Shown: positions 1 through 64,000 of the stretch, piece by piece | Layout of the letters: every line of letters starts with the position of its first letter | Position numbering within the stretch: position 1 is the stretch's first letter | DNA from: an uncultured Planctomycetaceae bacterium | GTDB taxonomy: Bacteria > Planctomycetota > Planctomycetia > Isosphaerales > Isosphaeraceae | Length of the DNA stretch: 64,000 nucleotides | Direction: 5' to 3' | NCBI GenBank assembly: GCA_963833985.1 | Contig: CAWIAD010000002.1 | Location: forward strand, 4,320,001-4,384,000 | Position numbers and translations under genes: made by a program | The notes under the pieces: model-generated | What the model was told of the DNA's origin: nothing | Database searches by the model: none | Seen by the model: only the letters and a program-made list of their open reading frames with translations

Positions 1-3000
1 ACTCGTGAAGTCGCGGTCGTTGAACGGGAACAGGTCCCACGGCTCCAGCAGATAGGGCGGCGTCGAGGGCGGACCGGCTGTCCCGAGGAACGCGCCCCCC
101 GCGGTGTTCGCCGCATCATTGGGCCCGCCCAGGGTATGGTAGAAGTACTTTGCCGGCCCGGTGATCTGCAGACCTGCCGCCTGGCCGTAATTGGCCACCG
201 TGGTGGTCGGCACGGCGATCTGCTCGGTGTACCCGTAACGGGGATCGAGTGCGCCGGCCACACCAGGCATGGGCACGGCATGACCCCCGCGGAACGGCTG
301 GAGCCGCTGGTACGACATGATGTAGTTGGTGCCGACCGTGGGAGGAGTGCCCGGCTTGCCTCCGCTCTCAACGAACGGAAACCTCATGGCGTCCACGACG
401 ATCATCGGGTTGGTGGCCGAGACGGCCGCGAACGGGTTGGCCGGTCGGCGCAGGCAGACCCAGAAAAACATGCCATTACCGGAGCCGGGGCCTGGCCCAA
501 GACCGTTGAGGATCTTCTTCGGGTAGGTGGTCGGCGGTGTGCCGCCGTAAGTGGGAGGCGGCAGCACGCCGGCCGGAACGGTGCCGGAAGGGACGCCGGC
601 ACTCACCGGGTCCCACGTGGCGTTGAAGGTGTAGGTCGGTGTGTAGGGCTTGTTCTCCGCGTTCGCGGGCATCGGGTTGCCGAAGGTCGTGAAATAGTAG
701 GGAGCCAGCGGGTTGTCGGGACCGGGTGCAGCGAAGTAGCCGACGAAGAGGTTTGCCAGGGTCGCGGCGCCGCCCGGCGGCATGGCCTGCGGCAGCGGGA
801 AGAGCACCGGGTCGCCCGCGGGCGTCAGCGGGTTGGCGTAGGTCGGGTTGATCGCGCCAGCCGCGGCCGAAGAGAGCGGTAGCAGGCCGTAGTAGTTGCC
901 GCCCGGCTGCAACATGCCCGTGATGGGGTCGGGCCGGCTCTGTGGCAGGTCATCGGTGAAGATCAGGTCCCAGCAGCCGCCGTCCCACGGCGTGGCGGCA
1001 CCGGTGGACTGGAAGCCGGCCAGGTCCAGCACGCTGGCGTTGTTCGAGCCGTTGCCCAGGCCCGCCACTGTGGTCGTGCCCAGCTCGGGCGAGGTGAGCA
1101 CGTTCACCAGCTCGATGAAGAACCGGTTGGTGGTCGGCGCACTGGCGAACGAGTAGGCCATCACCTCGTTGATGGCGATCGGGTTGTATTCCATGCCGTA
1201 CTGGTCGAGCGGGATATCGGTGGCCGCCTTCGAGACCCTCAGCACCGGGAACGGGCTGGCGCCGGCCGTGCCCGGACGCAGGAACACGTCCGGGTTCTGC
1301 CAGTGCGTCATCGCCGCGTCGGTGTCGCGGAAGTCGACGATGTTGATCACGTACTGGCTGAGCTGCGCCAGCTCCTCGGCCGTGTCCACGGCCCGCGGGG
1401 GCAGAATGGACTTGAGCGTCTGGTACGTGTCGCTGATCCACTTCTGCCGCACCGGCTCGTTGGGATCGTTCGAGACCGGCAGCGGATAATTGAGGTTGAT
1501 CTTCTTGTCGCGCTGGGCCAGCGACATCGTGGGCGAGGGCACGGGGTTGGTGGGGTTGGGCAACGCCGTGATGTTCGGGTTCGTCGAGGCCGGAACGTTG
1601 AGCGTGGTGAACCCGGCGTCGGCATTCTTGGTGAACCGGGCGTTGTAGGCGAAGGCGAGGCCGCCCGGATTGTCATTCGTCCAGGTGAAGTTGTTCGTCT
1701 CCCACGAGTCCAGCGCGAACAGCCTGCGGCGGCGCTGGCCGTCCACCCGGTTGGTGAGGCTCACCGGCGCCAGCGACGACAGCCGTGAGACCAGGGAGGC
1801 GCCGTCCATGTCCTGCTGGCGGTACAGCCACTCCAGGTCGCCGTAGCCGAACGGGGCGTCAAGCTGGGCATTGGGAGTGTACAGGTTCATCTCGTCGGCC
1901 TCGTTCAGGCCATCGGAGTTCGCCTTGCCATTGACGCTGGCGTCATAGGTGGGGAACTTGGCCGGCAGATACGTCAAGCCCGCGCTGGCATTCGCGTCGA
2001 TGGGTACGCCGCCGGCGCGCTGGGGGTTGAAGATGCCGCCGCTGGTCGGGTAGTTCAGGTTCGGGAACCGCTGGCTCTCGAAGCCGTGCAGGGGGTTGCT
2101 GTCGCTGGGGCCATTGATTCCCGCGCCCATGTTCTGCACCAGCATGGTGGGGTAGACCTCGCCGCTGGTCCAGGGGAAAGTCACCGAGCCGGGCGCGGCA
2201 CCGCCGGAGGCCTCGACCTGGCCCGGCAGCCCCGGCGGGCGGAAGTAGCTGGAGTATTCGACGCGTCCGAACATGTCGGCACCGGCATTCGGGCCGGGCT
2301 TGGTGTTCACTCCGTCCCACTGCACGATCGAGCCGGTACCGTTGATGTCGCCCGGCGTCACGTACCTCCGCAGCCGGTCCACCGGCAACAGGTAGGCACC
2401 GGCTGGGTCCAGGAAGTCGAGGTCGCCCACCTCGCCCTGGCGGTTGCCCGTGTTCACCGGCGGATAGGGATCGAACGAGTTGTTGTTGTCGTCCGCGGCG
2501 TCGCGGGGGATGCCGTTGATCATGTCGGTCACGTCCATCGAGTACCCGGCGCGGATGCGGTTGTTATAGGTCGGCATCACCAGGTTGAACGGCGCCCCGC
2601 CACTGGGGTTGGGCACCGGGTAGCCGTGCACCGACTGCTGCTCGCCCCAGCGGCCGGCCACCGCCGGGGTCAGGCGGAGCACGCCGGCCGTCGGCGGATT
2701 GGCGCCGTTCATGTCCACGTCGCCGACGTCGGCAATGCTGTTGGGCATGAAGTAGGGCACGCCGCCCATGACCACGAGGTTGTTGTCGCCGTTGACCTGA
2801 CCTGTGAGGTCGGGCACGCCGGCGTTCACGGCGGGCGTTCCCGGGTTGATCTGCGGCCGCGTGCCGGCGAGCAGGTTGCGGAGCTGCGTCAACCGGACGT
2901 CAAGCCCGCCGCTATCAACCTGGCTGTTGCCGAGGTACGGGCCCGGGTAAATCTGGGGGGTGTAAGCCGTGGCGAAGTCGGTGCTGCGGTAGCCGTTTTG

Positions 3001-4330
3001 CAAGGCATATGTGGGGTCGATCTCGCTCACCGAGTTCCCCAGGTGCTGCGCGTGCGAGGCGCCGTTGCCCCCCCGGCCGCCGGCCAGGTTGCCGGCCGTG
3101 TTCAGCGGAATCCGGCCGTTCAGGCCGATGACCATGAACGCGAAGAGCGGCTTGTAAAGCTGGCCCTGGGCGTTCCGCCGCGCCGGGTAGCCGAGGTCCA
3201 GCCAGACCGAGTCGGTGAGCCCGTCGCCGTCGTTGTCCACGTCGTAGTTGATCTTGCCATTTGGGCCGGGAGTGAGGTCGGGGAAGGCGTTCGAGTCGTG
3301 CCCGTCCGCGGCCACCGGCCGCAGGATCCGGGACATGTCGAAGGTCCAGCCGTTGGTCACGTCGCGTGACCAGTCGTTCGTGGTGTTGGCCAGGTCGTAG
3401 CGAATGGCCGCCGGACGGTGAAACGAGGGAATGATGACCGAGCCGTCGGCGCTCTGCATGGCCAGGAACCAGTTCTCCAGGTCCACCGCGTCGTAATCCT
3501 CGTCCATCCCCTGGAGGTTCGGGTTCAGTCCGTTGTACCGGAAGTTGCCGTGCACCGCATTCGTGGTCATGCCCGGGCCGTTGAAGGCGTGCAGCCAGCG
3601 GCCGTCAAGCACGAACTGGGCCACGCCGTTGAGCGTGCCGCCGGACGCGGCGACCAGGTACTGGCCGGGAAGCTGCGTCACGTAGCCGGCCGGGTAGCTG
3701 GGCGTCACCGTTGGGTTGTTCAGGGTCGTCGCCGCATCGGTGGCGGGGATGCTCACCGTCAGGGTGCGATAGCCATTGCCACCGGGAACATAGCCGCTGT
3801 CGGCCAGCACCTCCAAGGTCTGGCTGACCACCCCCGTGCCGCCGTTGGCCAGGGTGCCGTTGTACGAAACGCGCAGCACCCAGCGGTTGAAGTTGTAGCC
3901 GTAGAAGGTGGAATCGCCGGCGGGGATGTTGGTGGTCAGAACATAGAGGGTGCCGGCTCCCGCCGTCACGCCCGTGATGTAGAAGTAGGAATCGCCATGG
4001 GGCGCCATGAACGCGCCGTCGGGACGGGAGGCGAGGTAACCGTTGAAGTGGCCGTCGTTGCCGTACATGTCGCGGGCCATGCTGTGCCCGCGGATCACCG
4101 AGCGGATATCGCTGGTGTCGCCGATGAGCTGCTCGAGCGCGTAATCCATGAGCTCGATCGCGCTGCGGCTGGTTCACCGATTGCGCAAAGCTGCGCGAGC
4201 TGATCCGCGACTGCCCCGTGAAGGTGGCGAAGGTGACGCCGATCACGGCCATGAGCGCCAGCACGCCGAGGATCAGGACCAGGACGATCCCCCGGCGCGG
4301 TCGCTGATATTGATTCGTCCTGGCCAGCAT
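1..4330 (-). CDS. Giant (>1440 aa, runs off the left edge) PilX/GspK-like minor pilin-type protein; one frameshift near 4157
   Basis: ATG at 4330 with GGAGA RBS. N-terminus RPRRG|IVLVLILGVLALMAVIGVTF is a class III signal without Glu5, as in GspK/PilX. After ~4157 the reading continues in another frame (ELMDYALEQLIGD...GHSMARDMYGND, DEDYDAVDLENWFLA, YDVDNDGDGLTDSVWLDLG), and the same frame reads ...WDLFPFNDRDFTS at position 1. Absent from the ORF track, apparently because no stop falls in the window. Confidence 0.75.
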
Positions 4331-4396
4331 GATCAAGTCTCCGTGGCGTGCGTGTCGGGTGAGCTGAGCCCACCATCCCTCATGCAATGCTGGTAA

Positions 4397-4418
4397 TGGC
4401 GGGTTGCACCCGCCCTAC
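4397..4418 (-). repeat. GTAG-type REP-like palindrome overlapping the stop codon of the upstream pilin-like gene
   Basis: Minus strand reads GTAG-GGCGGGT-GCA-ACCCGCC-A; the TAG of GTAG is the stop at 4415-4417. Confidence 0.6.
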
Positions 4419-6631
4419 AGTTTATCTGTGAAATCCTGCCGGATCGTCAATGTCTTGATACGTTGATTGGTCGGGTCCGTGACGCGGATCTGAATCTGGA
4501 TGCCGCGCAAAGGCGCCGGGTAGGGCGGCGGATACGACGGATAGATGGGCGGCGAATACGGCGGGCCGGCCGGAAAGAACGGTGCCACGCTGCCGGCGGG
4601 GTACACGCCCGTGCCGGGCGCCTGGGTGTACTCGGTGGACCACGAATCCCAGACCCGCCGCAGTCGCACCACCGCCGGGTTGTTGTCGCCGATGTTGCCG
4701 TTGTAGTTCGGATACCCCGAGTAATAGCCTGGCACGACGGCCCCGAACTGGGCGTCGAACCGGTTGTCGTTCACCAGGGGGGGCATCCGCCCCTCGTGCG
4801 CGAGGGTCTGGTTCAGCAGGTCGTACTTGTTGGCGTTGATATAGGCATACGCGGGTGCGGCGTAGCCGTTCACCGGATCGTAGTTCCCCGCCAGGTACGG
4901 GAGCGCCAGGTTCGTTCCCAGGTACTGCGGCGAGAGGTTCTGGGTAAGCCGCGGGTCGTCGCCCCAGCCCAGGTCGGCATAGGCCCCCAGGCTGTTGTCA
5001 TAGGCCTTGATGTCGAAGCTGCGTACGCCGGTCATCACCAGGTCGTCTTCCCAGCTATACTGCGACCAGAGCGACGGCGGGTTGCCCCCCGTGAGCGGGA
5101 AGAAGACGCTCGGCGTGCCGAACAGGTCGTTGTACGGTTGCGGCGTGTTGCGGTAGACACCGGTCATGGCGGGCAAGGGCGTGCCGGCCGGCAGCGCCGC
5201 GTTGGCGAAGATGTAGCCCAGGCCGGTTGGCTGGGTCAGGTTGGTGTTGATCTGGTACGTCGGGTCAACCCAGAAAGGCGAGAGGGTTTCGCGCCAGGTG
5301 GGGAAGCCCCACCAGGTCTGGACATAACCGCTCTGGTTCGCCGGCACGGCCACGTTGTCGCCGGTATCCAGGGGGTTGTGGTTGAGGTTGTTCAGGTACC
5401 CCAGCGTGTTCCCCTCGTACGTGGCCGCAACCGGTGCCAGAGGCGTGCCGACGTTGACCTCCGGGTTCGGCGAGTGGATCCAGCCGTAAGCCGCCGTGGT
5501 CATCGATTGCGGCACGGAGTACGCCCCCGGGAAGACGAACGGGAACGCCATCATGGCCATGTGCGGTGGCGGCCACGGAAACCCCGTCGGTGCAACGCCT
5601 GGATAGTAGAGCAGCGTGTTGGCCACGTTGGTCGGACTGAGCACCGTCGGGTACAGGGTCGGGTAATAGTCGGGAACATTATCGCCGTTGAGGTCATCGC
5701 TCAGGCCGTCCGGCGTGCCGCCTCCTGTGCCCAGGTTGTAAAAATCGTCCGAGAACCGCTGGTAGGCGAACCGCTTCTCGCGGCTGGCCAGGTCGCCCAG
5801 CGTATTGAGAAGCACCGAATTGCCATGGAATGGCGCCCCGGTGCCGGAGGGCCGGGCCGAGAGGTCGTTGACCCCTTGCCAGCTTACCTGGTTGCCGGTC
5901 AGGTTCGCCGGGTTGCCGCCGAGCGCCGGCGGGAAGAACCCCGCGTTATTGAACGGAGCGTTCGGGTTCAGGTTGTTCACGGCCGGCTCGACCGTCGATT
6001 GCAATTCCGGCACGACCAGCAGCACGCGGCGGTAAAGGTTGCCGTTGCGCAGGAAGTAGATGATCTCGGCGTGGTCGCTGGTGATCGTGATCGGCTGCGG
6101 GGACTGGTTCGGGATGAAGCCGTTCACCGTGTTGTACGCCGACCGCACCCACATCCGCCCCGTGAACGGCTGGCCCGCGGGCGCCTTGGCGGTGAAGCGG
6201 ATGTAGTCGTCGGAGTCCTCTCCTTGCACGTCGGCAAACTCGTTCTCGCCGTACTCGCAGTAGCCCGGGTTGTTCTTCGGGTCGTTGGGCGGGGTCATCT
6301 TGCAGGTGATGCCGCTCAGGTCCGAGCGGACCGTCGAGAACAGCAGCCGGAGCTGGTTGTCCAGGTCCTGGTACACCTGCGCCGCGTTCAGTGCCCCGGT
6401 CGCCGCCTGGAAGATCTGCACGATCACCGTCATCATGAGCAGCAGGATTGCCAGGGTGACGAGCATCTCCACGAGGGTGACACCGCGCCGGGCTCGTGAG
6501 TGGCCAGCGGCCAGCGGCCAGCGGCGCGTGGTGGTCGAGGAAGCATCGGGGCGCCGTGCGGGAACTTGCGGCAGGTCGGAGGGCGCTGCGCCGTGGTCTC
6601 GGATCGCTTCAACGGGCTTGCCGCACCACAT
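4415..6631 (-). CDS. Large prepilin-type (PilW/GspJ-like) protein, ~740 aa
   Basis: RARRG|VTLVEMLVTLAILLLMMTVIVQIF methylation motif; ATG 6631 preceded by GGGAGG; N/G/Y/P-rich body containing DDLNGDNVPD. Confidence 0.8.
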   Translation of the reverse strand: MWCGKPVEAIRDHGAAPSDLPQVPARRPDASSTTTRRWPLAAGHSRARRGVTLVEMLVTLAILLLMMTVIVQIFQAATGALNAAQVYQDLDNQLRLLFSTVRSDLSGITCKMTPPNDPKNNPGYCEYGENEFADVQGEDSDDYIRFTAKAPAGQPFTGRMWVRSAYNTVNGFIPNQSPQPITITSDHAEIIYFLRNGNLYRRVLLVVPELQSTVEPAVNNLNPNAPFNNAGFFPPALGGNPANLTGNQVSWQGVNDLSARPSGTGAPFHGNSVLLNTLGDLASREKRFAYQRFSDDFYNLGTGGGTPDGLSDDLNGDNVPDYYPTLYPTVLSPTNVANTLLYYPGVAPTGFPWPPPHMAMMAFPFVFPGAYSVPQSMTTAAYGWIHSPNPEVNVGTPLAPVAATYEGNTLGYLNNLNHNPLDTGDNVAVPANQSGYVQTWWGFPTWRETLSPFWVDPTYQINTNLTQPTGLGYIFANAALPAGTPLPAMTGVYRNTPQPYNDLFGTPSVFFPLTGGNPPSLWSQYSWEDDLVMTGVRSFDIKAYDNSLGAYADLGWGDDPRLTQNLSPQYLGTNLALPYLAGNYDPVNGYAAPAYAYINANKYDLLNQTLAHEGRMPPLVNDNRFDAQFGAVVPGYYSGYPNYNGNIGDNNPAVVRLRRVWDSWSTEYTQAPGTGVYPAGSVAPFFPAGPPYSPPIYPSYPPPYPAPLRGIQIQIRVTDPTNQRIKTLTIRQDFTDKL

Positions 6632-6652
6632 GAATCTTCGCCTCCCGCGTAT

Positions 6653-6756
6653 CACTCGCTGTTCAGAGGAGCGGTGGGCCTCGCTTCCCTCGACCCACCC
6701 TACGACACTCGCTGTTCAGAGGAGCGGTGGGCCTCGGTTCGCTCGACCCACCCTAC
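6653..6756 (-). repeat. Tandem pair (53-bp period) of GTAG REP-like elements
   Basis: Two near-identical units, each with GTAGGGTGGGTCGAG-N6/7-GAGGCCCACC on the minus strand. Confidence 0.8.
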
Positions 6757-6774
6757 AAAACTGCCTGCTGCCTA

Positions 6775-8271
6775 CTACCGCACAAAAAACGTCTGCGGGA
6801 TCACATTCACCACATAGGGGCAGATGAGCGCGGCGTTCATCACCAGGGGGTGGCCGTTGGCGCTCATGAGCGTCTTCGCGTCCAGCGGGCGGTTCACGTA
6901 AACAGTCATGGACCTGAAGTTCGCACCGAGGAGCGGGTCGGGCTGGGCGGGGTTCACCTTCTGCACCTGGTACCAGAAGCAGCGCTGGGCCGGCAGGTTG
7001 TCCCACTCCCCCTTGTTCAGCGGGTTGGGCACGCCCATGTAGGGCGGCGGACTGGCGTTGCCAATGTAGAACCGGCTGTACATCACCGTCTGGTTCCGCT
7101 CGTAGGTGACGTCGGCGATGAAGTCGCCCACCTTGACGATCGGATCGGCCTGGGTGGCGGACCAGCGCAGCAGCACCGTGCGGTCGGCCCCGGCGCCGTA
7201 GCCCGGGCCGCCCTGGGGATAGATATTGTTGTTGGCCCCGTACCCGTACACGGCCTCGACCACCGTCTCGCCGGCGGCCTGGTAGAACGTCGTGCCGTTG
7301 ATCGTGACCGGGTCGAGCGAGAACGGCCGGTTCTCGAAAATGACGATGTTCCCCTCGAACGCCGCGCCATTGGCGGTGTTGGTCTGCTGAGCGGTGACCA
7401 TCCACGAGAACCGCCAGTCGTTGCTCGGCTGGTAGGTCGGGGTGGGGACGCCGTTGACCAGGACATTTGAGATGCTCAGGTCGGGCACCACCGGGCTGGG
7501 CGTGTTCACAGGGGTGGACGGCTGGAACGCGACCGTGTAGGTGGTATTGCTCGGGTCCTGCCAGACCACGTCCTCGGGCGAGACAAAGGTGGTGGGCACC
7601 ATGTTGGCGGACGGCATGATGTTCGGCCGGTTGAAGTTGGTCAGCCGTTGCAGCCCGTGGGCGCTGGCCATGCCGCCGTCCGAGTCGGTGCGGAGGAACG
7701 AGCCCGAGCCGGAGGTGGTGTGGAACGTCGCGGCCGCGAACCGCGCCTCGGGCATCGTCTGGCCAATGGGATCGAGATATGTCCCTGTCTGGTATCTCCA
7801 GAGCGGGTCATACGCGAACGGCAGGCCGTAGCCGCCGATGCGCACGGCGCTCACGCCCGGGTTCGCACCGCCGTTGGCGGTGTCGTTCGGATCACCGCCG
7901 TAGTAGGGCGTGTCCTGAGTCAGCGGGTTGTACAGGTTGCTGCCAATGGGGTTGCCACCCAGCGGGTTGCCCGCGCCGTACCAGAGGTTGTAGTACGTCC
8001 CGTAGGCGTTCTGGATGTTCAGGATGTCGGCGGCGCGGAACGAGCTGGCATTGAGCAACCCCCGCGCGGCCACGTCGGCCGTGGCCGCCTCGAAGAGGTA
8101 AGCCGACCGCGTCTGGCGCTGGGCCTCGCGCAGCCGCAGCAGGCCGATCGGAAAGAGCGTGGCCAGCGAGACCAGCCCCACGCCGAGGATCATGATCGAG
8201 ATCAATATCTCGGTGAGCGTGATGCCGGCGGAGCGCGGCGCGGTCGGGCGGGGCGTGCAGCGAACGTTCAT
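6775..8271 (-). CDS. Large prepilin-type (PilV/GspI-like) protein, 498 aa
   Basis: RSAG|ITLTEILISIMILGVGLVSLATLFPIG resembles PilV/GspI N-termini; overlaps the stop of the upstream gene. Confidence 0.8.
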   Translation of the reverse strand: MNVRCTPRPTAPRSAGITLTEILISIMILGVGLVSLATLFPIGLLRLREAQRQTRSAYLFEAATADVAARGLLNASSFRAADILNIQNAYGTYYNLWYGAGNPLGGNPIGSNLYNPLTQDTPYYGGDPNDTANGGANPGVSAVRIGGYGLPFAYDPLWRYQTGTYLDPIGQTMPEARFAAATFHTTSGSGSFLRTDSDGGMASAHGLQRLTNFNRPNIMPSANMVPTTFVSPEDVVWQDPSNTTYTVAFQPSTPVNTPSPVVPDLSISNVLVNGVPTPTYQPSNDWRFSWMVTAQQTNTANGAAFEGNIVIFENRPFSLDPVTINGTTFYQAAGETVVEAVYGYGANNNIYPQGGPGYGAGADRTVLLRWSATQADPIVKVGDFIADVTYERNQTVMYSRFYIGNASPPPYMGVPNPLNKGEWDNLPAQRCFWYQVQKVNPAQPDPLLGANFRSMTVYVNRPLDAKTLMSANGHPLVMNAALICPYVVNVIPQTFFVR

Positions 8272-9745
8272 CGTGTGTCCCCCCTGATCCCCTGCTGGGG
8301 ACCGAGGAATGGAAAGTTGGGACCGGGGCCCGGCGGAATCGGGGTCGCGTCAAACGTTTCGACGTTGTTGGTGACCATCTGCCCGGTGCGGGTGTAGAGG
8401 GTCATCAGCCTGCGCTCGCCCGTCAGTGCGCGGGTGCCGAGCGGGTCGTTGGTGCTGGGATAGGCCGTGGCGTAAGAGCTTCCGGGAACCATCGGCAGCA
8501 GGTAGGGCACGCCTTGGTGCGCCAGCGGGTCGAAGAGGTCGACCCGTTCTGACAGCCAGAAATGGTAGAACGACGAGTCCATGCCGAACGAGGCCGGCGA
8601 GGAGTACTCCGTGGTTGGCACGACGGTACCGTTGGGGTAAAGCAGGATGTCGACGTAGCCCGTGGTGGGGTCGACCGGCAGCCGCGACCGCTCGGATACG
8701 TAACTCACGCCGGTCGATGCCGAGAAGTTCGCATTGAAGTAAGCCGCGTTCCAGGTGGTCAGGTCGATCACGATGTTCGACGGCAGGGGCGTCTCACGCG
8801 AGCCCGGCGAGACCACCGGCCGGCGGGCGATCGTGTAGGCGATGTTGTTGTTGCTGCGGCTCAGGATCGCGTTCTGCCAGGTTTCCACCTCGAGCCATTC
8901 CGTGATGTTGTTCGCGTCGATCACCTGGTCGACGATCCCGTCGTTGTCGTTATCGATGCCGTCGAAGCCGTTGTCCACGAAGCCGTCCTTGTTGTCGTCC
9001 ACGCCGTTGACCAGGAAGAGAAGCTCCGGGTGGTACGCCGTACCGTTCGGCAGCACACGTTGTAGAGGTGGCGTCGCGCCGGGATCGCCGACGTTGACGA
9101 ACAGCTCGGGGTTGTAAACGTTCATCGGGCCGACGACCGTGTACCAGATACCCGTGCCTTGAAGCTGCATCTTGTCGCCGATGCGGATGTTCCAGTACCA
9201 GGAGGTCGGCGAGTTGAGAATGTTGCTCGTGGGATCGTAGACCGACTGCTCGACGTAGAGCATGGCCGAGGTGGCCGCGGGGTAATAGGTTCCCCCCTTC
9301 TGGGCCGGGTAGGGGAAGTAGGTTGCCGGGTTGATCCCGGCGGCGGTGTACTCGCCTAGAGGGGGCCCGAAATCCACGTTCACAAGCCCCTCCGTGTAAT
9401 CGGGCGCGAGCTGGATGGGAATATACCGGTTCGCCGCCAGGATGCGGGTCGGGTCGAGGACGTTGGTATTGGGGTTGATGCCGTTCAGCACCGGATCGGG
9501 CAATAGCCGGATGCCCGCGGGCGCGTTGGTGTTGATGGCCGTGTCGCGGGCGCTGCGAGCGCTGCCTGGAGAATGCGCGCGGCCTCGCTGATCTGCCAGT
9601 GGTTGATGGTCTGGAGCGTCGTCGGCAGCACGATCACGCTCACCAGCAGGATGATCAGCATCACCACCAGCAGCTCGATGAGCGTGAACCCGCGCCGCGC
9701 TGGTCGGTTCGTTGCCCGGTCGCCGCGATGCTCTGGCCGGCTCAT
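8268..9745 (-). CDS. Large prepilin-type (FimT/GspH-like) protein; frameshift near 9555
   Basis: PARRG|FTLIELLVVMLIILLVSVIVLP...ISEAARILQAALA in one frame joins (G)ARDTAINTNAPAGIRL in the 8268-9752 frame; restoring one G repairs it. Contains DDNKDGFVDNGFDGIDNDNDGIVD. Confidence 0.8.
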
Positions 9746-9748
9746 GGA

Positions 9749-11347
9749 TCACGACCCTCCGCTGCCGCCACTGGCCTGGCGGTTCTGGTTGCTGATGTCG
9801 TCGCGGCCGTACTCACGCAGTTGCTGGCTGGTGGGATCCACCTGCGTTGAGACCGGGATCTGCAACGAGTTGGTGAGCTGCCCGGGATCAAACGGGATCG
9901 CGTAGTTCTCATAGGTGATCAGGTCGTAAGCATTCAGAGCGGGGGGGCTGGGGAACACCGAGCTCGGGTACAGCAGGAAGACCCCAAGCTGCTGGTCGAA
10001 GCCGGAGGAGAGGATCAGCGGCTTGGAGAAGAACGCGCGGCGGTTCGGGAAGATGGTGCCGCGATCCCAGTAGTATGCGTAATTGCCGTTGTGGCTGACT
10101 GGCTCGGTAAGACGGTGGAAGAATGCCTCGAAGCCGACCACGCCCCCGCTGCCGCCTAACGACCCGGCCGTCCCCGTGAATGCGAGCGGGTACTGTGTGT
10201 TTTGCGCGGCCGCCCACCACGCCGGCGCCACCAGGAGCTGGTTCGGGTCGAACGGGTCCTGCTCGCGCGCCTCGAAGACCGTGCGATAGGGCGGGTTGAA
10301 GAGCTCGATGGGCGAGGAGACGGCCGGCGTCTGCGTGTAGTCCCAGTAGTCCACAACCTGCCCGCGCTGGGTGTCCGTATGGTACAGGAGCGGCCAGCGG
10401 AAGAACTGGATCGGCTGGCCCCAGGCGTCCACGAACTCGGGCAGGCCGTCGCCGTCGGTATCTCTCACCTCCTTGTCGCTGAAGTCGTCGCGGTTGAAGA
10501 ACGCGCCCAGGGGCCCGACGCCCTCGACCAGAATCGCATAGAGCGTTTCGGCCCGTGCCGTGTTGTGCTTGTGGGCGGCGAGGTTGGAGAGCACCTGCGA
10601 GTGATTGCCCGCGTTCACCCCCTCCTGCCATTCGTCGACCAGGCCGTTGCCGTCATTGTCCAGGCCGTCATAGCCGGTGGGCACGTAACCCAGGTTCTTG
10701 TACAGGCTGGCGGCCGCGAAATACGAGGCGCCGAAGATGCCGGTGCCCACGGTGTTGGAATAATTCCCGGCACCGTAGCCGGGCGTGAAGCCGGAGGGAG
10801 GGATGAGCGGGCCGGCCACCGAGTTGCCCAGCGGCAAGATGAAGTTGCCCAGTCCTTGCTGGTCGATCGTGGCGCCCGGGTAACCGGCCGCCGGGAAGGC
10901 AAAGTTGAGCGGGTAGCTGTAGGCCGTGGGGTTGAAGTTCTGCACGAAGAAGACATCCGGCATCTCGCTCTTGACGTAGTCGTACCAGGCGATCACCTGT
11001 GCCCTTGCCGCGGCCGAGCCGTACTGCGACTTGGGCCAGCCGAGCGGCTCCTGGTTGCCGTTGCCATCCGCATTCCCGATGTAGACCCCTGCCATGTAAT
11101 AATGCGCCGGGTTCGGGTCGGGCCGGGTCTGCAAGAGCGCGTCGAGCCGGTCATTCACGCCCGCTTCCAGCTTGGTGATGAGCGCCAGCGTGGCGTCCTC
11201 CTCGGCCCGCCTGCGGGCCTCGCCGCCCGCCACGAGCAGGAACGTGATGATGATGCCGATGATCACCATCACGACCAGCAGCTCGACGAGGGTGAACGCC
11301 GGGCACACGCCTGCGCGATACACGCTGGGCTCCCGCCGCTTCCTCAT
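9749..11347 (-). CDS. Large prepilin-type (GspG-like N-terminus) protein, ~530 aa
   Basis: CPA|FTLVELLVVMVIIGIIITFLL; contains DGLDNDGNGLVDE and DTDGDGLPEFVDAWGQP. Confidence 0.8.
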   Translation of the reverse strand: MRKRREPSVYRAGVCPAFTLVELLVVMVIIGIIITFLLVAGGEARRRAEEDATLALITKLEAGVNDRLDALLQTRPDPNPAHYYMAGVYIGNADGNGNQEPLGWPKSQYGSAAARAQVIAWYDYVKSEMPDVFFVQNFNPTAYSYPLNFAFPAAGYPGATIDQQGLGNFILPLGNSVAGPLIPPSGFTPGYGAGNYSNTVGTGIFGASYFAAASLYKNLGYVPTGYDGLDNDGNGLVDEWQEGVNAGNHSQVLSNLAAHKHNTARAETLYAILVEGVGPLGAFFNRDDFSDKEVRDTDGDGLPEFVDAWGQPIQFFRWPLLYHTDTQRGQVVDYWDYTQTPAVSSPIELFNPPYRTVFEAREQDPFDPNQLLVAPAWWAAAQNTQYPLAFTGTAGSLGGSGGVVGFEAFFHRLTEPVSHNGNYAYYWDRGTIFPNRRAFFSKPLILSSGFDQQLGVFLLYPSSVFPSPPALNAYDLITYENYAIPFDPGQLTNSLQIPVSTQVDPTSQQLREYGRDDISNQNRQASGGSGGS

Positions 11348-11424
11348 CGTCCCTGTTCCCTTGTGATCCATGAGCCTCGCTCTCGACTGCGTTCTCGGTT
11401 CGACCTGTTTCCCGCTCGATCCGG

Positions 11425-11446
11425 GGGTGGGTTGCACCTACCCCAC
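11425..11446 (-). repeat. Degenerate copy of the 4397-4418 REP-like palindrome
   Basis: GTGGGGTAGGTGCAACCCACCC versus GTAGGGCGGGTGCAACCCGCC; lies just after a stop codon. Confidence 0.45.
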
Positions 11447-11449
11447 GCA

Positions 11450-12727
11450 TCAATCAAGCCGGCCGTTGTGGATATTGGTGATGTTGTCGCGCTTGCGCGT
11501 GCGGATCGTGGTATCGGTCGTGTTATGATAAACACTCATGTTTGTGTCGAGCGGCAACGGGTTGGAGACGTCCGGGTTGTACTGCCCGGCCACGCCGTAC
11601 TGACCATCCAGACCCGAGGAGATGATCTGGAAGCTCTGCGGGTTGTAAAATGTCGTGGCGCTGGTGACGGTGCCGGAGATCGGTGCCGAGGTCGTGCTGG
11701 TGTACGGGTTGGGCGCCGGCGAGAGGCAGACATTGTTCGCCACGGGAAACTTGACGAAGTAGCCCAGGTACGGGATAGAGCCATTCATGTCCACCTCCGC
11801 GTCCGGGGCCGTCGCGAAGTTCACGTCGTTGGGGTCGTAGCCGCCGTTGCCGTAGGCGCTGAAGTAGGCGTAGAAATTGATCTGGCCGTTGCCCAGCGTG
11901 TTGCCCAGCGAGTCGACGTAGCCGGGAATCTGGGGCAGGGTGAACGAGGTGTAAGGATTCGTCGGGTCGATCATCAGCCGGCCGGGGTTGAACTCGAAGA
12001 GCGGGGGCTGGCGGTTGCCGCTGTAGTTGGTGCTGCCGACGATGCTGTTGGTGAACGGATTGGTGGGGTCCTTGCCGAAGCCCGTGAGACCATAGCCGCT
12101 GTTGGTCTGGAGCGGCACACCACCCAGGAAGAAGACGAGGCACTCGTGCCCCTGGAGGATATAGGGAGCGTCCATCACCCCGTTGCCGTTGAAGTCGTAC
12201 CAGCGTCCTCCGGTAGGGATGGATCCGAAGTTGCCGGGATAGACGATCCCTTGCGTGTTGAAATTGACCCTGGGGAAGAACTTCCGCAGGGCAGAGATCG
12301 ACCGCTGCGCCAGTTGCCCGAGCGTGATATCGCCCACCGAGGTGCCCGCCGGAAGGTACGCTGTACTGTTCACGACGCTGTAGTCGCCGTTCTCAGCGAG
12401 GTAAACCCGGCTCGGCGGGTAGTCGCCGTACTGGCTCTTGAACTGCGCGAGCGCCTGGGCCATCTGGTTGATCTCGCCGCCCACGGCCGTATTCTTGGCC
12501 GACCGCAGGGCGGCGTTGATCGCCGGCAAGAGCAGGGCGATCAGCACCGCCAGGATGAGGATCACGACCAGCAGCTCCACCATGGTGAAGCCGCTTCTCC
12601 GTCGTGGTGATGCGATCGCACGCCGTGGGCGGGGAATAATGGGCAGTGGGCCGTGGGCCGTGGGCCGTGGCGGGAGACCACTGCCGGTGGCCCGAGAGTC
12701 GTCGATGGCCGTTTGCGGATTGCACAT
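11450..12727 (-). CDS. Large prepilin-type (GspG/PilA-like N-terminus) protein, ~425 aa
   Basis: RRRSG|FTMVELLVVILILAVLIALLLPAI...QFKSQYGDYPPS; ATG 12727 preceded by GAGGAG. The ORF extension to 12910 translates the repeat and is not the true start. Confidence 0.8.
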   Translation of the reverse strand: MCNPQTAIDDSRATGSGLPPRPTAHGPLPIIPRPRRAIASPRRRSGFTMVELLVVILILAVLIALLLPAINAALRSAKNTAVGGEINQMAQALAQFKSQYGDYPPSRVYLAENGDYSVVNSTAYLPAGTSVGDITLGQLAQRSISALRKFFPRVNFNTQGIVYPGNFGSIPTGGRWYDFNGNGVMDAPYILQGHECLVFFLGGVPLQTNSGYGLTGFGKDPTNPFTNSIVGSTNYSGNRQPPLFEFNPGRLMIDPTNPYTSFTLPQIPGYVDSLGNTLGNGQINFYAYFSAYGNGGYDPNDVNFATAPDAEVDMNGSIPYLGYFVKFPVANNVCLSPAPNPYTSTTSAPISGTVTSATTFYNPQSFQIISSGLDGQYGVAGQYNPDVSNPLPLDTNMSVYHNTTDTTIRTRKRDNITNIHNGRLD

Positions 12728-12793
12728 GTCACGCGGCTCCTCTGTATCCCTTTGGATGCGATGCGATCCCGTGGATTGATTGCCCAATGCCGC

Positions 12794-12901
12794 CTGCCTA
12801 CCGCCGCCCTGGTGGGCCTCGCCTTGCGGCTCGACCCACCCTACAAACTGCCTACCGCCGCCCTGGTGGGCCTCGCCTTGCGGCTCGACCCACCCTACAA
12901 A
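12794..12901 (-). repeat. Perfect 54-bp tandem duplication of a GTAG REP-like element
   Basis: Two identical units containing GTAGGGTGGGTCGAGCCGCAAGGCGAGGCCCACC (minus strand), same core as 6653-6756. Confidence 0.85.
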
Positions 12902-12917
12902 GCTGCCCACTGCCGGA

Positions 12918-14159
12918 TCAGCCTGACAGCTTGGTGATGAGCGTGATCAGGGGCAGGAAGAGGGCGATCACGATGAAGCCGACGATGCCGCCCAGGACGA
13001 CGATCATGATCGGCTCGAGCAGGCTCACGAGCGACTCCACGGCCACTTCCACCTCTTCGTCGTAGTTGTCGGCAATCTTGTTGAGCATGGTGTCGAGCTC
13101 GCCGGTCTCCTCGCCGACGTCGATCATGTTGACCACGATGTCGTCGACGATGCGCGCCTTGCGCAGGGGCTGGGCGATGGTCTCGCCCTCGCGGATGCTC
13201 TCATAAATACGCGTGAACGCCCGCTCGAAGACCGCGTTGCCGGCGGTCTCCTTGACGATGTTCAGCGACTCGAGGATGGGCACGCCCGACTGCACCAGGG
13301 TGCCCAGGGTGCGCATCGTGCGCGCCACGGTGGACTTCTCGGCGATCGTCCCCATGACCGGTATCATGAGCAGGATCCGGTCGCAGACGTAGGCCCCCGT
13401 CTTGTTGCGGTATAATAACTTGATGAATACCCAGAACAGAAACGGAGTCAAGAAGACCACGTAGAAATACTTGATCAGGAAGTGGCTCGCATCGATGAGG
13501 ATGGTGGTCATGCGCGGCAGCGGGACGCCGAAATCTTTGAAGATCGATTCAAACTTGGGGATGATGTAATAAAGAATGAAGCCGACGATCGTGCAGGCGA
13601 CGAGGATGACCACGACCGGGTAGACCATGGCGCCCTTGATCTTCCGCTTCAGCGACTGGGCCTTTTCCTTGAAGTCGGCGAGCCGCTGGAGGATCGCCTC
13701 GAGGGCACCGCCGGCCTCGCCCGCCTTGATCATGTTGCAGTAGAGCCGGTCGAACGCCTTGGGGTGTTTCTGGAACGCCTCGGAGAGGGTCTGGCCGCTC
13801 TCGATGTCCTCGATCACGTCGCCCAGGGCGTTCTTGAGCACTCCGGGCTTCGACTGGCCTTCCAGGATCTTCAGGCTGCGGAGGATGGGCAGGCCGGCAT
13901 CCTGAAGCGTCGAGAGCTGGCGGGTGAAGGTGCAAAGCTGCTTGGTGGAGATCTTGCCGATCGTGAATGACTTCTTCTTCCGGCGGCCCCCCTTCTTGGC
14001 GGCCGACTTGCGGGTCTTCTTCGCCTTCTCAGAGATCTTGGTGACGAAGAAGCCCTTCTGGCGGATCAGTTGCTGGGCTTCTTCCTGGGTCGCGGCGTCG
14101 ATCGAGTCCTTGACCTCGCGCCCCGTGTGGTCCATCGCTTCATATTGAAAAGTCGGCAT
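12918..14159 (-). CDS. pilC: Type IV pilus/T2SS inner-membrane platform protein (PilC/GspF family)
   Basis: FTRQLSTLQDAGLP, AGEAGGALEAILQRLADF, AMVYP, GEETGELDTML, LLEPIMIV. Confidence 0.95.
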   Translation of the reverse strand: MPTFQYEAMDHTGREVKDSIDAATQEEAQQLIRQKGFFVTKISEKAKKTRKSAAKKGGRRKKKSFTIGKISTKQLCTFTRQLSTLQDAGLPILRSLKILEGQSKPGVLKNALGDVIEDIESGQTLSEAFQKHPKAFDRLYCNMIKAGEAGGALEAILQRLADFKEKAQSLKRKIKGAMVYPVVVILVACTIVGFILYYIIPKFESIFKDFGVPLPRMTTILIDASHFLIKYFYVVFLTPFLFWVFIKLLYRNKTGAYVCDRILLMIPVMGTIAEKSTVARTMRTLGTLVQSGVPILESLNIVKETAGNAVFERAFTRIYESIREGETIAQPLRKARIVDDIVVNMIDVGEETGELDTMLNKIADNYDEEVEVAVESLVSLLEPIMIVVLGGIVGFIVIALFLPLITLITKLSG

Positions 14160-14208
14160 AAATGCTCTCCGTCAGGATGGAAAGGGGCCAGCGGCGCGTG
14201 CCTGGGGC

Positions 14209-15924
14209 TCAGATTTCCGTCATGGTTTCCCGGATGATCTCCTCGACGCTGGTGACCCCGCGATCGATGGCCTGGAGACCGGACTCGCGCAGGGTCCGCA
14301 TGCCGTACTTGCGGCAGGCGTTGCGGAACTCATCGAGTGAGACCTCGGAGACGACCATGTCGCGCAGGTTTTCGTTCATGATCGCCAGCTCGTAGATTCC
14401 CATCCGGCCCTTGTAGCCGGTGTTGTTGCACTTGTCGCAGCCCTTGCCATAGAACCACTTCTGGGCCGCGGCCTGCTCGGCGGTCAGCCCCAGCTCCATG
14501 ATCACCTCCTGGCTGGGGGTGAACTCGGTGCGGCAGAAGTTGCAGATCTTCCGCACCAGCCGCTGGGCCAGCATGGCCTCCACGGTGGCCGTGATGAGGA
14601 AGGTCGGCAGGCCCATGTCGCGCAGCCGGGTGATCGCCGAGGGGGCGTCGTTGGTGTGCAGCGTGGTGAAGACGATGTGGCCCGTGAGCGACGCCTGGAT
14701 CGAGATCTCGGCGGTCTCCAGGTCCCGCGTCTCGCCCACCAGGATCTTGTCCGGGTCCTGGCGGAGGATCGCCCGCAGGCAGTTGGCGAAGGTGACGCCG
14801 ATCTCGGGGTTGATCGGCACCTGCACGAGCCCCTCGATCTCGTACTCCACCGGCTCCTCGGTGGTGATGATCTTGTCCTCGATCTTGTTCAGCTCGTTGA
14901 GCGTGGCGTAGAGGGTGGTGGTCTTGCCCGACGACGTCGGCCCGGTCACCAAGATGATGCCGTTGGGCTTCATGATCACTTCCATCCACTTCGCCAGCGT
15001 GTCCTCGGGCATGCCCAGCTTGCGCAGGTCAAGCTGCACCACCGAGCGGTCGAGGATCCGCAACACCACGCTCTCGCCGAACATGGTGGGCAGGGTGGAG
15101 ACCCGGATGTCCACGTTGTTGCCGCCCAGGGCAAGCTGGATCTTGCCGTCCTGCGGCAGCCGGCGCTCGGCGATGTCAAGATTCGACATGACCTTGATGC
15201 GGCTGGCGATGGCCGGCGCCAGGTGCCGCGGGGGGGGCACTAGCTCGTAGAGGATGCCGTCCACCCGGTAGCGCATCTTGTATTCTTCCTCGAACGGCTC
15301 GAAGTGGATGTCCGAGGCCTTGTCCTTGATCGCCAGGAGCAGCACCATGTTCAGGAGCTTGCGCACCGGGGCCGCCTCGGCCATCTCCTCGATCGCCTCG
15401 AGGTCGATGGTGTTCTGGTTGCGGTTGGCCAGCTGCGCCAGGCCCTTGTCCTGCTCGATCTGCTTGACCACGTCCTGGATGGTCTCGTGGTGGCCGGCGT
15501 AGAGCCGCTCGATGGCCGACATCACGTCCGACTCGGACGCCACCGCCCCTTTGACCTCCACCCCCAGGAAGAGCCGCAGGCTGTCGATGGTCGAGGGGTT
15601 CTGGGGCTCGGCCATGGCCACCGTGACGCTCTTGTCCTTCTTGTTCTGCGAGACCGGCACCACCTTGTAGGCCGTGGCCATGCTCTCGTTGACCAGCTCG
15701 GTCATCTCGGCGGGAATGGTGGTGTCGGCGAGCTTGATCACCTTCATGCCGAGCTGCTCGCCGAGCGCCTTGAGCACCTGGTCTTCCTTCACCATCCCCA
15801 TGCGCACCGCGACCTTGCCCAGAAGCTCGGTGCCGGAGCGCTTCTGCTCCTCGAGCAGCTTCCAGAGGCCATCCTCGTCGAGGTAGCCCATGTCCACCAT
15901 GATCGTGCCGATGCGTCGCGCCAT
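14209..15924 (-). CDS. pilB: PilB/GspE family extension ATPase (copy 2)
   Basis: MshEN-like N-terminus (RRIGTIMVDMG), ASDIHFEP, Walker A GPTSSGKTT, LRQDPD, LTGHIVFTTLHTND, tetracysteine Zn motif. Confidence 0.92.
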   Translation of the reverse strand: MARRIGTIMVDMGYLDEDGLWKLLEEQKRSGTELLGKVAVRMGMVKEDQVLKALGEQLGMKVIKLADTTIPAEMTELVNESMATAYKVVPVSQNKKDKSVTVAMAEPQNPSTIDSLRLFLGVEVKGAVASESDVMSAIERLYAGHHETIQDVVKQIEQDKGLAQLANRNQNTIDLEAIEEMAEAAPVRKLLNMVLLLAIKDKASDIHFEPFEEEYKMRYRVDGILYELVPPPRHLAPAIASRIKVMSNLDIAERRLPQDGKIQLALGGNNVDIRVSTLPTMFGESVVLRILDRSVVQLDLRKLGMPEDTLAKWMEVIMKPNGIILVTGPTSSGKTTTLYATLNELNKIEDKIITTEEPVEYEIEGLVQVPINPEIGVTFANCLRAILRQDPDKILVGETRDLETAEISIQASLTGHIVFTTLHTNDAPSAITRLRDMGLPTFLITATVEAMLAQRLVRKICNFCRTEFTPSQEVIMELGLTAEQAAAQKWFYGKGCDKCNNTGYKGRMGIYELAIMNENLRDMVVSEVSLDEFRNACRKYGMRTLRESGLQAIDRGVTSVEEIIRETMTEI

Positions 15925-16291
15925 GCCTGTTCGTCCCGGTCTGGTCTGTCGCTGGAACCGAACCCTCCGCGCAGGGACCAAGCCGTTTCCCGCGCGGGGT
16001 TCGCTGCGTGCCGGTTTGTTGTGAGTGCAAGAAATTCAGAAAACGGACGGCGGAATCCAGAACGAACCCCGCCCTGACGGAGAATCAACCCGGAACAGGA
16101 CCGAGGTCGCGTCCCGCCGAAGCCAGCTCGAAGGCCCGATGCGGCCGGCCCGGCCGGGCCTCGCCCGCGGGGCAGGCCTGCCAGGCCCGGATGACGGCAT
16201 TCAATGATTCAATGACGATAATTTCTTAGACATCCTTACATTCGAATGACGGATCAGCGGGAGCACCGTGACAGCGGGCCGCGCGGGGGGC

Positions 16292-17413
16292 TCATTTCTC
16301 CTCTTCCTCCTCGCTCGCCTCGTCCTCGAAGATGCCCTTCTTGGCGTTCTCGATGCGTTCACGCAGATCGTTCGGCTTGCGGGACTTGAACATCACCTCG
16401 GTCTCCTCCACCAGGCCCTGGCGCCAGAGGTTGAAGAGGCTGTCGTCGAGGAGGATCATGCCGTGCTTGCGGCCGGTCTGGATGGACGAATCGATACGGT
16501 ACGTCTTGTTCTCGCGGATCAGGTTGGAGATCGCCGGCGTGACGACGAGCATCTCGTAGGCGGCCACCAGCCCCTTGGGTTTGCGTGGCAAGAGGGCCTG
16601 GGCCAGAATGCCGATGATCGCCACCGACAGCTGGGTGCGGATCTGGTCCTGCTGCTCCTTGGGGAAGACGTCGATGATCCGGTTGACGGTGCCTTCCGCC
16701 GAGTTGGTGTGCAGGGTGCCGAAGACGATGTGGCCCGTCTCGGCGGCGGTGATGGCCGCCTGGATGGTGGCCAGGTCGCGCATCTCACCCACCAGGATGA
16801 TGTCCGGGTCCATCCGCAGGGCGCGGCGGATCGCCTCGGGGAAGTCGGGCACATCAATGCCGATCTCGCGCTGGTTCACAAGCGACTTGTTGTGCTTGTG
16901 GAAGTACTCGATCGGATCCTCGATGGTGATGATGTGCCGGTCCATGTTGTTGTTGATCCAGTTGATCATCGAGGCCAGGCTGGTCGTCTTGCCCGACCCT
17001 GTCGGCCCGGTGACCAGGATCAGCCCGCGTGGACGCGTGATCAGGTTTCCGATCACCGCCGGCAGGCCAAGCTGCTCGAACGTCAGGAACTCGTTGGGGA
17101 TCCGCCGCAGCACCAGCCCCACGTTGCCGCGCTGCTTGAAGACCGCGACGCGGAACCGCGCCATCTCGCCAAAGGCGAAGCCGAAGTCGGTACCCCCCAC
17201 CTCCTGCAACTCTTGCTGGCAACGCTCCGGCGTGATGCTCTTCATGAGCGCCACGGTGTCCGGCGGCTCCAGGACCTTCGTCGCCAGTGGGCGCATGTGG
17301 CCATGCAACCGCACCACCGGCTGCTGGCCAACCGTCAGGTGCAGGTCACTGGCTTTCTGAGTGCAGACCGTTTGCAGCAGCTTGTCGATGAGCAACGTGC
17401 CCATTGCCGTCAC
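16292..17413 (-). CDS. pilT: Twitching motility retraction ATPase PilT
   Basis: GPTGSGKTT, TIEDPIEY, ALRMDPDIILVGEMRD, AAETGH, AISNLIRE (AIRNLIRE-like). Confidence 0.95.
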   Translation of the reverse strand: MTAMGTLLIDKLLQTVCTQKASDLHLTVGQQPVVRLHGHMRPLATKVLEPPDTVALMKSITPERCQQELQEVGGTDFGFAFGEMARFRVAVFKQRGNVGLVLRRIPNEFLTFEQLGLPAVIGNLITRPRGLILVTGPTGSGKTTSLASMINWINNNMDRHIITIEDPIEYFHKHNKSLVNQREIGIDVPDFPEAIRRALRMDPDIILVGEMRDLATIQAAITAAETGHIVFGTLHTNSAEGTVNRIIDVFPKEQQDQIRTQLSVAIIGILAQALLPRKPKGLVAAYEMLVVTPAISNLIRENKTYRIDSSIQTGRKHGMILLDDSLFNLWRQGLVEETEVMFKSRKPNDLRERIENAKKGIFEDEASEEEEEK

Positions 17414-17735
17414 AGACCTCCCACGGAGAGATGATTCCAGCCCACGCCCGCCGACTCGTGCCGATCATCCGGGGGTTGACTTTGTCCTGGAAACCAGGTG
17501 TCCACCGTATTCCAGAGCCTCGCGTTGGAGTTACGGAATGAGCTGTGCGGCTCACCTCACCCCCATTATCGGGCCCCCGAGTGATCAGATCAAGCTGATG
17601 GCGGTCCACAACTTCGGCGCACTTCACCCGTTCCAAACCAGAGCGGACCGGTGCGGCCTTCCTGGTCCGCCCTTTCCCGGCCGGGGGGGTTGGCACCCAC
17701 ACCGGCCGGTCATGGCCATACATGGAACTCCCGTC

Positions 17736-19473
17736 TCACTTCTTCGCGGTCAGCAGCCCCTCGCTGATCATGTCGTGCTGGGTGATCCGCAAGACCTCGT
17801 CAAGCGTCGTCTGGCCCTTGATCGCCTTCACGATCCCGTCCTCGAACAATGTGCCGCATCCCCTGCTTGCGAGCCACTCTACGAATAGACTGGGTGGACT
17901 CCCCCTTGAACGTCATCTCGCGCACCTGCGTGGTCAGGGTCATCAGCTCGAAGATGCCCATGCGGCCCCGATAGCCCTTCTTGTTGCAGTTGTTGCACCC
18001 CTTGCCCTTCATGAAGTTGGCCTTCTTGGCCAGCTCCGGCCGCAACCCCAAACTTGCCAGAATATGTGCCGGGGGCTCGTACCGCACCTTGCACTTGGGG
18101 CAAACTTTACGTACCAACCGTTGAGCCATGATCGCAAGCACCGAGCTGGCGACCAGGAATGGCTGGATCCCGATATCCACCAGACGTGTAATGGCACTGG
18201 GCGCATCGTTCGTGTGAAGCGTACTGAAAACCAGGTGTCCCGTCAGTGAGGCCTGGATTGCGGTCTCAGCCGTCTCCAGATCCCGGATTTCGCCGACCAG
18301 GAGGATGTTCGGGTTCTGCCGCAGCATGGCCCGGATGATCCGCGCGAAGGTCATGCCAATCTTCGCCTTCACCTCACATTGGTTCACACCTGGAAGATAG
18401 TACTCGACCGGGTCCTCGGCCGTGATGATCTTCACGTCCGGGCGATTCAGCTCGTTGAGCGCGGCGTACAGCGTGGTCGTCTTGCCCGAGCCGGTCGGCC
18501 CCGTCACCAGCAAGATCCCGTTCGGCCGCTTGACCATGGTCTTGAACCGTGCGAAATCATCGTCGGCGAACCCCAGGTCCTGGAGGCCCACCTTGATGTT
18601 CTCACGGTCCAGGATCCGCATCACCACCGACTGCCCATGCGTGGTTGGTAGAATGCTGACACGCAGGTCGATATCCTTGCCGGCGACCAAGATCTTGATC
18701 CGCCCGTCCTGCGGCCGGCGTTTCTCGGCAATATCGATCGAGCCCATGATTTTCAGGCGGCTGACGATGGCACCGAGCAGGCGGCGGGGTGCCGAGTCAC
18801 GCTCCATGAGCACGCCGTCGATGCGGTAACGGATCCGCACGCGGTCGGCGAAAGGCTCGATATGAATGTCGGAGGCGCGCATGGTGACCGCTTCCTGGAT
18901 GATCAGGTGCACCAGCTTGATGACCGGTGCGTCGCCCTCTTCCAGGGTGTTGGTCGTCGCGGATTTGCCGGTCGCACCGCCGTCCTCGGAGAAATCGATG
19001 GCCGTGTCGGTGAATTCCTGGAGCATCGAGTCGACCGATTCGGTCTCGCCACTGCTGGCCCCATAGTATTTATTGATCGCCTCGACGATGGCCTCCTTGG
19101 GCGCGAGCGCGACCTCGATCTCGCGATTGAGCACGAACCGCAGCTTCTCGATGGTCTCGAAGCCGAGCGGGTCGTGCATGATCACCTTGATCGAGCCGTT
19201 CCCCTGTGCCAGGGGCATGACGATATTCTCGCGGGCCAACGACTCGGGAACCAGCTCGATGACCGAGGCCGGGATCTCGATCTCGCGGAGCTCGACAAAC
19301 GGCAGCCCGTGCTGCTCGGCCTTGGCCTTCATGATGTCGTCGGCCTCGGCATATCCCAGCTTCACCAGGGAATCCTCGACCGATCCGCCCGCGCGCTGGG
19401 CTTCCTTGAGTTGATCGGGCCCGATGACGCCCCGCCGGATCAAGATGTCCGACCAGTCACGAGTCTTTGCCAT
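17736..19473 (-). CDS. pilB: PilB/GspE family extension ATPase (copy 1); C-terminal frameshift near 17853
   Basis: ASDIHIEP, GPTGSGKTT, TAEDPVEY, GEIRD, LTGHLVFSTLHTND. The canonical tail GMRTLFEDGIVKAIKGQTTLDEVLRIT lies in a shifted frame ending at the TGA at 17736. Confidence 0.92.
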
Positions 19474-19964
19474 GGGTGATGAGCTCCAGGGAGGAATATC
19501 GAGCCCGGACCGGCGCAGCGCAGTGGCCACGACCGCTCGCTCGGTCCCCTTGACCGCGTTTGCAAATAGGTGACCCCGCCCGCGCGCTCACCGAGCGCGA
19601 GAATCTGGCATAGCGTCAGGTACGGCTGCACGATTCCTGCTGTGACTACAAGGCGACCGACACGGTCCAACCAGACTGCGGGCATCCGACGGGAATGAAA
19701 AATCGATGATGACTCCTAAGCTTACCAAGCCGTTGGACTTTGAGCAAGCGAATACGAGGGAATTCGCGATCCCGGAAGTCTCCCGCAGGCAGCCTGGCGC
19801 GTGATCGCAGCAACGAGGTGCGCCGTCATCATCGACCTATCCCGGTGGCCGTTCCGGTGCAACGGCCGCGTCGGGAAGTTCCAGCCGCTTCTCAGCCGGC
19901 GCGCAATCCACTAAACTCGACTTCCAGGGTCTGCTCGCACGCGTCTCGACCGAGGAAAGCCGCC

Positions 19965-21542
19965 ATGGCCACCGCCGCCGATCGTCCCCAGGCCGTCCTG
20001 CTCCGGGGCGAGGACAACGTCGCCGTGGCCGCGCGGCCGATCGCCCGCGGGTCGGTCGTGGAATTGCCGGGGCTCACCGTCGAGGTCCGCGAGCCAATCG
20101 AACTGGGCCACAAGCTCGCGCTGCGGCCGATCGCCCGCGGTGCGCCGGTGCGGAAGTACGGCCAGATCATCGGTTTCGCCGCGCGGGACATTGATGCAGG
20201 ATCGCATGTGCACGTGCATAACCTGCGAGCCGACCTGTTCGACCGCGACTACGCGTTTGCCAGCGAGCATCCACAGCAGCCGGAACCGGGGCGGCCGCGG
20301 ACGTTCCGCGGCTTTCTGAGGCCCGATGGACGGGTCGGCACGCGCAACTACATTGCGGTGATCAGCACGGTGAACTGCTCGGCCAGCACCTCCCGGCTGG
20401 TGGCCGACCGGTTCCGCGATGGAGCCTGGTGCGGGGAGTTTCCGCACGTCGACGGCGTCTTCGCGATCACCCACAAGGGAGGCTGCGGGCTACCGTTCGA
20501 GGGGCTCGACCACCAGATCCTGGAACGCGTGCTTGCAGGTTTCGCCCATCATCCGAACGTGGCCGCCTACGTGATCGTCGGCCTCGGCTGCGAGGGAGCT
20601 TACGCCCAGCACCTCGTCGAAACCCAGAGGCTCACGCTCCTCGGCGCAGATCGGGCGCTCGGTTCCGGCCGGCCATCCGGCCCGGACCGGCCCCGCGTGC
20701 TGAACATCCAGGACCAGGGTGGGATCACGGCGACCGTGGAGGCCGCCGTCACCGCGGTGCGCGAGCTGATGCCCGCGGCCAACTCATGGCGGCGCAGCGA
20801 GCAGCCGGCCGCGAAGATCTGCCTGGCCATGGAATGCGGCGGTTCCGACGGCAACTCGGGAGTGACCGCCAACCCGGCCCTGGGCGTGGCGGCCGACCTG
20901 CTGGTCGCCCAGGGCGGCTCGGCCGTACTGGGTGAGACTCCGGAGATCTACGGGGCCGAGCACTTGCTGACGCGGCGCACGGTCAGCTCCGCGGTCGGCC
21001 AGAAGCTGGTCGACCGCATCCGCTGGTGGGAGTGGTACACCGGACTCTTCGGCGCCCGCATCGACAACAATCCCTCGCCCGGCAACAAGGCCGGGGGGCT
21101 GACGACGATCTACGAGAAATCGCTGGGCGCGCTGGCCAAGTCCGGGTCCACGGCGCTGGTGGACGTGGTCGACTACGCCGCCCCGGTCCGGACGCCGGGC
21201 CTGGTCTTCATGGACACTCCCGGCTACGACCCTCCCTGCACCACCGGCCTGGTCGCCGGCGGCGCGAACGTGCTGGTCTTCACGACCGGTCGCGGCAGCG
21301 TGCTGGGCCTGAAGCCCACGCCGTGCATCAAGCTGGCCACCAACACGCCGATGTTCGAGCGCATGAGCTCCGACATGGACCTGAACGCGGGGACCATCCT
21401 GGAGGGTGAGCCCGTGGACCAAGTGGGCGGCCGGCTGTTCGAGCTGATTCTCGAAGTCGCCAGCGGGACGAAGACGCGCAGCGAGCGGCAGGAAGTGGGC
21501 GAGGAGGAGTTTGCTCCCTGGACCATCGGGCCCACGCTGTGA
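19965..21542 (+). CDS. UxaA/GarD family altronate/galactarate dehydratase with N-terminal SAF domain
   Basis: DNVAVA, GHKLAL...VRKYGQIIG, VHVHN, GRVGTRNY, ECGGSD, NPSPGNKAGGLTTIYEKSLG, FTTGRGS. Confidence 0.9.
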   Translation: MATAADRPQAVLLRGEDNVAVAARPIARGSVVELPGLTVEVREPIELGHKLALRPIARGAPVRKYGQIIGFAARDIDAGSHVHVHNLRADLFDRDYAFASEHPQQPEPGRPRTFRGFLRPDGRVGTRNYIAVISTVNCSASTSRLVADRFRDGAWCGEFPHVDGVFAITHKGGCGLPFEGLDHQILERVLAGFAHHPNVAAYVIVGLGCEGAYAQHLVETQRLTLLGADRALGSGRPSGPDRPRVLNIQDQGGITATVEAAVTAVRELMPAANSWRRSEQPAAKICLAMECGGSDGNSGVTANPALGVAADLLVAQGGSAVLGETPEIYGAEHLLTRRTVSSAVGQKLVDRIRWWEWYTGLFGARIDNNPSPGNKAGGLTTIYEKSLGALAKSGSTALVDVVDYAAPVRTPGLVFMDTPGYDPPCTTGLVAGGANVLVFTTGRGSVLGLKPTPCIKLATNTPMFERMSSDMDLNAGTILEGEPVDQVGGRLFELILEVASGTKTRSERQEVGEEEFAPWTIGPTL

Positions 21543-23683
21543 CGGCCCAGGCCAGGTCCATGGCCGGAGGCCTCCGCTCCGCCCGCCCGGCCCGGCACTT
21601 CCAGCCCGGCTCGTCCGCCTGGCTGCTCGCCGTCTTGGCCGTGCTCGAGCTGGCATGGCTGGGCTGGTTCCTGGTCGTACCACTGCCCAACTTCCCCAGG
21701 GAATCGGGCCCGATGCGACGGGGGTTCTTCCTGCTCAAGGCCTTGCCGGAGGTCGTCCCCGAAACGACCTGGGGCGAATCGCTCGTGGGGCAGGCGATCG
21801 GCGAACTGAGCCATCTGGAGAACCTCCCCGAGCGCGTGCCGATCATCGCCGCAACGACGCTCATTGTCGCCGGGGCGCTCGGCCTCGGCGAGCTGGTGCT
21901 GGGCCTGCTGCGGCTGCGCGACGGCCTGGCCGTCGCCGAGCGCCTGGCCGCCGATTTCGGCGTGGGCGCCTCGGTGCTGGGCGTGCTCGTGCTGCTGGCC
22001 GGTCGCGGGGGGCTGCTCGGCCCCTGGATCTTCCGGATCGGCCTGGGACTGCTGGCACTTGCCGGAGCGGCCGCTTCCGGGTTCTGGAGGCGCAAGTGGA
22101 AAGCGCCATCCCTGGATGCACAAACGCTGCTGCCAGCTCTCCTGGGCGCACCGTTCCTGCTCGTCATGTTCCTGGGCGCCATGCTTCCCGCCATCGATTT
22201 CGACGTGCTGGAATACCACCTCCAGGGGCCGAAGGAGTATTTCCTGGCTCATAGAATTGGATTTCTTGCTCATAACGTCTACACAAGCATGCCATTCGGC
22301 GTGGAGATGCTGCACCTGGCGGGGATGGTCGTCCTGGACGAATGGTGGCGGGGCGCGCTGGTGGGTCAGGTTCTGGTGGCCCTGTACGCGCCGGCGGCCG
22401 CGGTGCTCATCGCCTCGGCCACGGCGCGTCTGGGATCGCGCCGCGCGGGCGGACTGGCGGCGCTGATCTATCTTTCCACGCCCTGGATCTATCGCATGGG
22501 GGTGATCGCATACGTCGAGGGGCCGCTCTGCTTCTACCACGCCGCCTTGCTCTGGCTCGCCATTCCCGGGGGTCCGGCAGACCGCTCTGGGCCCGGGTCG
22601 CGGTGGATGTTGCTCGGGCTGCTTGCCGGCGGGGCGATGGCGTGCAAGTACCCGGCATTGATCTCCGCCGTCCTGCCCGTGGGCCTGCTGGCGATCGCAG
22701 CCGGCTGGAGCCGGCGCAGTCCTCGACCGGTGCTGGCGTACATTCTGGGCTGGTCCATCGTGATGGCTCCCTGGCTGGCGAAGAACGTCATGGACGCGGG
22801 CAATCCGGTCTATCCTCTGGCGTACGAGGTGTTCGGCGGCTCGAACTGGAACGAGGCCCGGCAATTCCAGTGGCAGACGGTGCACGGTCCCCGGCAGGCC
22901 ACGGCCGGTGCGCTCTGGAATAGCCTCGTCGACGTTGCCGGACGATCTGACTGGCAGTCGCCGCTTTATCTGGCCTTCGCCCCGCTGGCGCTGCTTCGCC
23001 CCGGCAGTCGCCGCCTGGTCCTTTGCTTGTGGGGCTACGCTGCGTACCTGTTCTGCACATGGTTCCTGCTCACCCACCGTATCGATCGGTTCTGGCTCCC
23101 CCTGCTCCCTTGCCTGGCCATCCTGGCGGGCCTGGGCGCGGACTGGTCTGACCGCTGGCCCTGGAGAATACTCCGCGCCATGGTCCTGGCCGTCGCCCTC
23201 TGCTGCAACTTCCTCGATTGCAGCACAGCGCTTACGGGTCTCAACGAGTGGACGGGAAACCTGGCCTCGCTCCGCCACGACCTGCCGCGCCGGCTCAACC
23301 CTCCGCTGGCGGCCGTCGACCAGTCGCTGCCCGCCGATGCGAGAATACTCTCCGTCGGCCAGGCGGCCGTGTTCCACGTCGAGCACGACATTCTCTACAA
23401 TACCGTGTTCAACCCCGAACGGATCGAACTCCTGGCCAGAGGCAAGACGCCGCAGGAGTTTCACCACGCACTCAAGGAACGCGGCGTCACGCATATCTAT
23501 GTCGACTGGAAAGAAATCAAGCGGCATCGCGCACCAGGCGGCTACGGCTTCACGGACTTCGTGACCCACGAGCTTTTCGCCGCATGGGTGGACGCTGGGG
23601 TCCTGAACGGGCCGGTGCCCATCGTGATCGATGCTCGGACAGGACGATTCGCAACCGAGCAAGAGCTGTACCCGGTTCGCTGA
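21539..23683 (+). CDS. Multi-pass membrane protein, ArnT/GT-C glycosyltransferase-like
   Basis: Many hydrophobic segments; DFDVLEYHLQGPKEY loop, LLAGGAMACKY, GNPVYP, RFWLPLLP. Confidence 0.6.
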   Translation: MTAQARSMAGGLRSARPARHFQPGSSAWLLAVLAVLELAWLGWFLVVPLPNFPRESGPMRRGFFLLKALPEVVPETTWGESLVGQAIGELSHLENLPERVPIIAATTLIVAGALGLGELVLGLLRLRDGLAVAERLAADFGVGASVLGVLVLLAGRGGLLGPWIFRIGLGLLALAGAAASGFWRRKWKAPSLDAQTLLPALLGAPFLLVMFLGAMLPAIDFDVLEYHLQGPKEYFLAHRIGFLAHNVYTSMPFGVEMLHLAGMVVLDEWWRGALVGQVLVALYAPAAAVLIASATARLGSRRAGGLAALIYLSTPWIYRMGVIAYVEGPLCFYHAALLWLAIPGGPADRSGPGSRWMLLGLLAGGAMACKYPALISAVLPVGLLAIAAGWSRRSPRPVLAYILGWSIVMAPWLAKNVMDAGNPVYPLAYEVFGGSNWNEARQFQWQTVHGPRQATAGALWNSLVDVAGRSDWQSPLYLAFAPLALLRPGSRRLVLCLWGYAAYLFCTWFLLTHRIDRFWLPLLPCLAILAGLGADWSDRWPWRILRAMVLAVALCCNFLDCSTALTGLNEWTGNLASLRHDLPRRLNPPLAAVDQSLPADARILSVGQAAVFHVEHDILYNTVFNPERIELLARGKTPQEFHHALKERGVTHIYVDWKEIKRHRAPGGYGFTDFVTHELFAAWVDAGVLNGPVPIVIDARTGRFATEQELYPVR

Positions 23684-23854
23684 GCACCCCCCTTTGGCAA
23701 GGTTGGGGGCCGCAGCGGAGCGTGCCAGCGGAAAACACGCTTCGCGCTTGCTCATCTCTGGGTTACGATCTGGCCGCCTGGACCCGTCACGACGGCTGGT
23801 CCAGGCCCGCGAGCACACGCGCACGGCCGACGATTCTCTCAGGGAGGTTCACGG

Positions 23855-24658
23855 ATGACGATCTACGACGCGGCGATGGCCATCGTCATGGTGCTGGGGA
23901 TGGTACGGGGCGCCTGGAGAGGATTCACCTGGCAGGTGGCGAGCATTGTCTCGCTCATCATGGGCTACGCGACGGCCCACCGGGTGTCGCCCCAGCTTGC
24001 GCCTCACTTGCCCGGCGAGCCGGAAATGCAGCGCGTGCTGGCAATGGCCCTGCTCTACATCGCCGTCTCGGCCGGCATCTTCGGCGTCGCCTGGATGGTT
24101 CGCGGAACGTTGCGCAAACTCAAGTTCGAGGCCTACGATCGTCACCTGGGCATGCTGCTGGGCGGACTCGAGGGAGTCGGGGTCGGCCTGCTGGCCACGC
24201 TCTTCGTGGTCAGCCTGGCGCCCGCCACGCGAGCGCCAATCTTCACCAGCGGCACGGGCCGGCTGGTCGGGACGGTCATGAACGACCTGGGGCCCGTCCT
24301 CCCCGAGGAGGTCCGCAAGGTGCTTGCCCCGCACTGGGATGGATCGATGGCGCTGTCGAGTCCGCTGAGCCCGGCGGCCGAGACAGCGGCCGCGCTCCCG
24401 CCCGTGCGCGAGGCCGATGAGGACGGCGCCCTCGAGGTGCCCGGGTCCGCGCCGCGCTCGCTGCCGGGGCTCGCGTCCGCGGGCGGCGATGACCGGGCGG
24501 TGCGGCAAGCGGCGGCCGGAGGAACGCTTCCGGCCAGTCCGGGCGACGGCTTGCGTGGGCAGACCCGCAGAGTGGAGCGGGCCGTTCTCCACGAGATCGG
24601 CCAGCAACTGGACCAGCTTCAAACCCCGGCTCCGTCCCGCACGCAGGCCCCAAGATGA
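23855..24658 (+). CDS. CvpA (colicin V production) family membrane protein
   Basis: YDAAMAIVMVLGMVRGAWRGF...DRHLGMLLGGLEG pattern. Confidence 0.8.
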   Translation: MTIYDAAMAIVMVLGMVRGAWRGFTWQVASIVSLIMGYATAHRVSPQLAPHLPGEPEMQRVLAMALLYIAVSAGIFGVAWMVRGTLRKLKFEAYDRHLGMLLGGLEGVGVGLLATLFVVSLAPATRAPIFTSGTGRLVGTVMNDLGPVLPEEVRKVLAPHWDGSMALSSPLSPAAETAAALPPVREADEDGALEVPGSAPRSLPGLASAGGDDRAVRQAAAGGTLPASPGDGLRGQTRRVERAVLHEIGQQLDQLQTPAPSRTQAPR

Positions 24659-24879
24659 GTGCCACTCCCGAGTTGACGCTCGTAGTGGGCGACCGCCCCA
24701 TCAATCTCACCCAGGTGCTCAAGCTCTCGGGATGCGTCGAGAGTGGTGGCGAGGCGAAGCTGCTCATCGGTGCGGGGCACGTACGTGTCAACGGTGATGT
24801 CGACCTCCGCAAGCGCCGTCAAATGGCCGTCGGAGACGTGGTGCAGTTGCCGGACGGCACCACGATCCGGCTCGTCTGA
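24655..24879 (+). CDS. S4-like RNA-binding protein (YbcJ/YaaA family)
   Basis: INLTQVLKLSGCVESGGEAKLLIGAGHVRVNGDVDLRKRRQM. Confidence 0.88.
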   Translation: MSATPELTLVVGDRPINLTQVLKLSGCVESGGEAKLLIGAGHVRVNGDVDLRKRRQMAVGDVVQLPDGTTIRLV

Positions 24880-24896
24880 ATCTCACCCCTCGCAAC

Positions 24897-24912
24897 TGGC
24901 ATGATACTTGCT
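24897..24912 (+). promoter_or_regulatory. Sigma-54 (-24/-12) promoter candidate upstream of egtD
   Basis: TGGCATG-ATAC-TTGCT matches TGGCACG-N4-TTGCW with one mismatch; intergenic. Confidence 0.6.
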
Positions 24913-25071
24913 TGAACGATGGTCTCGCCCGGTCGTGGGGCGCGGACGCTCACTCATGCAAGCGTGGACAGCCTCTTTCCCGGCTGCCTACAATCCACAA
25001 GCGGCAGGGATCGCCTCCTCGACCCCCAATTTGATCGTGCAGCCGAGATCTCATCCTCCGGGAGGTGTCCC

Positions 25072-26148
25072 TTGGCGGTCAATCCGCAACTGACCGGCTC
25101 TTCCAGTACCCTGTCTCGGACTCGCTGGCCGCGCATCATCCGCCTCGCCGAGCCACTGGACGCCCGTGACTCGACGTCGCGTTTTGCCGCGGCCGTGCGG
25201 TCGGGTTTGAGCGGTCAGCCGAAGAGCCTGCCCTGGTCTTATTTTTATGATGCCGAAGGATCGCGTTTGTTCGACGAGATCTGCAAGCTTCCCGAATATT
25301 ATTTGACGCGGACCGAGGATGGGATCCTCCGCAGGCATGCCGACGCGATGGTGGCGCTGCTGGCCTCCAGCCCCGGGCAAGGAACGGAGCCGACCATTGT
25401 CGAGCTGGGCAGCGGGAGTGCGGTGAAGACCCAGCGGCTCCTCTCTGCGGCGCTGCGGCAGCACCACCAGGTTCATTATGTTCCCATCGACGTCTCACCA
25501 CAGGCCCTTGAAGACTCGGCAGAGACTCTCAGCCGCCGGTTTGCAGGCGTTCGCGTGACGGGCTATGTGGGCGACTACCGGCGCGGGCTCGAACGCATCA
25601 TGGCGCGCGCCGAGGGTCCGCGCCTCATCGTCTTTTTGGGGTCAAGCCTGGGTAATTATGATCATGAAGCAGCGCTCGAGCTTCTGCGAATGGTCGGGCG
25701 GACCATGCGGCCGGGAGACGGCTTGCTCATGGGGACCGATCTCGCCAAGGAGCGGGCACTCCTGGAATTCGCCTACAACGATTCGCGTGGGGTGACGGCC
25801 GCGTTCAACATGAACCTGCTGCGGCGGATCAACCGGGAACTCCAGGCCGATTTCGATCTGGAGCACTTTGAACACCTGGCCTACTACGTCGACCATCCCC
25901 AGCGCGGGCACGTGGCGATTCACCTGCGTTCCAGGGTGAATCAGACCGTGCACATCCAGGCCGCGGGCACGAAGGTCGAGCTGGCGGCCGGGGAACTGAT
26001 CCACACCGAGAAATCCCACAAATACACGCTCGACGCGCTGGCCGAGCTGCGCAGGTCCGCCGGGTTCGAGGAGGCCGGAGCGTGGACCGACGAGCGCGGC
26101 TGGTTCCGCGTCCAGCTCTGGTGCCCCGCGGATGGCCCGGGGCTATGA
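25072..26148 (+). CDS. egtD: L-histidine N-alpha-methyltransferase (EgtD/Methyltransf_33 family)
   Basis: KSLPWSYFYDAEGSRLFDEICKLPEYYLTRTE, VELGSGS, FLGSSLGN, AYNDSRGVTAAFNMNLL, IHTEKSHKY; TTG start after GGAGG. Confidence 0.88.
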   Translation: MAVNPQLTGSSSTLSRTRWPRIIRLAEPLDARDSTSRFAAAVRSGLSGQPKSLPWSYFYDAEGSRLFDEICKLPEYYLTRTEDGILRRHADAMVALLASSPGQGTEPTIVELGSGSAVKTQRLLSAALRQHHQVHYVPIDVSPQALEDSAETLSRRFAGVRVTGYVGDYRRGLERIMARAEGPRLIVFLGSSLGNYDHEAALELLRMVGRTMRPGDGLLMGTDLAKERALLEFAYNDSRGVTAAFNMNLLRRINRELQADFDLEHFEHLAYYVDHPQRGHVAIHLRSRVNQTVHIQAAGTKVELAAGELIHTEKSHKYTLDALAELRRSAGFEEAGAWTDERGWFRVQLWCPADGPGL

Positions 26149-26185
26149 AGGGCGGGGCGCAGCACGCGGGTGCCGTGGCGGACCG

Positions 26186-26404
26186 TCACTCCAGCTTGGC
26201 GTCACCGCTTTTCACGCAGTCGAGGTCGGCCAGCGAGACGCAGCCGGCGGGGAGCTCCGCATCGTCGACGAGCATGTTCGGGATGTCGTCCTCGACCGCG
26301 AACCGAGTGCCGCAGCGCGTGCAGATCAGCACGTCGTCTTCCTGACGCAGACGGGCTCTGCCGATCGGGCACACCAGAAGCTCGAGAAAGTCTTCCTTCA
26401 GCAT
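26186..26404 (-). CDS. Trm112-like small protein
   Basis: LELLVCPIGRARL...LICTRCGTRFAVEDDIPNML. Confidence 0.85.
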   Translation of the reverse strand: MLKEDFLELLVCPIGRARLRQEDDVLICTRCGTRFAVEDDIPNMLVDDAELPAGCVSLADLDCVKSGDAKLE

Positions 26405-26735
26405 GGCAACGTCTCCTCCTGCATGGCCTCCGGCCATGAACCGCCGGCCTGGCCGCGGCGTCCTTCCCCGGCGCGAGTCTTCAGGCTACAGAGCCTGCAA
26501 GATCGCTATTATGTAATGAGCGCGCCGCGGAATGAAGCCGAATCCCTCCAGGCAATTGCTGGCGTCCCCCGGACACGGTGGTCCAGGTCCAGGGCCCTCA
26601 AAGCCCTCTGGGCTGGTCCGCGCCGGCATTCCCGGTCATAATCGCGAGACGGGCGATGGCGGTCTGCCGGGAAGCGCTCCACCGCGGAGCGTCCGCCGCG
26701 AATGCCCTGTCCGGGTGGATCTCGAACCAGGACCC

Positions 26736-27779
26736 ATGCCATACGTCGTACGCTACGGCCGGATGAGGTTCCTTGGCGAGCTCACCGATCCGCACGATCG
26801 GATTCATTGCCGGGGGGACCGGGTGGTGATTCGCACCGACCGCGGGACCGAGCTCGGCGAGGTGCTCTGCCCGGCAACGGAGCGCACCGCGCAATACCTG
26901 GAACAAGCCGCGACCGGGGAGATTCTCCGGCAAGCCACCGAGGAAGACCTGGAACACGGGCTCGCGCTCGAGCAAGCCCAGGCAAGGACCTTCGAGGTGG
27001 GCCAGGAGTTGATCGCCAAACGCAGCCTCCAGATGAACCTGGTGGACGTGGAGATGATCCTGGGCCGGGAACGGATCGTCTTTTATTACCTGGCCGAGAA
27101 GCGCGTCGATTTCCGGGAGCTGGTCAAGGACCTGGCGCGTGCCCTGCGCACCCGGATCGAGATGCGGCAGATCGGTGTGCGCGACGAGGCCAAGCTGCTG
27201 GCCGATTACGGGGACTGTGGCAAGCCGGTCTGCTGCAATACCCACCTCACGGCGATGCCGCCGGTCTCCATGAAGATGGCCAAGCTCCAGAAGAGCACGC
27301 TCGACCCGGCCAAGATCTCGGGCCGGTGCGGTCGGCTCAAATGCTGCCTGCGGTACGAGTTTGACACCTATCGCGAGCTGGAACAGCAGCTTCCCGCGAT
27401 CGGCTCCGTGGTGCTCACCTCGAAGGGCCGCGGACGGGTGGTCGCCCAGGAGATCCTGGCACAGAAGCTGGTGGTCGAGTACGACGAGCATCGCCGGATC
27501 ATCATCGGTCCGGCCGAGGTGCTGAGCGTCGAATCCACCCGCGGCCGGCACGCCCATTCGAGCCAGCCCGGCATTTCCCGGGCTGAAGACCCGGCTCTTA
27601 GCAGGAGCGTCTCCGAGCCGGACGAGGAAACCGAGCATGACGATGACCCGTGGACCGGGACCGCCACCGGACCGATGCCCGGCGATGTGCCGCCCACGCC
27701 GCCCTCCGCCAGACCCGGGCCGCGGCGTGGTGATGAGCCCGGCACCGGTCCCCTGCGCGGCGATCGGCGGGGAGGTTGA
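26736..27779 (+). CDS. PSP1 domain / RicT (YaaT) family protein
   Basis: RVDFRELVKDLA, TRIEMRQIGVRDEAK, GDCGKPVCC, KISGRCGRLKCCLRYE. Confidence 0.92.
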   Translation: MPYVVRYGRMRFLGELTDPHDRIHCRGDRVVIRTDRGTELGEVLCPATERTAQYLEQAATGEILRQATEEDLEHGLALEQAQARTFEVGQELIAKRSLQMNLVDVEMILGRERIVFYYLAEKRVDFRELVKDLARALRTRIEMRQIGVRDEAKLLADYGDCGKPVCCNTHLTAMPPVSMKMAKLQKSTLDPAKISGRCGRLKCCLRYEFDTYRELEQQLPAIGSVVLTSKGRGRVVAQEILAQKLVVEYDEHRRIIIGPAEVLSVESTRGRHAHSSQPGISRAEDPALSRSVSEPDEETEHDDDPWTGTATGPMPGDVPPTPPSARPGPRRGDEPGTGPLRGDRRGG

Positions 27780-27786
27780 TGAGCCG

Positions 27787-28239
27787 ATGAATCTGCGCGA
27801 CCAGCTTGCCCGTGTGATCGCCCGCGACCCGCGCTACACGATCGAGTCGTATGCCTTCGTGCTCGAGGCGCTCCGCGAGGCACGCAACCAGAAGCTCAAG
27901 CGGAAGCGAAGGAAGCGCGATCAGGAACGGGCCGTGGGAGGCCGCAAACCCGCGCACGCGGCAGTTCCCGGAGCACCACCCGGCGATCCCTCGGGCCATG
28001 TGACCGGCCGTGAACTCTGCCACGCCGCCAGGCGGCTGGCCGTCGGCTATTACGGCATGCTGGCCATCACGGTCCTGGATCAGTGGGGCATTCGCTCCAC
28101 GTCCGACATCGGCGAGATCGTCTACAACCTGATCGCGTCGGGCGATCTGGACAGGACTCCGAACGATCAGCGGTCCGACTTCGACCACGTCTTCGACTTC
28201 GCCAAGGCGCTGCGGCCGAAGTCCCTGCTCGAGGAATAA
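27787..28239 (+). CDS. Minf_1886-like conserved PVC-superphylum protein
   Basis: DPRYTIESYAFVLEAL...HVTGRELC...WGIRSTSDIGEIVYNLI...DFDHVFDF. Confidence 0.8.
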   Translation: MNLRDQLARVIARDPRYTIESYAFVLEALREARNQKLKRKRRKRDQERAVGGRKPAHAAVPGAPPGDPSGHVTGRELCHAARRLAVGYYGMLAITVLDQWGIRSTSDIGEIVYNLIASGDLDRTPNDQRSDFDHVFDFAKALRPKSLLEE

Positions 28240-28243
28240 GCCG

Positions 28244-28420
28244 ATGGCCTGGAGTCTGGCTCGGAAACGGTTCGTCGCGGCGTTGGGAGTGTTCGTCCTC
28301 TGGGTGGCCGCCCTGTGCATGTTGGCGTGGATCTCGGCGCGGCCGCCGGCCGCCCGCGATGCCCCCGTCGAGGGCCTTTCGCCCGCTCCGGGCACCGCCA
28401 GCCGGGCTGCGGAGCACTAG
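28244..28420 (+). CDS. Small (58 aa) single-pass membrane protein, not in the ORF track
   Basis: MAWSLARKRFVAALGVFVLWVAALCMLAWISARPP...; ATG 4 nt after the previous stop, GAGGA upstream. Confidence 0.55.
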   Translation: MAWSLARKRFVAALGVFVLWVAALCMLAWISARPPAARDAPVEGLSPAPGTASRAAEH

Positions 28421-28450
28421 CCCGACGGCCTCCCGCGCGCGGCGGTCGCA

Positions 28451-30040
28451 TCACCCGAGCGTCAGGTCGAACCGGCTCACCGATGCCGGCGGCAGCACGC
28501 AGTGCAGCTCCGCGCCGCGCAGTTCTGTGACGGTGGACCGCGGCACGACGGTCTCCGGCCGGTCGAAGGTATTGTGAGCGTTCAGCTCGCGATGCGACAG
28601 CACCGTCTGCGCGACGACCCGCGCTGCACCGCCTCGGAGCCGGATCGTCACCTCGGCCTGCTCGCTGGCATGCGTGTGCACCAGAGTAAGCGTGGCGTGC
28701 TGATCGTCGGCCCGCGAGGCGGAGCCGGCAATCCGGAAGAGCCGCGTCGGACGCGGACCGGGGCCGAATTCCAGGTCGGCCGCCTGCACGTCCAGACGCA
28801 CGGCCCGCGCCGCCTGGTGCGGCCGGTACATCTCGAACACGTGGAAGCTGGGTGTGGCCACGAACCGGTCGCCGTCGGCCAGGAACAGCGAATGAAGGTT
28901 GTTCACCAGTTGCGCCACACACGCCATGTCCACCTTGTCGGCGTGCCGGTTGAACGTGTCCAGTGTGAGCGCGGCCACGAGGGCGTCGCGCAATGTGCCC
29001 ATCTGCTCGAACAGGTGCGAGGGGTTGATCTCGGTGCCCGCCGGATGCCAGCTTCCCCATTCGTCGACCACCAGCTTGATGGAGTGCGCCGGATCGAAGA
29101 GACCCAGAACCGCCCACTGGTCGCGGATCAGCTTCTCCATCTGGTCCGCCTTGTGGAGCTGCTCGTACCACTGGTCGGTGCTGAACTTCAAGGCGTGGCC
29201 AGTGGTTCCGCAATAATAATGGGGTGCCCAGCCCTGGATCGGCGCCTTGGTGCCGTCGGCCCACTTGGTGAAGAACCGGCGCGTCCACTCGACATCATTG
29301 CTGTTGGGCCCGGCCGCGATCAGGTAGAGCTTCACGCCGTACTCGGGCAGCCACTCGGTGAACTTGCGGTATTCCCGGCAGTAGTCCTCGGGCGTGAACT
29401 TGCCCCCGCAGCCCCAGCTCTCGTTCCCCACGCCCCAGTAGCGGATGCCCAGCGGAGCGCGCTCGCCGTTCGCCTCACGCTCCGCGGCCAGAGTTGTGGA
29501 GCCCGCGGGCGCATTGCAGTACTCGACCCACTGCTGGTACTCCTCCGGTGAGCCGGTGCCCACATTGGCCGCGAAATAAGGCTCGGCCCCGCAGAGCCGG
29601 CAGAATCGCATGAACTCATGAGTGCCGAACGTGTTCGGCTCGGTCACCTCGCGCCAGCGGCCGAACCGCCTGGGCCGCGAGCCAACCGGTCCGATGCCGT
29701 CGCGCCAGTGGTAACGATCAGCAAAGCAGCCTCCGGGCCATCGAATGGCAATCTTCCCGAGCCGCTTCACATGCTCGACCAGCTTGGTGCGGATGCCGCC
29801 GTTGTTGGCAACCCTGGAATCCGGCCCGACCCAGATGCCGTCGTAGATCACCCCGCCAATATGCTCGGTGAACTGGCTGTAGATCTCCGGTCGGATGGTC
29901 GCGATCGGCTCATCGAGCAGCACCGTGACCGAGAGAGCCGGAGCACTTGCCCGCGCCGCGGTGACCCGACTCAGCGCCGCACCCGAACCTCCCAGCACCG
30001 CCGCTCCCGCCACTCCCTGCAACATCGTCCGACGATTCAT
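28451..30040 (-). CDS. Alpha-L-arabinofuranosidase (GH51) with Tat signal peptide
   Basis: MNRRTMLQG Tat motif; IRWPGGCFAD, FGTHEF, WGVGNESWGCGG, VVDEWG, AQLVNNL. Confidence 0.92.
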   Translation of the reverse strand: MNRRTMLQGVAGAAVLGGSGAALSRVTAARASAPALSVTVLLDEPIATIRPEIYSQFTEHIGGVIYDGIWVGPDSRVANNGGIRTKLVEHVKRLGKIAIRWPGGCFADRYHWRDGIGPVGSRPRRFGRWREVTEPNTFGTHEFMRFCRLCGAEPYFAANVGTGSPEEYQQWVEYCNAPAGSTTLAAEREANGERAPLGIRYWGVGNESWGCGGKFTPEDYCREYRKFTEWLPEYGVKLYLIAAGPNSNDVEWTRRFFTKWADGTKAPIQGWAPHYYCGTTGHALKFSTDQWYEQLHKADQMEKLIRDQWAVLGLFDPAHSIKLVVDEWGSWHPAGTEINPSHLFEQMGTLRDALVAALTLDTFNRHADKVDMACVAQLVNNLHSLFLADGDRFVATPSFHVFEMYRPHQAARAVRLDVQAADLEFGPGPRPTRLFRIAGSASRADDQHATLTLVHTHASEQAEVTIRLRGGAARVVAQTVLSHRELNAHNTFDRPETVVPRSTVTELRGAELHCVLPPASVSRFDLTLG

Positions 30041-30207
30041 GACGCCCCCATCGCTTCTGGTCTGCACCTTCCACAACGACCGTCAGTCTCGCGTTCGACC
30101 CTGCAAACGAATCTAACCGTGGCTGCACTCCGGAGCCAGCCCTCAGAACGGCCTACCGCCCTCTCACGGTGATCGATTTCCGAGCCGGCCCGCGCGGCGC
30201 GAACCTC

Positions 30208-30223
30208 CGGCACGCCAGTTGCT
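30208..30223 (+). promoter_or_regulatory. Sigma-54 promoter candidate
   Basis: CGGCACG-CCAG-TTGCT, about 60 bp upstream of the ATG at 30285. Confidence 0.5.
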
Positions 30224-30284
30224 TGATACATTAGTACAGTATGGCGATCGACTGAATCACAGGGCTCAAGATGGAGGAAGGTTG

Positions 30285-31094
30285 ATGGCGGCACGGCGAC
30301 AGGCAAGGGGGAAAGCGGGGGCGAACGATTCGCGGACCACGAGCGAAACGGCAGGCCGCGCTGGTCACGATCTGATGGAGCGAGGGGACATCTTCTTCTT
30401 TTACAGGCCGGCCGGGGAGAACGCTGCGCCGGGTGGGCTGCTGGAGGTGAATCGATTTCACATCGTGCTTCGACCGGAAGGGAGCGAGACGCTCCGGTAC
30501 ATCACCATTGGCAAGAAGAAGCTACCGGACGAGCAGGACGATCAGCGCAACTGGGGGTTCGTGGACGGCGTGTTCCACACGGCCGGAGCTCTGCGCGAAT
30601 GCTTGCTCAATCCTGACGATGCGGGCGTCCGGAGCGGGGCGGGCGCTGTGCCGGCAGGCGAGGGTGTTTACGAGCTGCTGCGGCAGGGTCGCAACACCGT
30701 TCTGGCGTACGCGCTGGCGCTACCCGACGAGCCGGGCGAGGTGCAGCGGACCTTCAACATCCGGCCGCACGACCGTTTGACCCTGGTCATGAAGAATCCA
30801 GAAGCCGGCTCCCCGGTGGGTGTGGGGCTCAACGAAGATCGCCGGGTGGAGTACCCGGAGGAGCTCCAGGCGCGGTTCGGCGGCCGCAAATGGGTGGGCG
30901 CGGACCCTCCCGAGTTCCTCGATCACGAGGGTGCGGAGCTCGTGCTCATCGCCGAGGACGACAGCGGCGCGGACCTGGGGATCGAGCTGGAAGTTCGCAG
31001 CGACGATCCGGCGTCGGCCAAGCTGTTCAAGGAATTGAAGCTGGAGCGGTCCGATCGTGCCGTCCGGCCGCTCTTCGAGGGCTCGTGGGCGTAG
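30285..31094 (+). CDS. Conserved hypothetical protein
   Basis: GGAGG RBS; globular-looking sequence ERGDIFFFYRP...IGKKKLP...WGFVD...GEGVY...LAYAL...MKNP. Confidence 0.75.
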   Translation: MAARRQARGKAGANDSRTTSETAGRAGHDLMERGDIFFFYRPAGENAAPGGLLEVNRFHIVLRPEGSETLRYITIGKKKLPDEQDDQRNWGFVDGVFHTAGALRECLLNPDDAGVRSGAGAVPAGEGVYELLRQGRNTVLAYALALPDEPGEVQRTFNIRPHDRLTLVMKNPEAGSPVGVGLNEDRRVEYPEELQARFGGRKWVGADPPEFLDHEGAELVLIAEDDSGADLGIELEVRSDDPASAKLFKELKLERSDRAVRPLFEGSWA

Positions 31095-31406
31095 CGCCCG
31101 GGTTGAAGGGTCGCGCGCTGCACAGGAGGTTCTTGACGTCCAGAGGAACGGGATCGCGGAATCGATCACTCGCCGTGGAATTCGGCCGCGAGACGACCGG
31201 TACCAGAGCCCGCGTCGCTGGCTGGCGGCAAGGGCATGATCGTCCATCCACGGTATATGTCAATCCCCACCACTCGATTCATTCGGCGGTTGTCGGATGG
31301 ACCGGAATCTGAGACGATGTCACGGGCGCGGGCCTACTTTTCCGGCGGTCCGCGCCCGATTTGCTGATTGGTTCGACACTGAGCACCAACCTTCGGAACC
31401 CTCATC

Positions 31407-32501
31407 ATGAACCGCCACTTCCAGCGCGTAGGTCTTGCCTGTCTTGGATGCTTACTGACATCAACCGCCCTCGCACTCGGCGCCGACCGGCCCGCCAGCG
31501 AAATCCTCAAGGACATCGATAGTGTCAAGACACCCGCGCTGGATCGCGCGAAGGTCCGCGATCGCGAATACGTGCAGAAGTATATCAAGGACCGGCAGGA
31601 AGCCGTCGACAAGCGCCGAGGTCTGATCCTCGAGCTCTACAAGGCCGACCCGGACAATGAGCGCATCGCCACGCTGATGGCTGAGCGCTGGGGAAACACG
31701 TCTCCGGCCGTCGATCAGATCGACAACCTGGTCAAGGAAATCGACGAGACCATCGCCCGTACGAAGAACGAGAAGCTGAAAATCGAAGGCTTGTTCATGA
31801 AAGCCCAGGCGACCCTGTTCAAGTTCCGCCAGCAGGGCGAAGGCAAGCTGGACACGTCGGCCATCGATGCGTTCGTGAAGCTGGCACCGAAGGACCCGCG
31901 CAGCGCCCAGATGCTGTACATGGCCGCGGCCACCATCGAGGACGCGAAGACGAAAACGGCGCTGGAAGATCAGATCCTCAAGAATTACCCGGACAGCCAG
32001 TTCGCGCCGATGATCCTGGGCAGCCGAAAGCAGAAGGAAAGCATCGGCAAACCGTTCGAGCTGGAGTTCAACGACGCAACCAGCGGCTCGACCATCTCGA
32101 TGAACAATCTCAAGGGCAAGGTGGTGGTGGTCGACTTCTGGGCCACGTGGTGCGGGCCCTGCGTCGCCGAGATGCCGAACATGAAGAAGCTGTACGAGAA
32201 GTACCACGGGAAGGGCGTGGAGTTCCTGGGCGTGAGCCTGGACCAGCCCAAGGAAGACGGAGGTCTCGACGCGCTCAAGAAGTTCGTCAAGGAGCGCGAA
32301 ATCCCCTGGCCGCAGTATTACCAGGGCAAGGGCTGGGCGAGCGACTTCTCCAAGTCCTGGGGTATCAACGCGATTCCCGCGATGTTCGTGGTGGACCAGC
32401 AAGGCAAGCTCTTCTCGGTCGAGGCCCGCGGCAAGCTCGAGGAACTGATCCCCGAACTGCTGGCGAAGAAGTCCGAGAAAACGCCAGCGGGCGGCCAGTG
32501 A
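31407..32501 (+). CDS. Exported TlpA/redoxin family thiol-disulfide oxidoreductase
   Basis: Signal peptide; KGKVVVVDFWATWCGPC; WGINAIPAMFVVD. Confidence 0.92.
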   Translation: MNRHFQRVGLACLGCLLTSTALALGADRPASEILKDIDSVKTPALDRAKVRDREYVQKYIKDRQEAVDKRRGLILELYKADPDNERIATLMAERWGNTSPAVDQIDNLVKEIDETIARTKNEKLKIEGLFMKAQATLFKFRQQGEGKLDTSAIDAFVKLAPKDPRSAQMLYMAAATIEDAKTKTALEDQILKNYPDSQFAPMILGSRKQKESIGKPFELEFNDATSGSTISMNNLKGKVVVVDFWATWCGPCVAEMPNMKKLYEKYHGKGVEFLGVSLDQPKEDGGLDALKKFVKEREIPWPQYYQGKGWASDFSKSWGINAIPAMFVVDQQGKLFSVEARGKLEELIPELLAKKSEKTPAGGQ

Positions 32502-32582
32502 AGTCGTGGTCGCAAGACGGAGCGAGTCGGCCGGACAGCGGCGGGGCGTGGCGGCCCTGCCGGCTGGCCGTTTTCCCCTGCT

Positions 32583-34094
32583 TCAACAATCCGGATCACG
32601 GCGGTCGATCAGTTTCCGCAAGACTGCCAGGTCGACCGGCTTGACGAGATAGCTCTCGAAACCAGCCTCCTGCCCGCGCATGCGGTCCTCGGGCCGGGCA
32701 TAGCCGCTCATCGCCACCAGGCGGGGCCGGGGCGTGCACGCCGTCTGAAGGAGCAGCCGCGCCACCTCGAAGCCGTCCATGCCCGGCATGCCGATGTCGA
32801 GCAGGATGAACGCGGGATGAAAGCTCCGCGCCTCTTCGATTGCCGCCAGGCCGCTTCTGGCCACCCGGCACTCATGCCCCCAGAACCGCAGGACGCCGGT
32901 CAGGCTTTCGGTCATCGCCGCATGATCGTCGACGACGAGCACGCGGCAGCCGCTTGCAGACTGCTGCCCGACTGCTTCGCTCACGATGCGGTGGGTCGAG
33001 GACGGATCAGTAGTCAGCGGTAAGATCAGCAGGAACTCGCTTCCCTTGCCCGGCCCTGCGCTGGAGGCGGTCAACCTGCCGCCGTGCAGCGCCGCCAGGC
33101 GGCGGGCCAGGGTCAGCCCGATCCCCAGTCCTCCCAGCGACCGGTCGAGGTCCTGGTCGGCCTGCTCGAAGAGCTGGAAGATCCGGCCCAGCATTTCCGG
33201 GGCGATGCCCACTCCGTTGTCGCGGATGGCCAACTCGACAGTACGCTCGCGAAACCGTGCAAGAACCTCGATCCTGCCTCCGCTGTCGGTGTATTTCGCG
33301 GCATTGGTCAGCAGGTTCACGAGGATCTGCTCGATCCTCACCGGGTCGGCGAAGAGGCTTATCGGGCCCTCGGGAATGGACATATGCAGGGAATGCCCCT
33401 TGCTTTCCAGCAGCGGGCGCGCGGAGGCGATGGTCCGCTCGATAACCACGCGGAGGCTGGTCATTTCGGGACGCAGCGCGAGCTTCCCGGTGCGGATCCG
33501 CGAGACGTCCAGCAGGTCGTCGACCAGGCGCGTGAGCGAGTTCACCTCTTGCTCGATGATCTCGCTGGTCCGGGCCAGCAACGTGGCATCGCGGCCGCGC
33601 TGCTTGAGGATGTACACGGCATTGCGAATGGGCGCCAGGGGATTGCGCAGTTCGTGCGCGAGGGTTGCCAGGAATTCATCCTTGCGGCGGTCAGCGTCGG
33701 CAAGCTCCTCGACCTTCTGGCGGAGCTGGTTTTCCAGGGCCTTGCGGACGCTGACATCGCGAAGCGTGGCCAGCAGCGCGCGCTCGCCCTCCCAGTCGGT
33801 CTCGGTCACGCGCATGTCGGCGACGCGCACCGCTCCGGTCGCCAGCGGCAGATCGATCTCGGTGGTTTCCCCGGGAACCATCGGAATGCCGAAGAACGTG
33901 CCAACCAGCTCATCGGGGCTGCGTTCCAGGAGCTCCGTGGCCGCCGGGTTGGCGTAGCGGATCAGGCCGCCCGGGCTCATCACCAGGATCCCGTCCAGGT
34001 TCTTCTCGATGATATTGTGGAAGCGACTCTCGCTCAGCGCCAGGGCCGTGCGAAGCGCGCGCCGTTCGTCGGGAGCACTGCTGGACCCGTCCAT
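32583..34094 (-). CDS. PAS-HisKA-HATPase-REC hybrid histidine kinase
   Basis: PAS (LIRYANPAA), H-box [48 protein letters not shown]. Confidence 0.92.
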   Translation of the reverse strand: MDGSSSAPDERRALRTALALSESRFHNIIEKNLDGILVMSPGGLIRYANPAATELLERSPDELVGTFFGIPMVPGETTEIDLPLATGAVRVADMRVTETDWEGERALLATLRDVSVRKALENQLRQKVEELADADRRKDEFLATLAHELRNPLAPIRNAVYILKQRGRDATLLARTSEIIEQEVNSLTRLVDDLLDVSRIRTGKLALRPEMTSLRVVIERTIASARPLLESKGHSLHMSIPEGPISLFADPVRIEQILVNLLTNAAKYTDSGGRIEVLARFRERTVELAIRDNGVGIAPEMLGRIFQLFEQADQDLDRSLGGLGIGLTLARRLAALHGGRLTASSAGPGKGSEFLLILPLTTDPSSTHRIVSEAVGQQSASGCRVLVVDDHAAMTESLTGVLRFWGHECRVARSGLAAIEEARSFHPAFILLDIGMPGMDGFEVARLLLQTACTPRPRLVAMSGYARPEDRMRGQEAGFESYLVKPVDLAVLRKLIDRRDPDC

Positions 34095-34098
34095 GTCC

Positions 34099-35658
34099 TT
34101 ATCCGCTCGATGGCGTTCGCTGCGAGGGCATTTCTTTCGACTCTTCGAGTACGAGGAGTTCGAGCTCTCTCAGCTCGCCGGGAGTCACATGGCGGAAGTT
34201 ACCCGAGAGGATGCCGAAGACGCTGCGGAACGGAGCGCCGATGTGCAGCCCGGTTGCGTCGATGGTGAACTCACGGATGTCCTTGTTGTGAAACGATCCG
34301 CGCATCTTGAGCACGCCGAGCCCGCGCCGCATCTGGCCCAGCTTCTCGACGTAACGAAGCAGGATGATGGTGTCGGTGATTGTGGAGATATGGGTCTCGG
34401 TGATGGAAGCTCCGCCCAGGATGGACGATGTCGTCGCGGTGTAGAGGCCCGGGATCTCGCGGTGCTTGATGAACGAGGTGAGCGCGATCACGAACTCGCG
34501 GAAGCTCTTCTCGGTGGCCACCCGCTCCAGGGCCGAGAGGCTGTCGATGGCCACGCGGTGCGGGTTGAAGAGCTCGATCTCCTTCTTGATGCGGATCAGG
34601 TGGTCCTCGATGGCGGCCGCCTCCGGGTACTCGCAAAGCACGCGAAAGAGCCCGCGCTGCTCCATGTCCTCGAAATCGACGCCCCAGCCATGGGCGTTGC
34701 GGAAGAGCTGCTCGCGGCTTTCCTCGAATGCGAAGAGCAGCGAGCGCTGGCCCGACTGCACGCCGGCGGCCAGGAACTCGGTAGTGAGCAGGGTCTTGCC
34801 GGTTCCCGTCGGTCCGGAGACCAGGATCACCGAATCGCGGAAGAAGCCGCCCCCGCAGAGGGAGTCCAGCTCGGTGTTGCCCGTGCTCAGCCTGGCCTCG
34901 GACGACTTCTGCTGGAGCTCGATCGCCGAGAGCGGAATCACCACGATTCCCTCGTTGGGCACGATCGTCAGCGGCCATTCACCCTTCTGGTGCGTGGCGC
35001 CTCGAAACTTGAGGATCTCCACCGTGCGCCGCCTCACCTCGTCCTGAAGCACATTGCGGAAGATGATCACGTTGTCGGAGACGAACTCCTCGATGCCGAA
35101 CCGCGAGACCGGACCGTACTCATCGAGGCGCTCCGCGGTGATGATCGATGTCACGCCCATCCTTTTCAGCGCCATGGTGATGCGGAAGAGCTCCTGCCGC
35201 ACCGTGGCGTGGTCGTCAAATTGCGAGAAAATCCCGCCCAGCGAGTCGAGCGAGACGCGCCGGGCGTGGACTCTGCGGACAGCGTGGTCGATCCGGGCAA
35301 TCAGCGCGTCGAGATCGAAGGCGCCGGAGATCTGCACGCGCTCGCCGGGTGTCGGCGAGGCGTTCACGAAGGCCCAGCGCCCTTCGGCCTCCCATCGCGT
35401 GATGTCCCAGCCGAACCCCTTCACGTTGCGGACGATGTCCTCGGGCAGTTCTTCGAACGTGACGAAGACGCCATTGTCATCGGCCTGCTCGATGCCCGCC
35501 GCCAGGAACTGGACGGCAAAGACGGTCTTGGCACTTCCCGACGTACCGGAAAGCAAGGTGACCCGCCCCTGGGGCAACCCTCCATTGGCGATCAGGTCAA
35601 AGCCGGTGATCTCGGTCCGCATCTTGGGAACCGAGAGAGGGGGATCGATCGTTCTCAA
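34099..35658 (-). CDS. kaiC: Circadian clock protein KaiC (double domain, Ser-Thr phosphosites)
   Basis: CI GTSGSAKT and FEE; CII GPTGTGKT and FEESREQLFRNA; HISTITDTIILLRYVE carries the ST pair; KMRGSFHNKDIREF. Confidence 0.95.
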   Translation of the reverse strand: MRTIDPPLSVPKMRTEITGFDLIANGGLPQGRVTLLSGTSGSAKTVFAVQFLAAGIEQADDNGVFVTFEELPEDIVRNVKGFGWDITRWEAEGRWAFVNASPTPGERVQISGAFDLDALIARIDHAVRRVHARRVSLDSLGGIFSQFDDHATVRQELFRITMALKRMGVTSIITAERLDEYGPVSRFGIEEFVSDNVIIFRNVLQDEVRRRTVEILKFRGATHQKGEWPLTIVPNEGIVVIPLSAIELQQKSSEARLSTGNTELDSLCGGGFFRDSVILVSGPTGTGKTLLTTEFLAAGVQSGQRSLLFAFEESREQLFRNAHGWGVDFEDMEQRGLFRVLCEYPEAAAIEDHLIRIKKEIELFNPHRVAIDSLSALERVATEKSFREFVIALTSFIKHREIPGLYTATTSSILGGASITETHISTITDTIILLRYVEKLGQMRRGLGVLKMRGSFHNKDIREFTIDATGLHIGAPFRSVFGILSGNFRHVTPGELRELELLVLEESKEMPSQRTPSSG

Positions 35659-35670
35659 CTGAGAATTCCC

Positions 35671-35976
35671 TCAATCCATCCGGGTCTGCGGCGCCTCGCT
35701 CCTGGCGGTGTGCAGATCCAGACCCACGAGCACACGTTCCGCGTCGGAGAGGTCGCCGATAATCCTCCGGATCGGCGGTGGCAATTCCTTCACCACGGTG
35801 GGTGTTGCCAGTATCTTTTCATCCTCGGCGAGCTGGGGCCGTTCCAGCACGTCGATGACCACCAGATCATAGGCTCCGCGGAGCTCCTCCTCACAGATCC
35901 GGCGGAGGTTTTCGATGGCTCTTTGAGACCGGGGGGTCTGGCCCGTGACATAGAGCTTGATCACGTACGTGTCCAT
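35671..35976 (-). CDS. kaiB: Circadian clock protein KaiB
   Basis: [14 protein letters not shown]...[38 protein letters not shown]...LVGLDL; GAGG RBS. Confidence 0.95.
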
Positions 35977-36294
35977 GGCCACCTCTTCGCCGTGGTTTCG
36001 GTTCCCGAATGAGCCGCCAGTGACGGTTACGGAAGGCACTCAGGCCCAGGACCCACAGCGCGACTTGCCGCGGCAGGACTCCCTTTCCCGCAGCGAAACC
36101 TGGCCCTCGCCAGCAAGTCCGTGGATCAGCATAATCACCGGCCAGCGGTGATTTCCAGTCGAAACCCGCGCTTTTTTGGCCCCGCGGGGGCTCCAGACTT
36201 CGCGCCTCGGGGGAGCTGCCGCGAGGCACACCTGCGTCGGTGATCCGGTGGACGATCCGGTGGACGAATCGGGGGATGGTCCGCACCAGGATCT

Positions 36295-37486
36295 TCAGGC
36301 CGGTTCCACGGCGACGGGCGTCTCGCCAGCCGGGTCCACAACGCGGAACGTCCTGCGGCCCTCGAGGATCTCGAGCATGAGCTGGCCGCAAAACTGCCCT
36401 CTCCATCCCTCGAGCAAGGCTGGGGGATCGTGGGCAGGCCGTCCACCCGAGAACCAGCGGACCAGGTGCTTGAGGTCCGAGACATTGGCCACCAGTCCGC
36501 TGGAGACCTTTTGCTGGAGGCAAAGCTGGCCCAGTGCCGCCGAGAGCAGGCTCGCCACGGTCGACAGCCCTGGGCTGTCGTCCGGGCGGTGTGCCGGCAC
36601 CGGAAGCTGGTCTTCCGGAACGCTCCGCGCAGCCTCGATGACGGCGAGGATGGCCTGGCTCTTGCTCATGAGCGCGGGCCGGTTGAATTCGCGGAGCGCT
36701 TCCAGGTCGCGACGCGAGGCCGGCTGCCGCCGGGCAATCGCCACCAGAAGATCGTCGCGCAGCACCTGCCGCAAGGGCCGGTTCTGTCTCCGTGCCTCGT
36801 CCTCGCGCCAGCCGGCCAGTTGCCGGGCCGCTTCCAGGGCCCGGCGGTTGAGCTGGTGTAAACCGGGCAGCCGACGCCAGCGCTCCTGGTCCGACCGGTC
36901 CAGCGCGGCACTCAGGAAGTCGGCAAACTCGGCCTCGGCCCATTCGGTCCGGCCCAGTCGCGCCAGCCCATCCATCAGCCGATCGGCAATCGGCAGCAGG
37001 TAGCGCACGTCATCCAGCGCATAACGGAGCTGCGCCGGGCTGAGCGGCCGCCGCCGCCAGTCCGTCCGCGTTTCGGAGCTGGGCACGGCGATCTGCATCG
37101 TCTGCCCCACCAGGTTGGCCAGCGAGAGAGGATAGCTGTACCCCACCAGGCCCGCCGCAATCTGCACGTCGAAGATCCGGCGGGGCAGCTTCTGCGTGCG
37201 CAGCAGGCAGATCCTCATGTCCTCTCCGGCGGCATGCATCACCACCTCCAGACGCGGGTCGTGCACCAGATCCCAGAACGGGTCCAGGTCGCCCACCGCC
37301 TGGGGATCGATGGCCGCCAGGCGATCCTGGGTGGCGACCTGAACCAGGCAGAGCACCGGCTCGAAAGTCTCTTCCGAGACGAACTCGGTATCGAAGGCGA
37401 AGCGGCCGGCCGCACGAACGTGATCGGCCAGCTCGCGCAGGCTGAGCCGGCCTGTGGATGAGGCTCTCGTCCTGGAATTGGGTCAT
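36295..37486 (-). CDS. rnd: Ribonuclease D (3'-5' exonuclease plus HRDC); frameshift near 37440
   Basis: FAFDTEFVSE, LCLVQVAT, HAAGED, FDVQIAA, TDWRRRPLSPAQLRYALDDV, WREDEARRQN; ATG 37486 is in the adjacent frame. Confidence 0.88.
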
Positions 37487-37554
37487 GATAAGAATCGGCG
37501 GGGTCTTGCCGGAACGGAGATCGGCCGGCGGTGATCGGAGGAACACATGAGAAA

Positions 37555-38361
37555 TCAGGTGCGCCGCAGTCGTGGAGCGGACGGTGTGCCCAGCCGGTTC
37601 AGGAACGCCAGGATCGCGGCGTTGACGGCGGACGGATTCTCGAAAGGAGCCAGGTGCCCGGCGGCCGGGATGATCTCCAGCCGGGCGTCGGGCAAGGACA
37701 TCGCCAGCTCGCGAGCCTCCGCCGGCGGCGAGATCACGTCCTCCTGGCCCACCAGGACAAGAGTGGGAACGGCGATCGACTTGAGCCCCTCGCGGCGGTC
37801 GGGGCGAACGGCCATGCCGCGCAAGGCGCCCGCAATGCCCTGCGGCTTCGTCCGTTCCATGACCGCCAGCATCGCCTCCAGGCGTTGCGGCTGCTTCTCC
37901 CGGGTGGTCTTGCCAAAGAGCCGCGGAACCATGGTCTCGATCATCGACTGGCCGCTCCCCTCACGAAGCACGTTGCGGGCTAGCTCCTCGCGCCCCTTCG
38001 CCGCTTCGGGGGTGTCCGCGGCGGCGCGGGTGTCGCACAGGATCAACCCGCGAACCCGTTGCGGGTGGCGCAGTACCAGCGCCAGCGCCACGTATCCGCC
38101 CATCGACAGGCCGCCCAGGACGACTGGCTCCCGGATCTCCAGCCGGTCCAGCAGCTCAATCACGTCGTCGGCCATCTCTTCCATGGTGTATGCGCCGTCG
38201 GGGCACTCGGATTCGCCGTGCCCCCGCAGATCCGGCGCAATCACGCGGCACAGCGCGCCGAGCGTGGCGAGCTGTTCCACCCACATCTCGCGGCTGAGTG
38301 GGAACCCATGCAGCAACACCAGAATCGGTGCGTGCTTCGTGTCCGAAAAAGCCAGTTGCAT
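37555..38361 (-). CDS. Alpha/beta fold hydrolase (PcaD-like)
   Basis: LLHGFP, APDLRGHGES, GLSMGG nucleophile elbow, GQED, AGHL. Confidence 0.9.
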   Translation of the reverse strand: MQLAFSDTKHAPILVLLHGFPLSREMWVEQLATLGALCRVIAPDLRGHGESECPDGAYTMEEMADDVIELLDRLEIREPVVLGGLSMGGYVALALVLRHPQRVRGLILCDTRAAADTPEAAKGREELARNVLREGSGQSMIETMVPRLFGKTTREKQPQRLEAMLAVMERTKPQGIAGALRGMAVRPDRREGLKSIAVPTLVLVGQEDVISPPAEARELAMSLPDARLEIIPAAGHLAPFENPSAVNAAILAFLNRLGTPSAPRLRRT

Positions 38362-38681
38362 CGGCTTTCTCCCGGTAACGAGAACCGAGCCTGAACAGAT
38401 TCCGTACAGTCTATTCCAAAAGTCCGCACCTTCGCGAGTCCGCCCTGTCTCACGAAATTCGCCGCACCTGGCATCGAGCGACGAAATAAACCCCCGCGGG
38501 CGCACGCGATTTGCACCGCTTGCTCCGGTCGCTGCCGACCCCGCTGCTACGCTCGATCTCCGCGAATTGTTCAGCCGGTCGTCGCCCGCAACGCCGTCCA
38601 ACTGGCGGCGCCGGCTGCTGGTGCTTTACAATACGTTCTTCCGAGATAGAGTCTGAGACCGGAATCCCGAGGAAGAAGAAC

Positions 38682-39002
38682 ATGCCGACCGCCAACGAAC
38701 TCTATGACCTTGCCGTCGACCTGCGCGACCAGGGCGACAAGCCGGGCGCCGTGGCCAAGCTCGAGCAGGCCATCGAAGTCGACCCTGGTTGTGCCATCGC
38801 CCACGGCATGCTTGCCAAGCTGTACGCGGACCTCGCCGAGAGCGACAAGGCCATCGCGCACGCCAGCAAGGTGGTCGAGCTGGAGCCGGACGACGCCTTC
38901 AGCTACACGGCCCTCTCCGTGATCTACCAGCGTTGCGGGCGGATCCCGGAAGCCGAGCACGCCAAGGCCATGGCCTATCAGAAGCAGATGGGCTTCGAGT
39001 GA
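38682..39002 (+). CDS. Small tetratricopeptide-repeat protein
   Basis: TPR-like helices AVAKLEQAIEVDP...AHGMLAKLY...VVELEPDDAFSYTALS. Confidence 0.8.
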   Translation: MPTANELYDLAVDLRDQGDKPGAVAKLEQAIEVDPGCAIAHGMLAKLYADLAESDKAIAHASKVVELEPDDAFSYTALSVIYQRCGRIPEAEHAKAMAYQKQMGFE

Positions 39003-39078
39003 GCGGCCAGAGGCACTTGCCCTACCATGAGCACGCTCTGAAACCGTCCTGACCGCGCCACATTGCTGGGACTGAACC

Positions 39079-40401
39079 GTGATGCTGATCCGTTCCGGGT
39101 TGCTGCTGATACTGCTTGCCTTGCCAGGCGCCGCCGGCGCTCAGCCGGGCGCTCCACCTGCCCCGGAGCTCAACCCCTGGTTCGTCTCCCATCGCGAGCA
39201 GCTACTCGGCCTGTACACGCACCTGCACACTCATCCGGAGCTGTCGCACCGCGAACTGGAGACTGCGGCGCGGCTGGCCGACGAGCTGAAACACGTGGGA
39301 GCCAGGGTGACCACAGGCGTGGGCAAGACGGGGGTCGTCGGCGTGCTCACGAACGGGCCCGGCCCCGTTGTCCTGGTCCGCACCGACATGGACGCACTGC
39401 CGGTCGTGGAGCAGACCGGGCTCGCCTACGCCAGCAAGGTGAAGACTCGCGACGCCCAGGGACGTGAGGTCGGCGTGATGCACGCCTGTGGGCACGACGT
39501 GCACATGACTTGCTTCATCGGCACCGCGCAGTGGCTGGCCGATCACAAGGAGCGCTGGAGCGGAACGGTCGTGCTCATCGGCCAGCCGGCCGAGGAAGCC
39601 ATCAGCGGCGCGCGCGACATGCTGGCCGATGGTCTGTACGCGCGCTTTCCGAGGCCGGATTTCGCGCTCGCCTTGCACTGCGCCGCCAGCGAGCAGGCAG
39701 GCACGGTCTATTACCGCCCGGGCCCGCTGCTGGCCAGTTCCACGTCGCTCTCGGTGATCATCCGGGGCAAGGGCGGCCATGGTGCGTGGCCGCACCGCAC
39801 GGTCGACCCTGTTGTCCTGGCGGCGCTGGCGGTGCTCGACTTCCAGACGATCGTCAGCCGCGAGATCGAGCCGCTCGAGCCTGCCGTGCTCACCGTGGGC
39901 TCGATCCACGGTGGAACCAGGCCGAACATCATCGGCGACGAGGTCAGGCTCCAGCTCACCTTGCGCGCGTTCTCGGAGCCGGTGCGGCTACAGCTCATCG
40001 AGGGCGTCAAGCGCCGGGCGGAAGCGCTGTCACAGGCCCACAGGGCCCCTGCGCCCACCGTCGAGGTCGAGGAGTCCACGCCGGCGACGGTGAATGACCC
40101 GGCACTCGTGCAGAGGGTGATCCCTTTCTTGAAGACGGCTCTCGGCCCGGAGAACGTCCGTGCGACCACCCCGGTGATGGGCGCCGAGGATTTCTCGCTC
40201 TACGCCGAGGGAAACGTGCCCATCATGATGTTCTGGATCGGCACGGTCGCACCCGAGCGGATCGCCGCGGCCAAAGCTCAGGGCAAAGACCTGCCCGCGC
40301 TGCACTCGTCCCTCTACCATCCCGAACCCGCCGAGAGCATCGCCACGGGAATCAAGGCCATGACGTCCGCGGTCACGGGCCTGTTGCCGCCGAGACCGTG
40401 A
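39079..40401 (+). CDS. M20D family amidohydrolase with signal peptide
   Basis: HPELS, RTDMDALP, MHACGHDVH, QPAEE, GKGGHGA, GAEDF. Confidence 0.92.
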   Translation: MMLIRSGLLLILLALPGAAGAQPGAPPAPELNPWFVSHREQLLGLYTHLHTHPELSHRELETAARLADELKHVGARVTTGVGKTGVVGVLTNGPGPVVLVRTDMDALPVVEQTGLAYASKVKTRDAQGREVGVMHACGHDVHMTCFIGTAQWLADHKERWSGTVVLIGQPAEEAISGARDMLADGLYARFPRPDFALALHCAASEQAGTVYYRPGPLLASSTSLSVIIRGKGGHGAWPHRTVDPVVLAALAVLDFQTIVSREIEPLEPAVLTVGSIHGGTRPNIIGDEVRLQLTLRAFSEPVRLQLIEGVKRRAEALSQAHRAPAPTVEVEESTPATVNDPALVQRVIPFLKTALGPENVRATTPVMGAEDFSLYAEGNVPIMMFWIGTVAPERIAAAKAQGKDLPALHSSLYHPEPAESIATGIKAMTSAVTGLLPPRP

Positions 40402-40526
40402 CGCCGGACCTTGTGGGATCGCGTTGCGTACGAACCTCAACAGGAGAGTGTCTCTGGCCCTGTATGCCCTGGACATCGGCCCCGTATTCTTGAGCCCCTG
40501 GATTTCCATCGGAGCCATCGCGGGGA

Positions 40527-41090
40527 TCATTGCCTCGGGATCCGCGAGATGAACTCGATAACCGTGCCCCCCTCGGGGTCCTGCACATAGTGGAATGTAC
40601 CCCAGTGGTCGTTCCCTTCGGCCCATTTTCCCTGGGAGATTTCGTCCATGCCGAGCTTCCTGAACTTTTCGAGTTCAGGACCGGTTTCGGGTACGCGGAA
40701 GGCCAGGTGATGCAGCACCTCGCCGTGCTTTTGCAGGTAGTCGCGCCAAGGACTGGGTATATCTTCCATGGGCTCGATGAGCTCGATCGGCGGGCTGGTG
40801 CCCTGGATGAACGCCTGCCTCACGGTGGCGGAGATCGGCTTGCCGTGGTACATCCGGTCCACTCCCTTGTTCGGCGTCCCGACGCGGATATCCTGGAAGC
40901 CCATGGCCTTCCATCTGGCGACCGCCTGATCGAGGTTCTTGACCACGATGCCCACATGAAGCATCGTCGAGTACGGGCTGGCCGCGGCACCGGGCCTTGC
41001 AGCGCCGTGGGCCTGGCCTGGAACCAGGCGGCCGGCCATCACTCCAAGCAGGAAAACACAAGCCACTCCCAGTGTTTTCAGTACGCGCAT
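40527..41090 (-). CDS. Exported VOC/glyoxalase (methylmalonyl-CoA epimerase-like) protein
   Basis: Signal peptide, then HVGIVVKNLD, IELIEP, LHHLAF, VIEF. Confidence 0.8.
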   Translation of the reverse strand: MRVLKTLGVACVFLLGVMAGRLVPGQAHGAARPGAAASPYSTMLHVGIVVKNLDQAVARWKAMGFQDIRVGTPNKGVDRMYHGKPISATVRQAFIQGTSPPIELIEPMEDIPSPWRDYLQKHGEVLHHLAFRVPETGPELEKFRKLGMDEISQGKWAEGNDHWGTFHYVQDPEGGTVIEFISRIPRQ

Positions 41091-41274
41091 CCGGAACCTC
41101 CTGCCGTCGCCGGCAGACACGCAACATCCCGCGGATTGTCAACCTGTCGCACCTCCTCGGCATTCTGCCGGCCGTGCGTCGGGGACGCAAGAGATTGGCA
41201 CTCGGCGCTGGAATTCATCAGTGCCGTAGGTTAGTCTACCGGCAACAACGAGTGCACAGGATCGGGACCCTTCC

Positions 41275-42387
41275 ATGGACCCCCGCTACGCGATCGACAC
41301 CCTGGACGGCTTGCTCAGCCCGTCGCTCCTGGTGTTCCGTGACCTGGTGCAGGACAACCTGTGCCGGATGATCGTGCTGGCGCACGGCCCGGATCGGCTG
41401 CGTCCCCACGTCAAGACGCACAAGATGGCCGCGATCACCCGGATGGCTGTCGCGCTGGGGATCTCCCGGCACAAGGCCGCTACCATCGCGGAGGCGGAGA
41501 TGGTGGCCGCGGCCGGCGGCAGCGATGTCCTGCTGGCGTATCCGCTGGTCGGGCCCAACCTGGAGCGGTGGGCGAAACTGGTGCGGGCCTATCCTCAGAC
41601 GACCTTCCGCGCCGTTGTCGACTGCCCCGAATCCGCCCGAGCGCTCGCCGCAGCCGTCGACGGGCTGAACCGTCCGGTCCCGGTGCTGGTGGATCTGGAC
41701 GTGGGCATGGGGCGTACGGGAATCCATCCCGGCGAACAGGCCGAGGCGCTGTACGCCCTGGTGGCTGGCTTGCCCGGCCTGGCGGCCGACGGACTGCACG
41801 CCTACGACGGTCATATCCGTGAGACGGACGTCGCGGCACGGCGCGCGGCGGTCCGGCGCGTGCAAGAGCTGACCTTTGGGCTGCGCGACCGCCTCGTGCA
41901 CGCGGGGTTGCCCGTGCCGCGCGTCGTCATCGGCGGCACGCCGACTTTCCCGATGCACGCGGAGTGCGACGAGCCGGGCGTGGAATGTTCGCCGGGAACG
42001 ATTGTGCTCCATGATCACGCCTACGCCACGCGCTTTCCAGACCTGAACTTCACTCCCGCGGCCCTTTTGCTGACCCGCGTGGTGAGCCATCCCGGCGCGC
42101 GCCGGCTCTGCCTCGACCTCGGGCACAAGGCGGTCGCGGCGGACCCGGCCGGCCCGCGGGCGCACCTGATCGATGTTCCCGACACGACCTTTTTGGGCCA
42201 GAGCGAGGAGCATCTCGTGGTCGAGACTCCCGCGGCGGACCGTTTCCCGTTGGGCACTGCCGTGCTGGCCATTCCCACCCATATTTGCCCCACCTCGGCC
42301 CTGCATCGCCGCGCGTCGGTGATCGCCGGCGGCCGGCTGGTCGACGAGTGGGAGGTCTCGGCACGCGACCGCGTTTTGCAGGTTTGA
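41275..42387 (+). CDS. PLP-dependent D-threonine aldolase/DSD1-family enzyme
   Basis: LRPHVKTHK, DVGMGRTG, HAYDGH, GGTPT, SEEHLV, PTHICPT. Confidence 0.9.
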   Translation: MDPRYAIDTLDGLLSPSLLVFRDLVQDNLCRMIVLAHGPDRLRPHVKTHKMAAITRMAVALGISRHKAATIAEAEMVAAAGGSDVLLAYPLVGPNLERWAKLVRAYPQTTFRAVVDCPESARALAAAVDGLNRPVPVLVDLDVGMGRTGIHPGEQAEALYALVAGLPGLAADGLHAYDGHIRETDVAARRAAVRRVQELTFGLRDRLVHAGLPVPRVVIGGTPTFPMHAECDEPGVECSPGTIVLHDHAYATRFPDLNFTPAALLLTRVVSHPGARRLCLDLGHKAVAADPAGPRAHLIDVPDTTFLGQSEEHLVVETPAADRFPLGTAVLAIPTHICPTSALHRRASVIAGGRLVDEWEVSARDRVLQV

Positions 42388-42606
42388 CTTGTGGAGCCTA
42401 TCGGTCTGGCTTCCGTGAGTAAGTCAGGATGAGATTCGCAACCGGCCATCAAAGAAAAAAAATGTGCGTATTTGCATTTCTGCCTTGCAAGTCCCGGGCA
42501 GCCGTTTCCGCCGTCCGAAGTTCGGAACGGGCTTTGCAAACCATGAGAGTCGTGGCCCTATCGTCCGTGGACCGCTCTCTGTGCCCCTCCTTGAAATGAC
42601 AATGCG

Positions 42607-44124
42607 ATGACAGACCTGGTGCCGATTCTTGCTGGAACCACCGTGGCGACGGGTATCGCCGGTCTCGACGACATTCTCAAGGGCGGCCTCACCGCCAACC
42701 GGCTTTATCTTGTGGAGGGTAATCCCGGCTCCGGCAAGACGACGCTGGCGATCCAGTACCTCCTCACTGGAGTCGCACGCGGAGAGAAGGCGCTCTATGT
42801 GACGCTCTCCGAGACGCGCGAAGAGCTTGAATCGGTGGCGGCCTCGCACGGCTGGTCGCTCGAGGGAATCGAGATCGTGGAACTCGTGCCCTCGGAGATC
42901 GATCTCGAGCCGGAAAACCAGTACACGATGTTCAAACCGGCCGACCTGGAGCTGGGCGCAACCACGAAGCGCATCCTCTCCCAGGTGGATCGTGTCAAGC
43001 CGTCACGGATGGTTGTCGACTCGCTTTCAGAGATGCGGCTGCTGGCGCAAAGCCCCTTGCGTTACCGCCGGCAAGTGCTTGCGTTCAAGCAGTATTTCAC
43101 GGGCTGCCGATGTACCGTGCTGTTCCTGGATGATCTCACGTCCGAGGCCTCCGACCTTCAGCTTCAAAGCATCGCCCATGGCGTTCTGAGCCTGGAGCAA
43201 CTCTCGCCGGAGTACGGGGCGGAAAGGCGCAGGCTTCGGGTCATCAAGCTGCGTGGCAGCTCATTTCGTGGCGGATACCATGACTTCATCATCAGCCGGG
43301 GCGGCCTGAGCGTCTTTCCCAGGCTGGTCGCCGCCGACCATGAACACGTTAACCAGTCGATCGACCAGCTTCCCAGCGGGATCCCGGAGCTCGACCAGTT
43401 GCTCGGCGGCGGAATCGAGCACGGGACCAGCATGCTCTTGCTCGGTCCGGCCGGATGCGGCAAGTCGTCGATGGCACTTCAGTTTGCCGTGTCGGCGGCA
43501 TCGCGCGGCGAGCGGGCCGCGATGTTCATCTTCGATGAGCGGCTGGAGACGCTCCAGGCCAGGGCGGCCGGACTCGGAATGCCCTTGCAGAAGCACCTGA
43601 AAACAGGTGCCATCCGGATCCAGTCGGTCGACCCTGGCGAGCTCTCGCCCGGCGAGTTCGCCATGAATGTGCGGCAGGCCGCGGAAGTCGACAGGGATGG
43701 TGTGCGCACCCGGGTGGTCGTGATCGACAGCCTCAACGCCTACATCAACGCCATGCCCGAGGAGCGGTTTCTGGAGATCCAGCTTCACGAGCTGCTCACC
43801 TACCTGGGCCACGAGGGCGTGATCACGCTCATCATTGCCGCGCAGCACGGCATCGTGGGCGAGATGCGTAGCGTCGTCGATACATCGTACCTGGCCGATT
43901 CGGTGATCATGCTGCGTTACTTCGAGGCGTTTGGAGCGGTCCGGCAGGCCGTCTCCGTACTCAAGAAAAGGAGCGGCCCACACGAGCGGGGCATTCGCGA
44001 GCTGACAATGGAGAGCGGTGGACTTCATGTCGGCAGACCGCTCACGGAATTCCAGGGAGTGCTCAGTGGGAAGCCAGTCTTCCTCGGTTCCGACACGTCG
44101 CTCTTGAGGCCGTTCAATGAGTGA
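42607..44124 (+). CDS. KaiC-like double-domain ATPase (non-canonical, Ser-Tyr at the phosphosites)
   Basis: GNPGSGKT and GPAGCGKS Walker A motifs; [29 protein letters not shown]. Confidence 0.88.
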
Positions 44125-46115
44125 TCCGCACTCCGGGATGGCCTGCCAGGATGAAAGAGTGCTGCTCTTGCTGCCCACGCTCCGTGACCAGCAGGTCACT
44201 CGGGGCATCCTGGACGCGGCAGGCATCGCTTCATGCCCATGCTCTGGCATGGACGAGCTGTGCCAGGAAGCCGCGCGCGGAGCCGGAGCAGCCATCGTCA
44301 CTGCGGAGTCCATACTCTGGGGCGGCTTCACGCCCCTCACCATCTTTCTGAGCAGCCAGCCTCCCTGGTCCGACATGCCTTTGATCGTCCTCACGGCTAC
44401 CGCCGACGAGTCCTCGGAACGGATCAATCGCCTGCTCAGCGCCGGCCACATGACCCTGGTGAAGCGCCCCGTCGATGTTTCCGCGCTGGTGACGACCGTG
44501 CAGAGCGCCATACGCGACCGGCGGCGGCAATACGAGGTGCGCCGGCTCATCGCCGAGCACGAGAGGCAGGCAGCCGAGATTCGCGACAGCGAGGAGCGTT
44601 TCCGCACGCTCGCCGATAGCGTGCAGCAGCTCTTCTGGACCACCAGGGCCGATGGACAGTGCGATTACCTGAGCCGGCAATGGGTCGAGTACACGGGTAT
44701 TTCCGAAGCCGAGCAACTGGGGCTGCAATGGCTGGAGCTGGTGATTCACCCGGACGATCAGCAGCGTGCGCTGGCCTGCTGGGAGCGGGCCGTCGCCGGA
44801 GAGGATCGCTACGACCTGGAGTACCGCATGCGCCGATTTGACGGCGTATACCGCTGGTTCAAGACGCGGGGCACACCGCTTCGCGACGAGCAGGGCAAGA
44901 TCAGCCGATGGTTCGGCACCTGCACCGATATCGACGATCAGAAGCAGGCTCAGGAGGCGCTTCGCGACGCCGATCGCAAGAAGGACGAATTCCTGGCGAT
45001 GCTGGCGCATGAACTACGAAACCCGCTGGCGGCCATTGGCAGTGCCGCCTTGCTTCTGGGCTCAAGTGATCCACGGGCCCATACGCCGTGGGCCAAGGAG
45101 GTCATCGACCGCCAGGTGACGCAGCTGGGACGGCTCATCGACGACCTGCTGGACGTCTCGCGAATCACCCAGGGAAAGATCGAGCCTCCGCAAGGAAGTC
45201 GTCGAGGTCTCTCGCGTCCTGACCTATGCCATCGAGTCGGTGCGTCCGCTCATCGAACGGTGCCATCACAGGCTGGAGATCGCCTGCGGCCCGGGGCCTC
45301 TGCGCGTGGAAGCCGACCCGACCCGGCTCGAGCAAATCCTGGTCAACCTGCTGAGCAATGCCGCAAAGTACACCTCGCCCGGGGGACGCATCGTGGTCAG
45401 TACAGTCCACGACGGCTCCCAGGTGCTCATCCGCGTGGCCGACAACGGCATCGGCATCCCGCCGGAAAAGCTGCCCTCGATGTTTGAGCTCTTCACCCAG
45501 GGCGATCGTTCACTGGCACGCACCGAGGGCGGCCTGGGTATCGGGCTCACACTGGTCAAGCGGCTCACGGAGTTCCACGGCGGATCGGTCACGGCCAGAA
45601 GCGATGGCAAAGGCCTCGGGTCGGAGTTCGTTGTCAGATTCCCCTCGGCGGCCCAGTCCGGTCCGGAAGAGCGAGAACCCGCAGCCTTACCGCCCGCCTG
45701 GACCAATCAACCCAAGCACATCCTGGTCGTCGACGACCAGCCGGATGCGGCCTGGGCCTTGAGCAAGCTGCTCGAACGGCTGGGCCACGAGGTCCAGGTG
45801 GCTCACGACGGCCCGGAAGCGCTGACGCTGGCGAATCGGCAAACGCCCGATTGCATCCTTCTGGATATTGGCCTCCCTGGAATTGACGGCTACGATGTGG
45901 CCTGGGAACTGCGAAAAAAAGACGACTTCAAGAAAACCGTCATCATCGCCATCTCCGGCTACGGACAGGAAGAAGACCGCCGGAAGTCGCTCGCCGCCGG
46001 CTTCGATCATCACCTGGTCAAGCCCGTCGATCATGAAGAATTGCTCTCCCTGGTCGGCCGCGCCGGTCTCGACCGCCCCGATCGTGACAGGCGAGAGGCC
46101 GCGGCTCACTTCTGA
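44117..46115 (+). CDS. Pseudo-receiver-PAS-HisKA-HATPase-REC hybrid kinase; frameshift near 45185
   Basis: Overlaps the kaiC-like stop; [14 protein letters not shown]-terminal domain, [15 protein letters not shown]. An extra C at GKIE-L joins ORFs 44117-45487 and 45240-46115. Confidence 0.88.
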
Positions 46116-46351
46116 AACATGATCCTGACTGCTGCCGTCATTCCCACCGCCCGGGTGTCCCGCCTGGTGGCTCACTCCGCCTGAGATATCCGGGAGACCG
46201 CGCACGCCTGCTGCCCCGCACCCGACCCATTTCTCGGCTCACAAGAATCTGACCGCTCTGCCGAATCCTTGACCTAGTGTTGAGTCGGAACGCCTCCATC
46301 AATCGCGCTGTCCTGCGTGCACGATGAAGGCACGTGGTCGGGGCTCGGGTC

Positions 46352-46699
46352 ATGAGCACGGACGAGAGACCAGCGGATCTGCTCGTCGAGGCGATCGGAG
46401 AATTCCGCCTGGAACTCATGCAGTGGATTGATTTTCAGTTGAGTCTGCTCTCCCAGCGGGAAGCCCGGCCTGGGGACGCCGGGGTGGCGGCCGGAGTTGA
46501 CGGCAGCTCCACTCACCGGCACGAGGCCCAGGCCATACCCATGGCGGAGGCGGACGTGCCATTTGCTCCGGCCAGCCCGGCACCGCACGAGGTTTCCGAG
46601 GCTGCAACGCAGGTTGACCCCAGGCTGCGGCTCGACGCCCTGGCCCGAAGGCTGGGAGAGCGAATCCGCCACAGCGAGGAAACACGCAAGGGACCCTGA
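46352..46699 (+). CDS. Small hypothetical protein
   Basis: Helical ends (EAIGEFRLELMQWID; DPRLRLDALARRLGERIR) around a low-complexity linker. Confidence 0.55.
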   Translation: MSTDERPADLLVEAIGEFRLELMQWIDFQLSLLSQREARPGDAGVAAGVDGSSTHRHEAQAIPMAEADVPFAPASPAPHEVSEAATQVDPRLRLDALARRLGERIRHSEETRKGP

Positions 46700-46744
46700 G
46701 GACGTGGAAGCCACAGGCTAAATAGCTCCCCATAAGAGGGAAAG

Positions 46745-46798
46745 TGTGGGACAGCCGCCCTCGGCCGTCCTGAGCCAGCCGAGGGCGGCTGGCCCACA
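46745..46798. repeat. Long intergenic inverted repeat (21-bp arms, one mismatch)
   Basis: TGTGGGACAGCCGCCCTCGGC-N12-GCCGAGGGCGGCTGGCCCACA. Confidence 0.75.
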
Positions 46799-46902
46799 TT
46801 CCTGGAGTCGAGGCTCTATTTAGTACGGAAAGAGTGCTGGCACGGCTGGTCCCGCGGTCGCGGTACGGTCGATGACGATGCGAAGTCAAGGAACCAGGCA
46901 GT

Positions 46903-47424
46903 ATGGCCGATGACGAGTCGTTTTGTTTATTTCACTGTGAAGGGCAGGCGTTCGCGGTTGCCGTCGCCAGCGTGGCCGAGATCGCCGAGGTGGACGCCCT
47001 GGTCCGCATCAGCCTCTGTCCTCCGCAGATCGCCGGGCTCTGCCCTTATCATCGGCAGGTCGTGCCCGTGGTGAGCTTCGCGCACGCCATCGCACAGGAG
47101 ACGGTCCCCGACGCCGAGATCCGCCCTGCCGCCGGCCCGTCCCGTGTCGTTGTGCTGATCCTGGATACCAACCAGGGGCTCTGGGGGATCATGATCGATC
47201 GCAAGGGGGTGAGCATCAGCTCCCGGAGACCGGAGCGGACCGAGCCCCGAGAACGAAGCGACGGAGTGGTGACGGCGGGGCACATCGAACACCAGGGGGT
47301 CGTCTACAGCCTGCTCGATGCCGAGCACACCTGGCACGGACTGAGAAACGCGGTGGCCGGCTGGTACGCCTTCCTGAATGAGTCCACCGCGGCCCGGCGC
47401 GTCGGCGCCCAGGTTGCGCTTTGA
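46903..47424 (+). CDS. cheW: CheW family coupling protein
   Basis: FCLFHCEGQAFAVAVASVAEI...PPQIAGLCPYHRQVVPVV...WGIMID. Confidence 0.8.
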   Translation: MADDESFCLFHCEGQAFAVAVASVAEIAEVDALVRISLCPPQIAGLCPYHRQVVPVVSFAHAIAQETVPDAEIRPAAGPSRVVVLILDTNQGLWGIMIDRKGVSISSRRPERTEPRERSDGVVTAGHIEHQGVVYSLLDAEHTWHGLRNAVAGWYAFLNESTAARRVGAQVAL

Positions 47425-47504
47425 AACCTTGAAAGCGGTTCGGGGCCGGTAAGCCCCGGTATGACAGGGGTCAACAGAGTCTGGCTCTGACTTCGAGGGA
47501 CGGC

Positions 47505-48885
47505 ATGCCGTTGCAAGCTGGGGCGATGGTGCTGGGAGCGATCCTGGGTTTACTGGGCGGGGGCGCGACGATGGCCGCGCTGCTGCTGCTGAGCCTCTCC
47601 GGCAAGATACGCGGTTGGCATCCTGCCCGCGGCGCTGGCCGGGGCTAGCGCGGCCTGGCTGGTCTGCCGCCACGCGCTGGACCGGGCCGCCGACGGCCTG
47701 GAGATGTTGACGAGCGACGAGCACGACAGTGCCGGAACGATGGCTTCACCGCCCGGGATCGGACACGCGGTCCTGGACGGCGAGCTGGCCCGGCTGCACG
47801 AGCGCCTCCAGCAGGCAAGCCGGCTCCAGTACGAGCTGGGGAAGGCGGAGCATACGGCGCGGGTCTTTTGCGCGTCGCTGAATGGATCGGGCTCGCCGGC
47901 CGGTAAGGAAATCAGCATGGGCGACGTCGGGGCGAAGCTGCCGGGCCTACTCGACCGGCTGCGGCAGACGGCGATTGCCATTCATCAGGACGCCGCATCG
48001 CTGGGCGAGGTGAACGAGCATGTCGCCTCGGGAGCGGCCGACCAGTCTGACGCCGTGGGCCGCACCGCGTCGGCGGTCGAGGCGCTCTCGGAGAAGATCG
48101 ATCGCATCTCCACCAGCGCCGAGGAAGCCGCTCAGGCCTGCGAGCGCGCCCGCGACGAGGCGCGCCGCGGGCTCGAGCAGGTGCACAGCGTGATCGAGGG
48201 GATGGACCGCCTGCTTGCCCAGATCGAGACCAACGGCCGCAAGACCAAGCGGCTCGAGGACCGGTCCAACGAGATCGGCGTCATCGTCGACCTGATCCGC
48301 GACATCTCCAGCCGCACCGACATGCTGGCCCTCAACGCCACCATCGAATCCGTCCGCGCCGGCGAGCACGGCCGCGGCTTCGCCGTCGTTGCCGAGGAGA
48401 TCCGCAAGCTCGCCGAACGGACAGCCACCGCCACGCGTGAGATTGGCACCATCGTCGAGGCCATCGAGGTGGATACGCACGAGACGATCCGCGCCCTCGG
48501 CCAGGAGCAGACCGAGATGCAGCGCGAGAGTCAACGCGTGCGTGAGACCGGCTCGGCGCTCGAGCGCATCAGCCAGGTTGCCGAGCACTCCGCACGCCTG
48601 GTCGAAGGGATCTCGCGCTCCACCAACGATCAGGTCGTCGCCACTCAGGACCTGGTGCGGGCCATGCAGCGGATCTCCGAGGTGACCAACCAGACGCTGG
48701 AGCGCACCACGGTCTCGCGGACGGCCCTGCAAGCGCTGGTCAGGTCTTTTGAACCCTGGCAGAAGCTGGCTGCCGGCGGGCTCGCGGGCGAGGACGCCAG
48801 GCCCGATGAGCCAGCGCACGGCGTGCCGCGATTGCACGATTCGCGGAGGGCCCGCAAGCTGGCCGGGGAAGAGGTGGCCCGATGA
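47505..48885 (+). CDS. Methyl-accepting chemotaxis protein with two adjacent TM helices; frameshift near 47605
   Basis: Hairpin tip [40 protein letters not shown] 47505 after GAGGGA. TM1 ([13 protein letters not shown]...) and TM2 ([20 protein letters not shown]) are in adjacent frames. Confidence 0.85.
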
Positions 48886-51800
48886 CGCGAGCGGCTGAGA
48901 ACCGCCCGGCCGAGCCCGTCTCCCTCTCCAGCCGTCTCGAAGAGGCTCTCGGGCCGATTCGGACAGGCACTCGAGGGCACCTTGCCGCTCTGCCAGCTCG
49001 AGGAGGTTCGCACCGCGATCGATGCCTTGCGGAGCGAGGTCGAGAGCCGCGGCCTGCATGGGCGTTCCACCGCGCTGGGGCGGATCAGCGCGCTCACCGA
49101 GGTCTGGGAATGCCTGGCGGGCGACCCACAGAACCATCCGGACGAGGTTGGCTTTTTCTGCGCCAAGGCCCTCAGCCAGCTTGCCCGCGGGGAAGATCCG
49201 GCGGACAACGGGCACGACGGAATCGTGGAATGGATCCTCGAGCATTCCTCATCCGCCTGGGGCGAATACCTGCAACTCATCGAGAGCAAGCCGCAGGCTG
49301 GCAGCGATCCCGACGCCGCAGGCGACGGATTCGAGCTTCCGCCGGAGCCCATTGACGATGTCCTCGCGGACGCCGACACGGGCCAGGACCTGCTGATCGA
49401 CGCACAATCCTTGCTGAGGCTCTTCCAGGGGGGCACGCCGGACCCTGGCGCTCGGGCCGCGACCGCGGTTCCGGAGCCGCCGGCCAGGGTGACACCTCCG
49501 CCTCCGCACTTCGGTGTCGTCCCTCCGCCTCGGCCCGCCGCGCCCATGCCGGCGCGAGCGAAAGCTCCGGAACGCCCGCCGAAGGAGCCTGCCGCATTCC
49601 AGGTTCCTCCCCTGCCCTCCGAGATCAACCTCGACGAGGAGATCCGCGAAGCCTTCCTGGCCGACACGTCGGACCTGCTGGAACGGATCGAGCCGCGGGT
49701 GCTGGGGCTCGCCCACGAATCAGACCCCGGGCCCTCACTCCGAGAGCTGGGACGCTGCTTTCACACGCTCAAGGGAGCCGCCGGCAGCGTGGGCCTGGGC
49801 GACCTGGCGGCCCTGGTGCACGCCCTGGAGGAACATCTGGAGGAGACCAGCGGACCGGCCTCGCCTGAGCTGATCGATGTGCTCCACCAGACGCTCGGCT
49901 ACCTCGACGGCGTCGTCGGCCTGCTCCGCAACCGCAACGCACGACCCGCCGGCCTGGGCCCCTCCATCGCCAGCGGCGATGCTGCGGGCGGCCGGACGCT
50001 GCCCCTCGAGCAGGCGGCCGTCATGTCCCCGGCCCAGGCCGTCACGACCGCCGGCCCCGATGCCCCGGACTTGCCACTCCAGGGCTCCTCCACCGAGGTG
50101 GCGGCCGCGGAGGGCACCTCGGCCTCTTCCGACGGGCCAATCCGCGTGCCGGCGTCGCGCTTCGATGACCTCATGGACATCGTCTCGGAGCTGATCGCCA
50201 GGCGCAGGCTCTGGAGCGACCAGGCCGGGTCGCTCAAGTCGATGTCCCAGGTGGTTCGCAACTGCCGGGGGCGGATGCTGGCGATCCTCGAGCGGCTGCA
50301 CGAGACCGGCCTGGGACGGGAAAACCGCACGCTCGACACCGCTTCCGGGGTCGACCTGCCCGGACAGATGCGCCGGCTTGGTGAGCTGGCCGACGACCTG
50401 TCGGTGCTGGCCGAGACGGCCCAGGCGGCGGCCCTGCCCCTGGCCGATCATGGCGATGCGCTGGGCCGGCTCACGCTGCAACTGTGGGACGAGCTCCAGC
50501 GGATCCGCATCGTTCCCATTCGCGGCCTCTTCCAGCGGCTGGCGCGCGTGGCCCATGACGCGGCCAGGGTGGAGGGGCGGCACGTCGAGGTGGTGCTCGT
50601 CGGCGAGGAGACCGGGCTCGACCGCGCCGTCCTGGACAAGGCCTTTGAGCCGCTCCTGCACGTGGTTCGCAACGCCGTGGGCCACGGCATTGAAACGGCC
50701 GCCGATCGGCAGGCCGCGGGCAAGCCCGCAGCCGGACGGATCACCCTCGAGGCCCGCAGGGAAGGCAACACGCTGGTCATCTCGGTTCAGGACGACGGCC
50801 GGGGACTGAACCACGAGGCCATCGCCGCCAAGGCGCGGAGGCTCGGGCTGCTGCGCCCCGATGAGAACCCCAGCATCGAACGGCTCAACCACCTCATCTT
50901 CCATTCCGGCTTCTCCACCAAGCAGGAAGCCAACGCCATCTCGGGCCGCGGCGTGGGCATGGACGTCGTGGCGCGCGAGGTGGGGACTCTCAAGGGAACC
51001 ATCGAGCTCCAGACCGAGCAGGGCCGGGGAACGCGGCTGACGATCCGCCTGCCGGCGCGGCTGGCATTGGAGACGGCCATGATCGTCCGGGTCGACGGCC
51101 AGGCCTTCGCGCTGCCGGTCGCCCAGATCGAGTTCGCGCAGCCGCTGGAAGGGGCGCCGTCAAGCGCCGCGGGAACACCGACCAGTCCACCGGAGATCCA
51201 GCAGGTGACGTTCCGGGACCAGCGCATAGCCGTGATCCATGCACGCAAAATGCTGGCGCCGGGCAGTACGTCGCCACCGCCGTGGCCTAAGCTTCTCGTG
51301 GTGCGATCGGCGAGCGGCCTGCTTGGCCTGGCCGTCGACAGCATCGAGGGCACCGAGGACCTGGTGATCAAGTCGCTGGGAGCGCTCCTGGCGGGTCACC
51401 CGGTGATCTCGGGAACCAGTCTCTCGCTCACAGGCGAGGTGATCACGATTCTCAATTCCTCCGGCCTGGAACGCTGGTCCAACGGTGGAGAGCCCCAGCA
51501 ACCGGCGGAATTCTCGGGGTCCGCCCCCGCGCTGAAGCTGAAGCAGCGTGCTGGCGAGAAGGTGCTTGTGGTCGACGATTCCATCAGCGTCCGGCGGGTG
51601 ATTGTCAGACAGCTCCGCCGCCTGGGTCTGGAAGTCGAGGAGGCCTCGGACGGGCTGGAGGCGCTGGGACGGCTGCGGTCGCGCTCTTATCAGCTGGTGG
51701 TGACCGACCTGGAGATGCCGCGCCTCGACGGCTTCGAGCTGCTGGCCGAACTGAAACGGCATCCCCCGCTGGCGGCGATACCGGTGATCGCCGCAAGCAC

Positions 51801-51927
51801 GAAGCGAGACGAGGAAACCCAGAAGCGGGTGCTTGCCCTGGGGGCCAGGGCGTTTCTGGCCAAGCCGGTAGACCCCTCTGCCCTGGCACAGGCCGTTGCA
51901 CCGCTCCTTACTCCTGCGGGCGGCTGA
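48882..51927 (+). CDS. cheA: CheA-REC hybrid kinase (Hpt, dimerisation, HATPase, CheW, REC); frameshift near 48960
   Basis: FHTLKGAA Hpt, [21 protein letters not shown]...[10 protein letters not shown], CheW domain, [18 protein letters not shown] overlap with the MCP stop. Confidence 0.92.
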
Positions 51928-51955
51928 AGTCGACCGATCCATTCTCGGAGAAATC

Positions 51956-53497
51956 ATGGAAAACCCGCTGATCCTCGTGATCGACGACAGCCAGACCATC
52001 CGCAAGATGGTCGAGTGCCACCTCTCTCAGGCCGGCTACCGGGTGTCCCTGGCGCCTGACGCCGAGCAGGGTTTGCAGATGGCGCGCACGCTGCAACCCG
52101 ACCTGATTCTCCTGGACCACCAGCTTCCCGGAACCACCGGAGACGAGGTGTGCCGCAAGCTGCTGGCCGAAGAGCTGACCTGCCGCGTGCCCGTGGTCAT
52201 CAGCTCGGCGATGCGGAACCGGGCCTTCGCCCAGTACACCGAGTTCCCCAACGTCGTCGACCAGATCCCCAAGCCGTTCACTCCCGAGCTGCTCAAGAGC
52301 GGCGTGTCCAATGCGCTCCAGACAGGGGCGATGGTCGTGCAGGCCCAGCGGACCGGCTGCGCCATGCCCGAGGCCGTGGGCGAGGCCCATGAGGCCACGC
52401 TCGAGGGGAGCACCGGCGCATTCCCCCTGCCCATGGTGCTGGCGTTTCTGAACAACCTCCAGCAGAGCGGCCGGCTCACCCTGGAAACCGGCAACGATCG
52501 GATTCGCTTCGCACTCTCCGGGGGCAGGGTGCAGGCCGTCTACTCGCCCACGATCGCCGCGGATCGTCTCGAGGGGAGCCTGCCGGATGACCTGGTGGAC
52601 CTGGGGCCGCTCCTGGGCCTGACTCTGGGGGAACAGCAAGACCCATCGATGAGCGGCCTGGTGAAGATGCTGGAGCGCAGCCTTGCCGACCCGCGCCGGC
52701 TCCGCGCCTTGTTACGGTTCCAGGCCGCCTGGCTGACCTATTCCGGTCAGGCCGGCGAGCCCGGCAAGTTCCACTTCGAGCCGGTGAACGTGCTCCCTCC
52801 CATGTTCCAGGCCCTGCCGCTCCAGCTCAGCGCCGCTGCCCTGCTGGTGGACGGCACGCGCTACTCGGGCGCCCGGTTCGACGCCGAGGAGTGCGGGCAA
52901 ATGGTCTTCGCGCGGCAGGCGGCGCGAGGAGGCAACTCCGACCGCGCTGGGCTCTCCAATGCCGAGATCAAGGTCTACACGCTCCTGGATGGCAGCCGTT
53001 CGTTGAAGGATGTTTGCCGCGAGGCCGGGCTCTCCCTGGCGGACGTGGCCGCCACCGCCCACGGCCTGGAACTGGCCGGCATGCTCGAGCGGCGGAATCC
53101 GTCGTCCACCGAGTCCATCCTGGCGCTCGACGACGACCCCGAGACCGTCCGCCTGATCCAGCGCGTGCTCGGCCCCGAAGGAACCAACCATCAGCTCAAG
53201 GTCGTGCGCGATCGCGTGGCCGCGCAGCTCCTCTTCCGCCGCCAGACCTTCAACCTCGTCATCATGGCGATCGACCGGCCAGAGCAGGAGGCCTTTTTCC
53301 AGGCTTGCAAGCGTCAGCATGGCTCGGGATGCCACTACGTCGGCATCTCCAGCATCGAGGATGAGAACGAGCTGTCGCGGCTGGACGCGATGGGGCTCGA
53401 CGGCGTGCTCCATCGGCCGGTGAGCGAGGGCGACCTGCTCGCCACGGTGAAGCATCTCTTGAAAATGGCTCGAGCCACCATGGCCGGCGTCGCGTGA
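51956..53497 (+). CDS. Response regulator: REC + DUF4388/PATAN-like + winged HTH + degenerate REC
   Basis: VIDDS...LILLDHQLPG...KPF; LEGSTGAFPLPMVLAFL...SGRLTL...FALSGGRVQA; LLDGSRSLKDVCREAGLS; C-terminal LALDDD...VLHRPV. Confidence 0.8.
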   Translation: MENPLILVIDDSQTIRKMVECHLSQAGYRVSLAPDAEQGLQMARTLQPDLILLDHQLPGTTGDEVCRKLLAEELTCRVPVVISSAMRNRAFAQYTEFPNVVDQIPKPFTPELLKSGVSNALQTGAMVVQAQRTGCAMPEAVGEAHEATLEGSTGAFPLPMVLAFLNNLQQSGRLTLETGNDRIRFALSGGRVQAVYSPTIAADRLEGSLPDDLVDLGPLLGLTLGEQQDPSMSGLVKMLERSLADPRRLRALLRFQAAWLTYSGQAGEPGKFHFEPVNVLPPMFQALPLQLSAAALLVDGTRYSGARFDAEECGQMVFARQAARGGNSDRAGLSNAEIKVYTLLDGSRSLKDVCREAGLSLADVAATAHGLELAGMLERRNPSSTESILALDDDPETVRLIQRVLGPEGTNHQLKVVRDRVAAQLLFRRQTFNLVIMAIDRPEQEAFFQACKRQHGSGCHYVGISSIEDENELSRLDAMGLDGVLHRPVSEGDLLATVKHLLKMARATMAGVA

Positions 53498-53549
53498 GCG
53501 GACGGCCGGAAGGACAATGCGCGCGGTGAACGCGCGCGGAGTGACCAGG

Positions 53550-54546
53550 ATGACTGATGGAAGAAGCGAACCCGACTACGGCCAGGAGACTGGCAGCGAG
53601 GGGGACCTCGACTACCTGGAGACGATCGCCCTGCTCCAGGACGAGATCGCGCGCCTGGAATCCGAGCTGCTTGCCCAGCAGGATCTCGCGGCTCGTTCCT
53701 CTTTGGGCGGCCATTCCCGGACCGCGGCCGAAGCGGACGGCGTGGCGGCAGACCGGCATCACCTGGAGCAAATGGCCGCGGAACTGGCTGCGCGGGAGGA
53801 GACGATCAACCTGCTGCTCGAACAGCTTCGCCTGGTCGAGGAAGCCGAGTCGGCCAGCCGGCTGGAATGGGAGCAGCTCTCGGAGTGGGTCTCCGAGGTC
53901 GAGGAGCGGCTTGAGCGGCAGGCAGAGACAGCCGCCGGACAATCCGCTCAGGAGCTGGAAACGCAGCGCCGCGCGCTTGAGGAGTCTCGCGCACGCCTGG
54001 GCGTGGAACGGCAGGCCTGGACGACGCAGCGCCGCGACCTGGAAAACGAGATCGCTCGGCTGCAATCCCTGCTGGCACAGACGGCGAAGGAAGGTGCCGG
54101 CAGCGGCGACCGGGCCGGGATGGAACTCCTCGAATCCGAGAACCAGCGCCTCATGAAGCAGTGCCAGGAGTTGCAAAAGGCGGCCTTTTCCGAGATGGAG
54201 TCGCTGCGCCAGGAGGTCGAGGCGGCGCGGCAAGGCAAGGAAGAGGCCCGCAAGACCTGCGAACAGGTCCAGGACGAACGCGACCGCGAACGCCGGGAAT
54301 ACGAGATCGCGATTACCTCGATCCGCGCAGTCGTCTCGGGCGGCCCTCGTCGCGCACGAGAGCGAACTGGCCGTCGTCCGGCCCGTCGCGGCTGCCGAGC
54401 CGGCCGGCGCGATCGAGGCTGATCTGCGGATCCGCGAGTTCCGGCAGCATCTCAAGGAGATTCACAACCACGAGGCGGAGGCGCGGAACCGCAACCGGCT
54501 GGGCGCACGGCTATCACGCCTCTGGACCAGGACGGCACCACGATGA
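53550..54546 (+). CDS. Coiled-coil protein; frameshift near 54335
   Basis: E/Q/R/L-rich heptads; the shifted frame gives ADLRIREFRQHLKEIH...RLGARLSRLWTRTAPR and stops in an ATGA overlap with the next gene. Confidence 0.7.
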
Positions 54547-55143
54547 ATATGAGCCCCTCCCACTCGAACGAGCGAACCATTGAGCTGCGTGCCAGACCGC
54601 GATCCGCGAAGGCCGCGCTGCCCTCAGCGACCGCTGTCTCGCCTGCCGACGCGGTCCTGAAAGTCAATCTCGAGGAGCTGCGCCGCTACGTCCTTCGCCG
54701 GCTCGATTCGATCGAGGCGCTGGCCAGAGGCTGCTCCGGAGTGCCCTCCGCCGAGCTGGCGCGGTCCGAGCAGATGCTCAAGCAGACGCTCGAGGAGCTG
54801 GAGCGGGAACGTAACCGCGCACGCATCGACGCGGCCGGCCCGGACGCGGCAGGGAAGCAGATGCTGATGCAGCTCGAGAACGACCGGCAGTTGCTCACGG
54901 ACGCCTGGGAACGGCTGGAACAGGAACGCATTGACGCGCTCACGCAGGGAACGACCGCCCGGCCGGCCCACGCTGACCACGCGCCTCATCCGGTCGACGC
55001 TCAGGTCGTGCACGGCCAGCCTGCGCAGCGCCGGCATGGGCGCGGAGAACGCCAACCCCGTCGCGGAGTCCATCCTTCGTCAGTTTCAAACGCTCTGTAG
55101 CGATGTCCGCCGCACGACGGACGCTCGCCTCTCACCGCATTGA
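54543..55143 (+). CDS. Coiled-coil protein; probable frameshift between 54960 and 55025
   Basis: LEELRRYVLRRLDSIE...LENDRQLLTDAWERLEQERI; the shifted frame ends NPVAESILRQFQTLCSDVRR. Confidence 0.65.
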
Positions 55144-55157
55144 TAGGGCGCCACCCC

Positions 55158-56263
55158 ATGTCCGTGAACCTTTCCCTGGAGCAGAAACGCAAAGGTGAGC
55201 AGGACGCCCCGCGGCACGACCGGCCCACCCCGGTCGCCTCGGCCTTACCACGCCGTCACCGCGGTCTGGCCGGACGCTTCCTGGCATGGATCGCACCCGG
55301 CAAGCCAGCCCGCGCCGGATCCTCCAGAACCGCCAGTGACGGCGACCGGAACGCCGCCGCCGAGCGATCCGCCGAGGAGCGCGGCAATCCCGACCTGGGA
55401 ATGGCCCGCAAGCTCATCGCCCAGGACCGCTACGGATTCGTGCTGCTGCGCGAAGCCATGGGACAGATCGACGACAGTGACGTCCGCACCGCCTGGGGAG
55501 CACTGAATACGCAGATGGCCCTGGTGCCGGCCGGCAACGTGCCCCTCATGCTCTGCGACGGCAGCCTGGCGGCCGTTGAACTGGAAGGCTTCTACCTCGA
55601 CCGCTGTGCGGTCACCAACCGTCAGTTCCAGCGGTTCGTGACCTCGGGCGCTTATGACGACCTGCAAATCTGGCCGACGGAAGTCTGGCCCAGCGTGGCC
55701 CGGTTCACCGATCTTTCGGGCCGGCCAGGCCCGCGCGACTGGGAGCACGGCAAGTTCCCCGCCGGAAAAGCCGAACATCCCGTCGTGGGAGTCTGCTGGT
55801 ACGAGGCCGTGGCATATTCCCGCTGGGTCGGCAAGCGCCTGCCCACGGCTGCCGAGTGGCAGAAGGCCGGCGGCTGGCCCGAGCAGCTCAGCGGAGGTAC
55901 CTGCAACCGCTATCCCTGGGGCAACATGTATGAGCCGTGCGCACCAACCTCTCCTCGTCCGGGCTTGGGCATACCGTGCCCGTTCGCGAGTATCCCGCGG
56001 GCGCCACGCCCAACGGCATTTACCAGATGACCGGCAACGTCTGGGAATGGCTCGACGACCCGCTGGAAACCATTCCATGCAGGCCCGGCGAGTATTTCCA
56101 GGCGTGGAAGCCGTTGCGCCGGATCATCGGCGGCGCATTCAATACCTACTTCCCCAACGAGGCAACCTGCCAGTTCGTCACCGGCCAGGCCGAGCTCGAT
56201 CGCCGTGAGAACATCGGCTTCCGGTGCGCCTTGAGCCTCCACCAGCTTCAGCCCTTGCCCTGA
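55158..56263 (+). CDS. Formylglycine-generating enzyme (FGE/SUMF1) fold protein; frameshift near 55940
   Basis: MALVPAG, FYLDRCAVTNRQF, HPVVGVCWYEA, RLPTAAEW, RYPWG, NGIYQMTGNVWEW, NIGFRC. Confidence 0.88.
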
Positions 56264-56341
56264 GCCTGTTTGAACACTGCGCACGCAACCCCGGCCGAAC
56301 TTGCTTGACCTTCACAGATGCTGGCTTTTTCGAGAGTTCCC

Positions 56342-57244
56342 ATGTCGAACGCACCGTTGCTCATGGAGTACAACCGGCAGGCGAGCGACTTCGCGTGCCC
56401 CCTGTGCGGGGGCCACACTTACGAGGGTGAGCCCTGCGGCACTTGCTTCGTCCCCTTCAAGGTCATCGAATCGATCCGCTCGCGCCCGCACCCTCCCCGG
56501 TTCGTGGTGGTCCTGGGACCGACGGGCGTGGGCAAGACTGTCTACCTGGGCATGCTGCTGGACCAGCTCTCCCGCGGCGCCAGCGGACTCCAGGGTCTGT
56601 CGCGCAGCCCGTACTCGCTGACCTTGCACCGCAACTTGATTCTGGCGCTGGAGCGCCAGAGGTTTCCCGAGAAGACTCCCGTCGAGACGGACCGCTGGAA
56701 CTGGCTGCACTGCGAGATCATGACTGCGCGGGGTAAGAACAAGGGAGCGGCCGATATCGTCACGCCCGACGTCGCCGGCGAGGCCGTCAGCGCGGAGATG
56801 GAGAATCCGGGTACGCACAAGACCATTCGCGCGTTGATCAGCCGGTGCTCGGGTATGGTTGTCCTGGTGGATCTGGTGGAGGTCGTGGCCGACGGACGGG
56901 GCCAGGAGCTGTTCGCGATGCAGCTCATCAGCTACCTGGATGCTCTGCGTCCGGGCCGCAAGAAAGCCCGCAAGCTGGAGATCCCGGTCGCGGTCGTCTT
57001 CACCAAGGCCGACCTCTTCGAGGAGTGGATCAGCGATCCCGAGGCATTCGCGCGGGGGAACGTCTCCAGCCTGCATGCCCAGTGCCAGGCCCGGCTGGAG
57101 CACTACGCGTTTTATTGCTCCGGCGTGGCCGGCTCGTCGGCCAAGCTGGTGAGCGACTCGGGTCAGGAGTACCTGGTCCCCCTGCGCGTCGAGCCCAGAG
57201 GAATCATCGAGCCGTTCGCGTGGATGGTCGACAAGCTGGGCTAA
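56342..57244 (+). CDS. TRAFAC-class P-loop GTPase (double-GTPase-system-like) with N-terminal Zn ribbon
   Basis: CPLC-x9-CGTC; G1 GPTGVGKT, G2 FPEKT, G3 DVAGE, G4 FTKAD; C-terminal PRGIIEPFAWM. Confidence 0.85.
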   Translation: MSNAPLLMEYNRQASDFACPLCGGHTYEGEPCGTCFVPFKVIESIRSRPHPPRFVVVLGPTGVGKTVYLGMLLDQLSRGASGLQGLSRSPYSLTLHRNLILALERQRFPEKTPVETDRWNWLHCEIMTARGKNKGAADIVTPDVAGEAVSAEMENPGTHKTIRALISRCSGMVVLVDLVEVVADGRGQELFAMQLISYLDALRPGRKKARKLEIPVAVVFTKADLFEEWISDPEAFARGNVSSLHAQCQARLEHYAFYCSGVAGSSAKLVSDSGQEYLVPLRVEPRGIIEPFAWMVDKLG

Positions 57245-57256
57245 AGGAATGCGCAC

Positions 57257-57919
57257 GTGTGGGCGGAGCAGGCGATCTTCACATCTCTTCCCCGCAACGG
57301 CCGCGGGGGATACCACCTGGTCTCGCGGTCCAGGGGGATCAGCGGCCAGGAGGCTCAGGCCATCGCGCGCTGGTCGCCATCGCACGGGTCGCTCCAGCAA
57401 GACCAGCATAACCGCGTGAGCGTCAATTTCCACGGCCTTCCCGGCGGGCGGTTCGCGCTCTCGAGGAGCTGCGAGGGACCTCCGGAATACAGCGGCCGGG
57501 GCGGCCGCCAGCTTTACACGCACGTGCTGGTGATCGACCTGGAAAGCCTTCAGACCGTCGGCGGCCAGCCATTCGTGATCTACCGCAACGCCCTGGCGCT
57601 CGGCCACCTGTTCTACCAGGTGAGCCCTGCCGAGCTGCTGGAACCCATCGAGCTGCCGGCATTTCACGGCGAGGTCGACACGGCCGCCTGGCTCACCCGC
57701 GCTCGCAAGCTTGGGTTCCCTCCGCTGGAGCCGATCCGCGAGCGGTTGCTCGGCGGGCGGCCCGTGCGGTTGCCTTACGCCGGCGACCGCGCGGCCCTGG
57801 CCGAATGCCTCGTGGGCTCGCTGGGACCCGGAGCCGTCGCGAGGATCAGCTTCGCCACCAGCCTCCAGCCCTCGTCTGATCGGCCCTTCGTGCTCTCACT
57901 CGTCGACAGCCGGAAGTGA
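57257..57919 (+). CDS. GAP1-N2-like (GTPase-associated protein 1 N-terminal) domain protein
   Basis: EQAIFTS...GGYHLVSRSRGI...EYSGRGGRQLYTHVLV pattern recognised from memory; directly downstream of the GTPase. Confidence 0.65.
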   Translation: MWAEQAIFTSLPRNGRGGYHLVSRSRGISGQEAQAIARWSPSHGSLQQDQHNRVSVNFHGLPGGRFALSRSCEGPPEYSGRGGRQLYTHVLVIDLESLQTVGGQPFVIYRNALALGHLFYQVSPAELLEPIELPAFHGEVDTAAWLTRARKLGFPPLEPIRERLLGGRPVRLPYAGDRAALAECLVGSLGPGAVARISFATSLQPSSDRPFVLSLVDSRK

Positions 57920-57940
57920 GACCGCCCCGCGCGACCCCAA

Positions 57941-58768
57941 CTAACTGCTCGCGCTGCGGTAGGACCGTAGCGCGTAATGAAAGAACCGGCGGCTGAGCCA
58001 GAGCATGACCACCGCGGCCACGATGGTGAGCACGACGAGAGACGGGTCGAACGCGCGCACCATCACGTTCGCCGGAACGTTCGAGACCACCAGGATCGGC
58101 ACGATGTACGTGAAGAAGTTGCCCAGCGGCTCGCCCAGGGGCCCCGCGAAGATCTCCTTGGGATAGCGCGCGAGGCTAGAAAACATCCACCACATCTCCA
58201 TCAGGCTCTGGTTGCGGACCAGCCAGACCGAGGTCGTCGTGAGCAGCAGCATGAAGCTGTATGCGATCGCGGTGGCGGCAGTCAGGGTGATCACGAACAG
58301 GACCACCCGCCCCGGATCGAAGTGCCATCCTTTCTGCACCAGGGCAATGATCATGAGAGCGCCCCCCATGAGGACATTGGGCGCTGTCCCCCAGTCGATC
58401 CGCCGCAGCGAGATCAGGAATTGCTCGTCGATCGGCCGCAACAGCAGGAAGTCGAGATCACCGGTGCGCACCAGCTCGGCGAACTCGTTGCAGTTCTCGA
58501 AGAAGAGCGTCTCCACGAGGCCGTTGATTGCGAAATAGCAGCCGATGAAGAAGAAGTAATCGGGTTCCGACCAGCCCGCCACGTGGCTGGTGCGGGCGAA
58601 GACGGTGCGGTAGAAGGCGATCATGATCCCCAGCCAGAGCACCTCGACGGAGACCTTCACCAGGAAGTTTCCCCGGAACGCCAGCTCGCGGCTGAGCGCG
58701 TACTGGCCCATGTGATAGAGCAGCCTGAGATACTTGCGCACGCTCGCGAGCACTGGCTCACCCTCCAT
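57941..58768 (-). CDS. ABC-2 family permease (DUF990-like)
   Basis: ELAFRGNF, VAGWS, VRTGDLDFLLLRPID, ARYP, YRSASS. Confidence 0.88.
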   Translation of the reverse strand: MEGEPVLASVRKYLRLLYHMGQYALSRELAFRGNFLVKVSVEVLWLGIMIAFYRTVFARTSHVAGWSEPDYFFFIGCYFAINGLVETLFFENCNEFAELVRTGDLDFLLLRPIDEQFLISLRRIDWGTAPNVLMGGALMIIALVQKGWHFDPGRVVLFVITLTAATAIAYSFMLLLTTTSVWLVRNQSLMEMWWMFSSLARYPKEIFAGPLGEPLGNFFTYIVPILVVSNVPANVMVRAFDPSLVVLTIVAAVVMLWLSRRFFHYALRSYRSASS

Positions 58769-59687
58769 AGGCGCTGTAGCGCGTCAGCCCCAGCCGGTAC
58801 AGACCGCGGCAGAGCAGCATGAAGACGACCACCCACATCAGTTGCAGGACCAGGTGCAGTACCAGCGTCCAGCCCTGCACCTTGCGCAGGAAAACGACGG
58901 CCGGGAAATAGGCCATGTACTGGAACGGCAGGGCTTTCAAGAGGGTGCACCACGGCTCCGGCAGCAGGTCCAGGGGGAGCATGTGTCCGGAGATGAAGAA
59001 GTTGAGCGTCATCACGATGTAGAGCAGCGACGTCACCTCCAGGAACCAGAACCCGACCATCCCCACGGTCGCCTCGAAGTAGAAGCCAACCAGGAACGCC
59101 AGTACCAGCGAGACGACGTAGGCAACCATCGTCAGGGCATCCGGGAAGCCGTCGAAGTAGCTATGGCAGAGCGCGAAGAGCGCGAAATACGGCAAGAACG
59201 ACATCGTGATGTAGGCGAGCTTGTGCGCGATGCGATACGAGAGCAGGTAGCCGATCATGTCGACCGGCTGGATCAGGTAGCGCTTCAGGGTGCCTTCGCG
59301 GATCTCACGCGCGATGCCGCCGGCCAGCCCCGGCATGCTCGAGAACATCCGGCTGATGTTCGTGAGCAGCAGGTAGGCGATCATCTCGCGGTAGCGGAAG
59401 CCCGCCAGCTCCGACGCCTCCGCGCCGTCGTAAATCGCTTTCCAGAGCAGGATCGTCGTCACCAGAGGCAGGAACCGCAGCACCGTCCCGAGCAGGAAAT
59501 CCGCCCGGTAGGTCATCCGTTCCGAGAGCGAGACGCGTACAATCTTGGTGTATTTCTTGATCCGTTCCAGCACGCCGATCGGGGGCGATTGCCGGAGCAG
59601 GACGTCCTTGGCCGAAGCGGCGGTCACAAGCGGTACGTGGGCGGGGGCGGGGGCGGCGGGCGCCGCCAGTCCGTCAGGCGGCGTCAT
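58758..59687 (-). CDS. ABC-2 family permease (DUF990-like)
   Basis: MTYRADF, IREGTLKRYLIQPV, SGHMLPLDLLP, LPFQY, RYSAYGG. Confidence 0.88.
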   Translation of the reverse strand: MTPPDGLAAPAAPAPAHVPLVTAASAKDVLLRQSPPIGVLERIKKYTKIVRVSLSERMTYRADFLLGTVLRFLPLVTTILLWKAIYDGAEASELAGFRYREMIAYLLLTNISRMFSSMPGLAGGIAREIREGTLKRYLIQPVDMIGYLLSYRIAHKLAYITMSFLPYFALFALCHSYFDGFPDALTMVAYVVSLVLAFLVGFYFEATVGMVGFWFLEVTSLLYIVMTLNFFISGHMLPLDLLPEPWCTLLKALPFQYMAYFPAVVFLRKVQGWTLVLHLVLQLMWVVVFMLLCRGLYRLGLTRYSAYGG

Positions 59688-60666
59688 GGTCGAGCCGTGC
59701 CTCCTTGAACACCTTGGCGATGATCTCCTCCAGAGGCGGATCTTCCACCGTCACGTCGGCCAGCGCGTGCCCTTCGAGCACCGCGCTGAGGATCTCGGGC
59801 ACGCGCGTCCGCTCGATCCGGATGTCGACGAAAGGCCCCTCGTTGCGGACCACGTGGCCGAACCGGCCCAGGTCCTGCGGCGCTTCGCCCTCGAACTGGA
59901 ACTTCACCAGCTTTGATTCGCCGAACTTCTCGATGATCCCCGCGAGCGGCCCGTCGTGGACCAGGGCGCCGTGGTTGATCACGATCACGCGCTCGCAGAG
60001 CGCCTCGACGTCGCGCATGTAGTGGCTGGTCAAAAGAACGGTCACCCCGCGGCGATCGTGATAATCGAGCAGGCATTTCTGAATCGCCGCCTGGGCCACG
60101 ACGTCCAGGCCGATGGTCGGCTCGTCCAGCAGCAGCAGCCTCGGCCCGTGCAGCAGCGCGGCGATGAGCTCCATCTTCATGCGCTCGCCAAGCGACAGCT
60201 CGCGAACCGCCTGCCTGGTCAGCTTGCCCACGCCCAGGATCTCGGTCAGCTCCCCGAGCGTCCGGTCGAACTCGGATTGCGGAATCGAGTAGATCTCGCG
60301 ATGGAGCTGGAAGCTATCGGCCGCCGGCAGGTCCCACCAGAGCTGGTTCTTCTGTCCCATCACCAGCGCGAACTGGCGGCGGAAGAGGTCGGCTCGCTGC
60401 CAGGGCACGAAGTCCAGCACCCGTGCCTCTCCGCTGGTCGGGTAGATCAGCCCGGCCAGCATCTTCAGGGTCGTCGTCTTGCCCGCCCCGTTGGGACCCA
60501 GGAACGCCACCATCTCTCCCGGCTCGATGGAGAAGCTGATCCGGTCGACCGCGCGGACCTCGCGATAGTCCCGCTTGTAAAGCCCCCGCAGCGCCCCGAG
60601 CACGCCCTCTTTCTTCTGGAAGACGCGGTAGGTCTTGCTCAGCCCCGTCACATCGATGATTGCCAT
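59674..60666 (-). CDS. ABC transporter ATP-binding protein
   Basis: GPNGAGKTT, LSLGERMK, LLLDEPTIGLD, TSH. Confidence 0.95.
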   Translation of the reverse strand: MAIIDVTGLSKTYRVFQKKEGVLGALRGLYKRDYREVRAVDRISFSIEPGEMVAFLGPNGAGKTTTLKMLAGLIYPTSGEARVLDFVPWQRADLFRRQFALVMGQKNQLWWDLPAADSFQLHREIYSIPQSEFDRTLGELTEILGVGKLTRQAVRELSLGERMKMELIAALLHGPRLLLLDEPTIGLDVVAQAAIQKCLLDYHDRRGVTVLLTSHYMRDVEALCERVIVINHGALVHDGPLAGIIEKFGESKLVKFQFEGEAPQDLGRFGHVVRNEGPFVDIRIERTRVPEILSAVLEGHALADVTVEDPPLEEIIAKVFKEARLDHDAA

Positions 60667-61027
60667 GTATCCGCCGGTCCTCGCCTTGCGGCCGTGCCAC
60701 CGTTCCCCAGACCCGCTCTATTGTAGGGCTGGCGCCCCGCCTGCCTAGTGCACTCGCCCGGACGAGGACCAGGGCCCTGCGCGGCCTGGCCCGGGCGCGG
60801 CCGATGCGTCGACCTCCGGGCGGATCGAAGTGCCGGGGATTCGGACATCCCGGACGAGGCGAGTGCGCGGAGCAATCCACGAGCCAGCCCCGGCCGGTGA
60901 GGATCTCGGGTTCCGCGCATGCCGTGCTTCGATCCCGTGCCGAGGAGCCGACATGAGGACGGGGACCCTCGACAGGGCCGCCGAAGCTCGAGGGTACAGG
61001 AATGACGAATGGATCGGCCAGCTGGTC

Positions 61028-62146
61028 TCACACCGGCGCCAGGGGCGTATCGATCCAGGTGCGCTTCGCGTGCGACTCGAGCACGGCGTCGGCGACGAGC
61101 TGGGCGTTCAGGCCATCGTAAAAGCTGGGGACCGCGGGGCGGCCGGCGCTGATCGCGGAGACGAACTCCCACATCAGGTCATAGCGGAACACCGTGGCGG
61201 GAGCCCCTTCGGCGAGACTGCGCGGGCTGTCGGCGGGCTTCAGGAACTCGGGTGGAACGGGCACCGGAGCGAGGTCCTGTCCGGTCTTGCCCAGAAGGAT
61301 CGTGTTCGGCTCGTGCAGGCGGTAGACGGCCGAGCCTTCCGAGCCGTTGATCTCGGCCCATTCGTGGCCGAAGCCGTTGCGCTCGTAGCCCTTGGCCAGC
61401 GTCGTCCCCTCCCACACCCCCGTCGCGCCGCAGGCGAACTCGCCGATCAGGCACGACCAGTCGTCCACCTCGGAGGGCGGGCACGGCTTGCCCTCGGCGT
61501 TGCGGTCGCGCGGTGCAAACCGGGCCACGGCGCCGCAGACCCGCGCAATCGGACCCAGCAGGTCGATTGCGAAGTCGATGCGGTGGATGGTCATGTCGAA
61601 CAGGTCGCCGGCTCCGGCGCGGGCCTTGTACTGCCGCCAGCCCCAGCTCGTTTCCGGCCAGTCGAGGAACCGCTGCGAGCGGAAGTGGCGCGGGCTGCCC
61701 AGCGCCGGACCTGAGCAGGTGCCGCAGGTAGCGCATCGCCGGCGCGAAGCGGTAGGTGAAGGCCGTCATGTGCACCACGCCGGCGTCGGCGCCGCAACAT
61801 ACATGGAGCGCACCTCGGCGGCGTTCAGGCCCAGCGGCTTCTCACACATCACGTGCTTGCCGCCCTGCGCCGCGGCCACGGCGATGGGCCTGTGCAGGTC
61901 GTTCGGCGTGGCGATCACCACGGCGTCAACCAGGTCAGACTTGCAGAGCTCGATCGCATCGGTCGTGACGTGCTCCACGCCCCATTCGGCCTGGCGGCGC
62001 GAGAGCAGCTTCGTGTCGGCGTCGCATATGGCAGTCAGCGTGGCACGCTCATCCAGCCGCAGGCCGGGCAGGTGGTGATAGCCCACCACCGCGCCCACAC
62101 CGATGAACCCGATACGGAGCGGCTGCGACGAAGTAAATGGGGCCAT
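61028..62146 (-). CDS. Gfo/Idh/MocA oxidoreductase; two frameshifts near 61790 and 61703
   Basis: IGFIGVG, ATPNDLH, HVMCEKPL / AFTYRFAP / GAGDLFDMTIHRID spread over three frames. Confidence 0.85.
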
Positions 62147-62300
62147 GAGGAGTGTCCTTTCGGGGTGCTTGCCTTCAATCAACCGTCCTACTATGCTGCA
62201 CGGGACTTCGCAAGGGACCAGCGCCGCTGGCCTCGATTGAGACCCATCGATCCTCTCCCCGGCTGAGCCCCGTGCACCAGCCGCTCCAGGATTCTCCAAA

Positions 62301-63431
62301 ATGGACAGCAACACGCCGATCCGCCTAGCGATCATCGGGCTCGGCTTCGGTGCCGAGTTCATCCCCATCTACCAGAACTACCCAGGCGTGAAACTGACGG
62401 CGATCTGCCGGCGCGACCGCAAAGGACTGGACGAGTGCGGCGACCGCCACGGCATCGCGGGCCGCTACACTGACTACCGCAGGCTGCTGGAAGACCCCGG
62501 GATCGACGCGGTCCACATCAACTCGCCGATACCCGATCATGCCTGGATGTCGATCGAGGCTCTGAAGGCGGGCAAGCATGTGGCCTGCACGGTGCCCATG
62601 GGTACGTCGATCGACGAGTGTCGGCAGATCGTGGAGGCCCGGCGCGCCTCGGGCAAGGTCTACATGATGATGGAGACCGTGGTCTACAGCCGGGAATACC
62701 TCTTTGTCAAGGAGCTGTACGACCGGGGCGAGCTGGGACGGATCCAGTTCTTGCGGGGCAGCCACCAGCAAGACATGGACGGCTGGCCCGACTACTGGCC
62801 GGGCCTTCCCCCCATGTGGTACGCCACGCACTGCGTCAGCCCGTGCCTGGCAATCCTCGGCAAGCTGGCCGCGAGCGTGGTCTGCCACGGCTCGGGCCGG
62901 ATCCGCGAGGAGCTGATCGGACGCTACGGCAGCCCGTTCGCCATCGAGACCGCGACGTTCCAGATCGACGACTGCGACGTGGTGGCCGAGGTGACGCGCA
63001 GCCTGTTCGACACGGCTCGGCAGTATCGGGAGAGCTTCGATGTCTCGGGCAGCAGGAAGTCGTTCGAGTGGCAGCAGGTGGAAGGCGAGGAGCCGGTGAT
63101 CCATACCAAAAGCACACCAGAGCGCCCGCTCTCCGAACCGGAGATTGCGGCGCGTGTGCATGTGCCTGACTACGCCGGCCGGCTTCCCGAGGGGATCCGC
63201 CGGTTCACCCAGCCGTCGGCCATCCAGGATGCCGAGCACCTGTCGTTCCTTCAGGGCGGCGGGCACGGCGGATCGCACCCGCACCTCGTCCACGCATTCC
63301 TGAGCGCCGTGCGCGGCGAGCGCCCGGCCCTGCCCGACGCGGAGACGTCGGCCAACTGGACGATGGTGGGCCTGTGCGCCCACGAATCGGCGTTGCGGGG
63401 TGGCGAGCGAGTGCAGATCCCGCGGTTCTGA
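62301..63431 (+). CDS. Gfo/Idh/MocA family oxidoreductase
   Basis: LAIIGLGFG, AVHINSPIPDH, AGKHVACTVPM, GGGHGGSHPHL. Confidence 0.9.
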   Translation: MDSNTPIRLAIIGLGFGAEFIPIYQNYPGVKLTAICRRDRKGLDECGDRHGIAGRYTDYRRLLEDPGIDAVHINSPIPDHAWMSIEALKAGKHVACTVPMGTSIDECRQIVEARRASGKVYMMMETVVYSREYLFVKELYDRGELGRIQFLRGSHQQDMDGWPDYWPGLPPMWYATHCVSPCLAILGKLAASVVCHGSGRIREELIGRYGSPFAIETATFQIDDCDVVAEVTRSLFDTARQYRESFDVSGSRKSFEWQQVEGEEPVIHTKSTPERPLSEPEIAARVHVPDYAGRLPEGIRRFTQPSAIQDAEHLSFLQGGGHGGSHPHLVHAFLSAVRGERPALPDAETSANWTMVGLCAHESALRGGERVQIPRF

Positions 63432-63555
63432 TCGGTTGATTTTGCCCGTGGAGCAGGCGACGATGAGCCGGCGGGCAGGGCTGTGAAGAGGCGTGAGTCA
63501 GGATCAAGGTGCCAGAGACCGGGCTCGCGAGAGCACGAAAAGCCAGGAGCGATTG

Positions 63556-64000
63556 ATGCGCGGGAAAGACAGATGCGTGGGGCCGGCGGTGTTCCTTCTG
63601 GGAGCGATGGCCGTCTGGGTGATGGCCGCAACACCTGCACGGGCGGACGCCGCCGCTGGAACGGGGAGCGTGACCAAGATGCAATTCGGAAAGTTGCCGG
63701 ACGGCACGCCGGTGGAACTGTACGTGCTGAAGAACGGACAGATCACCGTCAAGGTGATGACCTACGGCGCGACCATCACCGAGATCGATGCGCCGGACCG
63801 CAACGGCAAGGAAGACGACATCGTCCTGGGGTTCGATAGCCTGGAGGGATACCTGGGCAAAGAACCCTACTTCGGCGCGACGGTTGGCCGGGTGGCCAAC
63901 CGGATCGCCAGGGGGAAGTTCACCCTCGACGGGCAAGAGTACCATGTCGCCGTCAACGACCCGCCGAACAGCTTGCACGGGGGCATCAAGGGGTTTGACA
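63556..64000 (+). CDS. galM: Aldose 1-epimerase with signal peptide (partial, runs off the right edge)
   Basis: Manual translation: FGKLPDG...TYGATI...PDRNG...DIVLGFD...YFGATVGRVANRIA...NSLHGGIKGFD. Confidence 0.92.
   Translation, partial: MRGKDRCVGPAVFLLGAMAVWVMAATPARADAAAGTGSVTKMQFGKLPDGTPVELYVLKNGQITVKVMTYGATITEIDAPDRNGKEDDIVLGFDSLEGYLGKEPYFGATVGRVANRIARGKFTLDGQEYHVAVNDPPNSLHGGIKGFD

Follow-up and report, generated by a model that had tools for sequence, protein, structure and literature searches.

The window, by which we mean the whole 64,000-nucleotide stretch of DNA that was analysed, carries a run of ten genes at 46352..57919, all on the (+) strand, whose content was set by Pfam. The run opens with orf1 (46352..46699), encoding a small helical protein of no family (zero Pfam or NCBIfam matches), whose homologues occupy the same place in 24 of the 97 loci that were scanned. 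It continues with a CheW coupling protein (46903..47424; PF01584, E 2.4e-12), a chemoreceptor (MCP) of the 40H class (47505..48885; PF00015), a CheA-REC hybrid kinase (48882..51927; Hpt-HATPase-CheW-REC in Pfam) and a response regulator with the Pfam architecture REC-PATAN(DUF4388)-wHTH-pseudoREC (51956..53497). Two coiled-coil proteins without a Pfam family follow, CC1 (53550..54546) and the planctomycete-specific CC2 (54543..55143). The last three genes encode an FGE-sulfatase-fold protein (55158..56263; PF03781), a zinc-ribbon DO-GTPase (56342..57244; PF19993, DO-GTPase2, 45.5 bits vs a cut-off of 27) and a short form of GAP1-N2 protein, called GAP1 here (57257..57919; PF20013, 61.7 bits vs a cut-off of 24).

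An earlier, sequence-only reading had described ten co-directional genes, mostly tightly spaced and with ATGA overlaps at 48882 and 54543, and all of this was borne out by the sequence and by Pfam. In four intact loci of relatives, the intergenic gaps were -4 to 119 bp. A scan for promoters and terminators returned counts at chance level: no promoters, and five terminators vs 5.1 expected, none of them on the (+) strand. The same reading had listed cheR, cheB, flagellar genes and a stand-alone cheY as missing. In line with this, CheB was not seen among the ten ORFs of the run, and CheR (6 matches genome-wide) and the FlhA family (1 match genome-wide) had none in the window. In two relatives (L044 and L117), a gene for a stand-alone receiver does lie upstream.

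Five of the ten genes were frameshifted compared with the intact relatives L001 and L004, at approximately 47610 (MCP, whose orthologue in L001 is intact), 48945 (cheA), 54325 (CC1), 55035 (CC2) and 55935 (FGE). With half of the run affected, the operon could be decaying in this genome. We consider decay improbable, as the run is intact in close relatives and a similar share of genes switches frame elsewhere in the assembly: with a single tblastn procedure, such switches were seen in 12 of 49 genes beyond the operon (a count that may include a few paralogue or shadow-ORF artefacts) and in 2 of 8 within it. Since frame switches are similarly frequent outside the operon, the five frameshifts are likely to stem from an assembly prone to error, with sequencing errors as their probable source.

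At its N-terminus the receptor has two hydrophobic helices joined by hardly any loop, and it has no sensor domain. It aligned to 6s18 almost without gaps, and both of its arms showed gaps in the alignment to E. coli-type receptors, which by the classes of these references is a 40H feature; ACF and F6 share 40H. The methylation sites are degenerate, the strict motif being found in 1 of 35 family receptors vs 9 of 12 references. CheA begins with a helical stretch of 200 residues, possibly a degenerate second Hpt, followed by one Pfam Hpt that keeps its His, an extended P3, HATPase, CheW and a receiver. The C-terminal receiver, the lack of P2 and the long dimerisation domain of this CheA are Tfp-class features in 10.1101/2023.09.19.558490; ACF shares all of them, so that they are non-diagnostic alone. 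In a tree of 45 rows, whose references left out cyanobacterial and myxobacterial CheAs, the family CheAs formed one clade (99/98) with a Deinococcus system as sister (99/94). This clade was set apart from the WspE and flagellar references. It did not group with the two gammaproteobacterial ChpA-type references, nor did the tree clearly separate it from ChpA; among ten looked-up CheA neighbours, three had a label in their source, and two carried the label ChpA. Neither a Wsp-type (ACF) nor a flagellar identity was supported. The WspE clade takes another CheA of the genome and not that of the run, the window has no CheR match, the CheA of the run falls outside the flagellar clades, and flagellin was found in 0 of 60 family genomes.

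In the response regulator, DUF4388 scored 35.2 bits vs a cut-off of 25, the wHTH match was weak and a second REC was present. Its first receiver keeps Asp54 and Lys106, both invariant in 23 sequences. The regulator is the sole DUF4388 match in the genome, and a sequence comparison with the PDB returned receiver domains only. According to 10.1101/2021.06.11.447907, PATAN is DUF4388 and binds PilB1/PilC, pili are the target of the PATAN domains tested so far, cyanobacterial PATAN systems lack CheR and CheB, and PATAN proteins outside cyanobacteria have many architectures. With a CheA-REC of long P3, a sensor-less 40H receptor, no CheR or CheB and a PATAN regulator, the chemosensory half looks pilus-type (Tfp-like), in agreement with the sequence-only reading. 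By the same source, the cyanobacterial Tax/Hmp systems (PatA-type, Tfp) resemble the run in CheW, receptor, CheA-REC, PATAN regulator, the lack of CheR/CheB and a coiled-coil partner (HmpF); they differ in having PATAN-REC where the run has REC-PATAN-wHTH-pseudoREC, and the run has a sensor-less receptor and adds GTPase, GAP1 and FGE. A Deinococcus cheY-cheW-MCP-cheA-DUF4388 stretch (L128) shares with the run a sister CheA (in a small tree), an adjoining DUF4388 gene and, within the stretch, the lack of cheR and cheB, but its DUF4388 protein is stand-alone, and genes for coiled-coil proteins, FGE, the GTPase and GAP1 are all missing from the 17 kb shown.

CC1 relatives in Planctomycetaceae and Pirellulaceae have an N-terminal FHA domain. 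CC2 matched only a planctomycete cluster in the Atlas. Its identification as HmpF was dropped, the match (E 0.016) being treated as that of a generic coiled coil. The FGE protein is soluble in che-linked loci: the N-terminal hydrophobic helix was absent in 22 of 22 che-linked and present in 6 of 6 che-less FGE proteins. Its C-terminus is conserved, with column identities of 0.57-0.82 over the last 210 residues of the domain in 28 orthologues. The FGE alignments shown end ahead of the region of the catalytic cysteine.

The GTPases retain G1 in 44 of 44 sequences, the G3 motif DxxGE in 40 and G4 in 44; the zinc ribbon was likewise found in all 44. By sequence, neither the GTPase nor GAP1 had a significant relative in the PDB. 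The GTPase model (pLDDT 86) has a predicted Ras-superfamily fold, which we regard as new for this protein. Among its fold matches (Z: RagD 14.6, LokiRagO 14.3, Miro 14.2, Rab6 14.0), Rag was tied as nearest with Miro, Rab and Arf, and MglA (12.3) ranked 32.

GAP1 (model pLDDT 95) is predicted to combine a longin-like N-domain with an alpha/beta domain; the short form has no helical third domain. Its fold matches, TagF, longins, NPRL2, DENND10 and DENND1A, scored a modest Z 5-7, below the caution line of the tool (Z 8). The top 25 were mostly longin or longin-DENN proteins (Z 4.2-6.6). Whole-chain alignments covered 187 residues of DENND10, 184 of DENND1A and 183 of TagF (rmsd 4.4-5.2; 5-14% identity), with Z 5.3-6.0 for DENND10 and DENND1A/B. 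The best match was Acinetobacter TagF, a T6SS regulator that is not known to have a GTPase partner. At these modest scores, the models suggest a longin plus DENN-like fold, which is new for GAP1. Gly18 is invariant and is followed by Tyr or Phe before the second strand; the GP motif of longin GAPs was found in 0 of 68 sequences, and GY/GF in 65. The motif E77-x-S-x-R81 is invariant (E77 and R81 in 68 of 68). In the model, R81 lies between strands 66-76 and 84-93, in the longin hairpin loop where the eukaryotic arginine finger is presumably positioned. Longin GAPs work by an arginine finger (PMC12290439). GAP1 thus resembles the eukaryotic longin-DENN proteins (DENND1, DENND10, NPRL2, FLCN/FNIP2, SMCR8) and TagF in its predicted longin fold and in an invariant Arg in the hairpin loop, and differs from them in lacking a sequence-level match and the GP motif. 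PMC3521125 traces longins back to roadblocks of the MglB kind and, as far as it was available, makes no mention of a DENN module in bacteria.

Conservation of the cheW-to-GAP1-N2 order in planctomycetes, on which the sequence-only reading depended, was seen in three families: the full gene order recurs in Isosphaeraceae, Planctomycetaceae and Pirellulaceae. Of 59 Isosphaeraceae genomes, 24 carry the regulator, and exactly these 24 carry the GTPase; the two genes are adjacent in 22. In two family genomes the run is split mid-contig, with both halves still present. Outside this family, 40 of 43 GTPase genomes had no regulator and 7 of 10 regulator genomes had no GTPase. Two second che copies stop after the regulator gene. 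The proposed linkage of the GTPase, GAP1 and FGE genes to che genes is supported in the three families, but the two halves are not obligately coupled. Across the class, the GTPase was found in 68 of 301 genomes and is single-copy in 67 of these 68; the search returned no match for it in any of the 70 genomes of one family (f5) or in 76 of the 78 of another (f2). The FGE-GTPase-GAP1 triad was kept in 70 of 70 testable loci. CheA and GTPase identities correlated over 18 loci (rho 0.84, and 0.77 within 11 Isosphaeraceae loci), kin being non-independent. In the GTPase tree, che-less GTPases formed their own clade (28 rows, support 100/99), and two deep che-linked clades had identical gene order; GAP1 is short in che-linked loci, unlike in the che-less clade. 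A phylum search with a single protein was too insensitive (3/301); a profile search gave 6/301 and, beyond the class, weak matches only (E about 1e-13). One sequence labelled Solirubrobacterales (L019) has 73% identity to the window GTPase and is regarded as putatively mis-binned.

The run was compared with two further systems. In Myxococcus, Frz-MglA/MglB joins a chemosensory system to a Ras-like GTPase and a roadblock/longin-related regulator, and acts on pilus polarity. The run follows the same logic, chemosensory system, GTPase and longin-type regulator, with the differences that it has a DO-GTPase, GAP1 and not MglB, one gene run and no CheR/CheB. An MglA/MglB module itself was not supported, as the MglB family (PF03259) had no match in the genome and the GTPase is PF19993. 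With the GAP1-N2 DO-GTPase systems in the available text of Kaur et al. 2020 (PMC7159879), the run shares a zinc-ribbon DO-GTPase, a Glu after DxxG and a GAP1-N2 gene directly downstream; unlike them, it has one GTPase, a short GAP1, no FNIII found, no hypervariable effector and a full chemosensory block. That text mentions planctomycete GAP1-N2 systems with FGS effectors. The FGE-GTPase-GAP1 triad is hence already known from planctomycetes (PMC7159879), and is conserved here, not hypervariable. The main text of PMC7159879 does not mention CheA, CheW, chemotaxis, longin or DENN, and a che-GTPase link was not found in the literature searched, which left out the neighbourhood data file of that paper.

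The reading that we prefer, at slightly less than even confidence, is one operon in which a non-flagellar, non-adapting, pilus-type chemosensory pathway is coupled to a small-GTPase/longin switch that positions type IV pili. Starting from the gene content, the conserved order, the intact catalytic motifs and the predicted folds, we infer the following steps. The membrane receptor, having no ligand-binding domain, would sense a mechanical or protein cue and set CheA activity. CheA would phosphorylate both the receiver that it carries and, in the PATAN regulator, Asp54. As in cyanobacteria, the PATAN domain of this regulator would act on the motor of the type IV pili; the regulator may equally be as direct an output of CheA as the GTPase. 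CC1 and CC2 would form a scaffold tying the array to the soluble FGE-GTPase-GAP1 module. There, GAP1 would control through its longin domain which nucleotide state the GTPase is in; a GAP mechanism via Arg81 is likelier for it than that of a DENN-type GEF. The GTPase would mark the cell site of pilus action, the role of MglA/MglB. GAP1 quite probably regulates the GTPase; a catalytic Arg81 is a tentative suggestion. It is likely that the halves work together where they are linked, and pili are, by a small preference, the output. A speculative extension, which we think unlikely, is that planctomycetes solved the pilus-steering problem of Frz-MglA independently, by placing a eukaryote-like GTPase switch under the control of a chemosensory array.

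Other readings were weighed against this one. The run may hold two independent modules sharing a transcript or neighbourhood, a Tfp-like che module leading to the PATAN regulator and a CC2-FGE-GTPase-GAP1 unit. The 40 GTPase-only and 7 che-only genomes, the separate clade of che-less GTPases and the two split runs agree with such independence, but the identical order in both deep che-linked clades, the fact that regulator and GTPase are present together or missing together throughout the 59 family genomes, split ones included, and the tracking of che linkage by FGE anchor and GAP1 length oppose it, and we judge it a minority possibility. A little less probable is a coupled pathway with another output than pili, the placement of a bud, holdfast, aggregation or envelope structure. 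A genomic link to pilus genes was not found: type IV pili about 27 kb away had been offered as a link, and this proximity is not conserved, the pilT-to-operon distance being 130 kb to 3.8 Mb in six near-complete relatives. Since pilT occurs in 292 of 301 class genomes, its co-occurrence is uninformative. In relatives, the FHA-coiled-coil and membrane-anchored forms point to a polar scaffold of a general kind, and PATAN architectures vary outside cyanobacteria, as far as the cited source goes; in that same source, however, those PATAN domains that have been tested target pili. The class divides by budding, and the earlier suggestion of a budding role fared poorly: an essential one is unlikely because the GTPase is patchy, and its absence from nearly all genomes of f5 and f2 argues against core division machinery.

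The least probable of these readings, to which we give little credence, is a GTPase-centred conflict (anti-invader) system in the sense of Kaur et al., in which FGE would be the effector and che a trigger or bystander. DO-GTPase2 and GAP1-N2 score above their Pfam cut-offs, the distribution is patchy, and planctomycete GAP1-N2 with FGS effectors is listed in the part of PMC7159879 available. Against this, the FGE C-terminus is conserved in 28 orthologues, and no DGR template repeat for FGE was found in the genome; the GTPase is present in one copy per genome (67/68), the gene content is fixed (triad 70/70), neither the ten window proteins nor the 37 that were scanned in relatives matched FNIII, and CheA and GTPase diverge together. 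From this cluster it seems that conserved signalling, rather than conflict, is the function of at least one branch of the DO-GTPase 'conflict' systems.

Returning to the preferred reading of a coupled pathway, the cluster may be an undescribed way for planctomycetes to set cell direction. The predicted longin/DENN-like fold of GAP1, if right, bears on the origin of eukaryotic small-GTPase regulators. For surface sensing and polarity in non-flagellated planctomycetes, the run is a compact, deletable candidate, and the cluster is present in the cultured Singulisphaera acidiphila DSM 18658, Aquisphaera insulae JC669 and Tautonia sp. JC769.

In the window, ten co-directional genes were found at 46352–57919, as the sequence-only reading had claimed, and each domain label it had given was backed by profile search against Pfam. 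The run carried CheW, MCPsignal, CheA (Hpt, HATPase, CheW and REC), a regulator with REC, DUF4388, a weak wHTH and a second REC, two coiled-coil proteins without a Pfam family (CC1 and CC2), FGE-sulfatase, DO-GTPase2 and GAP1-N2. The genome's sole DUF4388 and sole GAP1-N2 matches in a genome-wide search lay in this operon, which is a real, conserved pairing of two module types already known. The combination of chemosensory and GTPase modules is apparently undescribed so far. DO-GTPase/GAP1 systems were defined, and planctomycete ones with FGS domains noted, in the available text of Kaur et al. 2020 (PMC7159879), in whose main text CheA, CheW, chemotaxis, longin and DENN are absent; two further preprints mention DO-GTPases, in their accessible parts, in passing only. 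No description of the operon, or of GAP1 as longin/DENN, was found at the level of titles and abstracts in mostly non-subscription literature.

Compared with intact orthologues in two relatives (L001, L004), five genes (MCP, cheA, CC1, CC2 and FGE) were frameshifted, as a decaying copy of the operon would be; but one tblastn method found frame switches in 12 of 49 genes elsewhere in the assembly and in 2 of 8 operon genes. Since frame switching is also common outside the operon, it points to probable assembly error, and decay, a question separate from that of mechanism, is improbable. A three-gene ABC-2-type transporter (57941–60666, minus strand) converges on the operon, and these same neighbours also flank it in L006 and L155. 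At 42607–46115 (plus strand) lie, by eye, a duplicated KaiC-like ATPase gene and, next after it, a PAS histidine kinase-receiver gene, the latter split across two frames.

The GTPase query gave 322 relatives in species genomes. The best 79 loci, a sample that favours close relatives, were kept, and 78 were titled Planctomycetota. Of these 79, the 70 whose flanks sufficed all had FGE-GTPase-GAP1 intact; in 36 of the 59 with a flank of at least 6 kb, the full regulator was located 3–6.5 kb upstream. Of 301 class genomes drawn evenly, 68 had the GTPase and 35 the regulator; outside the class, matches were weak only. Within the family Isosphaeraceae, both occurred in the same 24 of 59 genomes (adjacent in 22); among the other class genomes, 40 had the GTPase only, seven the regulator only and three both, adjacent.

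Eighteen inspected regions comprised full runs, che genes with only the FHA-coiled-coil part, GTPase modules only, two splits in mid-contig, and two second che copies, both ending after the regulator. These two cheW-MCP-cheA-PATAN regulator copies, without downstream genes, are at L114:3583–10000 and L115:2626–8900 in two family genomes. Che-only loci end with a protein of ~300 residues that has no Pfam match and stands where the GTPase module would be (L110:9461–10366, L111:8829–9779 and L112:10055–10969, all minus strand, are the positions of this protein). An FGE-GTPase gene pair without an adjoining GAP1 match was seen at L122:8950–11274 and L123:7409–9769, both of the class family labelled f90.

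The GTPase tree (54 rows) resolved into three clades with good support. Two are che-linked, one made up of 18 Isosphaeraceae rows (a split locus among them) and the other of 8 rows from Planctomycetaceae/Pirellulaceae; the third comprises 28 rows with no che genes wherever the flanks permit a check. The CheA tree repeated the two che-linked groups, and pairwise identities of CheA and GTPase correlated (rho 0.84; 18 loci, kin not being independent). An N-terminal hydrophobic helix of FGE was missing in 22/22 che-linked loci and present in 6/6 che-less ones; GAP1 had ~220–250 residues in che-linked loci and ~450 in most che-less ones.

The receptor was of class 40H by gap pattern, with two hydrophobic helices and almost no loop between them (seen in L001). 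The methylation consensus was found in 1 of 35 family receptors vs 9 of 12 references; such degenerate sites are consistent with the lack of CheR/CheB. The claimed absence of cheR was confirmed, the operon having no CheR match, unlike the genome's four other che clusters (C2:733567–740359, C1:2646744–2650535, C1:65954–72332 and C2:5569625–5575161), which have one beside each. One of these grouped with WspE in the CheA tree and others with flagellar-type references. Flagellin was found in none of 60 family genomes; one FlhA-family gene, which may encode the export gate of a type III secretion system, is present at C2:5216763–5218841 of this genome, despite no flagellin match there.

CheA, for which the definitions in the accessible text of 10.1101/2023.09.19.558490 were used, retains the Hpt His and the receiver Asp, and its P3 is extended (core of 415–453 residues vs 342–351 in E. 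coli, Phaeobacter and Pseudomonas F6 references). All 23 family CheAs formed one clade (99/98; 45-row tree), sister (99/94) to a Deinococcus system in which a DUF4388 gene adjoins and the stretch shown has no cheR/cheB. They were separate from WspE and flagellar references in a 136-row quick tree, and did not join two ChpA-type references in trees without cyanobacterial or myxobacterial CheA, so that the Tfp class is a candidate assignment for them. In the regulator's first receiver D54 and K106 are invariant; as judged from these residues, it is predicted to be phosphorylatable. In Synechocystis, according to the available part of 10.1101/2021.06.11.447907, PilB1 and PilC are both bound by PATAN (DUF4388), and the systems of this organism lack CheR/CheB.

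From the observed gene content, order, motifs and predicted folds we infer, tentatively and at somewhat less than even confidence, the interactions and output of one pathway. The sensor-less receptor and CheA would phosphorylate the PATAN regulator, which would act on the pilus motor; a coiled-coil scaffold would tie in the GTPase, whose state GAP1 would control and which would mark the site where pili act. That the two halves are independent modules in one neighbourhood is unlikely. A polar output other than pili is a rather unlikely reading. The ~27 kb distance to the pilus genes carries no weight as an argument for pili, since pilT is near-universal (292/301 class genomes) and, in six near-complete relatives, is separated from the operon by 130 kb to 3.8 Mb. 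Two pilB-type ATPase genes flank pilT at 14209–19530 (minus strand), and they too are not kept near the operon in relatives. A conflict system, the setting in which GAP1-N domains and this GTPase clade were described, is quite improbable: FGE is conserved to its C-terminus in 28 orthologues and no template repeat was found in the genome, so that it appears unlike a diversifying effector.

The GTPase has G1, G4 and the zinc ribbon each in 44/44 sequences and DxxGE in 40/44. Its model (pLDDT 86) has a Ras-superfamily fold, for which RagD, LokiRagO, Miro and Rab6 tied (Z 14.0–14.6) and MglA scored 12.3. In the GAP1 model (pLDDT 95), strands and helices run in the longin order, and an alpha/beta domain comes next. 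The closest structural match of this model was Acinetobacter TagF (Z 7.0, rmsd 4.4, 183 aligned; Foldseek E 4e-4), followed by NPRL2/GATOR1 chains and a Lokiarchaeal longin (Z 6.6), DENND10 (Z 6.0, rmsd 5.2, 187 aligned across residues 1–220) and DENND1A (Z 5.8, 184 aligned). All these scores are below the search tool's caution line of Z 8, and they gain weight from the top of the match list being almost entirely longin or DENN proteins (DENN as defined in the accessible text of PMC3521125). The predicted resemblance is a testable structural lead.

In GAP1, E77 and R81 are invariant (68/68), as is R209 to the same degree, and the E77/R81 motif is present in 29 of 30 long homologues. R81 is modelled in a hairpin loop between strands 66–76 and 84–93, presumably equivalent to the loop in which the eukaryotic longin arginine sits. 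Longin domains of FLCN, NPRL2 and SMCR8 bear a catalytic arginine, in the available text of PMC12290439, 10.1101/2020.04.15.042515 and PMC9473554; unlike them, GAP1 lacks the GP motif of longin GAPs (0/68). One preprint remarks, in its accessible part and on unpublished observations, that profilin-longin-like domains often accompany GTPases, so the fold link of GAP1 may already be known to that group. The TagF match (PDB 9t0n, 6iz8) suggests that TagF may also be of longin/DENN-like build; nothing relevant linking TagF with DENN was found in a literature search. GAP1-like ESM Atlas clusters were seen in Actinomycetota, Pseudomonadota, Bacillota and Thermoplasmatota archaea.

Follow-up and report, generated by a model that had tools for sequence, protein, structure and literature searches.

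This locus raises the question of what a GTPase with an N-terminal cysteine ribbon and a short GAP1 protein do at the end of a row of chemosensory genes. Both protein families, including a planctomycete FGS subtype, were defined by Kaur, Burroughs, Iyer and Aravind 2020 (PMC7159879, available part of the text), which was the only description of such systems found in the literature, DO-GTPases being otherwise mentioned in passing in the texts available. A preliminary description of the window, i.e., the whole stretch of 64,000 nucleotides analysed here, had seen in the two genes a minimal version of such a system with a stand-alone GAP1-N2-like partner, possibly turned from conflict to signalling. 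We propose that the GTPase is a switch which is controlled by GAP1, of predicted longin fold, as its GAP and takes its input from a chemosensory pathway of the pilus type, similar to Frz with MglA/MglB, and consider the chances of this proposal as a whole to be evenly balanced.

Organization of the locus

The GTPase and GAP1 genes are the last two of a ten-gene operon on the same strand (Table 1) and do not make up a two-gene unit; the pair is thus not stand-alone. The operon consists, in order, of a 121-aa ORF, cheW, an MCP gene, a hybrid cheA, a REC-PATAN regulator, two coiled-coil genes (CC1 and CC2), an FGE-fold gene, the GTPase and GAP1, and is followed by a convergent ABC-2 permease gene. 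A promoter and terminator scan returned no promoter-like sites, and terminator-like sites no more often than expected by chance. The hairpin of the MCP is short and a periplasmic sensor domain is absent, the hydrophobic N-terminus being present here and in most orthologs. The second REC domain of the regulator, judged by eye, has no acceptor Asp. Three distant orthologs of CC1 that were scanned carry an FHA domain at the N-terminus, which is absent from CC1 of the window. Relative to close relatives, the genes for MCP, CC1, CC2 and FGE each contain indels of one or two bases, which from the sequence comparison are likely assembly errors. The two halves of the FGE gene share a reading frame in 112 out of 118 loci, and the window itself makes up two of the six exceptions.

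Table 1. Genes of the operon and motifs of the GTPase and GAP1, with positions in the window.
Feature	Position	Strand	Remarks
121-aa ORF heading the operon	46334..46699	+	without Pfam family
CheW	46903..47424	+	PF01584, E 2e-12
MCP, hydrophobic N-terminal hairpin	47505..48885	+	PF00015, E 5e-38; frameshift of the present assembly near 47614
Hybrid CheA (Hpt, HATPase, CheW, REC)	48982..51927	+	Pfam domains
Response regulator, REC-PATAN(DUF4388)-wHTH-like-REC	51956..53497	+	PF00072, E 3e-25; PF14332, 35.3 bits (cut-off 25)
CC1, coiled-coil gene	53517..54422	+	tail frameshifted near 54325
CC2, coiled-coil gene	54543..55143	+	tail frameshifted near 55033 (indel comparison)
FGE-sulfatase-fold gene	55140..56263	+	PF03781 in both halves; one-base loss near 55936 splits the gene
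DO-GTPase, 300 aa, Ras-like fold, one N-terminal Cys4 ribbon	56342..57244	+	PF19993/PF19975 over cut-off; model
Ribbon C19-x2-C22-x9-C32-x2-C35	56396..56446	+	CxxC-x9-CxxC motif; candidate zinc site
G1 / P-loop GPTGVGKT (59-66)	56516..56539	+	G59, G64, K65, T66 invariant
Switch I F108-D117, with K111-T112 (G2) and P113-x-E115-x-D117	56663..56692	+	predicted GAP1 contact
G3 DVAG (143-146), then E147	56768..56782	+	by motif register, E147 at the position of the Ras catalytic Gln
G4 TKAD (221-224)	57002..57013	+	K222, D224 invariant
Short GAP1, 220 aa, GTG start	57257..57919	+	PF20013 (GAP1-N2); model pLDDT 94
Arg81, loop between strands 66-76 and 84-93	57497..57499	+	candidate arginine finger; 365/365 sequences

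The GTPase

The features named in the preliminary description (G1, G3, G4, the CxxC-x9-CxxC ribbon, and a 220-aa partner whose ORF starts 12 nt past the GTPase stop codon) were all found, and T112 of G2, which had been missed, was added to them. The four cysteines, G59, G64, K65, T66, T112, D143, G146, K222 and D224 are invariant in all 75 aligned GTPases. The cysteines of the ribbon, which may bind zinc judging from the motif, are kept in 101/101 GTPases linked to GAP1 as well as in 13/13 without it. At the position of E147 there is Glu in 92 and Asp in 9 of the 101 GAP1-linked GTPases, and in our reading this is the Glu that Kaur 2020 placed in the Walker B region of the DO-GTPase family.

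Membership in the two families, as the preliminary description had suggested, was confirmed by Pfam. The GTPase scored 45.6 bits with DO-GTPase2 (PF19993) and 44.8 bits with DO-GTPase1 (PF19975) against a cut-off of 27, values which do not separate the two subtypes, and the partner scored 61.7 bits with GAP1-N2 (PF20013) against a cut-off of 24 over residues 3-119. NCBIfam holds no family for either protein, and the GTPase profile gave matches at the level of the P-loop only when compared with PDB sequences (best E 0.037). The model of the GTPase (pLDDT 86) is Ras-like, in agreement with the TRAFAC GTPase fold of the DO-GTPase family, with tied top matches in VIA to RagD (Z 15.8, rmsd 2.8, 173 residues aligned), an Arf6 fusion (15.4) and LokiRag (15.2).

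A second GTPase, as expected for a "double" system, was searched for in the genome (10.2 Mb, 96% complete), and the only other DO-GTPase2 match was rejected, as it is an 833-aa protein that is not related and lies at a distance of 1.5 Mb. The genome holds one GAP1-N2 gene. The single GTPase had been regarded as unusual, a view which had to be given up, as two copies occur in only 38% of the systems according to the accessible text of PMC7159879.

The GAP1 protein

In the model of GAP1, the arrangement of five strands and one helix is that of a longin, and a small alpha/beta domain comes after it, past residue ~140. The partner is GAP1-N2-like as had been described, though GAP1-N2 does not make up all of it: the protein likely consists of a longin-like GAP1-N2 (1-139) and GAP1-M. 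The latter assignment is supported by Atlas feature neighbours, which carry GAP1-N2 together with GAP1-M, and by a weak match of GAP1-M, under the cut-off, in the corresponding region of an ortholog (E 3e-5). The absence of an effector tail was borne out: the C domain and tail are missing from the 220-aa protein, and the helical domain with which long orthologs end was seen in 0/40 che-linked loci.

In Foldseek, TagF came first (E 5e-4), ahead of chains from folliculin complexes, DENND1A/B and the longin of Lst4, and the neighbours in fold include complexes of NPRL2, FLCN and SMCR8. In VIA the values were highest for TagF (Z 6.9) and an Asgard longin (6.7), with GATOR1 chains at 5.7-6.5 and DENND1A/1B over residues 1-220 (5.8-5.9, rmsd 5.0-5.1, 182 residues aligned); DENND10 was also matched. 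Nearly all of the top 40 rows were longin, DENN or roadblock structures, all with Z below the tool's caution line of 8, and we assign a longin/DENN-like fold to the model with moderate confidence. The GAP1 profile found no sequence match among PDB chains at E 10.

TagF, a regulator of T6SS, covers all 220 residues of GAP1 (rmsd 4.5, 182 aligned), whereas T6SS genes were not seen in the operon of the window. TagF acts by inhibition through Fha, is not known to control a GTPase and is to our knowledge not known as a GAP. GAP1 can further be compared with FLCN, NPRL2, SMCR8 and the DENN exchange factors, which have at the N-terminus a longin-like fold, as predicted for GAP1, then an alpha/beta domain, and also a conserved Arg and a client GTPase; the best structural matches of the GTPase in the window include Rag and Arf. 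In contrast to these eukaryotic proteins, GAP1 reaches Z values of only 5-7, shows no sequence match to them, has GY in place of GP, lacks the dDENN part and is encoded in an operon without a second longin subunit.

Besides Arg81, the near-invariant residues of GAP1 among 365 sequences are P41 (365), Y19 (364), E77 (364), H43 (361) and R209 (360). G18 and Y19, before strand 2, are kept in 363 and 364 of the 365, and the eukaryotic GP motif is absent there. Arg-Gly-Gly at the place of Arg81 was also observed in other planctomycetes, in two GAP1-N2 proteins of the long form.

Predicted complex and the role of GAP1

Folding of the GTPase and GAP1 together with GTP and Mg gave a score of 0.85, while the best of three controls gave 0.00. 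This mark, a readout of protein contacts only, was reached by 116/157 solved pairs and by 2/215 mismatched pairs. The runs agreed in at least 95% of the contacts with a partner pLDDT of at least 91. The score may mirror likeness to solved GTPase-longin complexes. The predicted interface includes residues 60-62, 108-118 and 145-158 of the GTPase, that is the P-loop and the switches, and residues 15-20, 30-38, 41-45, 75-83 and 206-209 of GAP1, and all of the invariant GAP1 residues Y19, P41, H43, E77, R81 and R209 fall within it. R81 is predicted to contact K111 of the GTPase, and the loop of G18-Y19 to contact residue 61 and E147.

The GTPases found without GAP1-N2 offer a comparison. In these 13 sequences, six conserved columns of the interface keep 42% of the consensus and 41 other conserved columns keep 88%; the nucleotide motifs and the cysteines are retained while the contact surface is relaxed. 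K111 is present in 101 of the 101 GAP1-linked GTPases versus 7 of the 13 without GAP1, P113 in 98 versus 4, E115 in 100 versus 0 and D117 in 96 versus 1, where the 13 represent only two changes on the tree (one or two events) and are generally more divergent. On the modelled interface, GAP1 very probably binds the GTPase directly.

In the mechanism that we propose, GAP1 would dock on the GTP-bound GTPase and cover the P-loop and both switches. Arg81 would be the arginine finger and E147 would stand in for the catalytic Gln, so that the switch is turned back to GDP. The loop of Arg81 is the strand 4-5 loop, in which we take the fingers of the eukaryotic proteins (R164 of FLCN, R78 of NPRL2 and R147 of SMCR8) to be located as well. 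In eukaryotic longin GAPs the finger that takes part in catalysis is an Arg supplied by the longin domain (PMC8213707, PMC9473554, bioRxiv 2020.04.15.042515, available parts), and in these the loop before strand 2, in which the GP motif is defined, adjoins the finger (PMC12290439, available part). Since Arg81 is invariant and within the predicted interface, the role of a GAP is favoured, and we consider GAP1 to be probably a GAP rather than a GEF or a scaffold. The suggestion in the preliminary description that the partner acts as GAP or GEF thus gains support from the model, through the longin/DENN-like fold, the predicted contact to P-loop and switches and the invariant Arg81.

Alternatively, GAP1 could be an exchange factor of the DENN type, or else a GAP or scaffold that works allosterically; Arg81 would then be a residue for binding, and any catalytic charge would be supplied by K111 of the GTPase itself. 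The entire 220 aa align with DENND1A/1B (residues 1-220 with 11-253 of DENND1A at Z 5.8 and rmsd 5.1, the third DENN part being absent from GAP1) and also with DENND10, but longins of the NPRL2 type score equally well as DENN. Longins are mostly GEFs, according to the part of PMC12290439 that is available. K111, present in 101/101, stands ahead of the G2 Thr as does the intrinsic Arg in R53-T54 of MglA, where MglB positions Arg53 (PMC6785124, available part); the parallel makes an intrinsic finger possible. Against this, Arg81 is kept in 365/365 sequences within the predicted interface, and the loop ahead of strand 2 touches P-loop residue 61 and E147 in the model that includes GTP and Mg. We regard an exchange factor or allosteric partner as unlikely.

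A further reading, which is in our opinion doubtful, is that of a bacterial pathway within one operon, in which a chemosensory kinase of the pilus type controls a Rag/Arf-like GTPase and a longin-DENN GAP made of one chain turns this GTPase off by an arginine finger in trans. The catalytic design is so far known from FLCN, NPRL2 and SMCR8 of eukaryotes only. If true, bacterial GAP1 and perhaps TagF would constitute a prokaryotic branch of the longin-DENN regulators, and longin-type arginine-finger GAPs would extend beyond eukaryotes and Asgard archaea. The name GAP1 rests solely on adjacency to the GTPase genes, and the locus adds a predicted interface with one candidate catalytic residue, Arg81, in a pair of two small and predicted-soluble proteins.

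Chemosensory genes and the possible output

Chemosensory systems of the pilus (TFP) class are marked by a hybrid CheA-REC, PATAN or paired regulators, an operon without CheR/CheB and pilus genes in the host. In the window we found a hybrid CheA-REC, a PATAN regulator, no CheR or CheB in the operon, and pilus genes in the host. CheR and CheB were likewise not found among 41 ORFs scanned from five other loci, in two of which a CheY-like gene lies ahead of cheW. The set of CheW, MCP, hybrid CheA-REC and PATAN regulator, the absence of CheR/CheB from the loci scanned, and a family with pilus genes in which flagellin was not found are shared with the cyanobacterial Tax/Pix systems, which have PatA-type regulators, and with Pil-Chp. 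The order REC-PATAN-REC, the MCP without sensor domain and the terminal GTPase cassette set the present operon apart from them. The best match of the MCP among records of the plasmid collection (140 bits, the next one 123) sits in a gene order of regulator, regulator, gap, MCP and a 1506-aa hybrid. This order is presumably that of Pil-Chp.

Flagellin was found in 0/60 and PilM in 60/60 genomes of the family, and three PilT-family genes were over the cut-off in the genome of the window. Co-occurrence with pilus genes was uninformative as a test, carriers and non-carriers of the system having them alike, and FliG_C was misleading as a marker of flagella, with matches in 55/60 genomes in the absence of flagellin. 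A cluster of pilB-pilT-pilB-pilC lies 29 kb upstream of the system in the window. It is not nearby in 10 other genomes, where the matching pilT is at least 136 kb away or on another contig, and a conserved link to it was ruled out.

Among the closest known systems is the Frz-RomR-MglA/MglB system of Myxococcus (PMC6785124, PMC4316618, available parts), with which the locus has in common a probable chemosensory input, a Ras-like GTPase, a regulator of roadblock/longin-like fold (here predicted), a basic residue directly ahead of the G2 Thr and a pilus-bearing host. Differently from MglA, the GTPase here belongs to another family, carries a Cys4 ribbon and has Lys for the intrinsic Arg and Glu for Gln; instead of the roadblock dimer of MglB there is a single-chain partner of longin and alpha/beta domains, and no match to roadblock PF03259 was obtained in the genome of the window (96% complete). 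The available part of PMC4316618 places mglA apart from the genes of its signalling partners, as opposed to one operon here, and MglA genes sometimes near PATAN genes. In Synechocystis PATAN domains (DUF4388) bind PilB1 and PilC (bioRxiv 2021.06.11.447907, available part).

We suggest that the membrane-anchored MCP, CheW and hybrid CheA would phosphorylate the REC-PATAN regulator, and that the regulator, with CC1, CC2 and the FGE-fold protein as scaffold and adaptor, would set where or when the GTPase is on. We lean towards a functional coupling of the GTPase to CheA. The end effect may be on the polarity of type IV pilus activity, like that of Frz with MglA/MglB in Myxococcus. Such an output, pilus or polarity, is put forward with reservation; it is the most likely output and at the same time the weakest step of the proposal. 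If the proposal is true, a small GTPase would have been linked to chemosensory signalling a second time, independently of Frz-Mgl, and the system would be a candidate for control of surface behaviour in non-flagellated planctomycetes, with Singulisphaera acidiphila, Aquisphaera insulae and Tautonia sp. JC769 among cultured carriers.

Distribution and variants of the system

A scan of GTDB gave 322 relatives. We retained the best 79 loci, of which 78 carry a planctomycete label and one (L020) that of Solirubrobacterales. Judged by the named relatives, the genome of the window belongs to the planctomycetes and is nearest to Isosphaeraceae. Another 40 loci were fetched, making 119 GTPase loci in total with some genomes present twice. 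In addition, 401 genomes of the class with a completeness of at least 90% were surveyed. Loci and genomes are not independent of their kin, so the counts are descriptive.

Among 116 loci with room to see the neighbours, the FGE gene was upstream of the GTPase in all 116 and GAP1 downstream in 103; given the constant FGE gene, the view of the pair as a minimal version is not supported. The PATAN regulator was present in 43/96 loci with at least 6 kb upstream, and CheW, MCP and CheA were found together in 37/40 PATAN-regulator loci with at least 9.9 kb upstream. The linkage to che genes is kept in three families, at protein identities as low as about 30-45%. In the survey of the class, 76 of 401 genomes had the GTPase, with one close copy each; GAP1 was present in 67, the two together in 62 and the PATAN regulator in 40. 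Within the family of the window, GTPase, GAP1 and PATAN regulator co-occur in the same 24 of 59 genomes, including two (G364 and G388) that retain both halves of the operon although it is broken between CC2 and FGE.

Three other forms were observed. Loci without che genes have the order CC-FGE-GTPase-GAP1, belong mostly to records labelled Pirellulales and often have a GAP1 of 390-610 aa; the coiled-coil gene at their head has the C-terminal motif of CC2 in common (hhalign probability 93, motif aligned). The same cassette occurs without GAP1-N2 in 13 loci (14 genomes); in 8 of the 13 loci, a small gene still encodes the helical domain that long GAP1 has at its C-terminus. Finally, the che half alone, without FGE, GTPase and GAP1, was found in 9 genomes and as second copies in 2. 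Correspondingly, 45/76 genomes with the GTPase had no match to the PATAN regulator, and 9/40 genomes with the regulator had no GTPase, the operon ending there in another gene. The halves are thus separable, which implies a job for the GTPase without CheA and for CheA without the GTPase.

The separability also bears on a different explanation, that the cassette of CC2, FGE, GTPase and GAP1 has a planctomycete function of its own (such as budding, stalk or envelope polarity), the che genes being co-regulated or an optional input. The cassette stands without che genes in 53/96 loci with at least 6 kb upstream, it is single-copy per genome, 9 genomes have the che half by itself and the operon is split in 2. 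However, the linkage extends over three families and the presence pattern is identical in the 59 genomes of the window's family. Moreover, a hydrophobic N-terminus of FGE was found in 31/53 loci without che genes and in 0/36 che-linked ones, as if the MCP were the anchor in the latter. An independent function of the cassette is in our judgement quite unlikely.

For the switch downstream of the chemosensory pathway, the trees give the following picture. The che-linked GTPases are one side of a branch (42/113 rows, SH-aLRT 100) in a quick tree with midpoint root and no outgroup, and the tree of the regulators has the same sister pairs as that of the GTPases. Regulators without GTPase form two groups among the GTPase-linked ones, and this nesting fits a loss of the GTPase, provided that the midpoint root is right.

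Comparison with described GAP1-N2 systems

The proteins are members of the families of Kaur 2020, and the system departs from the conflict type described there. Shared with the described systems are both families, the position of GAP1 downstream of the GTPase, the N-terminal ribbon, the Glu after DxxG and the adjoining FGS/FGE gene. Different are the presence of one ribbon in the locus, the absence of GAP1-C and tail, a conserved rather than variable FGE and the attached chemosensory operon. In place of a three-domain GAP1 of N, M and C there are N and likely M. FNIII repeats, a component of the described systems, gave no Pfam matches among the 14 proteins of the window and the 41 ORFs (of 71) in five orthologous loci. 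The words "chemotaxis", "CheW", "longin" and "DENN" have no matches in the main text of Kaur 2020 as far as available; its source-data tables may list such loci. Neither the chemosensory coupling, the longin fold of GAP1 nor an arginine finger was found in the literature searched, mostly non-subscription papers.

A conflict system of the kind described by Kaur et al., anti-phage or leading to cell death, in which the FGE-fold protein would be the effector or a sensor, is very unlikely here. It would agree with the family membership by Pfam, with the planctomycete GAP1-N2 systems with FGS effectors in the available text of PMC7159879, and with the patchy distribution (76/401 genomes). For a mobile gene neighbourhood, another trait of the described systems, the signs are mixed: the distribution is patchy, the system is single-copy and the trees are congruent. 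Relatives of the GTPase were absent from the 72,556 plasmid records and the viral contigs searched. PADLOC gave no result for GTPase, GAP1 and FGE, an FNIII gene and a variable tail were not found, and the gene order is fixed. The preliminary idea of signalling rather than conflict is favoured by the chemosensory context and by an FGE gene that is conserved and not hypervariable. Its C-terminal segment is conserved class-wide, and in 17 comparisons the identity of FGE followed that of the GTPase, e.g., 67/76, 59/65 and 41/45%.

GTPase and GAP1 genes outside the complete operon

At eight loci from related genomes (L085, L087, L091-L093, L095, L096 and L122), the gene directly 3' of the GTPase encoded only about 120 aa and matched only the C-terminal helical domain of the long GAP1 proteins. 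The longin part of GAP1, the predicted partner of the GTPase, was missing from these genes, and switch I of the GTPase was relaxed at the same loci. The best fold match of the GAP1 model was the type VI secretion protein TagF (PDB 9t0n, 6iz8), and since TagF was the top match, the model suggests that TagF likewise has a longin/DENN-like fold. A literature search pairing TagF with DENN found no paper.

In two planctomycete GAP1-N2 loci the long GAP1 gene came first, followed by the fusion listed below. No GAP1-N2 match adjoined the second DO-GTPase2 protein of the window's genome.

Features located in the window, its genome (G000, contig C2) and other loci
Feature	Location	Strand	Remark
Planctomycete GAP1-N2 locus	L127:5214-9736		DO-GTPase fused to beta-helix (NosD-like) domain
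Planctomycete GAP1-N2 locus	L128:9115-12865		DO-GTPase fused to beta-helix (NosD-like) domain
Second DO-GTPase2 protein	L123:7757-10255 (G000:C2 near 2883646)		833 aa
FliG_C-like match	G000:C2:5212353-5212652		
KaiC	window 34099-35658	-	NCBIfam cut-off exceeded
Second KaiC-like ATPase	window 42607-44124	+	
Second PAS-type hybrid histidine kinase	window 44117-46115		frameshift splits gene
pilB-pilT-pilB-pilC cluster	window 12918-19530	-	then pilin-like ORFs

Operon ends and neighbouring genes

In L130-L138 the chemosensory operon was closed by a conserved protein of about 300 aa with no assigned family, in place of CC2 (coiled-coil), FGE, GTPase and GAP1. Its gene lay 3' of the coiled-coil gene CC1, except in L135, where it followed the REC-PATAN regulator. 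This protein is possibly an alternative output module.

The FliG_C-like match, found likewise in 54 of the 59 other family genomes, is a FliG-like protein outside a flagellum: the search for flagellin in this family gave no match.

In 10 other genomes examined, the operon had no pilB-pilT-pilB-pilC cluster in its vicinity; in the window, pilin-like genes extend from this cluster to about 9749. Each of the two KaiC/KaiC-like genes there has, on its 3' side, a gene for a PAS-type hybrid histidine kinase.
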